From NCBI GenBank assembly GCA_963775425.1, contig CAVZJB010000012.1, positions 160,001 through 224,000 of the forward strand: a stretch of DNA of 64,000 nucleotides, read 5' to 3'. Below the pieces are notes generated by a model. It did not search any database and was not told the origin of the DNA. It saw only the letters and a program-made list of their open reading frames with translations. Positions within the stretch are counted from its first letter, which is position 1, and each line of letters begins with the position of its first letter. This document shows positions 1 to 64,000 of the stretch, one piece after another. A program made the position numbers and the translations under genes. The DNA is from an uncultured delta proteobacterium. Its GTDB lineage: Bacteria; Myxococcota; UBA727; VGSZ01.

Positions 1-398
1 TCGAAGCCCTTGGCCTGCAGCGCCGCGAGCGCGGTGCGGACGAGCTTCTCGGTGGGGTCGGGGGCGACGCCGTCGAGGAATTTGCGCACCATCGGCTCGG
101 GCTGCGCGCCGGTGAACTGGTCGACGACCTCCCCGTCCTTCACGGCGAACACCGCGGGGATCCCGCGCACGCCGAAGGTCTTCGCCCACGCCGGGTTTTC
201 GTCCGTGTTCACCTTGGCGACGACGAACCTGCCGTTGCCCTCGCCGGCGAGCCGCTCGAGGACGGGGCCGAGCGCGCGACACGGCGCGCACCACGGCGCC
301 CAGAAGTCGACGACCACCGGCCGCGTCTTGCTCTCGGCGAGCACCCGCTCCTCGAAGCTCGCGTCATCCACCTCGACGACGTTCGCGCCCGTTGCCAT
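1..398 (-). CDS. Thioredoxin-domain protein, probably YbbN/CnoX-like (Trx + helical C-terminus); runs off the left edge
   Basis: Not in the ORF track. Manual translation from ATG 398 (GGAGG upstream) gives [45 protein letters not shown]...KVNTDENP...GVRGIPAV...FTGAQPE, and the frame continues past the Trx domain. Confidence 0.85.
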
Positions 399-460
399 CG
401 CGACCTCCGTGTAACCGCAAGGTGCTAACGAACGGCTCGTCGCGTTTCAACCGCACGAAC

Positions 461-490
461 GCGAAGCGGGGGCTCTTGCCCCCGCTTCGC
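461..490 (-). terminator. GC-rich hairpin, probable terminator of the 509-1132 gene
   Basis: 13-bp perfect stem gcgaagcgggggc/gcccccgcttcgc with a 4-nt loop just downstream of the stop; U-tract is weak. Confidence 0.55.
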
Positions 491-508
491 CCCTCTCGCG
501 CACCGCGC

Positions 509-1132
509 TCAGTGGTGCTTGTTGCTCGAGCTCGCGTTGCCGTTGCCGTGGCCGCTGTTGCCGTGGCCGCCGTTGCCGTGGCTGTCCTTGCCGGAGTTGT
601 CAGAGCTGCCGTGGGAGTTGCCGTGGCCGGAGTTGCCGTGGTTGCCGTTGGCGCCGTGGTTGGCGTTGCCGGAGTTGCCGTGGTTGCCGTTGGCGCCGTG
701 GTTGGCGTTGCCGTTGCCGCGGCCGTTGTTGGTGTAGCCGTTGCCGCGCCCATTGTCGTGGCCGAGGCCGCTGTTGCCGCCGCGGTGGTCGTTGCCGTGA
801 CCGAGGCCGCCGCCGCGGTGGTCGTTGTCGTGACCGAAGCCGCCGTTGCCGCCGCGGTGGTCGTCGCCACGGGGGCGGGAGGTGTAGTCGTGACCGCGGT
901 CATGGCGTGCGCGCGAGGTGACGACGACCGGGCGCTGGCGGTGCTCCACATAGCTGTGGCCGCGGCGATGGACGACGACCACGTTGTACGACGGCGGCGG
1001 CGCCTCCTCGTAGACCACCTGCGGCGGCGTCTCCACGTAGACGGGCCGCTCGTGCACGTAGCGCGTCGAAACGCAGCCGACGGAGGGGACGATGGCGAGG
1101 GCGAGGAGGAGCAGGGGGCTTCGCGTCATCAT
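509..1132 (-). CDS. Putative lipoprotein with Gly/His/Asn-rich low-complexity tail
   Basis: Signal peptide with a lipobox-like SVGC, a Pro/Val/Tyr-rich segment, then GHDNDHRGG and NANHGANGNHGNSG repeats; followed by a terminator-like hairpin. Confidence 0.65.
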   Translation of the reverse strand: MMTRSPLLLLALAIVPSVGCVSTRYVHERPVYVETPPQVVYEEAPPPSYNVVVVHRRGHSYVEHRQRPVVVTSRARHDRGHDYTSRPRGDDHRGGNGGFGHDNDHRGGGLGHGNDHRGGNSGLGHDNGRGNGYTNNGRGNGNANHGANGNHGNSGNANHGANGNHGNSGHGNSHGSSDNSGKDSHGNGGHGNSGHGNGNASSSNKHH

Positions 1133-1184
1133 GCCGGTCCGACGAAGCGGATCCCGGGATCCTTCACGGGCACCTGCAAAACCC

Positions 1185-1213
1185 TTGAATTCGCCCGCAC
1201 ATGTGAGTACCCC
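1185..1213 (+). promoter_or_regulatory. Candidate sigma70 promoter, leaderless nuoA
   Basis: TTGAAT-17 nt-TACCCC, 8 nt before ATG 1222; no SD sequence. Confidence 0.4.
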
Positions 1214-1221
1214 AGCGACCG

Positions 1222-1575
1222 ATGTCGCCCGTCGGAATGCTCGCCGTCTACCTCGTCGTCGCCGGCGGACTCGTGACCGTCCTCACGCTCCTCGCGGGGC
1301 GCTTGTCGCCGCTCAAGCCCACGCCCACCAAGAGCAAGCCGTACGAGTGCGGCATCTCCGAGCCGCAGCCGATGCAGGCGCGCTGGCCGGTGCGCTTCGC
1401 GCTGGTGGCCATGCTGTTCCTCGTGTTCGACGTGGAGAGCCTGTTCTTCTACCCGTGGGCCGTGCAAATCCGCGAGCTCAAGTGGAACGGCCTGCTCGCC
1501 ATGGGCAGCTTCTTCGCCGTGCTCGGTTGTGGCTACATCTACGCGCGCGGGCGTCACGCGCTCAAGTGGAAGTGA
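1222..1575 (+). CDS. nuoA: NADH-quinone oxidoreductase subunit A
   Basis: [30 protein letters not shown], three TM helices, C-terminal ALKWK. Confidence 0.95.
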
Positions 1576-1579
1576 GCCG

Positions 1580-2215
1580 ATGAAGCGCATCCTCCCGGTC
1601 ATCGGAGCGAGCCCCAGCGCGGACAAGACGGGGACGCCGGAGTGGGCGCTCACGCGCCTCGTCGACTGGGGACGCAAGAGCTCCATCTGGCCGGCGTCGT
1701 TCGGCCTCGCCTGCTGCGCCATCGAGATGATGTCGGCGGGCGGCTCCAAGTTCGACATCGCGCGCTTCGGCAGCGAGCTGTTCCGCGCGTCGCCGCGGCA
1801 GGCCGACCTGATGATCGTGTCGGGCCGCGTCTCGCAGAAGATGGCGCCCGTCCTGCGCGAGGTCTACGACCAGATGCCGGACCCCAAGTGGGTCATCGCC
1901 ATGGGCGACTGCGCGGCGTGCGGCGGCATCTTCAACAACTACGCGATCATCCAGGGCGTCGACCGCATCGTCCCCGTCGACATGTACGTGCCCGGTTGCC
2001 CGCCGCGCCCCGAGGCGCTGCTCGACGGAATCATCAAGCTGCAGGATCGCATTCGCCACGGCCAGAACCGCCGCGACGACGCCGAGCACGGCGGCTACTA
2101 CCGCGACCCGCGCGACGACAGCCCCGTGTTCTTCAGCGAGCTCGAGAAAGGCGGCGCGCGCGACGCCCGCCGCGGTGAGCACCCCTTCGACGAGAGCAAG
2201 AATGACGAGCGGTGA
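1580..2215 (+). CDS. nuoB: NADH-quinone oxidoreductase subunit B
   Basis: [42 protein letters not shown] (N2 cluster ligands); start at ATG 1580 just after the nuoA stop. Confidence 0.97.
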
Positions 2216-2732
2216 CGACCACACCGGCCCGGTCTCCGCGGACGCCGAGCACAACGACAAGCCGACGCTCGCCGCGCGTCTGCGCACCCGCGTCAGCGAC
2301 GCCGCCGAGGCCGCCACCAGGGACGGCATCGACACCGTCGACGTCCCCCGCGAGCGCTGGGCCGAGGCCGCGCAGGCGCTGCGCGACCACGAGGGCTTCG
2401 TCCGCTTCATCGACCTCACCGTCGTCGACGACCCGGACCACGCGCTGCGCTTCGAGGTCCACCTCGTCTTGTACTCGATGAACGAGAAGCGCTGGGGCCG
2501 CCTGCGCACGCGCACCGGCGAGAAGCTCGCGAGCGTCACGCCGCTGTTCCTCGGCGCGCACAACTACGAGCGCGAGGTCTTCGACCTGTACGGCGTGGTG
2601 TTCGACGGCCACCCGCGCCTCACGCGCATCCTGCTGCCCGACGGGTGGAAGGGCCACCCGCTCCGCCGCGACGAAGCGATGGTGCTCGAGCCCACCGACT
2701 TCACCGTCACCCGCGACCTCTACAAGACGTGA
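2202..2732 (+). CDS. nuoC: NADH-quinone oxidoreductase subunit C
   Basis: [35 protein letters not shown] motif. Confidence 0.93.
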
Positions 2733-2987
2733 CTTTGCGCGCTGGCGCGCGCGAGCAGCCGGCCCTCCGGGCCCCCCGCGCTGCGCGCGGGTCGAGCTGA
2801 CCCGCCGCTACCTGGAGCACCGTCCTTGCGGCCGCGCCCACGCCCAAGCGGCGACCCGACCGCGACCGCGACCCTGCGCGACGCGCTCCCGCGCCCGCCC
2901 GCCCGCGGTCTGCCGGCTCTGCACGCACCAGCGGGAGCGGACGCGTGCGCGTGCAGCGAACGCGACCTCCGGCGGCGCATCCTCCAC

Positions 2988-3047
2988 TTGACCGATGGGT
3001 GTGGTGTGATGTAAGACACCCGCCCACACGATTTCTCAGTCAAAGGA
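2988..3047 (+). promoter_or_regulatory. Internal promoter and RBS upstream of the orphan gene inside the nuo cluster
   Basis: TTGACC (2988-2993), 18 nt, TAAGAC; AT-rich stretch; AAAGGA SD before ATG 3057; gggtgt/acaccc inverted repeat over the -10. Confidence 0.45.
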
Positions 3048-3056
3048 AATATCCCC

Positions 3057-3401
3057 ATGAAGATCTATGGCAACAGCCGCTCCGACGGCTTCACGATGTT
3101 CGTCGTCCTCGTCTCGGCGGTGTTCATCGGCAGCGGCTTCCTGCTGTCGATGTTCGGCGGCCTCGCGCTGCTCGTCGCGGTGCCGGTCATGCTCGCGCTC
3201 GTGGCGCTCATGGTCGTGCGCGCGCGCAAGTGGGACGTGATGTCCGAGGCCCCGGCCGTCGCCGTCGTCGCGGGCCCCGTGCTCACGACGTTCCCGGTCA
3301 AGGCGGACACCGAGGCCGTGGCCACGAGCGGCGCCACCGTGCTGCCGCTGCCCGTCGACAAGCCCAAGAGCGCCGTCGAGACCAACACCGCCGTTGCGTG
3401 A
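3057..3401 (+). CDS. Hypothetical small membrane protein (two TM helices) between nuoC and nuoD
   Basis: Good SD, GC3-rich codons, long hydrophobic hairpin at about residues 13-53. Confidence 0.7.
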   Translation: MKIYGNSRSDGFTMFVVLVSAVFIGSGFLLSMFGGLALLVAVPVMLALVALMVVRARKWDVMSEAPAVAVVAGPVLTTFPVKADTEAVATSGATVLPLPVDKPKSAVETNTAVA

Positions 3402-3428
3402 GGCTGGTCGTCGTGCGAGGCGCGACAC

Positions 3429-4625
3429 ATGGCTGAAGCGGAAGCGGACGCGGAGCACCTGCTCCACGTGAACATGGGCCCGCAGCACCCGTCGACGCAC
3501 GGCGTGCTGCGGGTCGAGCTCGTTTTGGACGGCGAGATCGTGCGGTCTTGCAGGCCCGTCATGGGCTACCTGCACACGGGGATGGAGAAGACCTGCGAGG
3601 CAAAGACCTGGGTGCAGGCGCTCACGATCACCGATCGCATGGACTACCTGAACCCGCTCGGGAACAACCTCGCCTACTCCCTCGCCGTCGAGAAGCTGTT
3701 CGGGTGCGCCATCCCCGAGCGCGCGCAGGTGGGCCGCGTGTTGCTCGCCGAGCTCACGCGCATCAACTCGCACCTGGTGTCCATCGGCTCCGGCTCCATC
3801 GACCTCGGCGTCACCTCGGTCTTTCTGTACTGCCTGCGCGAGCGCGAGAAGGTCCTCGAGCTGTTCGAGATCCTCGCGGGCGCGCGCATGATGACGTCGT
3901 TCATCCGTCCCGGCGGCCTCGCCCACGACATGGACGAGGACTGGCTCCAGCGCTGCCGCGCCTTCATCGACGAGATGCCCCGCCGCATCGACGAGTACGA
4001 GCAGATCGTCACCGACAACCCGTTCTTCCGCGAGCGCACCATCGGCATCGGCGTCCTCAAGGCCGACGATGCCATCAAGCTCGGCGTCTCCGGTCCCCTG
4101 CTCCGCGCGGCCGGCGTGCCCCACGACCTGAGAAGGACCAACCCGTATACGGGCTACGAGCGCTTCGACTTCAAGGTCTGCACCGAGGAGGCCGCCGACT
4201 GCTACGCCCGCTACAAGGTGCGCGTGGCGGAGCTGCGCGAGGCCGTGAAGATCTGCGACCAGGCGCTGAAGCTGCTCACCACGTCGGCCAAGGGGCCCGT
4301 GCAGACCGCGGACCGAAGAATCGTCCCGCCGCCGCGCGCCGAGCTCGCGAAGTCGATGGAGGCCGTCATCCATCACTTCAAGCTGTGGACCGAGGGCATG
4401 AAGCCCCCCGCCGGCGAGGCCTACGCCGCCACCGAGAGCCCGCGCGGCGAGCTCGGCTTCTTCGTCGCCAGCGACGGCACCGGCAGGCCCCAGCGGGTGC
4501 GCTGCCGGGCGCCGTCGTTCTGCAACGTCCAGGCGATCGAGATCATGGCCAAGGGCCACCTCGTCGCCGACCTCGTCGCCATCATCGCCACCATCGACCC
4601 CGTCATGGGCGAAGTCAATCGCTGA
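3429..4625 (+). CDS. nuoD: NADH-quinone oxidoreductase subunit D
   Basis: NMGPQHPSTHGVLR, GYLHTGMEK, DRMDY, ESPRGELG, DPVMGEVNR. Confidence 0.97.
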   Translation: MAEAEADAEHLLHVNMGPQHPSTHGVLRVELVLDGEIVRSCRPVMGYLHTGMEKTCEAKTWVQALTITDRMDYLNPLGNNLAYSLAVEKLFGCAIPERAQVGRVLLAELTRINSHLVSIGSGSIDLGVTSVFLYCLREREKVLELFEILAGARMMTSFIRPGGLAHDMDEDWLQRCRAFIDEMPRRIDEYEQIVTDNPFFRERTIGIGVLKADDAIKLGVSGPLLRAAGVPHDLRRTNPYTGYERFDFKVCTEEAADCYARYKVRVAELREAVKICDQALKLLTTSAKGPVQTADRRIVPPPRAELAKSMEAVIHHFKLWTEGMKPPAGEAYAATESPRGELGFFVASDGTGRPQRVRCRAPSFCNVQAIEIMAKGHLVADLVAIIATIDPVMGEVNR

Positions 4626-4648
4626 CGCACAACCGCGAGGCCGTCGGC

Positions 4649-4696
4649 CCGGCGCGCTCCGCGCCCCGTGGACCGGCGCGCACCGCGCCCCGTGGA
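4649..4696. repeat. 24-bp tandem duplication (1 mismatch) in the convergent intergenic region
   Basis: ccggcgcgctccgcgccccgtgga followed directly by ccggcgcgcaccgcgccccgtgga. Confidence 0.7.
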
Positions 4697-4727
4697 GAGG
4701 ACGCGGCCGCGCCGTGTCGACGCGCGC

Positions 4728-6101
4728 TCAGTCGCCGCCGGTGCTGCTGTAGAAGACCGCGCCGTGGTCGCCGCCGACCCAGATGTTGTTGTTGTCGAGG
4801 GCGAAGCCCGTGTAGATGCGGCCGAAGGTGCCGAAGGGCGGCGCGTCGTCCATGGCCGCCTGCAGCGCGCCGAGCGCGCCCACCGGGGCCCAGGTGTCGC
4901 CGGCGTCGGAGGTCTTCAGGAGGAACGCGCCGCCGCTGCCGATCTGGCCACCGGCCCAGCCGTGCGTGCCGTCGGGGGCGAAGAAGATCGTGGCGATGGC
5001 GACGACGTTGCCGGTGGCGAGCGCAGGCAGCGTGGTGGCCGACCAGGTCGCGCCGCCGTCGATCGTCTTGAAGATGGTGCTGGCGCCGCCGGCGCCGAAG
5101 CTCGAGTCCCCGACGGCGACGAAGCCGACCGTGTTCGAGGTCATGAGCGCCACCGACGGGCCGACCGCGTTGGCGTTGTCCGCGTCGACGCCGGCCAGGT
5201 CCTTGATCTGGAAGCTGGTCCCGCCGTCGCTGCTCACGCAGGCGAAGTAGGCGTCGTCGATGTCCTTGCTCCGGCCCACGTACACCACGGTGTTGCCGTC
5301 AGGCGTGACGCTGCTGATCTCGTAGGAGTTTTCGGTGCGGCGGTCGCGCGGGCCGACGTCGCAGTCACCGGTCGGGATGGGGTTCGGGTTCGTCGGGTTC
5401 GCCTCGGGCGCCCAGGTCTCGGTGTACAGCGTGGTCGGCCCCGGCGGATCGGTCGAGGTGTTCACGACGCCAGAGCCGAACATCTCCACGAAGCCACTCG
5501 GTGTCTGGAAGAAGCCGGCGAGCGAGGCGAGGCCATAGGAGGAGTTGGTGTCCACGGCGTTGAACGTGGCGAAGTGGTCGTCGCTGGTGAACACGGCTGA
5601 GCCGGTGTCGAGCGCGACGGTGATGTTCGTCGACGTGGGGGTGATGCCCATGACGCCGAAGTCGCCGAGGGAGCCGCCCGGCGGGTCCGTGAAGTTGGTG
5701 TCGTCGAACGCGAAGTCCGTGATCTGCGTTGCCGAGGCCTTGTAGAGCGCGCCGACGCCCGAGCCACGCGTGCCGATGAAGCCGCTGTCGGTGGACTCGA
5801 AGTAGATGGCGGTGACGTCGTCGGTGTCGTGGGCGGTGTTGACGCTGTCGAGCACCGTCAGCGTGGTCCAGGGATCGCCTTCGCCCTCGCCCTCGCCTTC
5901 GCCCTCGCCTTCGCCCTCGCCTTCGCCCTCGCCCTCGCCTTCGCCTTCGCCTTCGCCTTCGCCTTCGCCTTCGCCTTCGCCTTCGCCTTCGCCTTCGCCT
6001 TCGCCTTCGCCTTCGCCTTCGCCGGGGCAGGCGCACACGAACAGGAGGGGGGACGCGACCAGAAGCGGAACAATGAAACGCAACATGGGGAACCTCGTCA
6101 T
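4728..6101 (-). CDS. Lipoprotein with (GE)24 linker and BNR/Asp-box (YCF48/sialidase-like) beta-propeller
   Basis: Signal peptide ending VCAC, GE tract, Asp-boxes SSDGGTSF, TIDGGATW, TSDAGDTW, TSDDHFATF; start is ATG 6101 or 6086. Confidence 0.8.
   Translation of the reverse strand: MTRFPMLRFIVPLLVASPLLFVCACPGEGEGEGEGEGEGEGEGEGEGEGEGEGEGEGEGEGEGEGEGEGEGEGEGDPWTTLTVLDSVNTAHDTDDVTAIYFESTDSGFIGTRGSGVGALYKASATQITDFAFDDTNFTDPPGGSLGDFGVMGITPTSTNITVALDTGSAVFTSDDHFATFNAVDTNSSYGLASLAGFFQTPSGFVEMFGSGVVNTSTDPPGPTTLYTETWAPEANPTNPNPIPTGDCDVGPRDRRTENSYEISSVTPDGNTVVYVGRSKDIDDAYFACVSSDGGTSFQIKDLAGVDADNANAVGPSVALMTSNTVGFVAVGDSSFGAGGASTIFKTIDGGATWSATTLPALATGNVVAIATIFFAPDGTHGWAGGQIGSGGAFLLKTSDAGDTWAPVGALGALQAAMDDAPPFGTFGRIYTGFALDNNNIWVGGDHGAVFYSSTGGD
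5877..6023 (-). repeat. Hexanucleotide tandem repeat (GGCGAR)n encoding (Gly-Glu)24-Gly
   Basis: Read directly; the GAA and GAG variants occur in blocks. Confidence 0.95.
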
Positions 6102-6237
6102 GGGCGCGAAGGATGGCGCCGCACGGGGGGTGCGCGCAACGGGGATTTGGCCGGCGCGGGCGCGCCGCCGCGCGGATCGGTTCACGGGGAGGCACAGGTG
6201 AGACGGCTCGCCCCCCGCGCGCCTACAATCGGGGAAC

Positions 6238-7800
6238 ATGAGGATCGCGGGCTATGACGTCGAGGGTCACCTCGGCGCCGGCGGCATGAGCCAGGTGTGG
6301 CTTGCGCGGGGGAGCGCGGGCCTCGTCGTGCTCAAGCGGCAGCTCAACCCCGCCGACGACGTGAGGCTGCGGGACGAGGCGCGGGTGGGGATGCGGATGC
6401 GTCACCCGTGCGTGGTGCAGACCCTCGACCTCGTCGAGCACGAGGGGCGGCCGGTGCTCGTGCTCGAGTACGTCGCGGGAGCGTCGCTGGTGGCGCTGCG
6501 CAAGCGGGGCCCGATGGCGCCCGCGGCGGTCTGCCGGATCGGGGCCGACATCGCCGAGGGGCTCGCGGCGTTGCACGACGCCGTCGACGAGGAGGGGCGC
6601 CCGCTGCGCTGCCTGCACCGGGACGTGTCGCCGTCGAACATCATCGTGTCCCACGACGGGCGCGCGCGGCTCATCGACCTCGGCATCGCGCGCTTCTCGG
6701 ACGCCGGCGCGGAGCGCACGAGGACGGGCGAGCTCCGCGGGACCATCCGCTACCTGGCGCCGGAGTTGTTCGAGGCCAAACCGCATACGCCGCAGACGGA
6801 CCTGTGGGCGCTCGGCGTCTGTTTGTTCGAGGCGGCGCTCGGGCGGCCGTCGGTGACCGGGCCCGAGGCGGTGATGCTGGCGACGGTGGTGCGCGGGCGT
6901 TTGTTCGATCTGCAGCCGGGCGAGGCGCTGCCGGGCCCGGTGGGCGCCGCCCTCGGGCGCCTGTGCGCCCCCGAGGGCGAACGGCTGCCGGGCGCGCTCG
7001 CCGCCGTGCGCGCGCTTCGCGACGCCGAGCGCGCGTACGGGGACGGGCGCGCGGCCGCTTCGCGCGCGGTGTACGCCGTGGTCGGGGGCGAGCCGCCGCC
7101 GAGCGACGACGACGTCCGCGGCGCCCTCGAGGAAAACCCCTTCACGCGCTTCGCCGCCACGACGTACTGCGGCGTCGACGACGACAATCTCTTTGGCGAC
7201 ATCGCCGTCGCCACCGCGGCGACCCCCTCGGCGGCGTTCGACGTGCCCGCGCCGGTGACGGTGCTGGCGGAGCCGCTGTCGGTGCCGCCCTCGACGTCGC
7301 CGGGCGCGCAGCCCGCGCACCGCACCGGCTGGGAGATCCCGTCGCCGATCACCGGCGGCGACCCGCTCGTCCACGTCGAGGAGGAGCCTCCCGCGGAGGT
7401 CCCCGCGCCCTCCCACGACGACGAGCTCGCGGACCTCCACCGCAGCGCCGTGGGGAGCTGGATCCCGGCCGCCGCCGCCCTCGGCGTCGTCGTCCTCGTG
7501 GTCGTCGCCGTCGTGGTCTTCCTGCGCTCCCGCACCTCGCCGGAGCCCGCGAGCGCCTCGGCCACCGTCGAGGCCCCCGCCGCCCCCTCCGCTCCCACCG
7601 GCAGCGCCGCGCCCGGCGACGACGGCGCCGCGCTCATCGACGGCGCCGCTCCCGCAGGCGGCGCCGCTCCCGCACAAGGCGCCGCCCCCTCCGAAAGCGC
7701 CGCCCCTGCGGACGACGGCGCTGCAGCCGCAGACGGCGCCGCCGACGCTGCCGCTCGTGGGGCACCCGCGACCGCGCCTGCATCGTCGCCGTCGCCGTAA
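6238..7800 (+). CDS. Membrane-anchored Hanks-type Ser/Thr protein kinase
   Basis: LGAGGMSQV, VVLKR, HRDVSPSN, DLGIA, YLAPE, DLWALG; one TM helix followed by an Ala/Pro-rich tail. Confidence 0.92.
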   Translation: MRIAGYDVEGHLGAGGMSQVWLARGSAGLVVLKRQLNPADDVRLRDEARVGMRMRHPCVVQTLDLVEHEGRPVLVLEYVAGASLVALRKRGPMAPAAVCRIGADIAEGLAALHDAVDEEGRPLRCLHRDVSPSNIIVSHDGRARLIDLGIARFSDAGAERTRTGELRGTIRYLAPELFEAKPHTPQTDLWALGVCLFEAALGRPSVTGPEAVMLATVVRGRLFDLQPGEALPGPVGAALGRLCAPEGERLPGALAAVRALRDAERAYGDGRAAASRAVYAVVGGEPPPSDDDVRGALEENPFTRFAATTYCGVDDDNLFGDIAVATAATPSAAFDVPAPVTVLAEPLSVPPSTSPGAQPAHRTGWEIPSPITGGDPLVHVEEEPPAEVPAPSHDDELADLHRSAVGSWIPAAAALGVVVLVVVAVVVFLRSRTSPEPASASATVEAPAAPSAPTGSAAPGDDGAALIDGAAPAGGAAPAQGAAPSESAAPADDGAAAADGAADAAARGAPATAPASSPSP

Positions 7801-7999
7801 GGGCCCTCGTCGCGAGATTGCGGCGCCGAGCGTGGCAGCGGCGCTTCAGCTTCATTTCGCGTCGTCGCACGAATGCACGCGCTTGCTTCACATCGGACTC
7901 GAGCGACGCATGTTCGACCTGTCCTCGACGATAAACGCCGTCGAGCGCAACTGGATCTGCGTGGCCGCTGTTGGTGTCAATCGCTCCATTCCCCCCACG

Positions 8000-9142
8000 A
8001 TGAAGCTGACAAGCACACAGCGCGAAAGGGTCGATGCGACATATGAGTTCGCCCGCGCGCGCTTGTCGATCGGTGCGCGCGACCGTGACGCGAAGGGCCT
8101 CTTCGATCGCAAGGTGTGGCAAGAGGCCGCGGACTTCGGACTGACCGGCCTGCCCATCCCGGAGGAGCTCGGCGGCAGCGGCCTCGACGCCCTCGACACC
8201 GCTCTGGTCGTCGAGGCGCTCGGCCGAGGCTGTGAAGACGGCGGCCTCGTCTTTTCGTTGTGCGCACACATGTTCGCCTCCGCCGTGCCCATCTGGCGAT
8301 CGAAGGCGCAGCTCCACCACGACCGCTATCTGCGGGACATCGCGTCGGGAAAGCTCATTTGCTGCAACGGCACGAGCGAATCCGGAGCGGGCTCCGACGT
8401 GTACGCGATGAAGACCACCGCGCGGCGCGTGGGGAGCGAGTACGTCATCGACGGCAGCAAGGTGTTCATCACGAACGCGCCGGTGGCAGACCTGTTCCTC
8501 ATCTATGCGGTCACCGATCCCGGGCGCGGCTACTTCGGCATCTCCGCCTTCCTCTTGCCGCGCGACACGCCGGGGCTGCGCGTTGCGCGCGGAGACACCC
8601 GCAGCGGGCTGAGAACGTCGCCGTGGGGCACCGTCTACCTCGACGAGTGCGCGGTGCCGGAGAGCGCGCGCGTCGGCGCCGAGGGCGCGGGCGCCACGCT
8701 GTTCAACGACTCCATGATCTGGGAGCGCGGCTGCCTGTTCGCGTACTACGTCGGCGCGATGGAGCGGAGCCTCGCCCGCTGCGTCGAGCACGCGCGCGAG
8801 CGAACGCAATTCGGACGCCCGATCGGCACCAATCAATCCGTGGCGAATCGACTCATCGATATGAAGCTGCGCATCGAGACGAGCCGCATGCTGCTCCACC
8901 ACGCGTGCGCGCTGCACGGCTCGGGACAGCGGTGCGACAGCGCCGTCGCCATGAGCAAGTTGTGGATCTCCGAGGCGGCGGTCCAAAGCGGCCTCGACGC
9001 GGTGCAGATCTTCGGCGGGACAGGGGTAGCGACTGAAACCGGCATTGACGCCTTGCTGCGCGACGCCATTCCGGCGCGCATCTTCTCGGGCACGTCAGAG
9101 ATGCAGCGCGCGATCATTGCCAAAGACATGGGGTTGCCATGA
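8000..9142 (+). CDS. L-prolyl-carrier protein dehydrogenase (PltE/RedW/PigA/AnaB-like acyl-CoA dehydrogenase)
   Basis: ACAD motifs SESGAGSD, GSKVFITNAP, RTQFGRPIG. C-terminal RIFSGTSEMQR lacks the MCAD-type Glu, and WERG supplies the alternative base. GLVFSLCAHMFA segment; adjacent to A and PCP genes. Confidence 0.85.
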   Translation: MKLTSTQRERVDATYEFARARLSIGARDRDAKGLFDRKVWQEAADFGLTGLPIPEELGGSGLDALDTALVVEALGRGCEDGGLVFSLCAHMFASAVPIWRSKAQLHHDRYLRDIASGKLICCNGTSESGAGSDVYAMKTTARRVGSEYVIDGSKVFITNAPVADLFLIYAVTDPGRGYFGISAFLLPRDTPGLRVARGDTRSGLRTSPWGTVYLDECAVPESARVGAEGAGATLFNDSMIWERGCLFAYYVGAMERSLARCVEHARERTQFGRPIGTNQSVANRLIDMKLRIETSRMLLHHACALHGSGQRCDSAVAMSKLWISEAAVQSGLDAVQIFGGTGVATETGIDALLRDAIPARIFSGTSEMQRAIIAKDMGLP

Positions 9143-10707
9143 TGCGGCTCGATAGGCTCGTCACGTCCTGGGCGTCGCGCACACCACGGCAGATCGCCGT
9201 GTTCGGCGATGACGAGGCGCTGTCGTACGCGGCGCTCGATGACCTCGCGAATCGGTTCGCGCATTGGTTTCGGGCGCACGGCGTCAAGCCCGGCGACCGC
9301 GTCGGCGTTCACCTCCCGCGCTGCGGGCGCGCGATCGCCGCGATGCTCGGCGCGCTTCGAGCGGGCGCCGTGTATGTGCCGCTCGACCCCAGCTCGCCGC
9401 CTGCGCGCATGAAGCTCATCGCCACGGACTGCGACCTGCGCCACGTGGTGATCGCGCCGTACCTCCTCGACCGTTGGCTCGCCGCTGGCGTGCAGGAGCC
9501 CGTCGAGCACTTCGTCCTGTCGAGCGAGGGCGCGCTCGACGACGCGGCGCGAGCATCGGCGCAGGTGCACCCGTGGTCGGAGGTCCTCGCCGACAGCGGC
9601 GCGCCGCTCGACCCCGGGAGCGACTCGCCCGACGCGCTGGCCTACATCCTGTACACGTCGGGCTCCACGGGCGTGCCGAAGGGCGTGATGCTCTCGCACC
9701 GAAATGCGCTCGCGTTCGTCGATTGGGCCGCCGACCGCATCGACCTGCGCCCGAGCGATCGCGTGGCGAGCGTCGCGCCGTTCCACTTCGACCTTTCGGT
9801 GTTCGACGTGTGGGCGTCGCTGTCGCGCGGGGCGACGGTCGTCATCGTCGACGAGACCACGGTGTTGTCCGGGCAACGCATGCTCAGCCGCATTCGCGAG
9901 CAGAAGATCACCGTTTGGTACTCGGTGCCGTCGGCGCTCGTGCTGATGCTGGAGACCGGCCACCTGCACGAGCTCGACGCCGCGCTGATGCGCGTGGTGT
10001 TCTTCGCCGGCGAGGTCTTCCCGATGAAGCACCTCGCGCGCACGATGGCCGCGCTCCCTCACGCGCGCTTCTTCAATCTCTTCGGGCCCACCGAGACCAA
10101 CGTGTGCACCGGGTACGAGCTGCCCGGCGCGCCCGCCCCCGACAGCCCCGCCATCCCCATCGGCACCGCCGCGTCCGGCGACGAGCTCTCGATCCTCTCG
10201 CCCGAAGGCCGGCCGGTCGCCGACGGCGAGATCGGCGAGCTGTTCGTCGACGGGCCCACCGTGATGCTCGGCTATTGGGATGGAGGCCGCCGCACGCCGC
10301 CGCCGCGCCCCTACCCGACCGGCGACCTGGTGTCGCGCCGGGCCGACGGCGAGCTCATGTACCACGGTCGTCGTGATCACCTCGTCAAGGTGCGCGGCTT
10401 TCGCATCGAGTTGGGAGAGATCGAGGCCGCTGTCCATCAGCACGCAAAGATCAAAGAGTCGATCGCGATGGCCATCGAGCAGCAGCTCGTCGTCGTCGCG
10501 GTCCCCGCCGATCCCACGATCTCCGTCCTCGAGCTCAAGAAACATTGCGCCGCGCGACTCCCTCGCTACATGGTCCCGAGCGGAGTGAAGCTCGTCGAGC
10601 AGCTCCCGCGCACATCGAGCGGGAAGATCGACCGGGTGCGGACGCGGGCCGCCGTCATCGAGGGCGACGCCACGCTGCTCAAACAAGCCATACGCGAGGG
10701 GGTCTGA
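9139..10707 (+). CDS. Stand-alone adenylation enzyme, L-proline--PCP ligase type (PltF/RedM/PigI-like)
   Basis: YILYTSGSTGVPKG, FDLSVFD, TVWYSVP, FAGE, NLFGPTETNVC, GDL, KVRGFRIELGEIE, LPRTSSGKIDR. By-eye specificity code is about DLFYFALVCK, close to the pyrrole-pathway Pro code DLLYLALVCK. Confidence 0.85.
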   Translation: MMRLDRLVTSWASRTPRQIAVFGDDEALSYAALDDLANRFAHWFRAHGVKPGDRVGVHLPRCGRAIAAMLGALRAGAVYVPLDPSSPPARMKLIATDCDLRHVVIAPYLLDRWLAAGVQEPVEHFVLSSEGALDDAARASAQVHPWSEVLADSGAPLDPGSDSPDALAYILYTSGSTGVPKGVMLSHRNALAFVDWAADRIDLRPSDRVASVAPFHFDLSVFDVWASLSRGATVVIVDETTVLSGQRMLSRIREQKITVWYSVPSALVLMLETGHLHELDAALMRVVFFAGEVFPMKHLARTMAALPHARFFNLFGPTETNVCTGYELPGAPAPDSPAIPIGTAASGDELSILSPEGRPVADGEIGELFVDGPTVMLGYWDGGRRTPPPRPYPTGDLVSRRADGELMYHGRRDHLVKVRGFRIELGEIEAAVHQHAKIKESIAMAIEQQLVVVAVPADPTISVLELKKHCAARLPRYMVPSGVKLVEQLPRTSSGKIDRVRTRAAVIEGDATLLKQAIREGV

Positions 10708-10979
10708 TGGAAACGCACGTCATGACGGACATTCGGAACTACATCGTGAGCACCTGGCTGGACGGGGACGGCCGCAGCTTCGACGACGACACGGACCTGC
10801 ACCAGGCGGGCATCCTGGACTCGTTCTCGACGCTCGCGCTCATCGCCTATCTCGAAGAGCAGTGGAAGGCGCAGCTCGACCCGTCGGACGTGAGCATGGA
10901 GGCGTTCCGCACGGTGAAGTCGCTCACGCAGTTGGTGCTCGTGAAGTCGATGAACGCCAAAGCGCCCGCCGCCGAGTGA
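10707..10979 (+). CDS. Peptidyl carrier protein (PltL/RedO/PigG-like)
   Basis: 90 aa, GILDSF phosphopantetheine site, translationally coupled (TGATG) to the A enzyme. Confidence 0.85.
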   Translation: METHVMTDIRNYIVSTWLDGDGRSFDDDTDLHQAGILDSFSTLALIAYLEEQWKAQLDPSDVSMEAFRTVKSLTQLVLVKSMNAKAPAAE

Positions 10980-11011
10980 CGAGGACGAGAACCTGAAGTT
11001 GGAGGGGTGTC

Positions 11012-11242
11012 ATGGAAGAGAAGCTGCGGGAAGTTGTTGCCAAGATCGCGGAGACAAGCCCCACGTTCTCGTCGAGCGTGAACATCCGTGACGATTTGAA
11101 CGTCGACTCGGTGCGCATCTTCGAGATGGTCTTCGAGATCGAGCGCACCTTCAACGTCGTCATGCCGGAGGAGAAGCTCGCGGATGTCGCCACGTTCGAC
11201 GACCTCTTGAGCGTCGTTCAGTCGCTGCAAGCGCGCGCTTGA
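11012..11242 (+). CDS. Acyl carrier protein
   Basis: 76 aa, acidic, DDLNVDSVRIFEMVFEIERTF; GGAGGGG SD. Confidence 0.88.
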   Translation: MEEKLREVVAKIAETSPTFSSSVNIRDDLNVDSVRIFEMVFEIERTFNVVMPEEKLADVATFDDLLSVVQSLQARA

Positions 11243-11280
11243 CCCGTCATGGAGATCAACACGACCAGGGCGGAGAAGTG

Positions 11281-12498
11281 ATGTCACGACGCGTCGTCAT
11301 TAGCGGTTGCGGGGTGGTGAGTCCGGCCGGCAATGACCTCGCGTCATTCTGGTCCGCCCTCATGAACGCCTCGTGCTTCATCCAGCCGCTGCGCGGGTGG
11401 GCGTGCCAGGGACTCGACGCGCTCCGGGGCGCCGAGGTGTCGCTCGCACCCGAGGACGCCTTGCCGGCCTCGATCGACACCGACGCGCGCCGCGGCCGCA
11501 GCGATGAGCTCGCGCTCGCGGCGGCGCGCCGCGCCATCGCGGACGCGGCCTTGCCCGCCGGCTCGAGCCGTGACGTCGTCGGCGTCGTGCTCGGCACCAC
11601 GCTCGGCCAGGAGCGCCAGGTGAGCGCGCTCAGCGAGGGCGTGGCCGCGGGAGGGGACGACGCCATCGACGCCGGCTTCATGGATTGCTGCGACAACCAC
11701 CACCTCGCCGCGCTCATCGCGCGGGCGCACGGCCTCGGCGGGCCGCTCATGGTCAACGCCACCGCGTGCGCCTCCGGGAACGCGGCGCTCGCGTGGGGCT
11801 ACGAGCTGGTCGCGTCCGGCGCGACGCACACCATGGTCGCCGGCGGCGTCGACACCTTCACGCGCCTCATCTACTGCGGCTTCAGTCGAATGGGCGCGCT
11901 GTCCAAGGGTGTGTGTCGTCCGTTCGACAAGCAACGCGATGGCGTCTCCTTCGGAGAGGGCGCGGGCATCGTCGTTCTCGAGGAGCTCGAGCACGCGCGC
12001 GCGCGCGGCGCCCACATCTACGCGGAGCTCGCGGGTTACGGCATCAGCAACGACGCGTACCACCTGACGGCGCCGGAGAAGAGCGGCGAAGGCTTCGCGC
12101 GCGCCATGAAGCAAGCGCTCGCCACCACCGGCCTCGGCGTCGACGATGTCGACTACGTCAGCGCGCACGGGACCGGCACGCCGTACAACGACCTCGGCGA
12201 GACGCTCGCTGTGAAGTCCGTCTTCGGCGCGCGGGCGCCGCGCGTGCCGGTGAGCTCGATCAAGTCGATGATCGGTCACACCAACGGCGCTGCGAGCGCC
12301 ATCGAAGCCGTCGCCTGCGTCCTCGCGCTGCAGCACCAGATGCTGCCGCCCACCGTGAACCTCACCGAGCCCGATCCGGAGCTCGACCTCGACTACGTCT
12401 CCGGCGGCGCGCGCCGGGCCAGCGTCGACGTCTGCCTCAACCTCGCGGCCGGCTTCGGCGGCTTCAACGTCTGCACCGTCATCAAGGGGGCGCCATGA
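11281..12498 (+). CDS. Beta-ketoacyl-ACP synthase (FabF-like / type II PKS KS)
   Basis: RRVVISGCG, ATACASG (active Cys), CRPFD, GEGAG, SAHGTGT, KSMIGH, AGFGG; alternative start 11239. Confidence 0.92.
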   Translation: MSRRVVISGCGVVSPAGNDLASFWSALMNASCFIQPLRGWACQGLDALRGAEVSLAPEDALPASIDTDARRGRSDELALAAARRAIADAALPAGSSRDVVGVVLGTTLGQERQVSALSEGVAAGGDDAIDAGFMDCCDNHHLAALIARAHGLGGPLMVNATACASGNAALAWGYELVASGATHTMVAGGVDTFTRLIYCGFSRMGALSKGVCRPFDKQRDGVSFGEGAGIVVLEELEHARARGAHIYAELAGYGISNDAYHLTAPEKSGEGFARAMKQALATTGLGVDDVDYVSAHGTGTPYNDLGETLAVKSVFGARAPRVPVSSIKSMIGHTNGAASAIEAVACVLALQHQMLPPTVNLTEPDPELDLDYVSGGARRASVDVCLNLAAGFGGFNVCTVIKGAP

Positions 12499-13715
12499 CA
12501 ACCGCGCTCACCAGCGCCGACGACGCGGTCGCGGTCACCGGCGCCGCGCTCTTGTCGCCCCTCGGAGACTCCGTGGCGGACGTCATGGCCGCGCTCGACG
12601 AGCAGAGCTCGGCCATAGAGCCCGCGGACGACCCCGAGCTCGACGGCGCCGGCGCGGCCACCATCGCCGACTTCGACGCCGGCCGCTACGCCGCCGTGCG
12701 CGGGATGCGCGTGTACAACCGCACCACCCAGCTCGCGATCTGCGCGGCGCGGCGGGCGCTCGATGACGCGAGGCTCGACACCGAAGGCGACGGCGGCGCG
12801 GAGGTCGGCGTCGTGATGGCCTCGACGTTCGGTCACCTCGGCACGCTGCTCGAGTACGATCGCAGCCTCGTGAAAAATGGCGTGGCGCGGACGAACCCCG
12901 TGCTCATGCCGCTGGGCTTGCCGAGCGCCCCCGGCGCGGCCACGGCCCTCGCGTTTCGCGCGAAGGCGTTCTCCATCACCCTCGCCGACGGCGCAGCGTC
13001 GTCGCTCGACGCGCTCGGGCTGGCGATGCGACTCCTTCGCGCCGGGCGCGCGCGCGCCTGCGTCGTCGTCTCCGCCTTCTCCGTTTGTCGAGAGCTCTCC
13101 ATCTCCGCCGCGCGCGCCGGCCGGCTCGCCGCCCCTGACGACGTGCGCGTCTTCGATGCGCAGAGCAAAGGTCGTGCGTTCGGTGAAGGCGCCGCGGCGC
13201 TGGTGCTGGAGCGCGCGGACTGCGCGAGCGCGCGAGGTGCTCGGCCGCAGGGCTTCGTGTGCGGGCACGCCGCCTCGTTCGCGCGCGAGCGCGCGGAGCT
13301 CTCCGCTGCGCTGCGTCGGGTCGGCGACGCCGCGCTGCGCGGCGCCCACGTCGACCCAGGCAAGATCGCGCTGGTGTCCTCGGGCGCCGGCGGCGCGCCC
13401 GACGACGACCGCGCCGAGGCGCGCGCGTTGCTCGACCTGTTCGAGGGCTCGGGCTCCGGCCCCGTGGTCACGGCGATCAAGGGCAACCTCGGCGACGCCG
13501 TCGACGCCGGCGGGCTGATGCAGGCGGTGTTGGCGCTCGCGGCGCTGCGCGCGGGGCGCGTCGCGCCAATCGCGCGCCTGCGCGAGCCGGCGCTGCCCGG
13601 CCTGTGCTACGCGCGGGAACCGCAGCCCCTCGACGGCGGGCGGGCGTTGGTCACCGCCACGGCGCGCACCGGCGCGTGCGCGGCGCTCGTCCTCGCGAGC
13701 GCCGCCGATGTCTGA
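12495..13715 (+). CDS. Chain-length-factor-like non-catalytic ketosynthase
   Basis: KS fold (VAVTG, GEGAAALVLE) but the catalytic Cys is replaced (DGAASSLDAL) and both His are lost (SSGAGG, KGNLGD); overlaps the KS stop (ATGA). Confidence 0.8.
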   Translation: MTTALTSADDAVAVTGAALLSPLGDSVADVMAALDEQSSAIEPADDPELDGAGAATIADFDAGRYAAVRGMRVYNRTTQLAICAARRALDDARLDTEGDGGAEVGVVMASTFGHLGTLLEYDRSLVKNGVARTNPVLMPLGLPSAPGAATALAFRAKAFSITLADGAASSLDALGLAMRLLRAGRARACVVVSAFSVCRELSISAARAGRLAAPDDVRVFDAQSKGRAFGEGAAALVLERADCASARGARPQGFVCGHAASFARERAELSAALRRVGDAALRGAHVDPGKIALVSSGAGGAPDDDRAEARALLDLFEGSGSGPVVTAIKGNLGDAVDAGGLMQAVLALAALRAGRVAPIARLREPALPGLCYAREPQPLDGGRALVTATARTGACAALVLASAADV

Positions 13716-14463
13716 AGCGGCGCGGCGCGAGCAGACGGTGGCGATCGTGACCGGCGGGTCGCGCGGGATCGGCAGGTCCATCGTCGAGCGCCTCGCTGTG
13801 GCCGGTGTCGACGTCCACTTCACGTACATCAAGAGCGCTGATGCCGCGAACGCGCTCCTCGATCGACTGCGCGCGGCGGGGCACGCCGTCGAAGCGAGCT
13901 GCTGCGACGCGCGCGACATCGCCGCGTCGCACGCGTTCGTCGAGCAGGTGATCGCGCAGCGCGGCAGGCTCGACGTCCTGGTGAACAACGCCGGCATCAC
14001 CGACGACGCTTTGTTGCCGGCGACGAGCTCCGAGAGCTGGTCGTCGGTCCTCGAGACCAACCTGAACGGGCTGTTCGGTGCGACCAAGAGCGCGGCGAAG
14101 CAGATGATGCGGCAGCGCGCCGGTCGCATCGTCAACCTGACGTCGGTGTCCGCCCTGATCGGCATCGCGGGGCAGACGAGCTACTCGGCATCGAAGGCGG
14201 CCATCATCGGGTTCACGCGCTCGCTCGCGCACGAGATGGCCCGTTGGGGCGTCCCCGTGAACGCCGTCGCGCCCGGCTTCGTCGACACCGACATGCTCCC
14301 CTTCCAGGCTCCGGAGCAGCGCGGCGCAGCGATGGCGCGGGTTTGGATGCGTCGCTTCGCAAAGCCGGAGGAGATCGCGGGGCTTGTGCGGTTCCTCGCG
14401 CTCGAGGCGCCGACGTACCTCACGGGACAGACCCTCGTGATCGACGGTGGGCTCAGTGCGTGA
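13708..14463 (+). CDS. fabG: 3-oxoacyl-ACP reductase (FabG-like ketoreductase)
   Basis: TGGSRGIG, NNAGIT, YSASK, VAPGFVDTDM, ITGQ-like LTGQTLVIDGG. Confidence 0.9.
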   Translation: MSEAARREQTVAIVTGGSRGIGRSIVERLAVAGVDVHFTYIKSADAANALLDRLRAAGHAVEASCCDARDIAASHAFVEQVIAQRGRLDVLVNNAGITDDALLPATSSESWSSVLETNLNGLFGATKSAAKQMMRQRAGRIVNLTSVSALIGIAGQTSYSASKAAIIGFTRSLAHEMARWGVPVNAVAPGFVDTDMLPFQAPEQRGAAMARVWMRRFAKPEEIAGLVRFLALEAPTYLTGQTLVIDGGLSA

Positions 14464-14491
14464 CGTGCAACGCGAGTAGAGGAGGCCGCTG

Positions 14492-15178
14492 ATGAGCGTT
14501 CGATACCTTGAAGCGGAGCGGCGATTGCGGCTGCCGCCTGTGAGCGAGCGGGGCGCATCGAACCTCAACCCCGAAGGGATGTCGCTTTTGCAGTTGTGGC
14601 GGGAGGACCTGCGCACGCACGACGACAACCCGTTCGAGCAGGGCTTTTGGGCCATCGCCGTGCACCGCTTCGGCAACTGGCGCATGGATCGCATCAAGCT
14701 CGTACGCGCGCCCTGCACGGCCGTGTACCTGGCGAGCCACAAGCTGGTGGAGGTCTTCGCGGGGATCACGCTCAGCTACACGACGAAGGTCGGGCGCCGC
14801 GTGCGGATCTGGCACCACGGCGGCATGGTGCTTGGCGCGCGCTCCATCGGCGACGATGTGCACATCCGACAAAACGTCACGTTCGGGGTCGCGCAGACCT
14901 TCAACAACGAAGACCTGCCGATCATCGAGGACGGCGCCCACGTCGGCTGCGGCGCCGCGGTCCTCGGGCGCGCGCTCGTCGGCAAGAACGTCAAGATCGG
15001 CGCGAACAGCGTCGTGCTCCATGACTTGCCGGACGGCGCGGTGGTCATGGGCGTGCCCGCGAAGGTGGTGAGCACGTCGACGCCGATCAAAGAGGCGCCG
15101 ATCAGCTCGACGACGACGATCAACTCGACGACGATCAAAGGGGCGACGATCAAAGAGGTGACGGCTCCGCGATCTTGA
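14492..15178 (+). CDS. Serine acetyltransferase-like hexapeptide (LbH) O-acyltransferase
   Basis: HRFG, IWHHGGMVL, IRQNVTFG, IGANSVVLHDLP, GVPAKVV; GAGGAGG SD. Confidence 0.85.
   Translation: MSVRYLEAERRLRLPPVSERGASNLNPEGMSLLQLWREDLRTHDDNPFEQGFWAIAVHRFGNWRMDRIKLVRAPCTAVYLASHKLVEVFAGITLSYTTKVGRRVRIWHHGGMVLGARSIGDDVHIRQNVTFGVAQTFNNEDLPIIEDGAHVGCGAAVLGRALVGKNVKIGANSVVLHDLPDGAVVMGVPAKVVSTSTPIKEAPISSTTTINSTTIKGATIKEVTAPRS
15083..15160 (+). repeat. Five degenerate 15-18-bp tandem units (mCGATCA core) in the acyltransferase tail
   Basis: ccgatcaaagaggcg / ccgatcagctcgacgacg / acgatcaactcgacg / acgatcaaaggggcg / acgatcaaagaggtg. Confidence 0.75.
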
Positions 15179-16184
15179 CGACCTGCTTGCCGAGGTTCTT
15201 GCCCGTGAACACGCGCGCCAGCGCGGCCGGCGCGCGCTCGAGCCCCACCTGCACGTCGACGCGGTCCTTGATCTTCCCCGCCCGCAACCACGCGCCGATC
15301 GCCGCCATGGCCTCCGCGGCGCGCGGCATGTAGTCGATGACGACGAAGCCCTCCATCCGCCCGCGCTGACGCAGGAGCCGCAGGTAGTTCCGCGGGCCGA
15401 CGGGCGGCCACGCCTCGGTGTACGTCGCGATGGCGCCACACAGAACGACGCGTCCGCGGCGCGCGAGGAGCAGCAAGGCCGCGTCGAGGATGCGGCCGCC
15501 CACGTTGTCGAAGTAGACGTCGATGCCGTCGGGACAGGTCGCGCGCAGCCGCGTGATCACGTTGTCGTTGCGGTAGTCGATGGCGGCGTCGAACCCGAGC
15601 TCCTCGGTCAGGTAGCGGCACTTGTCGGGGCCGCCGGCGATGCCCACCACGCGGCACCCCTGGAGCTTCGCGATCTGGCCGGCCATCGAGCCCGTGGCGC
15701 CGGCGGCGCCCGACACGACGACCGTGGCCCCCGGCGCCGGCGCGCCCACGTCGAGCATCCCGAAGTACGCCGTCATGCCCGCGGTGCCGAGCGCGCTCAT
15801 GGCGGTCTCGATGGACACGCCCGCGGGCAGCGGCAGCGTCGTGTACGGCGCGTCACCGGGGACGCGCGCGTAGTCCTGCCAGCCGAACATGCCCTGCACG
15901 ACCTGCCCGGCGGCGAAGCGCGGATCGCGCGACGCGATGACCTCACCCACGGCGACCGAGCGCATCACCGCGCCGAGCTCCACCGCGGGCAGATACGTCT
16001 CTCCCGACGCCCACCCATGCTGCGCGGGCTCGCAGGACAGATAGAGGTTGCGCACGACGATCTCGCCGTCGGCGGCGTCGGGGATCTCCGCCTCGGCCCA
16101 TTGAAAGTCGTCGACGCACAGCGCCCCTCGCGGACGGCGCGCGAGCAGCCACTGCCGGTTCTTCTTGGGTGCGTGGTCGTTCAT
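15150..16184 (-). CDS. NADPH-dependent MDR oxidoreductase (CurA/prostaglandin-reductase-like ene-reductase)
   Basis: NRQWLLARRP, TAYFG, VSGAAGATG, GIAGGPDKC, GIDVYFDNVGG, GKNLGK. Confidence 0.9.
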   Translation of the reverse strand: MNDHAPKKNRQWLLARRPRGALCVDDFQWAEAEIPDAADGEIVVRNLYLSCEPAQHGWASGETYLPAVELGAVMRSVAVGEVIASRDPRFAAGQVVQGMFGWQDYARVPGDAPYTTLPLPAGVSIETAMSALGTAGMTAYFGMLDVGAPAPGATVVVSGAAGATGSMAGQIAKLQGCRVVGIAGGPDKCRYLTEELGFDAAIDYRNDNVITRLRATCPDGIDVYFDNVGGRILDAALLLLARRGRVVLCGAIATYTEAWPPVGPRNYLRLLRQRGRMEGFVVIDYMPRAAEAMAAIGAWLRAGKIKDRVDVQVGLERAPAALARVFTGKNLGKQVVKIAEPSPL

Positions 16185-17134
16185 GGGTGGAGCCAATTGT
16201 GCACGACGCCGTCGAGCCACTCGCGGGGCCGCTCCGGGTCCTCTTTGCCCTGTACGCGTCGGCGCACGCGGAACGACGCGCCGCCGACGAACATCGCGAC
16301 GTTCGCCGCCCACAGCGTGGCGCGCCCGAAGTTCTTCAGGAAGTAGTGTCGTCGTGAGTCGAAGACGTAGCGCGGCATCCTGTCGCGCCCGACGCCGTGG
16401 GAGTGCACGCCGGTGGACGCGCCGCCGACGTGCGCCACCGATGCCTCACGCACGTAGTCGACGTCGAAGCCCGCGCGCTTGGCGCGCAGGCACAGATCTG
16501 TCTCCTCGAAGTAGAGAAAGAACGCCTCATCGAACAGCCCGATGCGCTCGAGGGTGGCGCGGCGGATCATCATCGACGCGCCCGCGACCCAATCGACGGA
16601 GCGGGTGACCTCGGGGATCGGCATCACCATCGCGCGATCCCGCAGCAGGGACGACACCACGCCGAGCCGGGCGGTGCGCTCGAGCTCGCCGAGCACGCTC
16701 GGGAAGCGGAAGCACGACGCCTGCCCGCTTCCCGAGAAGTCGCGGATGAAGCTCCCCGCGAGGCCGGTGTGCGGGTGCGCGTCGAGGTGGCGCATCAAGG
16801 TCTCCGCGGTGCCTGGGTCGGAGCGGGCGTCGGAGTTCAACAGGTAGAAGTAGTCGGGCGGATCTGCGGACGCGAGCCCGCGCCTCAGCGCGACGTTGTT
16901 GCCGAAGCCGAAGCCACCGTTATGTCCCGACTGCAGCACCTCGACCGCGTCGCCCCAGCCGCGCGCCGCCACGGCCGCCGCGAACGTCTCGAAGCTGCCG
17001 TCCTGGGAGTCGTTGTCGACGACGCAGATGCGCGACGCGGGCAGCCGGCGGACCTCGTCGATGACGCCCTCGATCGCGCGCAGCGTGAGCTCCGCCGTGC
17101 GCCAGTTGAGGATCACCGTGACCAGCCTGCTCAT
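16181..17134 (-). CDS. Glycosyltransferase family 2 (WbbL/GT2-like)
   Basis: VILNW, VVDNDSQDGS, NGGFGFGNN, LLNSD, WVAGASMM, FDEAFFLYFEETDLC. Confidence 0.92.
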   Translation of the reverse strand: MSRLVTVILNWRTAELTLRAIEGVIDEVRRLPASRICVVDNDSQDGSFETFAAAVAARGWGDAVEVLQSGHNGGFGFGNNVALRRGLASADPPDYFYLLNSDARSDPGTAETLMRHLDAHPHTGLAGSFIRDFSGSGQASCFRFPSVLGELERTARLGVVSSLLRDRAMVMPIPEVTRSVDWVAGASMMIRRATLERIGLFDEAFFLYFEETDLCLRAKRAGFDVDYVREASVAHVGGASTGVHSHGVGRDRMPRYVFDSRRHYFLKNFGRATLWAANVAMFVGGASFRVRRRVQGKEDPERPREWLDGVVHNWLHP

Positions 17135-17367
17135 CGCCCCTCCGCACACTTCGACAGCATCGCTTGTGATGACGTCGAGCGGTGCGGCGGGCAACCTCAC
17201 GGATCGCGTGACGTCGTTGCGCACGGGCGTCGCGTGTGAACGTTCAGGTCGAGCTCGTGCTTGCGACCGGCCGCACGTCGACGTTGTCGTGTGCGCCCGC
17301 CGCGAGCGAGCGTGCACCCTTCGAACGCACAGACGCCTCGCGAGCCGCGCTCGACTATGGTCGGGCG

Positions 17368-18501
17368 ATGCTGCTCCCCGCGCTCGTCCTCACCATCGCT
17401 TCCGCCCACGGACAGTTGCCGGCGTCGCTGTTCCTGCAACGCTGGCTCGTCGTCGAGGCCGAAGTGGCCGGCCACCGCGCGCCGTTCGTCGTCGACACGG
17501 GCGCCAACCGCACGCTGATCGACGCCGGGTTCGCCGCGTCGGTCGGCGTGCAGACCGGCCACTGCATCGACGTCCCCGGCGCGATGGTGGGCAAGCTCTG
17601 TCGCGGCGTGCTGCCCAAGCTGCACTTCGCGGGCCGCGACTTCGACGGGATCGATGCATTCGTGAGCGACATGACCAGGAGCGAGCTCGGTGAAGCGCTG
17701 GGCGTGGCGGGCCTCATCGGCGCCGATGTCCTCTCGCGCGGCATCCTGGTCATCGACTACCCGTCGTCGCGCTGGCAGCTCCTGGCGCCCGACGCGTGGA
17801 AGCCGGGGCCGGCCGCGCACCTCGTACCCGCCCCGGTCGACGGTGGGGTCATGCGTGTGCCCGCCGAGATCGACGGGAAAGCGGTGAAGCTGCTCCTCGA
17901 CACCGGCAACGCGGGCGACACGATCGCTCTCAACGTTCCCGAGCTGGAAAAGAAGCTCAGTGCCGCGTCGCGCCGGCTCACGCTCCCCGGCGGGCTCAAG
18001 AGCGGCGCGGGCGGCGGCGCGGACATCGCGCCCACGCACGCGGCGCTTCGCGTGGGCGGCTTCACGTGGTCGGGCGCGCCGATGCAGGTAGCGCTCACCG
18101 GCACGCGCTCGGGAACGGTCATGCGCCGTGAAGACGGCATCCTCGGCGCAGGCTTCCTCAGGCACTTCCGTATCGCCGTCGACCTTGCCGGCGGCCGGCT
18201 GTGGCTGGAGCAGGTGTTGCCGTTCGGCTCTCTGGATCCCGGCGGCACCCTTGGCATGCTCGCCCGGCCCGCGAAGGGCCGGCTCGTGGTCGCCTCGGTG
18301 GCGAAGCAGGGGCCGGCGGGCAAGGCCGGCATCGTCGCCGGCGACGCCATCGTCGCCATCGACGGCGTCGACGTCGGCGAAAACGCTTCGGTGCTGTGGC
18401 CGCTCGCGTCGTATCGAGCGCCGGGCGAGCGGGTGGCGCTCACCATCGACCACGGCGGGTCCCGCCGCCGCGTCGTCGTGGTTGCCGTGGTACGGCCCTG
18501 A
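17368..18501 (+). CDS. Secreted protein with two retropepsin-like aspartyl protease domains and a C-terminal PDZ domain
   Basis: VVDTGA...GLIGADVL, LLDTGN...GILGAGFL, PAGKAGIVAGDAIVAIDG. Confidence 0.85.
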   Translation: MLLPALVLTIASAHGQLPASLFLQRWLVVEAEVAGHRAPFVVDTGANRTLIDAGFAASVGVQTGHCIDVPGAMVGKLCRGVLPKLHFAGRDFDGIDAFVSDMTRSELGEALGVAGLIGADVLSRGILVIDYPSSRWQLLAPDAWKPGPAAHLVPAPVDGGVMRVPAEIDGKAVKLLLDTGNAGDTIALNVPELEKKLSAASRRLTLPGGLKSGAGGGADIAPTHAALRVGGFTWSGAPMQVALTGTRSGTVMRREDGILGAGFLRHFRIAVDLAGGRLWLEQVLPFGSLDPGGTLGMLARPAKGRLVVASVAKQGPAGKAGIVAGDAIVAIDGVDVGENASVLWPLASYRAPGERVALTIDHGGSRRRVVVVAVVRP

Positions 18502-18650
18502 GAGGGCGACGATCGGAGCAACGTCACGCCGCGCGCCGATTCATCGCCCGTCTGGTCGCCGGCGACGTGCTCGCCACGCACACCTTCACCGTCGTGCGCT
18601 CTTTCGCGATCCGCACGCGCGCGCGCTCGCCGTGACGCGCGCGCGCGTCG

Positions 18651-18986
18651 CTACGGCTTCCAGTCGCGCAGGCCGCCGAGGCGGTTGGCGGTCTCCCCGG
18701 CGGGCACCGAGGCGCCCTGGTCGACGCGCGCGCCGGTCGACGACGATTGCTCCATCAGGCTGCGCTCCTGCTGGGAGCGCGGCGGGTCGAAGCGCGACGT
18801 CCAGCCGTCGTCGACGAGGATCTGCTTGGCCTCGGCGGGCGAGACCTCGAGGCGCTTGGCGACGAATTCGACGGCGCGCTCGACCGTGGCGGCGTCGCCC
18901 GTCTCGTAGTCGTGGCGGGTCTTGGCGAATTCGTAGGCCGCGCTGCGCTTGAAGATGGCGAAGCTTTCGCGGGCGTCGATCGGCAT
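18651..18986 (-). CDS. Hypothetical protein
   Basis: AGGAGG SD before ATG 18986; GC3-rich; no recognisable motif. Confidence 0.65.
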   Translation of the reverse strand: MPIDARESFAIFKRSAAYEFAKTRHDYETGDAATVERAVEFVAKRLEVSPAEAKQILVDDGWTSRFDPPRSQQERSLMEQSSSTGARVDQGASVPAGETANRLGGLRDWKP

Positions 18987-19055
18987 GAACAAGACCTCCT
19001 CAGGCGAGTCTCCCTCGCGCCCGCCCCGAACGCATCCCCCATTCGCCCCACGTCG

Positions 19056-21560
19056 TCAGCGCCGCTTTCCCTTCGGCGCACCGCGGCTCTTGCCGCGGCC
19101 CGGAGCGCTGCCGCCCCGCGCCTTGGGGGCGCCGCGGCCGGCGTTCTTTTCTTCGAAGAGCCGGCGCAGATCGTCCGGGCCGCGGATGGCCTGGCGCGGT
19201 GCGCCGGCGCCTTGCCCGCCGCGCGCCGGGCCGCCGGCTCCGCGCTTGCCGTCGTCGTGGCCCCGACGTCCCCCCCGCCCCCCGCGGCGGTCGTCGCCGG
19301 CGCGCTCGCCGCCTCGATCCTCCGAGCGATCGCGGTGGCGGCGCGCGGGCGCGGCCGCGGGGGCGTCGGCGAGGACGAGGCCGATCTGGCGGCGGGCGAG
19401 GTCGACGCCCGCGACGCGCACGCGCACGGAGTCGCCGATGCTCCACGTCTGGCCGCTGCGCTCGCCGACGAGGCGCAGGCGGACGTCGTCGTAGACGAAG
19501 AAGTCGCCGCCGAGGTCGCTGACGCGCACCATGCCCTCGACGTGCACGCCCTGCAGGAGCACGAACAGGCCGAATTCCGCCACGCCCTGCACGAGCCCTT
19601 CGAACTCCTCGCCCACGTGGTCCTTCATGAACCAGGCGGCGTGAAGCGCGTCCACCGCGCGCTCGACGTCGGTGGCGGTGCGCTCGCAATTGCTCGCCGT
19701 CGCCGCGATGTCCTCGAGGAGCGCGTGCAGCGCTTCGTCGTCGTCCTTGCTCTTGGGCTTCTTCTTGTGCGCGATGCGCTCCTTCAACAGCCGGTGCACG
19801 ACGAGATCGGGGTAGCGGCGGATGGGCGAGGTGAAGTGCAGGTACGCGTCGCTGCCGAGGCCGTAGTGGCCGACGTCGTCAACGGCGTACTTGGCCTGCA
19901 TCATCGAGCGCAACAGCAGCGAGTCGAGCGCGCGCTTGCCGGGCACGTCGGCGAGCTGCTCCATCACCGCCATCAGCGCCTTGGGCGAAGGTCCGCCGCC
20001 GCCCTCGCCGTCCTTGCCGCTCTTCTTGGACTTCTTCGAGGGCGAGAGCTCCTCGAGGCGGCGGCCGGCGAGGAGCTGCGCGAGCTTGGTGAAGCGCTCG
20101 AGCTTCTCCGCCGCCGGCGGCTCGTGGATGCGGTAGATGCACGGCCACTTGCGCGACTCGAAGCGCGTGGCGACCGCCTCGTTGGCGGCGACCATCAGGT
20201 CTTCGATGAGCTTGTGCGCGTTCAAGCGCTCGAGCGCGTGGATCTTCACGGGCTCGCCGGTGTCGTCGAGGGCGACCACCGTCTCCGGGAGATCGAAGTC
20301 GAGCGCGCCGCGCGCGCGCCGCGCTTTGCGCAGCCGCTGCGAGGCCTCGTCCAGGGCGTGCAGGCTCTGCTGCACGGGCTTTGAAACGTCGAGGGCTTCG
20401 CCGTCGAGGAACTTCTGCGCGAGCGTGTAGGTGAGGCGCGCGTGGGAGCGCATCACGGCGTCGTAGAAGCGCTCGTTGTGCACGCTGCCGTCGGGGCGCA
20501 CCGTCATCTCCACCACCATGCACAGGCGGTCGACGTCGGGCCTCAGCGAGCACAGCCCGTTGGAGAGCGCCTCGGGGAGCATGGGGACGACCTTGCCCGG
20601 GTAGTAGATGCTGGTCCCGCGCCGCGCGGCCTCGACGTCGAGGGGGGAGCCGGCGTCTACGTAGTGGCTGACGTCGGCGATGGCGACGGTGACGACGATG
20701 TCCCCCTTGCTCTTCTTGTCGCCGCCGCGGCGGTCCACGCGCGCGTGCACGGCGTCGTCGAAGTCCTTGGCCGTCTCGCCATCGATGGTGCACAGCGGCA
20801 GCGAGCGCAGGTCTTCGCGGCCGTACCAGTCTGCCTCGGTGGGATCGGGCGGCAGCGCCGCCGCCTGCCCGTCGACCTCGGGCGGGAACGCGCGCACGAT
20901 GCGCTTCTCGGCGAGGATGCGCTCGATCTCGACGTCGAGCTTCCCGCGCTTGCCGAGCGAGCGCACGATGCGGCCCACGGCCGTGGTCACCGGCGTCGGC
21001 GGCTCGACGAGCAGCACCTCGACGACGTCGCCGTCCTTGGCGGCGCCGGCGTTGCCCTCGGGGCCCGGGGGGATGACGATGGGGCCGCTCACGACGTTGT
21101 CGTCGGCCTCCACCCAGCGGGCCTTGCCCGAGTCCTTGAACAGGCCCGTCACCGTTGTGCGCCGCCGCTCCAAGACGCGGATGATCTTCGCGGCCGGGCC
21201 GCGCGCCGCGCGCTCCACACGCGCGAGGACGCGGTCGCCGTCGACGACGCCGAGCACCTCGTGGGGCGGCAGGAAGGCGTCGCCGCTCTTCTTGTCGTCC
21301 GGGATGAACCAACACGCGCCGCCGGGGCGGCGTTGCACCACGCCCTTGTGTGCGTCGCCGGCGCCGGCGAGCACGAAGCGCTTGCCCTCGAGCTGCACGA
21401 GCACGCCCTGGTCGGCCAGGTCCTGTAGCGCCTGCCGGACGACGCTGCGGTCGTCGGCGTTCAGCCCGAGGAAGCGGCCGACGTCCTTGGCTTTCTGCGG
21501 CTTGCCCGCGTGCTTGCGAAAGAACTGGACGACGCGGTCGCGCGGGACGGGGACGGGCAT
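19056..21560 (-). CDS. rnr: Ribonuclease R
   Basis: N-terminal HTH and CSD, TIDGETAKDFDDA, HFTSPIRRYPDL, S1 domain, basic RG-rich tail. Confidence 0.95.
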   Translation of the reverse strand: MPVPVPRDRVVQFFRKHAGKPQKAKDVGRFLGLNADDRSVVRQALQDLADQGVLVQLEGKRFVLAGAGDAHKGVVQRRPGGACWFIPDDKKSGDAFLPPHEVLGVVDGDRVLARVERAARGPAAKIIRVLERRRTTVTGLFKDSGKARWVEADDNVVSGPIVIPPGPEGNAGAAKDGDVVEVLLVEPPTPVTTAVGRIVRSLGKRGKLDVEIERILAEKRIVRAFPPEVDGQAAALPPDPTEADWYGREDLRSLPLCTIDGETAKDFDDAVHARVDRRGGDKKSKGDIVVTVAIADVSHYVDAGSPLDVEAARRGTSIYYPGKVVPMLPEALSNGLCSLRPDVDRLCMVVEMTVRPDGSVHNERFYDAVMRSHARLTYTLAQKFLDGEALDVSKPVQQSLHALDEASQRLRKARRARGALDFDLPETVVALDDTGEPVKIHALERLNAHKLIEDLMVAANEAVATRFESRKWPCIYRIHEPPAAEKLERFTKLAQLLAGRRLEELSPSKKSKKSGKDGEGGGGPSPKALMAVMEQLADVPGKRALDSLLLRSMMQAKYAVDDVGHYGLGSDAYLHFTSPIRRYPDLVVHRLLKERIAHKKKPKSKDDDEALHALLEDIAATASNCERTATDVERAVDALHAAWFMKDHVGEEFEGLVQGVAEFGLFVLLQGVHVEGMVRVSDLGGDFFVYDDVRLRLVGERSGQTWSIGDSVRVRVAGVDLARRQIGLVLADAPAAAPARRHRDRSEDRGGERAGDDRRGGRGGRRGHDDGKRGAGGPARGGQGAGAPRQAIRGPDDLRRLFEEKNAGRGAPKARGGSAPGRGKSRGAPKGKRR

Positions 21561-21653
21561 CGCGCACCTATAGCGGAGCGCCGGGCGAAGCGCGCGCCCA
21601 CAACGGCCGTGACGGCGGGCACGCAGGAGCCGCGGATCGGCCTTGACCACGAC

Positions 21654-21676
21654 TGACCAAATGCTGAAAGTAGTCA
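21654..21676. promoter_or_regulatory. Putative TetR operator TGACC-N13-AGTCA overlapping the tetR promoter
   Basis: The same motif recurs at 22310-22332; TTGACC-17-GAAAGT promoter ends 7 nt before ATG 21679. Confidence 0.6.
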
Positions 21677-21678
21677 TC

Positions 21679-22266
21679 ATGGAGACGGCGAAGCGCGAGT
21701 GCATCCTGATCGAGGCCGCCAAGGCCTTCGCGCGCTTCGGCTTCCACAAGGCGAGCGTCGACGAGATCGCCCGGAGCGCCGGCGTGGCCAAGGGCACCAT
21801 CTACCTGGCGGCGCCCTCCAAGCGCGAGCTGTTCTACGAGGTGCTGTTGCGCGAGGTGCGCGCGTGGAACGCCGAGCTGATGAAGCGCATCGACCCCCGC
21901 AAGAACGCCGACGAGATCCTCGTCGACATCTCGTGGGACAGCGTGCACACGCTCGACAGCAGGCCGCTGGTCCGTGACCTCCTGTTCGGCCACCACACCG
22001 AGATGCTCCCGGAGCTGTCCGACAAGATCGACGAGCTGCGCCGCATCGGCATGGAGCCCGTGGCCGAGGTGCTGCGCCTCGGCGTGCGCCAGGGCCGCTT
22101 CAGGAGCGAGATCGACGTCGACGAGCTCGCCGCCGTGCTCCTCGACCTGCACATCGCCACCCTCATGTTCACCGCGCGCAAGCACAACCCCGAAGAGAAG
22201 CTGGCGCGGCGCGCGGCCGCCGGCTTCGACCTCATCCTGCGGGGACTCCAAAAAGCCCCCTCCTGA
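21679..22266 (+). CDS. TetR/AcrR family transcriptional regulator
   Basis: FARFGFHKASVDEIARSAGVAKGTIYL HTH; GVRQGRFRSEID C-terminus. Confidence 0.93.
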   Translation: METAKRECILIEAAKAFARFGFHKASVDEIARSAGVAKGTIYLAAPSKRELFYEVLLREVRAWNAELMKRIDPRKNADEILVDISWDSVHTLDSRPLVRDLLFGHHTEMLPELSDKIDELRRIGMEPVAEVLRLGVRQGRFRSEIDVDELAAVLLDLHIATLMFTARKHNPEEKLARRAAAGFDLILRGLQKAPS

Positions 22267-22309
22267 TCCTCGCGCCGCCGTCGGCGCGGGGCCTCGTCAC
22301 ACCCGCGAT

Positions 22310-22332
22310 TGACCCAAGAACCAAAACGGTCA
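22310..22332. promoter_or_regulatory. Putative TetR operator TGACC-N13-GGTCA
   Basis: Inverted repeat upstream of the ferritin-like gene, with spacing identical to the 21654 site. Confidence 0.6.
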
Positions 22333-22361
22333 TCCAGACAGACAGAAGAAAGGACACCGCC

Positions 22362-23147
22362 ATGAACGCCCTCCCCACCTTCCTCGACGACGGCCTGCAG
22401 CGCCTGTTCCTCAAGGAGCTCCTCGCCGAGCCCCGCGGCCGCGCCACGCTCCTCAAGCAGCTCGGCGACGCCGAGGGCGGCGACGGCGGCGAGCTCGACA
22501 TCTTCGAGCACGTCCTCGCCGTCCTCGACGATCCTGCGCAGGCGGACACGAGCGCCGACGCCGCCGCCCTCGAGGAGGTGAGGAAGCTCGTGCGCGTGCA
22601 CAAGGCCGACGAGGAGCGCCACGAGCGGCTGTTCCACGACCGCGCGGCCGCGACCGGGGCGGCGCCGATGAAGCTGCCGCCGGAGGCGCACCTCTTGCGC
22701 CGCCTCGACAAGCACGTCGGCTTCTTCTCCAAGCCCGTCGTCGACAAGAAGGGCGTGGTCGACGCCTATCTGCTGCTCCTCGTCATCGAGGAGCGCGCGG
22801 TGCGCCAGTTCGACCGCTACCGCGCGGCCTTCGCCGCCGCCGGCGACGAGGCCACCGCGCAGGTCATCGACGGCATCAAGGCCGACGAGGCGCGCCACCT
22901 GCGCTACTGCGAGGCCATCTCCCGGCGCTACAGCGACGACGAGGAGGTCCGGCAGGCGCGGCTGGCGGAGCTACGCGCGCTCGAGGCGAGCTGCTTCGAC
23001 CAGGTGCAGGCGATCAACCTGCGCATGCTCGTCGACGCGGGCTTCGTCGGTCGCACGTGGTGGACGAAGGCGCTGTGGGCGCGGCTGTCGAAGGCGGCCG
23101 GCAGGCGCATCCCCGCGGACTTCCGCCCCGCCGCCGCCGCCGCCTGA
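22362..23147 (+). CDS. Ferritin-like di-iron domain protein
   Basis: E...DEERH...EERA...DEARH carboxylate/His pattern; AAAGGA SD. Confidence 0.8.
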   Translation: MNALPTFLDDGLQRLFLKELLAEPRGRATLLKQLGDAEGGDGGELDIFEHVLAVLDDPAQADTSADAAALEEVRKLVRVHKADEERHERLFHDRAAATGAAPMKLPPEAHLLRRLDKHVGFFSKPVVDKKGVVDAYLLLLVIEERAVRQFDRYRAAFAAAGDEATAQVIDGIKADEARHLRYCEAISRRYSDDEEVRQARLAELRALEASCFDQVQAINLRMLVDAGFVGRTWWTKALWARLSKAAGRRIPADFRPAAAAA

Positions 23148-23230
23148 CCCGGCGCAACGAGGCGCGGCGGCGCGTCCGCCGCTTCGACGCCGGCGTGGCA
23201 GCGGGCGCGCCGATCGTGGTAACCGGCGGC

Positions 23231-23935
23231 ATGCAGATGAAGTTGCGCCTCGCATCGCTCGCCGCCGTCGTCGTCGTCGCGCTCACCGGTTGCCGCTTCG
23301 GCGACGCCCACTTCGACTCCACGGTGTCGGGCCGCGCGTTCGATCCGGCGGGCACCGTGTTCTCGTACGTCGACGCCACCGACGACAACCTGGTGGTCGA
23401 CCAGAACCCGCGGCTGGCGGTCTCGATGACGTGGATCATCTTCGACCCGAACAGCGATCTCAACGACCTCGACGGCAGCGCCCTCGCCGACTACTCGCAC
23501 GAGCTCAAGCTCAGGGACGCCCTCGCGCTCGTCTGGGACAAGCAGGGCGACGTCAAGGCCGGCGCCACGTTCAAGAGCGTGGTCGTCGGCGACGAGGAGC
23601 AGGGCGACGGCACGTTCACCACCCGGGTGCACCTCGCGCCCGAGCGCATCAGCGGCCAGTCCACCTACGGCGACATCAAGCCGTTCGCGTCGCAGCGGAC
23701 CACCGACGTCACCGTCACCGCCGCCGACTTCACCCTCGACCAGCCGGTGGTGAGCGCGGACGTCACCATCTCCTTCGCCCGCAGCGCCACGGACCCCGGC
23801 GACGTGCGCGAGGGGACCTTCACCGGGAGCTTCTCGGCTCCGCTCGTCGGCGAGCGCGCGGCGGAGCAGAACCTCGCGCTCCTCGACGTCTTCGACGTGC
23901 TCGGCCTGCCGCTCGCGCCGCGGGAGGCCCCTTGA
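23231..23935 (+). CDS. Hypothetical lipoprotein
   Basis: MQMKLRLASLAAVVVVALTGC lipobox; beta-rich mature part. Confidence 0.75.
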   Translation: MQMKLRLASLAAVVVVALTGCRFGDAHFDSTVSGRAFDPAGTVFSYVDATDDNLVVDQNPRLAVSMTWIIFDPNSDLNDLDGSALADYSHELKLRDALALVWDKQGDVKAGATFKSVVVGDEEQGDGTFTTRVHLAPERISGQSTYGDIKPFASQRTTDVTVTAADFTLDQPVVSADVTISFARSATDPGDVREGTFTGSFSAPLVGERAAEQNLALLDVFDVLGLPLAPREAP

Positions 23936-24708
23936 GCCCGCGCACGCCAGGGCTCGCGGCCGTCGTCGTCGCCGCGCTCGCCGCCGCCGTCGCGGTCGGG
24001 GGCGGCTGCGGCGTCGCCGTCGACGGCGACTTCGACGGCGTGCCCTGGACGCCGGACTCCGCCATCCTCGCCGTCGCGGACCGCCAGGACCTGCTCGTGC
24101 GCGGCGGCGCCGTGGTCCCGGTCCTCAAAAACGAGGCGGCGCAGACCCTCGACGTGCTCCTCACCGCCGCCCGCGTCGACGTCACCGAGGACTGGCGCCG
24201 GGCCACCGCCGACGAGCTCCTCGAGATCAAGCGCGACCTCGCCACCAGCGACGGCATCCTGTTGACCAAGGTGCCGCTCGACGCGTTCCAGAAGGGCGCG
24301 GCGCTGGCGGCGCTGGTGGAAAACGGCGAGGTCAGCGGCGACTTCGACGTCGCCGTCGGCGCCGCGCTCCCGCCCGAGGACGCGGTGAAGGCGCAGGGGC
24401 TCGGCTCCAAGCTGCGCATCACCGTCACGCCCAAGGGCGTCGACGCCGGACCGCACGGCGGCAGCATGAGCGCCGCCGTCGAGGTGCAGCGCGAACGCGA
24501 AGCGGGGCAGGACGGCGACGTCGCCACCGGCACCGTGAACCTGTCGTTCTCCACGGCGTTCCTCGATGAGCGCCTCGGCGAGTCCAACCTCACGGTGGCG
24601 CAGCCCGTGCTCGAGTGCATGCAGGCCACCGGCGCCGCGCGCTCAGGCTCCTGCCGCGACGTCGACGAGCTGCCCTACATCGACGAGACCGGCGTCGTCG
24701 ACCCATGA
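23932..24708 (+). CDS. Hypothetical lipoprotein, apparent paralog of the upstream gene
   Basis: TTG start overlapping the upstream stop, with GGAGG SD; hydrophobic leader ending GGGC; shared C-terminal motif SFS....ER..E.NL. Confidence 0.7.
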   Translation: MSPRTPGLAAVVVAALAAAVAVGGGCGVAVDGDFDGVPWTPDSAILAVADRQDLLVRGGAVVPVLKNEAAQTLDVLLTAARVDVTEDWRRATADELLEIKRDLATSDGILLTKVPLDAFQKGAALAALVENGEVSGDFDVAVGAALPPEDAVKAQGLGSKLRITVTPKGVDAGPHGGSMSAAVEVQREREAGQDGDVATGTVNLSFSTAFLDERLGESNLTVAQPVLECMQATGAARSGSCRDVDELPYIDETGVVDP

Positions 24709-24757
24709 CGCGCGCGCGCGGGCGCCCGCTGCGCCGGCGCCGGCGGCGGCGGACGCG

Positions 24758-25462
24758 ATGAAGATCCTCGTGCCGCTCCCCGACCGGGACTTCGACCCCA
24801 CCGAGGTCGCGGTGCCGTGGCGCGCGCTCAAGGACGCCGGCCACGACGTGGTCTTCGCCACCGAGCGCGGAACCAAGCCCGCGTGCGATCCGCGCATGCT
24901 CACGGGCGTCGTCTTCGGCGCGCTCGGCGCCCGGCCCGAAAACGTCGCGCTCTATCACGAGCTCGAGCGCGATCCCGCGTTCACCGCGCCGCTCGCGTGG
25001 ACGGACGTCGTGCCGTCGGACCTCCACGCGCTGGTGCTCCCCGGCGGGCACGCCAAGGGCATGCGGCAGTACCTCGAGTCGCAGGCGGTGGCCGAGCGCG
25101 TGCGCGCGTTCATCGACGACAACAAGCCCGTCGGCGCCATCTGTCACGGCGGCGTCGCCCTCGTGCGCAGCGGCGCGGTGAAGGGGCGCAAGATGACGGC
25201 GCTGCCCAGGTGGATGGAGCGCACGGCGTACCTCGTCACGGCGTGGAAGGTCGGCGACTACTACCGGACGTACCCGGAGTACGTCGAGGACGAGGTGCGG
25301 CGCACAAACGGCTCCATGGAGCGCGGGCCGCTGTTGTCCATGGACTACAAAAGGCCGTTCGTCGTCGTCGACGCGCCGGCCGGCAAGAGCCCGCTGGTCA
25401 CCGCGCGCTGGCCCGGCGACGCCCGCGCCTTCGCCGCCGCCCTCCTCGCCGCGCTCGGCTGA
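24758..25462 (+). CDS. DJ-1/PfpI family (class I GATase-like) protein
   Basis: DFDPTEVAVPW, LPGGHAKGMRQYLES, GAICHG, TARWPGD. Confidence 0.9.
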   Translation: MKILVPLPDRDFDPTEVAVPWRALKDAGHDVVFATERGTKPACDPRMLTGVVFGALGARPENVALYHELERDPAFTAPLAWTDVVPSDLHALVLPGGHAKGMRQYLESQAVAERVRAFIDDNKPVGAICHGGVALVRSGAVKGRKMTALPRWMERTAYLVTAWKVGDYYRTYPEYVEDEVRRTNGSMERGPLLSMDYKRPFVVVDAPAGKSPLVTARWPGDARAFAAALLAALG

Positions 25463-25520
25463 CCGCGCGCCGCCTCCGCCCGCCGCGCGTCGTCAGCGGC
25501 GGTCGGAGGCGGCGCGCGCG
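25463..25520. terminator. Long GC hairpin between convergent genes
   Basis: gcgcgccgcctccg...cggaggcggcgcgc outer stem plus an inner ccgccgc/gcggcgg stem. Confidence 0.45.
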
Positions 25521-25669
25521 GCGGCGGCCTCCGCTCTCTTGAGCTTGCCGAGGTGCAGCGGCAGCACGACGAGCTTCGGCCGCGCCTCCTCGATGAGCGC
25601 GCCGGGCGGGGGATCTTCGGGCGTCTTCAGTTCTTCGACGACGGCGTCGACGGTGAAGGGGAGCTGCAC
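25493..25669 (-). CDS. Possible small protein (58 aa)
   Basis: GTG start with AGGAG upstream; MQLPFTVDAVVEELKTPEDPPPGALIEEARPKLVVLPLHLGK...; no motif. Confidence 0.4.
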   Translation of the reverse strand: MQLPFTVDAVVEELKTPEDPPPGALIEEARPKLVVLPLHLGKLKRAEAAAARAASDRR

Positions 25670-25692
25670 GCTCGGCCGCTCCTGCAGCGCGG

Positions 25693-26151
25693 CTACGCGA
25701 GGTGCGGAGAGAGCGTGCGGCCGACGCGCGGGACGGCCTCCTCGACGTGCTTCTTCGCCTGCGGCCGGAGCTTGTTGTAGGCGCTCCTGAGCGTCTCGTT
25801 CTTGGCGCGCTTGGCGCGGTCGTCGGTGATGCCGAGGAGGGCGTCGGCGACGGGGCCGCTCTTTCGCGACAGCGCGTCGCCGAAGCCGCCGGGCTCGCCG
25901 CCGCCGCTCCTGTGCTCCTCGTAGAAGGGCTCGAGGCGGCGAACGAAGTCGTCGAGCAGACCGTCCATGGCCTCGCGCACGAGGCCGGGCTTCACCGCGC
26001 ATACGACCTTGTACGCGCCCTTGATGGCGAGCCCCGACAGGCCGCCCTTGGACCTGACCTCGTCGTCGATCAGCCGCTCGCAGTCGCTCAAGAGGCGGGG
26101 GCGCTTGTTCGGGTCGCCGAGCAGCCGCGCGGTCAGGGTGTCGTCCGTCAT
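25693..26151 (-). CDS. DUF6918-like hypothetical protein
   Basis: LIDDEVRSKGGLSGLAIKGAYKVV..VKPG, VADALLGITD, AYNKLRPQAKKHVEEAVP. Confidence 0.75.
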   Translation of the reverse strand: MTDDTLTARLLGDPNKRPRLLSDCERLIDDEVRSKGGLSGLAIKGAYKVVCAVKPGLVREAMDGLLDDFVRRLEPFYEEHRSGGGEPGGFGDALSRKSGPVADALLGITDDRAKRAKNETLRSAYNKLRPQAKKHVEEAVPRVGRTLSPHLA

Positions 26152-27227
26152 TTCTTCTTCTCCTGGTCTTTCTCGTCGACAACGAGGTTGAACGGAAAGC
26201 TCTTTTTCATGCCGGCGATGATGTCGCCGAGATCGTCGATGCGCTTGTTGAGGTTGTCCACGGCCTTCTTCACGTCGGGCGGGATGCTCTTTGCGTCCTT
26301 GGAGAAGGCCGCGAGGTCCTTGCCGGCGCTCTTGGCGTCGGTGCTGAACGTCTGCAGGCTGTCGATGAAGCGCTGCAGGTCGTCGCTGCGCGCGGCGACG
26401 CCGGTGGTCACGGTGTTCGCGTTGGCGCTCGCCACCTCGAGGTCGGCGAGCGCCTTGTCGAGCTTGTCGAGCGCCGCCGCCACCTTCTGCTGCGTCGGCG
26501 AGTTGTCGCGCGTCATCTCGCCGACGAGCCCCTTGCCTTCGCCGGCGCGCGTGCTCACCGCGGCGAAGCCGGCGATGGTCTTCTGGATGGGCCCGTCCAC
26601 GTCGTTTATCTCCCGCAGCAGCGCGTCCACCTGGGTGACGATGTCGCGCGCGTTCTGGACGATGCCTTCCTTCTGAAGGCGCGCGAGGATCTCGGTGATG
26701 CCCTCGGCCTCCTCGGCGGGCACGAACCCGCCGGGCGGGATGACCGGGTTTTTGCGGTCGCCGACATGGATGACCAGCCCGCTCGACGTGGGCAGGAACG
26801 CGCCGAGCCCCGCGGGCACGCTGGCGGCCATGCGCGAGCCGCAGTGCTTCTTCTTCTCCTCGGCGGCCTTCTTCTCCTCGTCGCTGTCCATCATGCTGAC
26901 GGTGAGCGCCTTGGCGCAGGACCCGTCGGGCGGGTCGGCGCGCAGGCGATCGCTGTACTCGTCGAGGACGTCGAACACCACCTCCACCTGGTCCTGCGGC
27001 GTGAGCGTCACGCGCCGCACAGAGCCCACCTCGATGCCGGCGATGCGGACGGGCGTGTCCTCGCGCAGCCCGCCGCCGTCGGAGAAGACCGTGCGGTACT
27101 CGTGGCGCGTCTTGAACACGCCCTGGCTCTTCACGACGAGGAAAAGCGCGCTGGCGACGACGGCGCCGACCGCCAACAGGAAGGCCGCGACGATGCGGTC
27201 GGCGTAGCGCAGGCGGAGCGGCTGCAT
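26148..27227 (-). CDS. MCE/MlaD family protein with long helical C-terminus
   Basis: N-terminal TM; FSDGGGLREDTPVRIAGIEVGSV MCE signature. Confidence 0.88.
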   Translation of the reverse strand: MQPLRLRYADRIVAAFLLAVGAVVASALFLVVKSQGVFKTRHEYRTVFSDGGGLREDTPVRIAGIEVGSVRRVTLTPQDQVEVVFDVLDEYSDRLRADPPDGSCAKALTVSMMDSDEEKKAAEEKKKHCGSRMAASVPAGLGAFLPTSSGLVIHVGDRKNPVIPPGGFVPAEEAEGITEILARLQKEGIVQNARDIVTQVDALLREINDVDGPIQKTIAGFAAVSTRAGEGKGLVGEMTRDNSPTQQKVAAALDKLDKALADLEVASANANTVTTGVAARSDDLQRFIDSLQTFSTDAKSAGKDLAAFSKDAKSIPPDVKKAVDNLNKRIDDLGDIIAGMKKSFPFNLVVDEKDQEKKK

Positions 27228-27815
27228 CTACGGGTTCGGCCATCGCTGGTTCACGCGCGGATCCTTGCGAAGGAACGTCCGTTCCCCGACGACGCTGCCG
27301 CTGATGACGCCCGGCGCGCTGGTGATGACGACGACGAGCGGGCCCCGGTCGTTCACGAAGTACACGCCGGGGGGGCCGCCGACCTCCTCTTGCAGCTCCT
27401 GCTGGTCGCTGCCGAGGGGCAGCGGCGAGGGCACCGTGTGGTAGGTCGCGACGAGGTCCCGGCTCGGGGGCAGGGACGCGCAGCCGCTCGCGCGCATGCG
27501 CACGTCGTGGAAGCCCTCGAGCGCTGCTTCGAGCTTGTCTGCGGCGGCGCGGCAGGCGCGGCGATCGATGCGCTCTTGCACGACGCGAGCGGTCCCGACG
27601 ACATCGGAGGCGTCGACGGTGAGCTCGCGCCCCGACGCGCCGAGCACCACGTAGCGCAGCAGGTAGCCGCCGTCGTCGCCGACGACGTGCTCCTCGACGA
27701 GCGCCTGGGTGCCGTCGTCGGAGAAGGCGAGCACGGTGGCGGTCTCGCTCAGGAAGATCGGCTGGTGGGGCATGGCCCCCAACACGATCGACGCGAGCAC
27801 GAGAGCGGCCGGCAT
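27228..27815 (-). CDS. Hypothetical exported protein inside the mla operon
   Basis: Signal-like N-terminus, two Cys, own TAGGGT -10 box 6 nt before ATG; abuts the mlaD start. Confidence 0.65.
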   Translation of the reverse strand: MPAALVLASIVLGAMPHQPIFLSETATVLAFSDDGTQALVEEHVVGDDGGYLLRYVVLGASGRELTVDASDVVGTARVVQERIDRRACRAAADKLEAALEGFHDVRMRASGCASLPPSRDLVATYHTVPSPLPLGSDQQELQEEVGGPPGVYFVNDRGPLVVVITSAPGVISGSVVGERTFLRKDPRVNQRWPNP

Positions 27816-27880
27816 GATCGAACCCTAGCAACCGCGGGCAAAAGCGGAAGACACGTCGGCGCTCGTCGCCCCGGTGGAGG

Positions 27881-27908
27881 CCTCCGGTGCTTGATCAGCG
27901 ACCGGAGG
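27881..27908. terminator. Hairpin downstream of the ABC ATPase gene
   Basis: cctccggt...accggagg 8-bp stem with extra gct/agc pairing. Confidence 0.4.
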
Positions 27909-27923
27909 GAGCGGCCGGCTTCA

Positions 27924-28559
27924 TCAAGCGGACGCGCGCAAGGAGACCGCGCGCGCCGCGTGCGGCCAGGACGGCGCGGCCTCGGTGCGCGTGACCACGA
28001 GGGCGCCGGCGCCCGCGGCCACCTTGTCGAGGAGCAGCGCGCGCGCCCGCGGCGGCAGCGCCGGCTCGTCGAGGACGTACAGCTCCGCCGGCACCGCCAG
28101 CGCCCTGGCCGCCTGCGCGAGGTCGCGGTCGCGGGGCAGGAGCGCCTCGGGGCGGACGACGGCGACCGGGAGGAGGTCGAAGCGCGCGAGGACATCGTCG
28201 ACGATGCGGTCGATCTCGCCGCTGTTCATGCCGCGCATCAACAGCGGCAGCGCGACGTTGTCGCGCACGGACTGGTTCGACAGAAGCGGCGTCGACGACG
28301 ACGAAAACGCGCAGCGCGCGCGCAACGAGAGCAGGTCGTCGTGGACGAGGCCGGCCAGAGGGACGTCGAACAGCTCCACCTCGCCGTGCACGGCCGCGAC
28401 GAAGCCGAGCGCTCCGCGCGCGACGACGGTCTTGCCCGTGCCCTCGCCGCCCGTGAGGAGCACCAGCTCCCCGGCGTCGACGACGAGGTCGACGTCCTCG
28501 GAGGAGCCGTAGCCGAGCTCGTCGAAGCACGCGTCCTGAAGGCGCAGAAAGCGGGTCAT
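27924..28559 (-). CDS. MlaF-like ABC ATPase, degenerate
   Basis: Walker A GGEGTGKT and Walker B YVLDEP present; signature reads LLPRD instead of LSGGM; H-loop reads VVTR. Confidence 0.75.
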   Translation of the reverse strand: MTRFLRLQDACFDELGYGSSEDVDLVVDAGELVLLTGGEGTGKTVVARGALGFVAAVHGEVELFDVPLAGLVHDDLLSLRARCAFSSSSTPLLSNQSVRDNVALPLLMRGMNSGEIDRIVDDVLARFDLLPVAVVRPEALLPRDRDLAQAARALAVPAELYVLDEPALPPRARALLLDKVAAGAGALVVTRTEAAPSWPHAARAVSLRASA

Positions 28560-29311
28560 CGCGTGAGCGCCCCGAGGTCGACGGAGATGGCCGTGACGAC
28601 GATCTCGATGACCACGCACGCGACGAGGGCGTTCACCACCGCGCGCAAGGTCACGCGCGGCACGTCCGTCGACGACGCGCCCGCCGACAGCCCCTGGGCG
28701 GCGCAGATGCCGGCGATGGCGGTGCCGTACAGGAAGCTCTTGGCGACGGCGACGGCGATGTCCTGCACCGTCATCGCGTGAAAGAGCGTGTGCTCGAGCC
28801 CGACGAAGGTGAGCGACGCGCTCGACAGCGCCGCGAACGAAAAGCCCGCCACGAACGCGACGCCGATGAACACCACGGTGAGGCTCGCGACGGCGACGGC
28901 GACGCCGACCACGCGCGGGAACACCAGGTACGCGAGCGGGTCGACGCCGACGCCCAGGAGGCCGTCGATCTCGCCGCGGGTCCTCATCGTCGACAGCTCC
29001 GCGGCGATGGCGGCGCCGGAGCGCGCGGCGACGATGAAGGCGACGAGCACCGGGCCGAGCTCCTTTTCGATGAGGAGCACGAGCAGGCGCGCCATCAGCT
29101 CCGCCTGGCCCACCTCGGGCAGGCTGTTCGCCGACTGCACGATGATGACGACGCCGACGGTGACCGCGACGAGGCCGATGAGCGGGACGGCCTCGATCCC
29201 GGTGAAGAGAATCTGTCGGAACGTCGTCCTTCGCAGGGCCGCGCGCGCCGGCCCCGGCAGCCGGAAGAAGCCGCGCACGGTGGCGACGAGGAGCGCGGTG
29301 GTGGACAGCAC
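28556..29311 (-). CDS. mlaE: MlaE-family ABC permease
   Basis: KELGPVLVAFIVAARSGAAIAAELSTMR..GEIDGL..GVDP..YLVFPR. Confidence 0.88.
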   Translation of the reverse strand: MLSTTALLVATVRGFFRLPGPARAALRRTTFRQILFTGIEAVPLIGLVAVTVGVVIIVQSANSLPEVGQAELMARLLVLLIEKELGPVLVAFIVAARSGAAIAAELSTMRTRGEIDGLLGVGVDPLAYLVFPRVVGVAVAVASLTVVFIGVAFVAGFSFAALSSASLTFVGLEHTLFHAMTVQDIAVAVAKSFLYGTAIAGICAAQGLSAGASSTDVPRVTLRAVVNALVACVVIEIVVTAISVDLGALTR

Positions 29312-29399
29312 CCGGGCCGTATCCGACGCCGCCCGGCGCCCGGCAAGCCGCGGCGCCCGCGACGGCGCGCGGAAAACGGTGCTATCCCCGGACGCCCGC

Positions 29400-29446
29400 T
29401 TGCCCCGGCAGGGGCCCGTGGCTAAAATGGCCATGTAGATGGCTAT
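29400..29446 (+). promoter_or_regulatory. TA operon promoter with overlapping palindromic operator
   Basis: TTGCCC-17-TAAAAT; ATGGCCAT-gtag-ATGGCTAT (29427-29446) imperfect palindrome. Confidence 0.65.
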
Positions 29447-29464
29447 GGGACGACGGAGGCCGCC

Positions 29465-29788
29465 ATGACGACGGACAACAACGATCTGAAGGGCGCGGAC
29501 CTGCGCCGCCAGAGCTCGATCGCCGACGCGCGCGATCGGCTGGCGAGCCTCGTCCACGACGTCGAAGAGGGCGCGCCCGTCGAGATTACGCGCCGCGGGC
29601 GCCCGGTCGCCGTGCTCGTCAGCTACCACGAGTACCAGCGGCTCCTCGGCGAAGGTCCGAGCTTCTGGGACGCCATGCTCGCCTACCGCTCCTCCGCCCA
29701 GCTCGATGATCCGCAAGCCCTCGGCATCGAGCCCTCCGACTTCCCGCGCGACAACAGCCCCGGCCGTGGCACCCCCTTCCCCGACTGA
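29465..29788 (+). CDS. Phd/YefM family antitoxin
   Basis: SIADARDRLASLVHDVEEGAPVEITRRGRPVAVLVS. Confidence 0.9.
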   Translation: MTTDNNDLKGADLRRQSSIADARDRLASLVHDVEEGAPVEITRRGRPVAVLVSYHEYQRLLGEGPSFWDAMLAYRSSAQLDDPQALGIEPSDFPRDNSPGRGTPFPD

Positions 29789-29811
29789 CCCGGCCCCGCT
29801 CCCCCGTCGTC

Positions 29812-30228
29812 GTGCCCCTCAAATACCTCCTCGACACGAACATCCTCTCCGAGCCCCTGCGCGCCCGGCCCGCGTCGTCCGTCCTGGAAAAGCTCAAGGC
29901 GCACGAGCGCGAGCTGTGCACTGCCACCATCGTCTGGCACGAGCTGCGCTACGGCTGCGTGCGCCTCCCGGACGGCGCGCGCCGCCAGGTCATCGAGCGC
30001 TACCTCGACGAGGTCATCGGGCTCACGCTCCCGCTCCTGCCCTATGACGCCAACGCCGCCGCCTGGCACGCCGAGGAGCGCGCGCGCCTCGAGAAGAAGG
30101 GGCGCACGCCGCCCTTCGTCGACGGCATGATCGCCGCCGTCGCCGCCGTCCACGGCCTCTCGCTCGTCACCAACAACACCGCGGACTACGAGAACTTCCA
30201 CGACCTCGACGTCGTGAGCTGGCACTGA
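29812..30228 (+). CDS. vapC: VapC PIN-domain toxin
   Basis: YLLDTNILSE, WHELRYG, FVDGMIAAVA, LVTNNTADY. Confidence 0.93.
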   Translation: MPLKYLLDTNILSEPLRARPASSVLEKLKAHERELCTATIVWHELRYGCVRLPDGARRQVIERYLDEVIGLTLPLLPYDANAAAWHAEERARLEKKGRTPPFVDGMIAAVAAVHGLSLVTNNTADYENFHDLDVVSWH

Positions 30229-30253
30229 CCCCGGGCGCGCGGGACGAGCCCGG

Positions 30254-31717
30254 TCACGTGACGTCGACGATGAGGGTCTTTTCGTCCGTCATCGCGTGCA
30301 GCGAGTGCTTGCCGCCGATGCGGCCGGTGCCGCTGCCGCGCACGCCGCCGAACGGGACGTGGAGCTCCCAGTAGTTGGTGGTCTCGTTGACGTTGACGAC
30401 GCCGGCGCGCACGCGCTCGGACAGCGCGAACGCGCGCGCGAGGTCTTTGGTGAACACGGCGGCGACGAGGCCGTAGTCGCCGGCGTCGGCGAGGCGCCAC
30501 AGCTCGTCGTCGCCGGAGAACGTGGCGATGGGGGCGACGGGGCCGAAGGTCTCCTCGTCGAACACGGCCATCCCCGGGCCGACGCCGTCGACGACGGTGG
30601 CCTCGTAGAACAGTGGTGTGGGCCGGTCGGGCGCGCGGCGGCCGCCGCACAGGACGCGCGCGCCCCTGGCCCGGGCGTCGTCGACGTGGCGCGCGGTCTT
30701 GTCGGCGACGGCGGCGTTGTTGAGCGGCCCGAGCGTGGTCGACGGGTCGAGCGGATCGCCGAGCACGCGCGCGCGCGCCTCCGCCACCAGCGCCTCGACG
30801 AAGCGATCGTGCACGCGCGCGTCGACGAGGATGCGCTCGGCCGCCGAGCACGACTGCCCCGCGCACAAAAAGGCGCCGACCGCGCACGCCTTGGCCGCGC
30901 GCTCGAGGTCGGCGTCGGCGCAGACGATGATGGGGCCGTTGCCGCCGAGCTCGAGGAGCAGCGGCTTGCCCGCGGCCCGCGCCGCGATCTTCCTGCCCGT
31001 CACGGTGCTGCCGATGAACGCCACCCCGTGCGTGCCGGGGTGCGCCACGGCCGCGTCGCCGACCACGGCGCCGGCGCCGGTGACGAGGTTGACGGCGCCG
31101 CACAGGCCCGCCGGGCGCAGCCCCTCGTCGATGCAACGCGCCAGCGCCGCCGCACACAACGACGTCGACGGCGCCGCCACCCACACCACCGCGTTGCCCG
31201 CGGCCAGCGCGGGCGCGAGCAGCTCCGCGGGCATGGTGAGCGGCCAGTTCCAGGGCGTCACCACTGCGTAGACCCCGCGCGGGCGGCGCACCACGAAGAT
31301 GCGCTTGCCGCGCTCCGCCGACGGCAGCAGCTCGCCCTCGAGGCGGCGCCCCTCCTCGGCCCATACGCGGAAGCACTCGGCGGCCTCGTCCACCTCGGGG
31401 AGCGCCTCGCTGGCGAGCGGCTTGCCCTGCTCGCGCGCCACGAGCAGCCCGAGCTCCTCGCGGTGCGCGAGGATGGCGTCGGCCACGCGCAAGAGCACCT
31501 CGGCGCGCTCGGCGCCGCTCATGGTCGCGAGCGTCTTCGCCGCGCCCGCGGCGGCGACGACGGCGCGCTCGACGTCGTCGACGGTGCCCTGGGTGACGGC
31601 GCCGAGGCGCTCGCCCGTGGAGGGGCTCATGGCGTCTACACGCTCGGGCCCGCCCTCGAAGGCGCCGTCGATGTAGAGGGTCTCGCCGTCCGTGAAGTCG
31701 TGGATGCGCGCGGTCAT
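30254..31717 (-). CDS. Aldehyde dehydrogenase family protein
   Basis: [34 protein letters not shown]. Confidence 0.93.
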
Positions 31718-33537
31718 GAGGCTCCTCCGGGCGGCACGGCGTCAGGCGGCGCGGTCGCCGCCGCCGGGGGCGCAGCGACGGCGGACCGGCCGTCGTCGGG
31801 AGCGGCGCGGGCGTAGGACGGCGGCTTGTCCGCCGCATTGTGGCGATAGAAGGGGACGTCGAGGGGCGGCAGCGGCTCGTTATGGAGGATGAGGTCGGCG
31901 GCCTTCTCCGCCATCATCACCACCGGCGCGTAGATGTTGCCGTTGGTGACGAACGGCATGGCCGAAGCGTCGACCACGGACAAGCCCTCGAGGCCGTGCA
32001 CGCCCATGGTGAGCGGGTCGACGACGCTGGTGTCGTCGACGCCCATGGCGCAGGTGCACGACGGGTGGAGCGCGGTCTCGGCGTCCTTGGCCACCCACGC
32101 GAGGATCTCGTCGTCGCTGTCGACGCGTGGCCCCGGCGAGACCTCGCCAGCGTCGAGCGCGGCCAACGCCGGCTGCGCGAGGATCCGGCGAGCGACGCGC
32201 ACGGCCTCCACCCACTCGCGCCGGTCCTGCTCGGTGGACAGGTAGTTGAAGCGCAGGGCGGGCTTGTTGCGCGGATCGCGCGACGTGATCTTCACGGAGC
32301 CGCGCGCATCCGAGTACATCGGCCCGACGTGCACCTGGTAGCCGTGGCCGCCCGCCGGCGAAGAGCCGTCGTAGCGCACCGCCAGCGGCAAGAAGTGGAA
32401 CATCAGGTTCGGGTACGCGACGTCGTCGTTGCTGCGGACGAAGCCGCCTCCCTCGAAGTGGTTGGTGGCGCCGGGGCCGGAGCGCCCGAACAGCCACTGC
32501 GCTCCGATGAGCGGCCAGCGCCACTTCGACAGCGCCGGCTGCATCGACACCGGCTGCGTGCACGCATGCTGGATGTAGACCTCGAGGTGGTCCTGCATGC
32601 GCTCGCCGACGCCGGGCAGATCGTGCACGACGTCGACGCCGAGCGCGCCGAGCTCGCGCGCGTTGCCCACGCCGGAGAGCTGCAGGAGCTGCGGCGAATT
32701 GAAGGCGCCGCCGCAGAGGATGACGTGGCCGGCGTCGATGCGCTCGACGCCGCCGCCGCGCGCGACCTCGACGCCGGCGGCGCGCTTGCCCTCGAACAGC
32801 ACGCGGGTGACGAGCGCCCCGGTGCGCACCCGCAGCCGCCCGCCGGCCGCCTTCACGGCGGGGTGCAGATACGCGCGCGACGCGCTCAAGCGGCGGCCGC
32901 GGCGGACGTTCCTGTCGAAGGCGGCGAAGCCCTCCTGGCGATAGCCGTTGACGTCGTCGGTGAGCGGGTAGCCCGCCTGCTGCACCGCCTCGAAGAACGC
33001 CGCGAACAGCGGTGACGCCGCGGGCCCGCGCTCGAGCGCGAGCGGCCCCGAGCGGCCCCGGTAGACGTCGGCCGCCGGGCGCGCCGCGGGGTCGCCCGAG
33101 GGGGCTCGCCCGCCGCCGGGAGGCGGCGCGTCGTCGAGCGCGAGGCACGACTCCATGCGCTTGAAGTAGGGCAGGCAGTGCGCGTAGCTCCACGTCGACA
33201 TGCCCGGCTCGGCCGCCCAGCGCTCGTAGTCGAGGGGGTTTCCGCGTTGGAAGATCATGCCGTTGATGCTCGACGAGCCGCCGAGCACCTTGCCGCGCGC
33301 GTGATACACGCGGCGCCCGTTCATGAACGGCTCCGGCTCCGACGTGTACTGCCAGTCGTACAAGCGGCTGCCGATGGGGAAGGTGAGCGCCGCCGGCATG
33401 TGCAGGAAGACGTCGAAGCGCCAGTCCTTCCGGCCGGCCTCGAGCACCAGCACGCGCGCGCCCGCGGCGCTCAAGCGGGCGGCCAGAACGGAGCCCGCGC
33501 TGCCGCCGCCGACGATCACGTAGTCCCACGTCGCCAT
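31714..33537 (-). CDS. betA: Choline dehydrogenase (GMC oxidoreductase)
   Basis: [56 protein letters not shown]. Confidence 0.9.
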
Positions 33538-33653
33538 GCCGTGGGCATGCACCATCGCGCGCCGCCGGTGAACCCCGGTGGTCGGGGCGTGGCGCGGCGG
33601 CCCGTCCGCCGCTCGGCGGAGGGCGGCGCGCTCGCCGCCGTCCGCTCGTCGCG

Positions 33654-34853
33654 CTACTCGACGTGCACGGTGACGTCGCACGACAGGCCCGCGGCCAGCG
33701 GGAGCTTGGGCGGCGTCTTCCAATCGATGCGCACGGGGACGCGCTGCACCACCTTCACGAAGTTGCCCGAGGCGTTGTCGGGCGGCAGCAGCGCGAAGCG
33801 CGCGCCGGTGGCCGGCGCCACGCTCGCCACCACGCCCTCGAGCTTTTGCCCCTTGAACGCGTCGACGACGATGTCGGCCTTCTGCCCCGGCCTCATCTTG
33901 CCGACCTGCGTCTCCTTGAAGTTGGCGACGACGTACGTCCTGGCCGGCACCACCGCCACAACGAGCTGACCCGGCGCGACGTTCTGGCCCTCGCGCACGG
34001 CGATCTTCGACAGCGTGCCGTCCACCGGCGCCACCACCTTGGTGTGCGCCACCATCAGCGTGGCCGACTCCAGCGCCGCCTCCGCCGCCTGCACGTGCGC
34101 GTGCGCGAGGTCCGCCTGCGCCGCCGCCGCCGCGAGCTTGGCGTCGACGGGGGCGCTCACAGCCACCCGCGCCTGCGCTTCGTCCACGCGGCTCTCCGCC
34201 GACTTCTTGGCCTCGAGCGACGCCGAGAGCTGGGCCTCCGCCTGCGCCAGCGCCGCCACCGCTGCGTCGCGCCCGCTGCGCGCGTTGTCGAGCTGCGAGC
34301 GGGAGACGCCGCCCTTGTCGAAGAGCGACTGCAGGCGCGCGTAATCCGTCTTGGCGCGCTCCGCCTCCGCCTGCGCCCGCTGCTCGGCCGCGCGCGCGAC
34401 CTCGATGTTGGCGTCGGCGGTGCGCGACGCCGCCGCGCTGCCGATGAGCGCCGCGCGCGCGCCGGAGAGTCCGCCCTTGGACGCGGCGTCGGAGATGTGC
34501 GCCTGCGCGTCGGCCACCGCCGCCTGCGCCTTCGCCGCCGCCACCTCCGCCTCCGCCTGCTTGAGCTTCACGTTGATCTCGGCCGGGTCGAGCTCGACGA
34601 GGACATCGCCCTTCTTGACGGTGGCGTTGTCCTCGACGAGCACGTGCAGCACGGGCGCGCCGACGCGCGCGGAGACGTTGACGACGTCGGCGTCGACCTC
34701 GGCGTCGTCGGTGTTCTCCTCGTTGCGCAGGAGGAACGCGTAGCCGCCGAGCGTCACCGCCGCCACGGCCACGACGGCGCCCACGTAGCCGAGGGCCTTG
34801 CGCTTGCGCTTTTCGGGGTTGGCGGGCGTCGCCGTCTTGGTGTCGTCTGGCAT
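33654..34853 (-). CDS. EmrA/HlyD membrane fusion protein
   Basis: [33 protein letters not shown]. Confidence 0.93.
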
Positions 34854-34860
34854 GGGTCGA

Positions 34861-36444
34861 TTACTCCATCGCCTCGATGTGGACCGTCTTTTTGGGTCCG
34901 CGCTCGACGCGCAAGAAGAACAAGAGCGGAAGCACGGCGAGGAAGGAGATCCCCTGCAAGAGGAAGCTCTTTTCGAACGCGAGGACCGTCGCCTGCAGCG
35001 TGGCCATGCCGCCGAGCGCCTGCTGGGCGAAGCCGACGGACGTGATGAGGTCGAAGCCGCGCGCGGAGGCGACGTGCACGATCTGCGTGAAGCGCTCGAC
35101 GGCCACGGGGCGCGTGAAGGTGAGCTGCGCGACGATCCCCGCCTTGGCCTGCGCGCCGAACCGGGAGAGCAGCGACGTGAAGATGGCGAGGCCGATGGAT
35201 CCGCCGATCTGGCGCACGAACGAGTTGAGGCCGGAGGCGTCGGCGAGCTGGTGGCGCGGGATGCTCGAGAGCGCCGCGGTGGTGAGCGGGACGAAGAGGA
35301 ACGCGAAGCCGACGCCGGTGATGGCGAGCGGCGTGACGATGTCCCAGGTGGACGTCTCCAGGGTGATGCGGCTCATCTGCCAGGAGCCGAGGGCGAAGGT
35401 GATGACGCCGAAGCCGACCATGAGCGCGGGCGGCAGCTTGTTGTACAGCCGCCCGACGAGGGGCATCGTCAAGGCCATCACGATGGTGCGCGGCATCATG
35501 GCGAGCCCCGACGTCGTGGCGTCGTAGTGGAGCAGCTCCTGCAAGAACACCGGCAGCAGGAACATCGAGCCCATGAGCATGGCGAACATCACGGCGCCGA
35601 TGAGCGTCCCGGCGGCGAAGGTGCGGTCCGCGAACAGGCGCAGGTTCACCGCCGGCGCCGCCGTGGTGAGCTCGTTGACGACGAACGCGACGCTGGCGCT
35701 GACGCAGATGAAGAGCGCCACGACGATGCGCGAGCTGTCGAGCCAGTCGTTGCTCGGCCCCTCTTCGAAGAGGTACTGCATGGTGCCGATGGCGATGGCC
35801 ATCAGGATGATCCCCGACCAGTCGACGTTGGCGCGCATCTGCGCCGCCCGTTTCTTGTTCTGCTCGCGGACGTCGTCGGGCTCGTGCACGAAACGCCAGA
35901 CCATGAACAGGCCCATCAAGCCCACGGGCAGGTTTACGTAGAAGATCCACGGCCACGAGTACGTGTCGGTGATCCAGCCGCCGAGCGGCGGGCCCAGGGC
36001 GGGGCCGACCATGATCACCATGGCGTACATGGCCATCGCCATGCCCTGCTCCTCGGGCGGAAAGGTCTGGCGCAGGATGGCCTGCTGCGTCGGTTGCAGC
36101 GAGCCCGCGCCCAGGCCCTGCAGCACACGGAACAACACCAACACCGTCAGCGAGCGCGCGGTGCCGCACAGCGCGCTGCCGATGATGAACAACGCGAGGC
36201 TCACCATGTACACGCGCTTCTGCCCGAACAGCGCGCCGAGGAAGCCCGTGAGGGGCATGATCAGCACGCTGGCGACGATGTAGCCCGTGGAGATGGCCGC
36301 GATCTCCGACAGCGTGGCGCCCACGGAGCCGCGGATGTGCGGCAGCGCGACGTTGACGATGGAGGAGTCGATGGTGGCCATCAGCGAGCCGAAGCCGATG
36401 CTCGCCGTGACGACCCACTTGTTGACGGGAGGCCTCGTGCTCAC
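34861..36444 (-). CDS. EmrB/QacA (DHA2) MFS efflux permease
   Basis: DSSIVNVALP, GPALGPPLGGWITD, WPWIFYVNLP, RQIGGSIG; GTG start overlaps the tetR stop. Confidence 0.92.
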   Translation of the reverse strand: MSTRPPVNKWVVTASIGFGSLMATIDSSIVNVALPHIRGSVGATLSEIAAISTGYIVASVLIMPLTGFLGALFGQKRVYMVSLALFIIGSALCGTARSLTVLVLFRVLQGLGAGSLQPTQQAILRQTFPPEEQGMAMAMYAMVIMVGPALGPPLGGWITDTYSWPWIFYVNLPVGLMGLFMVWRFVHEPDDVREQNKKRAAQMRANVDWSGIILMAIAIGTMQYLFEEGPSNDWLDSSRIVVALFICVSASVAFVVNELTTAAPAVNLRLFADRTFAAGTLIGAVMFAMLMGSMFLLPVFLQELLHYDATTSGLAMMPRTIVMALTMPLVGRLYNKLPPALMVGFGVITFALGSWQMSRITLETSTWDIVTPLAITGVGFAFLFVPLTTAALSSIPRHQLADASGLNSFVRQIGGSIGLAIFTSLLSRFGAQAKAGIVAQLTFTRPVAVERFTQIVHVASARGFDLITSVGFAQQALGGMATLQATVLAFEKSFLLQGISFLAVLPLLFFLRVERGPKKTVHIEAME

Positions 36445-37046
36445 TGCCGCGCCTCCGCGCCGCGCAGGAAGAGCGCGACGATGTCGTCGACCAGCTCGAC
36501 GTACGGCTTGTTCCTGCCGGCGACGCCGTCGATGAGGACGGCGCGCAACAGGCCCGAGAGCGCCAGCGCCGACAGGTGCGCGCGGCGCGGGTCGAGGACG
36601 CCCTCGCGCACGCCCGCGTCGACGAGGGCGCGCACCCGGTCGCGGAGCACCTCGCCCGCCGACGACTTCTTCAGCGGCGGCGTGACGTCGGTGGACAGGG
36701 CGACGGCGAGGAACGCGCGGTGGGCGTCGAAGTGGGCGAGCACGGCGCGCACCGCCCGCTCGAGCTTGGTGCGGAAGGGCGCGGCGGGGGCGAGGGCCGC
36801 GTCGATGGAGTCGCCGAGGCGGCGCCGGCGCTCTTCGAAGAGCGCGCGCACCAGGGCGTCGCGGTCCTCGAAGTAGTTGTACAGCGTGCCCACCGACGTC
36901 CCGGCGCGCGCGGCGATCGCCTGCATCGACGCGCCGGCGACACCGTCGGCGGCGAACGTGGCCTCCGCGGCCTCGAGGATGCCGGTGCGCGCGGACGTCT
37001 TGGCGGCCTCGCGCACGCGCTTCTTGAGTGAAGCTCCACTCGCCAT
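36441..37046 (-). CDS. TetR/AcrR family regulator of the emrBA operon
   Basis: ASMQAIAARAGTSVGTLYNYFEDR HTH. Confidence 0.92.
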   Translation of the reverse strand: MASGASLKKRVREAAKTSARTGILEAAEATFAADGVAGASMQAIAARAGTSVGTLYNYFEDRDALVRALFEERRRRLGDSIDAALAPAAPFRTKLERAVRAVLAHFDAHRAFLAVALSTDVTPPLKKSSAGEVLRDRVRALVDAGVREGVLDPRRAHLSALALSGLLRAVLIDGVAGRNKPYVELVDDIVALFLRGAEARQ

Positions 37047-37047
37047 T

Positions 37048-37083
37048 CTGAATCATGATTCAGGCAAATGAGTCGCGTGTCAA
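37048..37083 (-). promoter_or_regulatory. Leaderless sigma70 promoter with a perfect 16-bp operator palindrome
   Basis: TTGACA (37083-37078), 17 nt, AATCAT, 8 nt, ATG; CTGAATCATGATTCAG at 37048-37063. Confidence 0.8.
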
Positions 37084-37179
37084 ACCCCCGACGCGGGCGC
37101 CGCGCTGGCGGGCACGCCCGCGCGACCCGACGCCGCGTTGGCCCGCGCCGCGCGCCGCCGGCGACGCTATGGTCGATGC

Positions 37180-38259
37180 GTGGCCCGCCCGCCCGCCGAC
37201 CTCGCCGCGCTCGTCGCCCTGCGCCGCCGGGGCGATCCCCTCGCCGACGCCGCCGTCGCCTCGCTGCGCGAGCACCCCCAGCGCGGTGAGAGCGTGCTCG
37301 ACAAGGTCCGCGCCGGCGCCTCCGCCGGCGACCGCGCCCTCGCGCGCTTCCTCGACGAGACCCGCGCGCTCCCGTGCTGGTGCGACGTCTCGGCGCACGT
37401 CGACGGCCGCCGCGCCATGACCCGCCACGCCCCGGTGACGTTCCTCGTGCTCCTCGCCGGCAGCCTCGTCGAGAGCTTCGCCGTGCGGGAAGGCGCCGCG
37501 GTCCTCGTGGGCACCGGGCGCCTCCTGCGCGATCCGAGGGACCGCGTCTACGAGACGGCTTCGCTCGTGCACGCGCTCCTCGCCTTCGACATGCGCCCCG
37601 GCGGCCCCGCCCACGACGCGCTCCTGCGCGTGCGCCTCCTGCACGCGTACGTCCGCCGCTTCACGCGCGCGCGCGTCGACTTCGACGTCGACGCCCTCGG
37701 CGTGCCCATCAACCAGATGGACATGCTGCACACGCTGTTGATGTTCTCCTGCGTGCTCGCCGCCGGCGTCGTCGCCCTCGGCGGCCGCCTCTCCGGCGAC
37801 GAGCGACGCTCCTGGTGCGCGCTGTGGCGCGCCGCCGGCCACGTGCTCGGCGTCGACGACGACGTGCTCTTTCGAGACGTCGACGAAGAGCACGCGCTGC
37901 ACGCGCTCGTTCGCCGCGCCTACGACCCCGACGACGGCTCGCGCGCCCTGGCGTCGGCCGTCCTCGGCGGCCTCGCCAACGAGCCGCCGTTTCGTTTGCC
38001 CAAGCCGGGGCTCGAGGCCGTGTCCCGCGCGCTCCTCGGCGACGCGCTCGCCGATCGTTTCGGGCTGCGCCGTTCGCGCCGTTGGGCCCTCGTGCCGGCC
38101 GCCGTCGCGCGCGGCTGGCGCGCCGTCGACGTCGTCGAGCGCCACGTGCCGCTCGGCGTGGACGCCGGCGTCGCCGGCGGGCGCGCGTTCATCGAGCTGA
38201 ACCGGGTGCGGGTGCTGCGGAGCATGCCCGCCGCCGACTACACGTTTCGCACGGCGTGA
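37180..38259 (+). CDS. MpaB/Lcp-like (DUF2236) heme oxygenase family protein
   Basis: GDPLADA, RVYETA, VRLLHAYVR, GVPINQMDM, W...GHVLGVD. Confidence 0.85.
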   Translation: MARPPADLAALVALRRRGDPLADAAVASLREHPQRGESVLDKVRAGASAGDRALARFLDETRALPCWCDVSAHVDGRRAMTRHAPVTFLVLLAGSLVESFAVREGAAVLVGTGRLLRDPRDRVYETASLVHALLAFDMRPGGPAHDALLRVRLLHAYVRRFTRARVDFDVDALGVPINQMDMLHTLLMFSCVLAAGVVALGGRLSGDERRSWCALWRAAGHVLGVDDDVLFRDVDEEHALHALVRRAYDPDDGSRALASAVLGGLANEPPFRLPKPGLEAVSRALLGDALADRFGLRRSRRWALVPAAVARGWRAVDVVERHVPLGVDAGVAGGRAFIELNRVRVLRSMPAADYTFRTA

Positions 38260-38286
38260 CGACGACATCGTGTCGACGGCGCGGCT

Positions 38287-38790
38287 TCAACCACCGGAGC
38301 GCTGGCGCACCGAGATCAGGAAGCGCACGGTGCACACCGGAGTCCCCTCGGCGGCCGTGGTGGTCTTGACCGTCAACCACGTCTCCGCCTTGTCGTCGAC
38401 GAGCGCGCGGCAGCGGGCGAGCCCCTCGCGCTCCTCGCCCTCGGGCGCGCAGACGGCGCGCACGGTGCAGGCGGCGCGCGAATGAAAGTCCGCCTCGTTG
38501 CGCTTGACGAGGACGCGGAAGGCGGGCGCGCGGCACACGCCCACCGCGAGCGCCGCCATGGTCGCCTCGGCGTGCACGAGCAGCGCGCCGAGGTAGAGCG
38601 AGCCCACGTGGTTTCGCCCGCGGCGCGTGAACGGCATCGTCGTCACGGCGCGCGCGTCGTCGACGTCCTCGACGCGGATGCGCAACCCGCCGGCGATGGG
38701 GATGACGCGCGGGATCCCCGCCGACAAGAGCCGGTTCCGCACGATCGGCGGCAGGTCGTAGATCTTGCCGAAGACGTCGATGGCGTTCAC
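38287..38790 (-). CDS. Hotdog-fold thioesterase (PaaI/YiiD/DUF4442-like)
   Basis: NHVGSLYLGAL motif; start uncertain (38790-38829). Confidence 0.75.
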   Translation of the reverse strand: MNAIDVFGKIYDLPPIVRNRLLSAGIPRVIPIAGGLRIRVEDVDDARAVTTMPFTRRGRNHVGSLYLGALLVHAEATMAALAVGVCRAPAFRVLVKRNEADFHSRAACTVRAVCAPEGEEREGLARCRALVDDKAETWLTVKTTTAAEGTPVCTVRFLISVRQRSGG

Positions 38791-38842
38791 GACCCCGGTT
38801 GAGCACGGCGCCGCGCGCGCCGCCACCACCGTCCGGCCGCGC

Positions 38843-40357
38843 TCACGGGTGGACGAAGGCGCCGCCGCCGCCGCCGCCTCCGCCGCCGCCGCTGTCGTTG
38901 TCGCCGTCGCCGCGGCCGCCGTCGCCGCCGGTGCCGCCCGAGCCGGGGCCGCCGCTGCCGCCGGCGCCGCGGCCGCCGCTGGCGCCGTCTTTGCCGTCGG
39001 CGCCGGGCTGTCCGGCGTTGCCGCTGTCGGCGCCGCCGCCGCCGCCGCCGCCGGTGACGATGACCTCGCCGCCGGAGACGAAGCTGCCCGCCTCGAACAG
39101 CACGGAGCCCCCCGAGCCGCCGCCGCCGCCGCCGCCCTTGTCGCCGGCCAGGCCGCCCGCGCCGCCGCCGCCCCCGGCGTCGACGCGACCGGAGAACGAA
39201 AGCGTCCCGGCGACGCTCACCTGGAGCGCGCCGCCCGCGCCGCCCGGTGACGCGAGGGCGCCGCTTTGCTGCGTGTCCCTGTTGCCGCTGCCGCCCGGGC
39301 AACCGCCGGCGAGGAACGATGTGGAGAAGCTCGACCCGCCCGCGGCGTCGGCGTTGTTGCCGCCGTTCGAGGGGTTCTGGATGCCACCGCCCTTTCCGCC
39401 GGCGGCGCTGTGGCCGCCGCCTCCTCCGCCGCCGCCGCTGTCGACGGTGCCCACGCCCAACGATCCCGTGCCCGGGCAGGTGGTGAGCACGCCGGGGCCC
39501 GACGAGGCGCCGTGTCCGCCGGCGTCGAGGAGCGCCGAGACGGAGGCGTCGCCGTACACGACGAGGACCGGCGCGCGCGAGCCGCGGAAGGTGACCGTGC
39601 CGCCAACGGTGAAGCCGCGCACGAGCATCACGAACAGATCGGGGCCGCCCGCCTGCGGGGCCGCGCGCACGGGGACGGCGCTGCCGCACAGCGAGATCTC
39701 GGGCGTGGCGGCGTCGGTGTCGACGTCGTCGTCACAGGCGTCGTCGACGACGAGCGGGAGGTCGGCCGGGTTCACGTCGTCGAGCGCGTTGCCGGTGTGG
39801 GCGGGAGCGCCGGCGGTGAACAGCGGCGTGCACACCGGGGCGCCGCCGCCGGAGGGCAGATCGCAGCGGAAGCCGGCCGCCGGTTGGCAGGCGTCGCAGC
39901 CGGGTTGCCCGTCGCACGCCTCGCCGTCGTCGAGGACGCCGTCGCCGCACGAGTCGCCGCCCCCATCGACGTCGCCGGCGTCGACGTCCCCCGCGTCGAC
40001 ATCGCCGGCGTCGACACCACCGGCGTCGACATCACCGGCGTCGATGATGCCGGCGTCGACGTCCCCGGCGTCGATGATGCCGGCGTCGAGGTCCCCGGCG
40101 TCGAGGTCCCCGGCGTCGTCGACGGCCCCGGCGTCGTCGACGGCCCCGGCGTCGTCGTCGGCCCCGGCGTCGATGTCCCCGGCGCCCGCGTCGCCGGCGA
40201 GCGCCGCGCCGACGCACGCGTCGTGGACGCAGACCTCGCCGCCGGCGCAGTCGACGTCCGCCGCGCACGCGAGCTGGAAGTCGCAGCTCGAGCAGCCCGC
40301 GGCCGGGAGCAAGCACAGCAGGGCGAGGGCGGCCCTCACGGTCGGATTCTGCCACAT
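38843..40357 (-). CDS. Surface lipoprotein with Cys-rich modules, DAG-repeat linker and Gly-rich C-terminal domain
   Basis: AAGC lipobox, CAADVDCAGGEVC, (DAGxx)n, CGDGVLDDGEACD myxobacterial-type Cys repeat, GGAGGA/GGGSGGSV motifs. Confidence 0.8.
   Translation of the reverse strand: MWQNPTVRAALALLCLLPAAGCSSCDFQLACAADVDCAGGEVCVHDACVGAALAGDAGAGDIDAGADDDAGAVDDAGAVDDAGDLDAGDLDAGIIDAGDVDAGIIDAGDVDAGGVDAGDVDAGDVDAGDVDGGGDSCGDGVLDDGEACDGQPGCDACQPAAGFRCDLPSGGGAPVCTPLFTAGAPAHTGNALDDVNPADLPLVVDDACDDDVDTDAATPEISLCGSAVPVRAAPQAGGPDLFVMLVRGFTVGGTVTFRGSRAPVLVVYGDASVSALLDAGGHGASSGPGVLTTCPGTGSLGVGTVDSGGGGGGGGHSAAGGKGGGIQNPSNGGNNADAAGGSSFSTSFLAGGCPGGSGNRDTQQSGALASPGGAGGALQVSVAGTLSFSGRVDAGGGGGAGGLAGDKGGGGGGGSGGSVLFEAGSFVSGGEVIVTGGGGGGGADSGNAGQPGADGKDGASGGRGAGGSGGPGSGGTGGDGGRGDGDNDSGGGGGGGGGGAFVHP
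39965..40198 (-). repeat. 15-18-bp tandem repeats encoding (DAGDV/DAGDL/DAGII/DAGAVD)n
   Basis: Recurring ccggcgtc core on the + strand, about 14 units. Confidence 0.85.
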
Positions 40358-40413
40358 CCGGGCCGCTGAAAATTTGTTCAGCACACGCTACGGTGGAGGG
40401 ACCCGGAGATCCC

Positions 40414-44788
<4,375 letters not shown>

Positions 44789-44849
44789 TCCTCGCCCGTT
44801 TCAGATCAGGCGGGGCGGTGCCGATGGTGGGCGTACGGGAGGTGTGCGC

Positions 44850-46085
44850 ATGGCCGTGGCGGAGCGTGAGATCGAGGTCGACGTCGATCCGCTCGACATC
44901 GATCAGGTGATCGCCGATCGCGTCGCCTCCGGCGACATCGTCGTGCCGCCGTTCCCTCGCGTGCTCGCAGCGGTGAACGCCGCCGTCGCCGGCGGCGCCT
45001 CGATGAACGAGATCGCCGCCCTCGTGGGCGCCGACCCCGCGCTCGCCGCCGCGCTCTTGCGCGTCGTCAACACGCCCATGTTCAGCGGCATCGGCGGCCC
45101 CGTCGTCTCGCTGCAAAACGCCGTGCAGCGCCTCGGGCTCAAGCGGCTCCAGCGCATGGCCATGGGGTCCATCCTCGCGAGCTCGGCGCTCTCCCGCGGC
45201 CCGCTGTTCGAGCTGCGCCGGCGCGTGTGGCGCGAGTGCGTGGCGTCGTCGCTGGTCGCCGAAGCCGTCGCCAACGGCAACGGCGTGCCCGTCGACGTCG
45301 CCCACCTCGCCGCCCTCATGCACGACTTCGGCAAGATCATCGCCATCGGGTGCATCGAGGACTCGCTCGGCGACGAGTCCGACCCGATGGCGGCGGAGCC
45401 GTACTGGCTCCACGTCGTCGAGCGGCACCACTGCGACCTGGGCGCGTACCTCGCCGAAGCGTGGGGGCTGCCGGAGCCCATCCCCGCGGTGATCGCCGGT
45501 CACCACCAGACGCTCGGGAGCGGACGGGTGGCGTTGCTCGACGTCATCCACGTCTGCGACGCCGTCGCCGCCGCCCTCGGCGACCTCGGCGAGCTCTCCC
45601 TCGACGACCTCGCCGCCGTCCCCGGCGTGCGCTCGCGCGAAGAAGCGGCGCTCGTGGCCCGCAGCCTCGATCGCATGCCGCAGCTCCTGAGCGCGCTCGG
45701 CGACGCGCCGCCGGCGCCGCCGCGGCCGCCGCAGGCGCCGAAGTCCTCGGCGCCGGCGAGCACGTTCCTCTCAAGCCCGACGCTGGTGAACGTCCCGACG
45801 TGCATCCTCGGCCACGGCCGCGTGAGCGGCCTGACGACCATCGCCGTCGGGCGCGACGGGCTCGCCGTCGTCTCCCCCGAGGCGCTGCCCGAGGGCTGGG
45901 TCACGCACCTCGAGCTCGAGGGACCGCGCGGCCCCTTTCGCATCTGGGTGACCGTGTTGAGCTCGCGTCGCCACGCGCCCGAGCTGCACATCGCCGAAGC
46001 CAAGCCGCTGTCCCTGCGGGGCGCCGTGGCCGAGGCCTGGACCACCTTCGTGGATGACCTGAGGGTGACGCACCCCGCGGCCTGA
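44850..46085 (+). CDS. HDOD domain protein with C-terminal beta (PilZ-like?) extension
   Basis: PPFP, DPALAAALLRVVN, AVQRLG, LMHDFGK, HCDLGAYLAEAWGLP...HH. Confidence 0.88.
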   Translation: MAVAEREIEVDVDPLDIDQVIADRVASGDIVVPPFPRVLAAVNAAVAGGASMNEIAALVGADPALAAALLRVVNTPMFSGIGGPVVSLQNAVQRLGLKRLQRMAMGSILASSALSRGPLFELRRRVWRECVASSLVAEAVANGNGVPVDVAHLAALMHDFGKIIAIGCIEDSLGDESDPMAAEPYWLHVVERHHCDLGAYLAEAWGLPEPIPAVIAGHHQTLGSGRVALLDVIHVCDAVAAALGDLGELSLDDLAAVPGVRSREEAALVARSLDRMPQLLSALGDAPPAPPRPPQAPKSSAPASTFLSSPTLVNVPTCILGHGRVSGLTTIAVGRDGLAVVSPEALPEGWVTHLELEGPRGPFRIWVTVLSSRRHAPELHIAEAKPLSLRGAVAEAWTTFVDDLRVTHPAA

Positions 46086-46230
46086 GCTCGGCGCGCGCCG
46101 CTCGGCGCAAAGGGTGACGCGCAACGTGATCCGTCGGCGCCGACGCCTCGGTGCGGCACTGGCAGTCCATTCGCGACGTCGGCGACGTCGACGACCCTGC
46201 GGGGCTTGACGTCGGCTGCGTCGACGCCCC

Positions 46231-46310
46231 GTAGGGCGGGGGCTTGTCCCCCGCGTCGGAAAGGCACGCGGACGTTGCCGGTGCCTCCGACGCGCCCCAC
46301 AAGGGGCTAC
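46231..46310. repeat. REP/REPIN-like palindromic element (GTAG...CTAC)
   Basis: GTAGggcgggggcttgtcccccgc left arm, gcgtcgga..ggcac/gtgcctccgacgc inner stem, ccccacaaggggCTAC right arm. Confidence 0.5.
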
Positions 46311-46404
46311 GTCTCGATGCCGTGCGTGCCGTGTCGACGTGTGCGGCGACGACGGCGCCGGCCGTCGCCCCGACGCGGCAAAGGCGCCGAAGGCGCGCGG
46401 CGTA

Positions 46405-46465
46405 GACATTCGCGGCGGGGCACGACGTCGTCGTCAGCGAAAAACGTCGTCCCGCCGTGAATGTC
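46405..46465. repeat. Long hairpin
   Basis: gacattcgcggcggg/cccgccgtgaatgtc (15 bp, one G-U) plus an inner acgacgt/acgtcgt stem. Confidence 0.65.
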
Positions 46466-46475
46466 GTAACGCCGC

Positions 46476-46670
46476 TCAGCTCAGTTGATCCGAGCGACCC
46501 GGAAGGGGCCGGTGCTACGGCCACACGGCGGAGCGGAAAGGAGCTCCGAGCTCGGCGACGAAGACGCGCGCCGAGTTGAGCGCCGGGGCGCCGAGCTCTC
46601 CGCTCCTTTCCGCTCCGGCGGTGGCGACGTTGTCTAGCCTTCGCTGATTCCGAGCGACAGGTTGAGCTGA
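46476..46670. other. About 195-nt nested imperfect palindrome (structured ncRNA or MITE-like element)
   Basis: tcagctca/tgagctga ends, gaagg/ccttc, gccac/gtggc, a perfect 16-bp stem 46529-46544/46602-46617 and a 10-bp stem 46548-46557/46589-46598. Confidence 0.55.
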
Positions 46671-47148
46671 AGACCCAGGCCGTGGACGACCTCATCGGCC
46701 GGCTCGCCTGATCGACCGCGTGATCGGCGGGCTCGAGCTCGACGGGCTCACAGCCAGCGCCAAGGCCGTACAGTTTGGCGGTGGGCGCCCGATTACGAGC
46801 CCGCAAGGGATCGCGACGAACGACGACGCCTTCCGTTGGATCGTCGGCGATCTGCGCGTTCGACAAGCTCCTCACCCTGATGGCAGCCGTGGCCTTCAAC
46901 CTGCTCTCGCGAAGCTCACCGCCTGAAGTCCGCACCGACGTCGCATCGAGGCACGTCGGCGCGCACACGACCCGCACGAAGCCGCCACGTGCGCCGATAG
47001 CGGGATCACAACACCGCTCGGACCCGCCGTTTCCTCACAACCTGCAGCGGTTCTTGCGCGCCGACGTGCCTCGCCACGTACTCCGCGCGGCGAGCCACCT
47101 TGGGCGGCTTCGCCGAGTGCTGCTACGAGCCTTATTTTCGTCAGCCTT

Positions 47149-47738
47149 TCAGCCGTCGAAGCCGTCGCGGGCGGCGCCGCGGACGGTGATCTCCAGGCGG
47201 CGGCCTTCGATGTAGCCGCCGACGCCGGCGGAGCCCTCGGGCCAGGCCTCGACGACGAGCAGGCCGGGCTTCACGCCGCGGATGCTGATGTCCTGCGCCG
47301 TCGACAAAGCGCCCTTCGCCTCGATGCCGCTCATGCGCTCCACGCGGCCGTCGGGGTGCGTGACCTGGATGACGTAGCGGTTGCCGCGCGCGCGGGACTT
47401 CAAGGCCTCCGCTGGGGTCCTTCAAGTCGTGGCCGGAGACGTTGAGCGCGACGACGAGGTCGAGGCGATCGTTTTGCAGCGGCAAAGAGACCGACGCCGT
47501 CTGCGGCTTGTGCGTGCGCGCCGCGAACGCCGGCGAAGGCGACCTCCTCGAGCCGAGCCAGGCGCTGCGCTGGAGGGTGTGATCGATCTGCCCCTGCATC
47601 GGGGCCCGCGCCCGGTCGAAGGCGGTAGCGGCGAGGCGGGCGTCGACGACACCGGACGGGTCCGGTCGATGGGAGGCGCGCGCCACGAGGACAAGAGCGA
47701 GTCGACGAACGGCTTGGGACCTCCGACAACCCGGGCAT
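47149..47738 (-). pseudogene. Hypothetical protein broken by frameshift(s)
   Basis: TACATT -10 box 7 nt before ATG 47738. Protein-like segments switch frame; removing one base at the 47414-47417 run joins ...SGHDLKDP to AEALKSRARGNRYVIQV. Confidence 0.45.
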
Positions 47739-47789
47739 CGGCGGAAATGTAGGCGATGGTGCTACAGATCCGGATCTGCGCCGTCGCGC

Positions 47790-48610
47790 TCAACGGGAGA
47801 CGCGCGCCTCACCCGAATAGACGTTCATCGAGCTGCCGCGCAGGAAGCCGACGAGCGTGAGGTCGAGGGCCCGCGCCGCGCGCACCGCCAGGCTCGTCGG
47901 CGCCGAGATGCCCGCGACGACGGGGATGCGCGCCGCCGCCGCCTTCTGCACGATCTCGAAGCTCACGCGCCCCGACACCAGCAGCGCCGGCGGCCGCGCG
48001 CCCGCCCGGGCCGCGAAGCCCACGGCCTTGTCCACCGCGTTGTGCCGCCCGACGTCCTCGCGCGCGACGACGAGCGCGCCCTCGGCCGTGAAGAGCCCCG
48101 CCGCGTGCAGCCCCCCGGTCGCCGAGAACGCCGGCTGCGCCGCCCGCAGCGCCGCCGGCATCGCCGACAGCGCCGCAGGCGCCACACGAACGACGTCGAA
48201 CACGGGGCGCGCGATGCGGAGCGCGTTTTCGATGGTGGCCTTGCCGCACACCCCGCAGCTCGACGAGGCGAACGTGTGGCGGCGGAAGCGCTCGATGTCG
48301 AACGCCGTGCGCAGCCGTACCTGCACCACGTTGTCCTCGGCCTCGGGGTCCGGGACCGTGGTGCAGTGCCGCACGCTCTCGATGTCGTCGACGGCCGCGG
48401 CGATGCCCTCGGTGAGCAGGAAGCCCGTGCACAGCTCCTCGTCCCGACCCGGGGTGCGCATGAGCACCGCGACGGACGCGCCGTTCACCTGGATCTCGAG
48501 CGGCTCCTCGTGGGCCACCGCCTCGTCGCGCTCCCCCGCGCCGTCCCCCTCGAGGTGGATCACGGCGAACGTCCGCGTGGATTCGTCGACGTCGTCGTCG
48601 CCGGAGCTCT

Positions 48611-48614
<4 letters not shown>
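47790..48614 (-). CDS. fdhD: Formate dehydrogenase accessory sulfurtransferase
   Basis: EEPLEI, MRTPG, SSSCGVCGK, TGGLHAA, REDVGRHNAVDK, SGRVSFE, SAPTSLA. Confidence 0.95.
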
Positions 48615-50851
<2,237 letters not shown>

Positions 50852-50990
50852 GCCGTCGACCCTACGTGTGCGCCGTCGCGAGGACAACGCTCCGCGCCGC
50901 CGCGCGCCGCCCTGCGGCGGGGGCTCGCCATCGCCGGGGTTTTCGCCGTCATCGTTGGCACGCCACCCCTCCTGCGGCTACAAGGCGGAC

Positions 50991-51641
50991 ATGTTCGTGC
51001 CGTTCGTCTGCGCTGCGCTCGCCGCGGCGTCCCTGCAAGGGGACCCGGCGTTCACCGAGGGCCAGCAGCTCTACCAGGCGCTCTCCTTCGAGGAGGCCGT
51101 CCCCAAGTTCGCCGAGGTGGCGGCGCGCCCCGATCTCGCCCCCGGCGACAGAGCGGAGGCGTACGTGTGGCTCGGCCTCGCGCACGCCGGCCTTGCCCAC
51201 ATGCGGGAGGCCCACGACGCCTTCAAGAAGGCGCTGCAGGCGGACCCCGCCGTGAAGTTGCCTGGGACCATCTCGCCGCGCGTTGCCGAGGAATTCCACT
51301 CGGCGCAGGCCGAGGTGCAAAAGGAGAGCGTGGCAAAGAAGCAGCCCGCGCCCCCCGGCGACACCGGCGGCGGCGACGGCGCCCCCGCGGTGAGCGGCTT
51401 GTTCGTCACGGGGGCGGTCGTGGGCGGCGTCGGTGCGCTGCTGGTCGCCGGCGGCCTCGTCTCCGCGGGGCTCGCGGCCGGCGACTACGCGCGCGCCAGC
51501 GACAAGAACGCGTTTCAGTCGGACGCCAAGGATGCGCTCGACGCCACCAACACCGAGCTGGCCGTCGCGCTGGCGCTGGTGCCCGTCGGCGCGGTCGTCG
51601 GCGCCATCGGGGGCGTCCTGATCGCCGTCGGCGGGGAATGA
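50991..51641 (+). CDS. Exported TPR protein with C-terminal glycine-zipper hydrophobic helices
   Basis: Signal peptide; GQQLYQALSFEEA...AYVWLGLAHA...AFKKALQADP; GAVVGGVG and GAVVGAIGG. Confidence 0.75.
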   Translation: MFVPFVCAALAAASLQGDPAFTEGQQLYQALSFEEAVPKFAEVAARPDLAPGDRAEAYVWLGLAHAGLAHMREAHDAFKKALQADPAVKLPGTISPRVAEEFHSAQAEVQKESVAKKQPAPPGDTGGGDGAPAVSGLFVTGAVVGGVGALLVAGGLVSAGLAAGDYARASDKNAFQSDAKDALDATNTELAVALALVPVGAVVGAIGGVLIAVGGE

Positions 51642-51678
51642 GGCCGCGCCCGAGTCGGCGTGGTACGTTGTCGTGACC

Positions 51679-53204
<1,526 letters not shown>

Positions 53205-53208
<4 letters not shown>

Positions 53209-53913
53209 GCCTCTTTCGTCCGTACGGGGCCGACGGGCCGACGCTGCTCGAGCTCGCAGAGCAGGCGTGGTCGTCGACGGACCACGGCTACGACCTGCTC
53301 GCGCCGCGCTTCGACCACACGCCGTTTCGCACGCCCGACGACGTCGTCGCGCGGTCGCTCGCCGTGCTCGGCGACGCCCGCTTCGCCCGCGGCCTCGACC
53401 TGTGCTGCGGCACCGGCGCGGGGCTCGCCCGCCTCGCGGAGCGCTGCGACGCCGTCGTCGGCCTCGACCGCAGCGCCGGCATGCTCGCTCGAGGCGCGCC
53501 GCCGTTTGCCCGGCGAAGCGCGCGTGCACCTCGTGCGCGGGGACGCGCTCGCACCGCCGTTTTCGCGCGCGTTCGACGTCGCGTGCAGCTTCGGCGCGTT
53601 CGGCCACATCCTCGTCGAGGACGAGCCGCGCTTCGTGCGCGCGGTCGCCTCCTCCCTCGCGCCCGGCGGCCGCTTCGTGTTCGTGACCGCGGACCCGCCG
53701 CCGCGCTTGTCCAGGCGCCGCCTCGCGGCCCACGCGTTCAACGCGGCCATGCGGGTGCGCAACGCGGTGAAGAAGCCCGCGTTCGTCATGTACTACCTGA
53801 CGTTCCTGCTGCCGCGCGCGCGGGCGCTCCTCGAGGCCGCCGGCTTCGACGTCGTGGAGCGCCGCGATCTGGTGCCCGGCTACGTCGTCGTCGACGCGCG
53901 TCAGCCGAAGTAG
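53205..53913 (+). pseudogene. Class I SAM-dependent methyltransferase split by a +1 frameshift at about 53489
   Basis: GLDLCCGTG and GLDRSAGML in the first frame; GDAL, FGAFGH, LAPGGRF in the second. Deleting one base gives MLAEARRRLPG. May be an assembly error. Confidence 0.8.
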
Positions 53914-55343
53914 ACGCCGAGCTGCACGAACGCCGCCACGGGCGTCAGGCCCTCCTCGCTGCGCGCGCCCAGCGTGGTGGTGGCGCGACGAAACGCGGGG
54001 CTGTCCGTGACGACGTCGCTGGGGCTCAGCGCGCGAAACGGCGCGACGTCGACGCCGGCGCCGAGCGGCAGCGTGGCGCCCGCGCGCACCAGCACGTCTT
54101 GCGCCACCGACCACTCGAGCGCGGGGACGACGAGCAGGCCGGGGTCCTCGAGGCCGAGGATGGCCGTGGTGCTCACGCTCACGAGATCGGTGACCGCCAC
54201 GGACGAGACCGCGCCGACGTAGAAGCGGCGCGCGCCGAACACCTCGCCGCGCACGAGGCGATCGTTCTGGAGCTTCTCGGCGATGCCTTCGGCGGAGTCG
54301 GCGCCGAAGCCGTTGTAGTAGCCCTCGACGACGACGACCCACTGCTCGGCGGGGCGCGCCTCGACGCCGGCGACGGCGCGACCGAAGCTGTCCCTGCCGT
54401 CGAGCGAGAAGGTCCACGCGCCCTCGCCGTAGACACCGAAGGGATCGACGTCGACGGCGAAGTCGGCTCCGAGGACGACGTCGCCGACGTACTTGGCGGC
54501 GGTGAGCGACAGATCGAGGCCGAAGAGGTTGGTGCGCGCGCGCAGGACGCCGCCGTTGTCCTCGGGGACGAGCTGGGGGAGCCAGAGCGCTTCGAGCTCG
54601 GAGACGGCGCCGAGGGGCACGGACACGCGCAGGGCGTCGGCGCCGCGGCGCACCTCGCGGTCGACGTCGGTGGGGGCGAAGGGGCTGAACAGATCGGTGG
54701 GGTTCCACAGGTGGCCGGTGCCCCAGGAGACCACCTGGCGTCCGGCGACGACGGTGACGGCGGGGTTCCTCCACGTGAGCGCGAGCTTGTCGAGGTTGTG
54801 GACGATGACGGCGTCACCGGCGTCGAGCAGGACCGGATCGAAGTCGACGAGGCGCCGCTGCGGCACCGCGCTCCCGGCGCTGCCGCCGAGCGCGCCCGAG
54901 GCCGAGCCGAACAGGCCGGCCGAGGCGCCCGCGAAGCGCTCGTCGGTGACGAGGACGAGGGCGGGCTGCCAGGCGACGTCGAGCTCCAGGTCCTCGCCGA
55001 GCCGGACGGCGCCCTGCAGGCGCACGGTCTCGGTGAGGAGGCCCGCGTCCCCGGGGAGCGCGAGGTCTTTCGGCAGGCTCGCGGCGGCGCCGGGCGGGAG
55101 GAGGGCGCGCGTCTCGTCGAACACGCGTTGCAGCTCCCCCGTGGCGTCGACGAGCTCTCCCGGAAGGTGCACCCAGGTGCCCGCGGTCTTTTCGAAGCCG
55201 CTGCCCTCGACGACGAGCTCGGTGTCGCCCACCGGCGCGCGCCACAGCTCCGCCGCCTGCGCCGGCCCACACCCGAGGAGCGCCAGGGCCGCGATGGCGC
55301 GCCGCCGGCGTGACGCCGACCCCCGTGGCGCGCGCGCGCTCAC
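53901..55343 (-). CDS. Putative outer-membrane beta-barrel protein
   Basis: Signal peptide ending AQA, GRQVVSWG..WNPTD, GADALR, C-terminal QLGVYF; last gene of the ABC operon. Confidence 0.7.
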   Translation of the reverse strand: MSARAPRGSASRRRRAIAALALLGCGPAQAAELWRAPVGDTELVVEGSGFEKTAGTWVHLPGELVDATGELQRVFDETRALLPPGAAASLPKDLALPGDAGLLTETVRLQGAVRLGEDLELDVAWQPALVLVTDERFAGASAGLFGSASGALGGSAGSAVPQRRLVDFDPVLLDAGDAVIVHNLDKLALTWRNPAVTVVAGRQVVSWGTGHLWNPTDLFSPFAPTDVDREVRRGADALRVSVPLGAVSELEALWLPQLVPEDNGGVLRARTNLFGLDLSLTAAKYVGDVVLGADFAVDVDPFGVYGEGAWTFSLDGRDSFGRAVAGVEARPAEQWVVVVEGYYNGFGADSAEGIAEKLQNDRLVRGEVFGARRFYVGAVSSVAVTDLVSVSTTAILGLEDPGLLVVPALEWSVAQDVLVRAGATLPLGAGVDVAPFRALSPSDVVTDSPAFRRATTTLGARSEEGLTPVAAFVQLGVYFG

Positions 55344-56068
55344 GGCGCCGGCGCGGCCGGCGGCTGTGTCGCCGGCGCGGAGGTCCGCCGCTCGTCGGAG
55401 GCGATGCCGCCGTCGAGGAGACGCACGACGCGATCGGCCTGGTCGAGCACCATGGGATCGTGCGTGGAGAACACGAACGTGACGCCGCGCTCGCGGTTGA
55501 GCTCGCGCATCATGGCGATGAGCGCCTTGCCGGTGTGTTGGTCGAGGTTGGCGGTGGGCTCGTCGGCCAGCACCACCGCGGGCGTGGACGCGATGGCGCG
55601 GGCGACGGCGACGCGCTGCTGTTGGCCGCCGCTCATCTTCGCCGGCCACGACTCGAGGAAGTCGCCGATGCCGAGCCGCTGAAAGACGTCGGCGATGCGC
55701 TTGCGCCGCTCCTCCGCCGGCATCCCCTGCAGCTGCAGCACGTACTCCGCGTTTTCGCGCGCGCGCAGCACGGGGATGAGGTTGTACGCCTGGAAGACGA
55801 AGCCGACCTTGTCGCGTCGCAGATCCGCCAGATCCCTGCGGGAGAGGCCGGCAAGGTCGACGCCGCCGACCGTCACCGTGCCGCGCGTCGGCGTGTCGAG
55901 CGCGCCGATGAGGTTCAACAGCGTGGTCTTGCCCGAGCCCGACGGGCCGGCGATGGCCATGAACTCGCCGGACTGCACCTCGAAGCTCACGCCTCGCAGC
56001 GCGGTCACCGCCGGCTGTCCCTTGCCCGCGTATTCCTTGGTGACGTCGACGACGGACACTGCGCTCAT
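55340..56068 (-). CDS. LolD/MacB-type ABC ATPase
   Basis: GPSGSGKT, FVFQAYNL, MSGGQQQRVA, LADEPTANLD, STHD. Confidence 0.95.
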   Translation of the reverse strand: MSAVSVVDVTKEYAGKGQPAVTALRGVSFEVQSGEFMAIAGPSGSGKTTLLNLIGALDTPTRGTVTVGGVDLAGLSRRDLADLRRDKVGFVFQAYNLIPVLRARENAEYVLQLQGMPAEERRKRIADVFQRLGIGDFLESWPAKMSGGQQQRVAVARAIASTPAVVLADEPTANLDQHTGKALIAMMRELNRERGVTFVFSTHDPMVLDQADRVVRLLDGGIASDERRTSAPATQPPAAPAP

Positions 56069-56119
56069 GTTCTCTCCGGCACGCGCGCGCCGCGGTTCGT
56101 GCGGCGACAGGTTTCACGA

Positions 56120-57352
56120 TCACTTCGCATGGAGCGCCTCCACCAGCGGCATCCGCGAGATGCGCCACGCGGGATAGAGGCCCACCACCAACGCCATCGC
56201 GTAGACGAACAGCGCGGGCGTGATGCTCCCCTGCAACGACAGCTTGGTGCGGAACGCGGTGCTCACCACGGTGCCGCCGAGCTCCATGCCCTCGCCCATC
56301 TGCTTCGAGTAGTCGAGGAGCACGTGGCCCTCGCCCACCCAACACAGGCCGAGGCCGAGGGCCAGGCCGATCACCACGCTGAGCGTGGCGATCCAGAACG
56401 ACTCGGCGACGATGAGCGACACGACGCCGCCCGGCCGCGTGCCGAGCGCCTGCATCACGCCGAGCTCACGCGTGCGCTCGAGCACCGACATCAACATGGT
56501 GTTCAGGATGCCGAGCCCGACGAGGAAGTAGACGAAGATGGAGGCGAACACGATCACGCTCGACGTCATCTTCTCCATGGCCTCGAACATCGGATAGAGC
56601 TGCGCGTAGGTGACCACCTCGAAGCCGTCGCCGAGCGCGGCGCGCGCGGCCGCGGCCACGCTGTCGGCGGCGTCGGCGCGCGGGAGTTGGATGACGATGT
56701 CGTGCGCGGTGTCGCCGGTGCCGAGCGCCTCGCCGAGCGCGGCCCGCGACACGAGGACGCGCCGCTCGCTGATGCTCGGCGAGATGGAGTGGTAGATGCC
56801 GCGCACGCGGAACAACGCGGCGCCCATCTCGCCGTCGGCGCGCTGGACCATCAAGCGCACCTTGTGTCCGACCGCGAGCTGCATCTTCTCGGCGAGGCGC
56901 TCGCCGACGAGGATGCCCTTGGGGTCGTCCTCGGCCGGGACGGCGCCGTTGGCGACGTCGCGGACGTAGGCCGACAGCCGCCGCTCGTCGGACCAGTCCA
57001 CGCCGTCGGCCTCCACCGCCTGGTTGCCGTGCGCCGCCGACAACAGGCCGCGCGCGAGCAGCCGCGCGCCCGTCTCCGAGCCCGGCGGTAGCGAGAGCTT
57101 TTCGACGACGGCGGCGGGGTCCTTGATCACGAGCTTCGCCGACCGGTGCGTGCGCCAGCCGGCGGCCGTGATCTCGACGTGGCCGAGCCCCGTGTTGTCG
57201 AGCTGGCCCTTCGCCTCGTCCGTGAAGCGGGCGATGATGCCGCCGAAGAAGAGCACCAGCACCAGGCCGAGCGCCACCGCGCTCATGCTGATGAGTGTGC
57301 GGCGCCGGTTGCGCCAGATGTTCCGCCAGGCGAGCTTGAGTGTGGCGCCCAT
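56120..57352 (-). CDS. FtsX/LolE-type ABC permease
   Basis: AWRNIWRNRRRT, ILNTMLMSVLERTRELGVMQALG, YPAWR. Confidence 0.92.
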   Translation of the reverse strand: MGATLKLAWRNIWRNRRRTLISMSAVALGLVLVLFFGGIIARFTDEAKGQLDNTGLGHVEITAAGWRTHRSAKLVIKDPAAVVEKLSLPPGSETGARLLARGLLSAAHGNQAVEADGVDWSDERRLSAYVRDVANGAVPAEDDPKGILVGERLAEKMQLAVGHKVRLMVQRADGEMGAALFRVRGIYHSISPSISERRVLVSRAALGEALGTGDTAHDIVIQLPRADAADSVAAAARAALGDGFEVVTYAQLYPMFEAMEKMTSSVIVFASIFVYFLVGLGILNTMLMSVLERTRELGVMQALGTRPGGVVSLIVAESFWIATLSVVIGLALGLGLCWVGEGHVLLDYSKQMGEGMELGGTVVSTAFRTKLSLQGSITPALFVYAMALVVGLYPAWRISRMPLVEALHAK

Positions 57353-58569
57353 CAGTCGGCCCTCATCGCGTCCACCGCTGGCAGGCGGGCGGCGCGCAGC
57401 GCGGGGAGGAAGCCGCCCGCGAGCATGGTGAAGAAGATGGTGATGGCGGCCCCCCAGATGGCCTTCACGTGCATGGTGAGGTGAACGGTGGACGGCAGGC
57501 GCACGCCCATCATGTCGCCGTTCGACATGGCGCCGAAGCTGATGTCGCCGATGACCAGCGTGGCGACCCAGGTGAGCGCCACACCCGCCACCAGCCCGAG
57601 GGCGCCCTGGAGCAGCGCCTCGAGGACGATCATCGCGAGCAAACGGCGCGGCCGGGTACCGAGCGCGAGCATCACGCCGAGCTCACGCGTGCGTTCGAAC
57701 GTGGCCATGGTCATGGCGTTCAGCACGCCGAGCGCGACGATGAGGAAGACGATGAAGTCGATGCCGTACTGGCCCTGCTTTTTCGCTTCGATGGTCCCGG
57801 TGAGCTCGGGCAGCAGCTCGTTCCAGCTCAGCGCCTCGAGCGTGCGCAGATCGAGGGCGTTCTTGAGCGCGGGCATCACCGCGGCCACGTCGTCGTCGTC
57901 CTCGGGCGGCAGGTGCACCACGAGCTGGTCGACACCGTCGCCGAGGCCGAAGAAGTCCTGCGCGTCGGCGATGTCGAGGAACACGGCCGTGGCGTTCATC
58001 TCGGTGGTGCCGGCGTCGGCGACCCCCGCGACGGTGTAGCGGTCGTTGGCGACGGAACCGTCGGCGGCCTGGCCCACGAGGACCACCTCGCCGCCGACGT
58101 CGACGCCGAGCTGGTCCGCGAGTCCGGTGCCGAGCACCACCGTGTGCGCGGCCTTCTGCGGCAGGCCGGCGCCGCGCACGATGTGGAGGTCGCCCATGCC
58201 GAGGCCCGGCTGCACGCCGGCGATCATCACGCCCGCGGAGCTGTCACCCGCGCCCGCGAGGCCGGCGCCGATCACACGCCGCTCGGTGACGGCGCCGGGG
58301 ATGCTGCCCGCCACCTTGGCCTCCACGGCCCGCGGGTTCTTGACGACGTTGTCCACCGACGGCGAGGCCTGGTAGCCGTGCGCGTGGATCTGGATGTGAC
58401 CGACGAGCTGCGCGGTGATGGTGCGTGTGAGGTCCTTGAACACCGACGTGCGGTAGCTGTCCATCGCCACGATGCCGAACGTCCCGAGCGTCAGCGCGCC
58501 CAACGTGATGAGGGTGCGCCGCCGGTTCCGCCAGAGGTTGCGCCACGACAGGACGAGGAGTGAGAGCAC
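57352..58569 (-). CDS. FtsX/LolE-type ABC permease
   Basis: SWRNLWRNRRRT, VLNAMTMATFERTRELGVMLALG, PALRAARL. Confidence 0.92.
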   Translation of the reverse strand: MLSLLVLSWRNLWRNRRRTLITLGALTLGTFGIVAMDSYRTSVFKDLTRTITAQLVGHIQIHAHGYQASPSVDNVVKNPRAVEAKVAGSIPGAVTERRVIGAGLAGAGDSSAGVMIAGVQPGLGMGDLHIVRGAGLPQKAAHTVVLGTGLADQLGVDVGGEVVLVGQAADGSVANDRYTVAGVADAGTTEMNATAVFLDIADAQDFFGLGDGVDQLVVHLPPEDDDDVAAVMPALKNALDLRTLEALSWNELLPELTGTIEAKKQGQYGIDFIVFLIVALGVLNAMTMATFERTRELGVMLALGTRPRRLLAMIVLEALLQGALGLVAGVALTWVATLVIGDISFGAMSNGDMMGVRLPSTVHLTMHVKAIWGAAITIFFTMLAGGFLPALRAARLPAVDAMRAD

Positions 58570-58572
58570 GCG

Positions 58573-59364
58573 TCACCGGCCTTGCTCGAGGCGGTGCACG
58601 CTGAAGGTGGAGTCGGGGATGTCGACGTCGAACGCGACGTCCTCGTAGGTGAGCGTGGTCTCGTGGCCGGGCTCGCCGGGGCTCACGGTCATCTTCGTGG
58701 GGAACTTGCGCCAGCCCACGTCCTTGAAGCCGGAGAGCGTCATCTTGCGCGCGAGCTTGCCGTCCTCGTCGTAGAACTGCTCCGACAGCGGCAGACAGCT
58801 CGCGCGATCGACGAGATACTCCACCTTGCCCCACACCACGGCCGCCGACTCCTTCGGCACGAGCACGAGCTTCCAGGCCTTGTGCCCGGCGACGTCGACG
58901 GTGCCGGCCACCGTGGAGCTGAAGTCCTTGGTGAGGCTCGAGCCCTTGACGAGGTCGTCGTTGGTGAAGTCGCTGCCCATCCACGAGTCGCCGAGCATCC
59001 CCGAGGGGAGCTTCATGACGCGGCCGGCCTTGGGCAGGTAGTTCCAGAGCTGCTTTTCGCGCTTGAGCGTCATCATGCCCTTCTCGCGCGGGCCCCCTTC
59101 GAGCACGCGGATGAGGGCGTAATCGTCACCTTTGCTCCACATCTTGAGCTTCAAGTCGCGGGTGTATGACGGGGTGACGATGTGCATGGCGACGGTGGCG
59201 ACGGTGGAGCTGCCCTGAAGTAGCTGCTCCGTGCGGTGCACGAGCTGCTGGACGTCGGGCTTGTCGACGCCGCTCGGGCACGGGGGGACCGAGGCCGGGC
59301 CCCGGGCTGCGGGAGGGGCGCCCGCGGCGAGCAAGGTGAACGCGAGAGCGGGGACGGGGATCAT
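58573..59364 (-). CDS. LolA-like outer-membrane lipoprotein-sorting protein
   Basis: LWNYLP, SWMGSDFTNDDL, VVWGK, FYDEDGKL. Confidence 0.85.
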   Translation of the reverse strand: MIPVPALAFTLLAAGAPPAARGPASVPPCPSGVDKPDVQQLVHRTEQLLQGSSTVATVAMHIVTPSYTRDLKLKMWSKGDDYALIRVLEGGPREKGMMTLKREKQLWNYLPKAGRVMKLPSGMLGDSWMGSDFTNDDLVKGSSLTKDFSSTVAGTVDVAGHKAWKLVLVPKESAAVVWGKVEYLVDRASCLPLSEQFYDEDGKLARKMTLSGFKDVGWRKFPTKMTVSPGEPGHETTLTYEDVAFDVDIPDSTFSVHRLEQGR

Positions 59365-60086
59365 CGAGGCCTCCGGGACGGGCGGGAGGGGCGGGGGGAG
59401 CGGGAGGGGGGCGCCGCGGCGATGCCGGCGCGGAACACGTCGAGGACGGCGTCGAGCGTTCGCTGCGCCGGGAAGAGGTGGAGGTTGTCGAAGAGCGCCG
59501 CCTGCACGGGCGCGATCTTGAGGACGCCGATGACGTAGGGGACGGCGTCCACGTCGACGTCGTCGCGCAGCTCGCCGCGGGCGCGCGCCTCCGCGAGCCA
59601 GCGGTCGAGCTCCCTGGTCTGGTCGCGCGCCTCCTCGAGGAGCGCGGGGGGGACGATCTCCTGCAGCGTCGGGTCCTCGCGCAGGATCTTCTGGAGCATG
59701 GGTTGGCGCGCGGACTCGCGGTAGGCGAAGCCGAGCGCGGCGACGACGCGCTCGAGCGGCGACTCCACCGCGAGGACCTCGGCGTGGTAGCGCGCGAGCA
59801 CCTCATCGTAGACCTCGAGGATGACCTCGTGGACGAGCGCGCGCTTGTCGGGGAACTCGAGGTAGAGCGCGCCCTTCGCGCACCCCGCCTCGCGGGCCAC
59901 CGCGTCGAGGTTCGTGCCCTTGTAGCCGAGCGCGTTGAAGTGCCGCTTGGCCACCTCGAGGATGCGCCGGCGCCGGCCGGGATCGCGCGCGCGCACCGCG
60001 GGCTTGGGTGCGCGCGCGGCCGCCGCCGCCGGCGCCTTCGGCCGGCGCGGCTGCTTGGTTCTCGGAGACGACCGGGGTGGCGGCAT
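59361..60086 (-). CDS. TetR/AcrR family regulator heading the ABC operon
   Basis: GYKGTNLDAVAREAGCAKGALYLEFPDK HTH. Confidence 0.9.
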   Translation of the reverse strand: MPPPRSSPRTKQPRRPKAPAAAAARAPKPAVRARDPGRRRRILEVAKRHFNALGYKGTNLDAVAREAGCAKGALYLEFPDKRALVHEVILEVYDEVLARYHAEVLAVESPLERVVAALGFAYRESARQPMLQKILREDPTLQEIVPPALLEEARDQTRELDRWLAEARARGELRDDVDVDAVPYVIGVLKIAPVQAALFDNLHLFPAQRTLDAVLDVFRAGIAAAPPSRSPRPSRPSRRPR

Positions 60087-60093
60087 GGAGACC

Positions 60094-60122
60094 AAGATGA
60101 CCACGCCGGACATTCCAGTCAA
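60094..60122 (-). promoter_or_regulatory. Leaderless sigma70 promoter and TGACC-N14-AGTCA operator-like repeat
   Basis: TTGACT-17-CATCTT-7 nt-ATG on the minus strand; inverted repeat at 60098-60121. Confidence 0.65.
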
Positions 60123-60303
60123 CTTGATCCGGACAAGAGCAAGCCCGCTCATGGGCGCTCCCGCGCGCCGCCGCAAAGCGGGCGCGCCAGAACGCGCAGG
60201 CGGCGCAGACCAGCGCGGCTGTGCGACGCGCGGGCCGCGCGCGCCGCGCACTTTGCACGCCGCATGCACCGACCTGGCAGCGACGAAGTGCGCAGGAGAC
60301 CGT

Positions 60304-60657
60304 ATGGATCACGTGAGCTTCTGGGACGCGCATACGTACGACTGGCTCATCCTCGTCGGGCTGGCGCTGTTCCCCCGCATCACGCTGCTGTTCGTGGGCG
60401 GCCCCGCCGGCCTCCTGCAGTGGGTCGGCTGGTTCATCTGCCCGCACCTGCTCGTCGCCATCCTGGCGACCACCCGCTACTGGGACACCGATCCGGTGCT
60501 GTGCGTGATCGCGTGGTTCTTCGCGTTCGCCGGGACCGGCGGCGAGAGCAAAGCCGTGCATTGGCGCGCGCGCCGCCGCTGGCCGCGCCGCCGGCGCGAC
60601 GATCGGCCCGACGACGCCCCGTGGACCCCGGGCGAGACGGCGGGCGCAGCGCGATGA
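60304..60657 (+). CDS. Small membrane protein
   Basis: AGGAG SD; hydrophobic LFPRITLL, GWFICPHLLVAILAT, DPVLCVIAW. Confidence 0.75.
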   Translation: MDHVSFWDAHTYDWLILVGLALFPRITLLFVGGPAGLLQWVGWFICPHLLVAILATTRYWDTDPVLCVIAWFFAFAGTGGESKAVHWRARRRWPRRRRDDRPDDAPWTPGETAGAAR

Positions 60658-61598
60658 CGGACGTCGCGCGACAGAACGAGGCGCACCGGCGCGCGGACCC
60701 CTGGTACTTCGCCGTCGCGTTCGGCTTCTCCTGGTCGCTCGCCGTCGCGCTGTGGGTCGCGTCGCGCCACGGCCCGATCAACCCGCTCGCGCGCACGCTG
60801 ATGCTCACCGTGTACATGTTCGGCCCGGCGCTCGGCGCCGTGTTCGCGCAGCGCGCGCGGGGCGAGCGCGTGCTCCGTCCGCTCGGGGTCCGGTTCGCGC
60901 CGAACCGCTGGTGGCTCGTGGCCTGGCTCGCGCCGCTCGTCTACGCCGCCGTCGCCGGCGTGGTGAGCACGCTGATGCCGGGCGCGTCGCGCGCGCACGG
61001 CCTCGAGGGCCTCTTCGAGAAGCTCGCGCCCATGGTGCCGCCCGACCAGCTCGGGGCGGTGATGGACCGGATGAACGCGATACCGCACGGCGTGTACATC
61101 CTGCTCCTGGTCCTCGAGGCGCTCGTCGCCGGCGTGAGCGTCAACGCGCTCGCCGCGTTCGGCGAGGAGCTCGGCTGGCGCGGCTTCCTGCACAAGGAGC
61201 TGTCCGGCTTCTGGAGCCGGGCGCTCATCGTGGGTCTCGTCTGGGGCGTGTGGCACGCGCCGATCATCCTGCAGGGCCAGAACTACCCGCAGCACCCGCT
61301 CTGGGGCGTGCTCATGATGATCGCCTGGACGGTGCTGCTCGCGCCCTCGTTCGAGCTGGTGCGCGAGCGCGGACGTTCCGTGTGGGCGACGTCCATCCTG
61401 CACGGCAGCCTGAACGCGTCGGCGGGCTTCGCCTACCTCTTCGTGAGCGGGGGCACCGACCTCACCGTCGGCGTCACCGGCCTCGCGGGCATGCTCGTCC
61501 TCGTCGCCGTGAACCTCGCCATCTGGCTCTTCCGGCGCCGCGCGGCCACGAAGCCGGCCGCGCGCGCCCCATCGCAGGCGCAGCCCGCTCCCGGCTGA
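60654..61598 (+). CDS. CPBP family intramembrane protease (CAAX/Abi)
   Basis: GEELGWRGFL, WGVWH, ILHGSLN. Confidence 0.92.
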   Translation: MTDVARQNEAHRRADPWYFAVAFGFSWSLAVALWVASRHGPINPLARTLMLTVYMFGPALGAVFAQRARGERVLRPLGVRFAPNRWWLVAWLAPLVYAAVAGVVSTLMPGASRAHGLEGLFEKLAPMVPPDQLGAVMDRMNAIPHGVYILLLVLEALVAGVSVNALAAFGEELGWRGFLHKELSGFWSRALIVGLVWGVWHAPIILQGQNYPQHPLWGVLMMIAWTVLLAPSFELVRERGRSVWATSILHGSLNASAGFAYLFVSGGTDLTVGVTGLAGMLVLVAVNLAIWLFRRRAATKPAARAPSQAQPAPG

Positions 61599-61625
61599 TC
61601 CGGCGCCGGCACCCGCCGGCGGCGC

Positions 61626-62063
61626 TCAGCGGGTGAACGTATCGGCGCCGGCGAGGATGGCGCTCCACAGCTTCTCGTGCTCCTCGGCGTCGGGGACGTC
61701 GCGCGCGAGGTGCCACTGCGTCATGAGCTTGTCGCCGTCGAGCTGGCCCGCCCACGACGCGACGCTGCCGGCGCTGCCGAAGTCCACGGTGAAGCCGACG
61801 ACGTCGCCGTGGACGAAGCCGACGGCGGGGAACCACGTCGACGGATCCACGCGGCCCACCGCCGAGCGGAACTTGCCCGTGAGCTTGCCGTCGACGACGC
61901 TGTCGACGCGCAGCTCCGAGCCGCGCTCGTTCTTCCACGTGCCGGTGAAGTCGATGGCCGGCGCGTCCGTGGCCGACGGCGCGGCCGGCGGCGGCGTGCG
62001 GTTGCACGCGCTCGACACGATGCTCAGGGAGAAGGCGGCGGCGGCGAGGATGAACATGCGCAT
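61626..62063 (-). CDS. Avidin/streptavidin family protein, probable lipoprotein
   Basis: TGTWKNERGS, GKLTGKFRS, GFTVDF, SVASWAGQ, TQWHL, W..ILAGADTFTR; signal peptide ending SSAC followed by a Pro/Ala linker. Confidence 0.88.
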   Translation of the reverse strand: MRMFILAAAAFSLSIVSSACNRTPPPAAPSATDAPAIDFTGTWKNERGSELRVDSVVDGKLTGKFRSAVGRVDPSTWFPAVGFVHGDVVGFTVDFGSAGSVASWAGQLDGDKLMTQWHLARDVPDAEEHEKLWSAILAGADTFTR

Positions 62064-62126
62064 GCAGCCGCGATAGCGCCGATCGACGCCGTTGCCAACG
62101 CCGGCCCGCGCTTCGGCGCCGGCGGG

Positions 62127-62813
62127 TCACGCGCGGAGACGGTAGCCGATGCCGGGCTCCGTGATGAGGAACGCCGGCTGCGCCGGGTCGCGCTCGAGCT
62201 TCCTGCGCAGCTCGGCGACCTGGACGCGGACATAGTGCGTGTGCGTGACGGCGCCGGGGCCCCAGACCTGCTTCAAGATCTGCCCGTACGTCATCACCTT
62301 CCCGGCATTTCGGGCGAGCAGGGTGAGGACGTTGTACTCGGTGGGCGTGAGGTGGACCTCGCCGCCGTCGCGGGTGACCACGCGCTTGTCCATGTCGATG
62401 CGCACCCCCTCGACCTCGAGCACGAGCGACCGCGTCGAGCCCGTGAGGACGGTCCTGCGCAAAGCGGAACGGATCCGCGCGAGCAGCTCGCCGGTGCCGA
62501 ACGGTTTGGTGAGATAGTCGTCGGCCCCCGCGTCGAGCGCGTCGATCTTGTCCTCCTCGCGGCCGCGCGCGGAGATGACGATGATCGGCGCCTTCGACCA
62601 CTCCCGCAGCCTCTTCGTCACCTCGATGCCGTCGAGGTCGGGGAGGCCGAGGTCGAGCAGGACGACCTCGGGGTTGTGCGTGCGCGCAACCGTGAGCGCC
62701 TCGCTCGCCGTCACCGCCTCGAGCGTACGGAAGCCCTGAGCCGTCAACGACATGCGGAGGAAGAGCCGCATCTGCGGATCGTCTTCGACGATGAGCACCG
62801 AGGCCGCCGTCAT
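62127..62813 (-). CDS. kdpE: KdpE response regulator
   Basis: IVEDD, LLDLGLPD, LREWSKAP, DYLTKPFG, LTPTEY, YVRV, TEPGIGY. Confidence 0.92.
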   Translation of the reverse strand: MTAASVLIVEDDPQMRLFLRMSLTAQGFRTLEAVTASEALTVARTHNPEVVLLDLGLPDLDGIEVTKRLREWSKAPIIVISARGREEDKIDALDAGADDYLTKPFGTGELLARIRSALRRTVLTGSTRSLVLEVEGVRIDMDKRVVTRDGGEVHLTPTEYNVLTLLARNAGKVMTYGQILKQVWGPGAVTHTHYVRVQVAELRRKLERDPAQPAFLITEPGIGYRLRA

Positions 62814-64000
62814 GCGGGCGCCTTCGGCGGCGGGGGTGGCAGCGGCAAGCGGATCGAGAAGCGCGCGCCGCCCTCGGGGCGTGCCTCCGCGGTGATGGTT
62901 CCCCCGTGGGCCTCGACGATGCCGCGGCAGATGGCCAGGCCGAGGCCGACGCCGCCGGACGTGGTCTCCGGTCCGCGGACGAACTTCTCGAACACGTCCA
63001 CGCCCGGCGGCAGGCCGGGGCCGTCGTCGCTCACGGCGATCTCGAGGCCGTCGGCCGCGGCGCCGGCGTCCACGAGGACGCGGGTGCCCGGCGGCGTGTG
63101 CTTGGCGGCGTTGTCGAGGAGATTCACCAACACCTGCTCGAAGAGCACCGGATCGACGTGAAGCAGGGGCACGTCCGGCGCGAGGCGGGTCGCGACGGTG
63201 CGGGCGCCGAGCCGCGGGCGCACACGCGCGATCGCCGAGCCTACGACCTCCTCGACCGGTACCCACTCGCGCCTGAGCACCAGGGCGCCGGATTCCACCC
63301 GCGTCATGTCGAGGAGGCTCGAGACCAATCGCTCGAGATGGAACGCCTGATCCGCGACGGCGCCGAGCAGCGCCCGCCGATCGGCGTCCGAGAGCCTGGC
63401 TTCCTCATCGAGGAGCGTGGTGGTGGCGCCGGTGATCGCGCCGAGGGGCGTGCGCAGGTCGTGCGAGACCGCGCTGAGCAGCGAGCTGCGCATCTCTTCC
63501 GTGCGCCGCTTCAGCGCCGAGCGGCGCGCCTCCTCCTCAAGGCGCAACCGTTTGATCGCCGCGCCCGTCTGGCGCGCGAACGCGTCTGCGAGATCCCGTT
63601 GGGCCGGATCGAGAACGCTGTCATCGCCGCGGTCGCGCACGAGCACGACGAGCACGCCCTCGACCGACGACGGCGTGGTGAGCGGCAGCGCGAGCACGAG
63701 GCTGCCGGGGAGCGTGTCCGTCCCGCGGCCGGCGATGCGCCCGTTCTGCATCACCCACGCGACCACGCCACGCTCCGTCTTCTCGAGCGCGCCGATACCG
63801 ATGCTCGCCGCCACGCCGAGCGTCCCGGTCTCGTCGGGGAGCAGGACCGCGGTCTCCCGCTGGAAGACACCGGCGGCGTGCTCGGCGAGGCTCGTCGCCG
63901 CGGACAACGGATCCTGCGCCGCGGACGTCGCCCGCGCGAGCGTGAGCACGCTCTGCGTGCGCCGCTCCCGCACGTTGGCCTCGCTCTCCTGGTCCTTCAA
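62810..64000 (-). CDS. kdpD: KdpD sensor kinase, C-terminal part (GAF + HisKA + HATPase); begins beyond the right edge
   Basis: GRGTDTLPG, RSSLLSAVSHDLRTPL, NLLDNAAK, DDGPG, GLGLAIC. Confidence 0.9.
   Translation of the reverse strand: MKDQESEANVRERRTQSVLTLARATSAAQDPLSAATSLAEHAAGVFQRETAVLLPDETGTLGVAASIGIGALEKTERGVVAWVMQNGRIAGRGTDTLPGSLVLALPLTTPSSVEGVLVVLVRDRGDDSVLDPAQRDLADAFARQTGAAIKRLRLEEEARRSALKRRTEEMRSSLLSAVSHDLRTPLGAITGATTTLLDEEARLSDADRRALLGAVADQAFHLERLVSSLLDMTRVESGALVLRREWVPVEEVVGSAIARVRPRLGARTVATRLAPDVPLLHVDPVLFEQVLVNLLDNAAKHTPPGTRVLVDAGAAADGLEIAVSDDGPGLPPGVDVFEKFVRGPETTSGGVGLGLAICRGIVEAHGGTITAEARPEGGARFSIRLPLPPPPPKAPA

Follow-up and report, generated by a model that had tools for sequence, protein, structure and literature searches.

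Pyrrole starter units are formed on carrier proteins by a trio comprising a Pro-type ligase, a carrier, and a dehydrogenase of the acyl-CoA dehydrogenase (ACAD) fold: PltF/PltL/PltE for pyoluteorin, PigI/PigG/PigA and RedM/RedO/RedW for prodiginines, and Bmp4/Bmp1/Bmp3 for bromopyrroles. The known downstream partners of these modules are type I PKSs, fused PigJ/RedX proteins, sets of a halogenase and a thioesterase, or sugar acyltransferases. In the PigJ/RedX step, a KS moves the pyrrolyl group from the PCP, one malonyl extension takes place on a second carrier, and one KS-like unit is inactive. Separate KS and CLF proteins occur in highly reducing type II PKSs, such as those for ishigamide (Iga11/Iga12) and aryl polyenes (ApeO/ApeC), which combine a FabF-derived KS and a Cys-less partner with a discrete ACP and a FabG-like KR. 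Aryl-polyene and xanthomonadin clusters have in common an adenylating enzyme, two carriers, KS/CLF, KR, an acyltransferase, and a family-2 glycosyltransferase (GT2). In Stigmatella, the aurachin proteins AuaB-E constitute a myxobacterial type II PKS that is primed by an ATP-activated aromatic acid.

The locus described here lies in a window of 64,000 nucleotides, to which all positions refer. It is predicted to encode the same ligase/carrier/dehydrogenase trio and differs in what follows, namely a dissociated FabF-like KS plus CLF, an ACP, and a KR. The arrangement resembles PigJ/RedX in its logic, but KS and CLF are two proteins here and one fused protein in PigJ; furthermore, a KR follows and a PigH-type PLP domain is lacking. 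The features listed above for highly reducing type II PKSs are shared as well, whereas the locus has no dehydratase and its predicted starter is a PCP-borne pyrrole. With AuaB-E it would share a myxobacterial KS/CLF set, a carrier-loaded aromatic starter, and few extensions; the aurachin starter, however, is anthranilate, the product cyclises to a quinoline, and ACAD, KR, and a medium-chain double-bond reductase (MDR) are not known to take part. Full-text literature searches yielded no paper describing a pyrrole module joined to such a dissociated KS/CLF architecture, and the initial annotation had likewise named no characterised cluster of this kind.

Gene Organization and Conservation of the Seven-gene Core

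Ten genes are present at positions 8000-17134, each where the initial annotation had placed it, and the overlaps it listed at 9139, 10707, 12495, and 13708 were all found. ATGA overlaps connect the genes for the ACAD and the A enzyme (9139/9142) and those for KS and CLF (12495/12498). A 1-nt TGATG overlap at 10707 links the A enzyme and PCP genes, and the CLF and KR genes overlap by 8 nt (13708/13715).

Of 64 related loci, 63 preserve the order of the first seven genes, from ACAD to KR (8000-14463), and this arrangement is therefore far beyond chance; as the loci had been chosen by CLF similarity, the independent evidence comes from the remaining six genes only. MAGs and metagenomes supplied all of these loci; those with a name belong to the Myxococcota, and the core proteins share 46-75% identity with those of the window. 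The cassette is a member of a widespread, unstudied gene family in uncultured soil bacteria and a good lead for genome mining.

The Predicted Pyrrole Starter Module

The ACAD (8000..9142, plus strand), a predicted FAD-dependent L-prolyl-carrier-protein dehydrogenase of the PigA/RedW/PltE type, has the acyl-CoA dehydrogenase fold with three Pfam Acyl-CoA_dh domains. It passed the NCBIfam PigA equivalog NF053553 (561 bits, cut-off 500) and stayed below the cut-off of the RedW model (417 bits, cut-off 650). The best PDB matches were PigA (5zw0, 384 bits), AnaB (4irn, 309 bits), and Bmp3 (6cxt_B, 304 bits), compared with at most 232 bits for generic ACADs, which agrees with the original assignment to the prolyl-PCP dehydrogenases rather than to generic ACADs. 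Only one of the 13 ACAD matches in the genome, the window ACAD itself, cleared the PigA cut-off, and none of 14 control genomes contained an ACAD above it. Within the family, all 27 ACADs tested (the window protein and 26 of 26 further members) cleared this cut-off.

The stand-alone A enzyme (9139..10707, plus strand; AMP-binding and AMP-binding_C domains) is a predicted L-proline--carrier-protein ligase of the PltF type. It scored 358 bits against the amino-acid adenylation domain model TIGR01733 (cut-off 317), and PltF was its best PDB match (6o6e_B, 395 bits). Its binding pocket, DLFYFALVCK at the positions that we take to correspond to GrsA numbering, is identical to that of PltF (DLLYLALVCK) in eight of ten residues, and these Pro-type pocket residues are nearly invariant across 32 family members. 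The adjacent PCP (10707..10979, plus strand; Pfam PP-binding), the predicted prolyl/pyrrolyl carrier, found its best PDB matches among the carriers of pyrrole pathways, i.e. the Bmp1 carrier domain (6cxt_A), PigG (7thn_E), and PltL (2n5h). Its attachment site Ser40 was retained in 29/29 members. With PltF, Bmp1-CP/PigG/PltL, and PigA as the closest solved relatives, the three proteins appear to be of the prolyl-to-pyrrolyl carrier type that had been proposed, and formation of pyrrolyl-PCP by the cassette is very probable.

Because AnaB scored level with the true pyrrole-former Bmp3, sequence does not prove a four-electron oxidation. An AnaB-like flavoenzyme would halt at the two-electron stage, the dehydroprolyl carrier, so that the starter would be a pyrroline and the final acyl chain alkaloid-like, of the pyrrolidine or pyrroline type. 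The additional reductase of the locus would fit a partly oxidised ring; in this case, a C=C or C=N bond in conjugation could be the target of the MDR. We consider this outcome improbable, given that PigA was clearly the nearest relative and that every family ACAD tested passed the PigA cut-off.

The Predicted Extension Enzymes

The second carrier, the ACP (11012..11242, plus strand; Pfam PP-binding), is presumed to hold malonyl and extension units. Its matches to FAS-type ACP models were all below their cut-offs, and Ser33 was conserved in 36/36 members. The KS gene ends at 12498 on the plus strand and starts ambiguously, with TTG at 11239 or ATG at 11281; the alignment to relatives begins at residue 10-23. 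The encoded FabF-like protein contains both the N and C ketoacyl-synt domains and is predicted to be active, as Cys177, His310, and His347 were each retained in 41/41 members. It reached 371 bits with the FabF model TIGR03150 (cut-off 494) and 263 bits with the AmcF model (cut-off 325). The CLF (12495..13715, plus strand), a KS paralogue with weak KS domains, carries Ala in place of the catalytic Cys. Among 56 family members, this position was occupied by Gly (41), Ala (11), or Asp (4) and never by Cys. The KR (13708..14463, plus strand; adh_short and KR domains), a FabG-type SDR and predicted 3-oxoacyl-ACP reductase, exceeded the cut-off of the FabG subfamily model NF009466 (246 bits, cut-off 222); its TGxxxGIG motif and Tyr159/Lys163 were kept in 48/48 members. 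The free-standing KS-CLF proposed initially is borne out by the domain and residue analysis: the KS keeps its Cys-His-His set intact, the neighbouring CLF is Cys-less, and both are accompanied by a discrete ACP and a FabG-like KR. The KS/CLF pair probably extends the pyrrolyl starter.

The best PDB match of the KS was 9s5h_B (348 bits), ahead of Bacillus subtilis FabF (291 bits), Iga11 (249 bits), and the act KS (219 bits); Iga11 is a clear relative, yet FabF and 9s5h_B are nearer. The CLF matched best to 9s5h_C (116 bits), the inactive partner in the same heterodimer, in which a small residue likewise replaces the Cys. The 9s5h/9s5i heterodimer is accordingly the closest solved relative of both window proteins. 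In the anammox pair amxFabF2/amxFabFmut, a KS/CLF-like pair of a putative ladderane cluster, the inactive partner has a Cys-to-Val exchange (bioRxiv 10.64898/2026.05.19.726425), and from this description, in a text that gives no PDB code, 9s5h/9s5i is probably that pair. Organism and cluster differ from ours, and the anammox cluster has no proline module.

An automatic PigA annotation of the ACAD would imply a remnant or variant of the bipyrrole (MBC) pathway of prodiginines and tambjamines. Apart from the PigA equivalog match, the KS showed a partial match to the PigJ model, albeit of 90 bits at a cut-off of 900. PigJ itself is missing, the best score in the genome being 159.5 bits, and genes for PLP-dependent PigH-like proteins, methyltransferases, and condensing enzymes were absent from the window and did not recur in the related loci. 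This origin is therefore extremely improbable.

A Predicted Double-bond Reductase Often Accompanies the Core

The MDR gene (15150..16184, minus strand) encodes a predicted NADPH-dependent alkenal/one double-bond reductase of the PTGR/CurA family with ADH_N_2 and ADH_zinc_N domains. The domain pair and the NADPH motif are shared with CurA, raspberry-ketone/zingerone synthase, plant double-bond reductases, and PTGR1/2, although the protein falls short of the CurA equivalog NF058644 (329 bits, cut-off 440). In the PDB it matched 4b7c (348 bits), followed by double-bond reductases, zingerone synthase, and PTGR1/2; among these, zingerone synthase and the double-bond reductases of plants act on aryl-vinyl ketones.

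Twelve loci could be assessed fully (at least 4 kb on both sides): in nine, an MDR gene was no farther than 4 kb from the core, and in the other three it was absent, as it was from 5/5 twenty-kb genome loci of another family. The gene is single-copy in the source genome, and 39/40 relatives had no match at an E value of 1e-40 or better. The MDR is not a housekeeping enzyme in the source lineage. Members of its family usually act on free enals and enones, not on ACP thioesters. Action on a carrier-bound pyrrolyl-acryloyl group would be an extension by analogy, and the chances that the MDR reduces a C=C bond of the acyl chain made here appear evenly balanced.

The frequent ene-reductase also bears on one of the two product classes put forward initially, a pyrrolyl-polyene analogous to aryl polyenes. 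Such a pigment would be built up in repeated rounds of KS/CLF, KR, and dehydratase action and be anchored to a lipid or glycan. The gene types do resemble those of the aryl-polyene and xanthomonadin clusters, and the KR matched the flexirubin FlxB model with a sub-threshold 222 bits (cut-off 340). As had been noted before, however, domains of halogenases, dehydratases, thioesterases, PPTases, and transporters were not found at 8000-17134, nor were they in the scanned flanks (1-30228). A single dehydratase gene (MaoC, in locus L124) was seen among ~150 flank ORFs of the 64 related loci. LolA-like, MMPL, and thioesterase genes were not found, aryl-polyene export/lipid genes were absent, and the KS passed none of the proteobacterial KS equivalogs among the listed matches. 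The polyene assignment thus lacks support and is regarded as highly improbable.

Variable Candidate Hand-off Genes Adjoin the Core

The LbH gene (14492..15178, plus strand; Pfam Hexapep) starts 28 nt downstream of the KR gene on the same strand and converges with the MDR gene, the 3' ends overlapping by 29 nt (15150-15178). It encodes a putative O-acyltransferase, CysE/EpsC/WcaB-like and without the SAT N-domain. Scores against EpsC (100 bits, cut-off 150) and CysE (95 bits, cut-off 211) stayed below threshold, serine acetyltransferases of the PDB matched over the LbH part only (72 bits), and the protein resembles acetyl-CoA-using O-acetyltransferases. The rhamnosyltransferase-like GT2 (16181..17134, minus strand; Pfam GT2 families) had only weak NCBIfam matches, to rhamnosyltransferase and MftF. 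On the minus strand GT2 precedes MDR, so that MDR sits between LbH and GT2, and the two genes are coupled by ATGA (MDR ATG at 16184; GT2 stop at 16183-16181).

Reductase, LbH, and GT2 had originally been counted as parts of the system, subject to their synteny in homologous clusters. The reductase was syntenic in most of the assessable loci but missing from the loci of the other family; 13 of 30 related loci had an LbH gene downstream of the core, and an orthologue of the window GT2 was near the core in only 3/64 loci. GT2 orthologues (47-60% identity) occurred in 10/10 same-family genomes without the cassette. A paralogue (70%) resides elsewhere in the source genome, in a locus with the order GT2, RmlA-like, LbH, RmlB-like. 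LbH homologues with 41-55% identity adjoin GT2 orthologues in loci without the cassette, at a distance of at most 1.5 kb in 4/4 loci examined, and in the LbH tree the window copy fell into an unresolved clade with native copies. Since the pair is found in relatives without the cassette, it may be a lineage-native glycan module merely neighbouring it.

The cassette plus MDR would then have landed in, or become joined to, this module; the core chemistry would be unchanged, LbH and GT2 would be bystanders, and the product would leave as a free acid or go to an acceptor whose gene lies outside the locus. We regard this as rather unlikely. The 28-nt spacing of KR and LbH on one strand and the ATGA overlap between the cassette-specific MDR and the GT2 stop speak against it, as do other loci: the order KR, LbH, convergent MDR recurs with other LbH subfamilies (L013, L092, L103, and L147), and pairs of LbH and a glycosyltransferase adjoin the core in L017, L098, L104, and L144. 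As GT2 and LbH also exist without the cassette, their link to the pathway rests on this local operon coupling and repeated co-location. We tentatively propose that LbH and GT2 form the acceptor branch of the pathway, at odds below even.

The hand-off genes differ between loci. In addition to LbH, C-A-T-TE or A-T-TE NRPS modules (L012, L091, L125, and L141), alpha/beta hydrolases (L016, L114, and L129), and ATP-grasp enzymes with an esterase (L096, L113, L120, and L146) were found near the core. These candidate off-loading enzymes suggest that a carrier-bound or free acyl intermediate is passed on. They argue against self-release, in which the pyrrole nitrogen would attack the thioester after one extension to give a bicyclic pyrrolizinone, reduced by KR and MDR and either tailored by LbH and GT2 or unrelated to them. 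Such release would be compatible with a conserved core without thioesterase, and the five-membered closure would be geometrically possible; in view of the many loci with off-loading candidates right after the core, we nevertheless consider it improbable.

Partial likeness was noticed to the exosortase-A-associated ligase/carrier/hydrolase-1/hydrolase-2 cassette of exopolysaccharide loci (TIGR03098, TIGR03100, and TIGR03101). TIGR03098 was the second-best NCBIfam match of the A enzyme (286 bits, cut-off 592), and in L129 the alpha/beta hydrolases encoded downstream of the MDR gene scored 131 bits as hydrolase 1 (cut-off 168) and 87 bits as hydrolase 2 (cut-off 203); all scores are below cut-off, however, and no exosortase genes were seen. 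Of the 31 loci with at least 3 kb of flank, 9 had glycosyltransferase or polysaccharide-export genes within ~6 kb, a raw count without background control.

Proposed Pathway

The cluster most likely converts proline into a pyrrole, which an enzyme pair of the fatty-acid type would extend before it is passed on. The best overall explanation, to which we assign a probability of about 0.5, is that the cassette (8000-14463) makes a short, pyrrole-capped acyl thioester that is reduced by the MDR and handed to an acceptor. From family membership and conserved residues, we infer that the PltF-like ligase would load L-proline onto the PCP and that the PigA-like flavoenzyme would carry out a four-electron oxidation to pyrrolyl-2-carboxyl-S-PCP. 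The KS and its Cys-less CLF would condense the pyrrolyl group with malonyl-ACP to 3-oxo-3-(pyrrol-2-yl)propanoyl-ACP, in one or possibly a few rounds, and the FabG-like KR would yield the 3-hydroxy form.

Loss of water might proceed without an encoded dehydratase, either because the pyrrole-adjacent hydroxyl leaves easily (azafulvene chemistry) or by means of a housekeeping FabZ. The resulting pyrrolyl-acryloyl group corresponds, with pyrrole as its aryl ring, to the aryl-vinyl carbonyls reduced by the MDR family, and hence the MDR would convert it into a pyrrolyl-propanoyl unit. Finally, locus-specific enzymes could transfer the acyl group to an acceptor. In the window, LbH and GT2 are the candidates for this step, and an acylated sugar or glycan would be indicated by the position of LbH in the KR operon and the coupling of GT2 to MDR. 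Two PPTase matches were detected in the genome, and these enzymes could serve the carriers in trans.

Gene organization of the cluster

The window has a G+C content of about 70%, slightly lower over parts of the cluster, which is not taken as evidence of transfer. Eight plus-strand genes, overlapping or separated by very short gaps, fill positions 8000-15178. An acyl-CoA-dehydrogenase-fold protein (ACAD, 8000-9142) is followed by a stand-alone adenylation enzyme (A enzyme, 9139-10707), a first carrier protein with a Pfam PP-binding match (PCP, 10707-10979), a second carrier protein (ACP, 11012-11242), a ketosynthase with an ambiguous start (KS, 11239 or 11281 to 12498), a KS-like protein (CLF, 12495-13715), an SDR ketoreductase (KR, 13708-14463), and a left-handed beta-helix acyltransferase (LbH, 14492-15178). 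The seven genes from ACAD to KR are referred to below as the core. The minus strand holds genes for a family-2 glycosyltransferase (GT2, 17134-16181) and, downstream and overlapping it at an ATGA, an MDR reductase (16184-15150). The 3' end of the MDR gene shares 29 nt with the LbH gene. The gene inventory of the initial annotation was borne out with minor corrections to order and start sites only. It had also listed dehydratase, thioesterase, halogenase, PPTase, and transporter genes as missing, and a domain scan of the cluster and its flanks indeed found none of these domains. Two PPTase genes are located elsewhere in the genome.

The flanking genes are unrelated to the cluster and encode NADH dehydrogenase subunits, a TrAA12-like protein, a Ser/Thr kinase, an aspartyl-protease/PDZ protein, RNase R, and a TetR regulator. 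The gene for the aspartyl-protease/PDZ protein (17236-18501), divergent from GT2, had no match at E ≤ 1e-20 in 20 related genomes. About 50 residues of the TrAA12-like protein (4728-6239, minus strand) were 96-98% identical to a protein of the related genome G006 (L165:1151-1363), and the match recurred at 6-nt offsets, indicating a short tandem repeat. Shared gene order between the flanks and G006 was regarded as unreliable: the TrAA12-like gene matched through the short repeat only, and the kinase was 37% identical.

A predicted proline-to-pyrrole module

The closest PDB match of the A enzyme was PltF (395 bits), the L-proline-carrier ligase of pyoluteorin biosynthesis. With pocket positions that we take to follow GrsA numbering, the pocket reads DLFYFALVCK as against DLLYLALVCK in PltF (8 of 10 residues identical) and is near-invariant across 32 family members. 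A stand-alone adenylation enzyme with a predicted proline-type pocket, as in the PltFLE, PigIGA, and RedMOW modules, is thus present. The PCP is a small free-standing carrier with the Bmp1 carrier domain, PigG, and PltL as its top PDB matches, and its phosphopantetheine serine is kept in 29 of 29 members. For the ACAD, PigA ranked first among PDB proteins (384 bits), followed by AnaB (309 bits) and Bmp3 (304 bits); generic acyl-CoA dehydrogenases reached at most 232 bits. The protein scored 561 bits against the PigA equivalog NF053553 (cut-off 500) and stayed below the cut-off of the RedW model (417 versus 650 bits). All 26 relatives tested also passed the PigA cut-off, with 543-585 bits. Only the cluster's protein did so among the 13 ACAD matches in the window's genome, and none did in 14 control genomes. 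These scores place the ACAD with the dehydrogenases of the PigA/RedW clade, and A enzyme, PCP, and ACAD together correspond to the components of the PltFLE, PigIGA, and RedMOW pyrrolyl-carrier pathways. AnaB is a two-electron enzyme that halts at dehydroproline. Because it is as near to the ACAD as Bmp3, the sequence cannot tell whether oxidation reaches the pyrrole.

A putative dissociated KS/CLF extension set

The KS retains Cys177, His310, and His347, each kept in 41 of 41 members. In the CLF the position of the cysteine is occupied by alanine; of 56 members, 41 have Gly there, 11 Ala, and 4 Asp. A Cys-His-His KS thus stands beside a Cys-less KS-like gene as in highly reducing type II PKSs such as the Iga and aryl-polyene systems, and the two proteins are predicted to pair. 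A discrete ACP (serine kept in 36 of 36 members) and a ketoreductase (Tyr/Lys in 48 of 48) accompany them, and the KR exceeded the cut-off of a FabG subfamily model (246 versus 222 bits).

KS and CLF were placed by ranking PDB and NCBIfam bit scores. The KS stayed below the cut-off of each curated KS model scored. Assignment as a housekeeping FabF was rejected on this ground (TIGR03150, 371 versus 494 bits); another gene, on contig C5 of the genome, is FabF-like. The cispentacin AmcF/AmcG pair was likewise rejected, since KS and CLF reached 263 and 127 bits against a cut-off of 325 for the AmcF model NF058662. In an atlas look-up, the KS fell into a Myxococcota-dominated cluster. The nearest solved relatives of both proteins belong to PDB entry 9s5h, a KS/CLF-like heterodimer (KS to chain B, 348 bits; CLF to chain C, 116 bits). 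Next came Bacillus subtilis FabF (291 and 102 bits for KS and CLF, respectively), Iga11 (249 and 83 bits), and the actinorhodin KS/CLF (219 and 77 bits).

The entry 9s5h is labeled merely as '3-oxoacyl-ACP synthase', and a literature search by PDB code did not find 9S5H in the relevant papers. The heterodimer probably corresponds to the anammox amxFabF2/amxFabFmut pair from a putative ladderane cluster described in a 2026 preprint (bioRxiv 10.64898/2026.05.19.726425). Chain C carries valine at the cysteine position, which matches the preprint; its available text gives no PDB code, so we infer the identity from this residue.

Evidence against prodiginine and polyene products

Because the PigA equivalog, named 'prodigiosin MBC biosynthesis dehydrogenase', was passed by all 27 ACADs tested (that of the window and those of the related loci L011-L147), automatic annotation will wrongly suggest prodigiosin. 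Membership in the prodiginine MBC pathway was rejected, since the fused double-KS protein PigJ/RedX is missing. The KS scored 90 bits against the PigJ model, the best match to that model in the genome reached 159.5 bits (cut-off 900), and no other MBC gene is present.

The initial annotation had proposed a pyrrolyl-polyene, or else a short pyrrolyl-hydroxyacyl chain, as the product. Aryl-polyene (Ape) clusters feature LolA-like/MMPL export genes, a thioesterase, and a lysophospholipid-type acyltransferase. None of the corresponding Pfam families was found in the window, and none recurred in related loci; a GT2 is present in the window. A dedicated dehydratase is likewise missing from the window. 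When one representative per ORF cluster was scanned (ORFs of at least 110 aa within 4.5 kb), a single MaoC protein, in L124, was found among about 150 flank ORFs of 64 related loci. On this evidence a pyrrolyl-polyene product is unlikely.

Proposed chemistry and relation to known pathways

Most likely, proline is loaded on the PCP and oxidized to pyrrolyl-2-carboxyl-S-PCP, as the similarities of the module suggest. The KS/CLF pair would then, most likely, add malonyl-ACP to the pyrrolyl group, and the KR would reduce the 3-oxo group. A hydroxyl on the carbon beside a pyrrole ring ionizes readily (azafulvene chemistry). Applying this chemistry here, we infer that the 3-hydroxy intermediate may lose water unaided to give a pyrrolyl-acryloyl unit. 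The ready ionization of the hydroxyl would explain together why a dehydratase is missing and why an ene-reductase is frequent. The pyrrolyl-acryloyl unit would be the heteroaryl counterpart of the aryl-vinyl carbonyls that the MDR family reduces. From there the acyl group may be sent to acceptors that differ from locus to locus.

Pyrrolyl-carrier chemistry is the entry to pyoluteorin, prodiginines, bromopyrroles, and the decoration of aminocoumarins. There the pyrrole is passed to type I PKSs, to the fused PigJ/RedX, or straight onto a sugar. In the window, in contrast, it is predicted to feed a dissociated FabF-like KS/CLF set. No description of a proline- or pyrrole-primed dissociated KS/CLF system was found in the literature searched, which consisted partly of abstracts and passages. 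The terms 'pyrrol' and 'prolyl' do not occur in the accessible text of a 2025 JBC review of type II PKSs (PMC12664062), nor do 'pyrrol', 'proline', or 'prolyl' occur in that of a 2026 paper on Myxococcota type II PKSs (PMC13213394), the supplementary tables of its nine cluster families apart. According to the latter survey, type II PKSs are rare among Myxococcota. Rules made to detect aromatic type II PKSs would probably miss cassettes of the present kind. The cluster is thus a real and conserved finding that is uncharacterized, and its architecture combines two known logics in a new way without being a new kind of system.

A conserved family of patchy distribution

At least 119 distinct CLF homologues (47-66% identity) and the 64 syntenic loci examined show that the architecture represents a family and is not a one-off. 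Few of the homologues are named; these come from Polyangiaceae, Anaeromyxobacteraceae, and 'Myxococcales' MAGs. The loci, 7 from species genomes (all MAGs) and 57 from metagenomes, were found by scanning with a 28-sequence alignment. They originate from peat, wetland, and soil metagenomes and from MAGs, none recorded as a cultured isolate. Their genes were predicted with a crude GC3-based caller, and antisense shadow ORFs are included.

The order ACAD, A enzyme, PCP, ACP, KS, CLF, KR is held by the detected genes in 63 of the 64 loci; in the exception, L015, KR and an LbH gene lie ahead of the KS gene. All seven core genes are visible in 24 loci, the remainder being cut by contig ends, and the small ACP went undetected by tblastn in 4. 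Identities to the window's proteins range from 39-63% for the ACP to 67-75% for the ACAD.

The distribution of the cassette is patchy. A CLF orthologue was present in 10 of 401 sampled genomes of the window's phylum, or in 9 of 400 when the unpublished genome G195, with a weak match only, is left out. Seven of 67 genomes of one family carried it, as against none of 10 from the window's own family. Since none of 40 related genomes held a CLF orthologue (best identity 33%), the comparative context was taken from MAGs and metagenomes.

MDR reductase and other accessory genes

Twelve loci extend 4 kb or more on each side of the core, and 9 of these have an MDR gene no farther than 4 kb from it. 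No MDR gene occurs in five 20-kb loci from genomes of the family holding most matches (L168-L172; L172 and L146 probably represent one contig). In the window's genome MDR is single-copy, and 39 of 40 relatives had no match at E ≤ 1e-40; the enzyme is not housekeeping in this lineage. The relatives of MDR with solved structures reduce the double bond of alpha,beta-unsaturated carbonyls with NADPH and include zingerone synthase and plant DBRs. With ADH_N_2 and ADH_zinc_N domains and an AAGATG-type NADPH motif kept in 19 of 19 members, MDR agrees in domains and motif with the CurA/PTGR alkenal-one reductases; it falls short of the narrower CurA equivalog (329 versus 440 bits).

The genes accompanying the core vary. 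Of the 30 loci that extend 1.5 kb or more downstream, 13 have at least one LbH gene, from three subfamilies, after the core, and in L015 one lies inside it. NRPS modules of the type C-A-T-TE or A-T-TE occur in L012, L091, L125, and L141, Sfp-type PPTases in L099, L102, L113, L120, L127, and L134, and a set of ATP-grasp, esterase, TerB, and unknown proteins in L096, L113, L120, and L146. Directly next to the core in at least eight loci (L017, L091, L095, L110, L130, and L169-L171) is a B12-binding radical SAM enzyme (L110:11912-13744, L130:3470-5362, L017:4259-5326) that is TIGR04190-like (329 bits, cut-off 500). This enzyme, absent from the window, may C-methylate the ring or the chain. Double alpha/beta hydrolases after MDR (L016:7256-8464, L114:12748-14784, L129:9329-11197) resemble exosortase-A-associated hydrolase 1 (TIGR03100, 131 bits) and hydrolase 2 (TIGR03101, 87 bits), both below cut-off. 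The second-best NCBIfam match of the A enzyme is an exosortase-A-associated ligase. A distant link of the cassette family to the unexplained exosortase-A-associated cassette of exopolysaccharide loci is possible. By raw count, 9 of the 31 loci with flanks of 3 kb or more have glycosyltransferase or polysaccharide-export genes no more than about 6 kb away. With its varying hand-off genes, the family amounts to a natural experiment on how a single acyl building block reaches different acceptors.

Origin and possible role of GT2 and LbH

The LbH protein scored below the cut-offs for CysE (95 versus 211 bits) and EpsC (100 versus 150 bits) and aligned with solved SATs over residues 49-195 only, with no match to the N-terminal SATase domain. 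Assignment as a serine O-acetyltransferase CysE/EpsC was rejected for these reasons.

An orthologue of the window's GT2 lies near the core in only 3 of the 64 loci (36-43% identity). GT2 orthologues with 47-60% identity were found in all 10 genomes of the window's family, none of which has the cassette. The window's genome contains a 70% identical paralogue (G000:C11:1065697-1066647, locus L164) in the order GT2, RmlA-like, LbH, RmlB-like, adjoining two GH25 lysozyme-like genes, one with an SLH domain. In 4 of 4 such loci examined, an LbH homologue 41-55% identical to that of the window was located within 1.5 kb of GT2. Orthologues of GT2 with an adjacent LbH in cassette-free relatives mark the pair as a native deoxysugar-glycan module of the lineage.

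This native origin argues against a recruitment of LbH and GT2 into the pyrrolyl pathway. Recruitment is favored by the spacing of only 28 nt between KR and LbH, by the translational coupling of the cassette-specific MDR to GT2, and by the recurrence of KR-then-LbH converging on MDR with other LbH subfamilies in L013, L092, L103, and L147. In a phylogenetic tree, the window's LbH fell into a well-supported clade (96/96) that also holds native copies, the branching inside it not being resolved. Two tandem LbH clades go with the cassette in L017, L098, L101, L104, L116, and L144, and one of them lies within this same clade. Taken together, we consider recruitment conceivable though rather doubtful, and a functional link of GT2 and LbH to the cassette is proposed only tentatively.

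As a full reading, to which we assign a chance of roughly one in five, uncultured Myxococcota may attach a pyrrole-capped acyl group to a glycan, secreted or at the surface, or to a glycolipid. This group would be made by the proline-primed KS/CLF cassette, and an O-acetyltransferase-like LbH, recruited out of an otherwise ordinary glycan module, would transfer it off the ACP. If true, the decoration would represent a novel type of envelope or exopolysaccharide modification, and pyrrolyl-carrier logic would have a new role beyond antibiotics and pigments.

Divergent and interrupted loci

A more distant variant of the cassette is found in L173 (G048:C122), where ACAD, A enzyme, KS, and CLF are 61, 54, 50, and 35% identical, respectively. 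An extra 1.25 kb lies between ACP and KS, and no KR was detected using the window's KR. The MDR of L017 (3105-4105) matches as two pieces in different frames, and the matches of the A enzyme and of an unknown gene in L169 (7654-8540 and 12281-13843) are broken into three or four pieces. These split matches are frameshifts, pseudogenes, or assembly errors.
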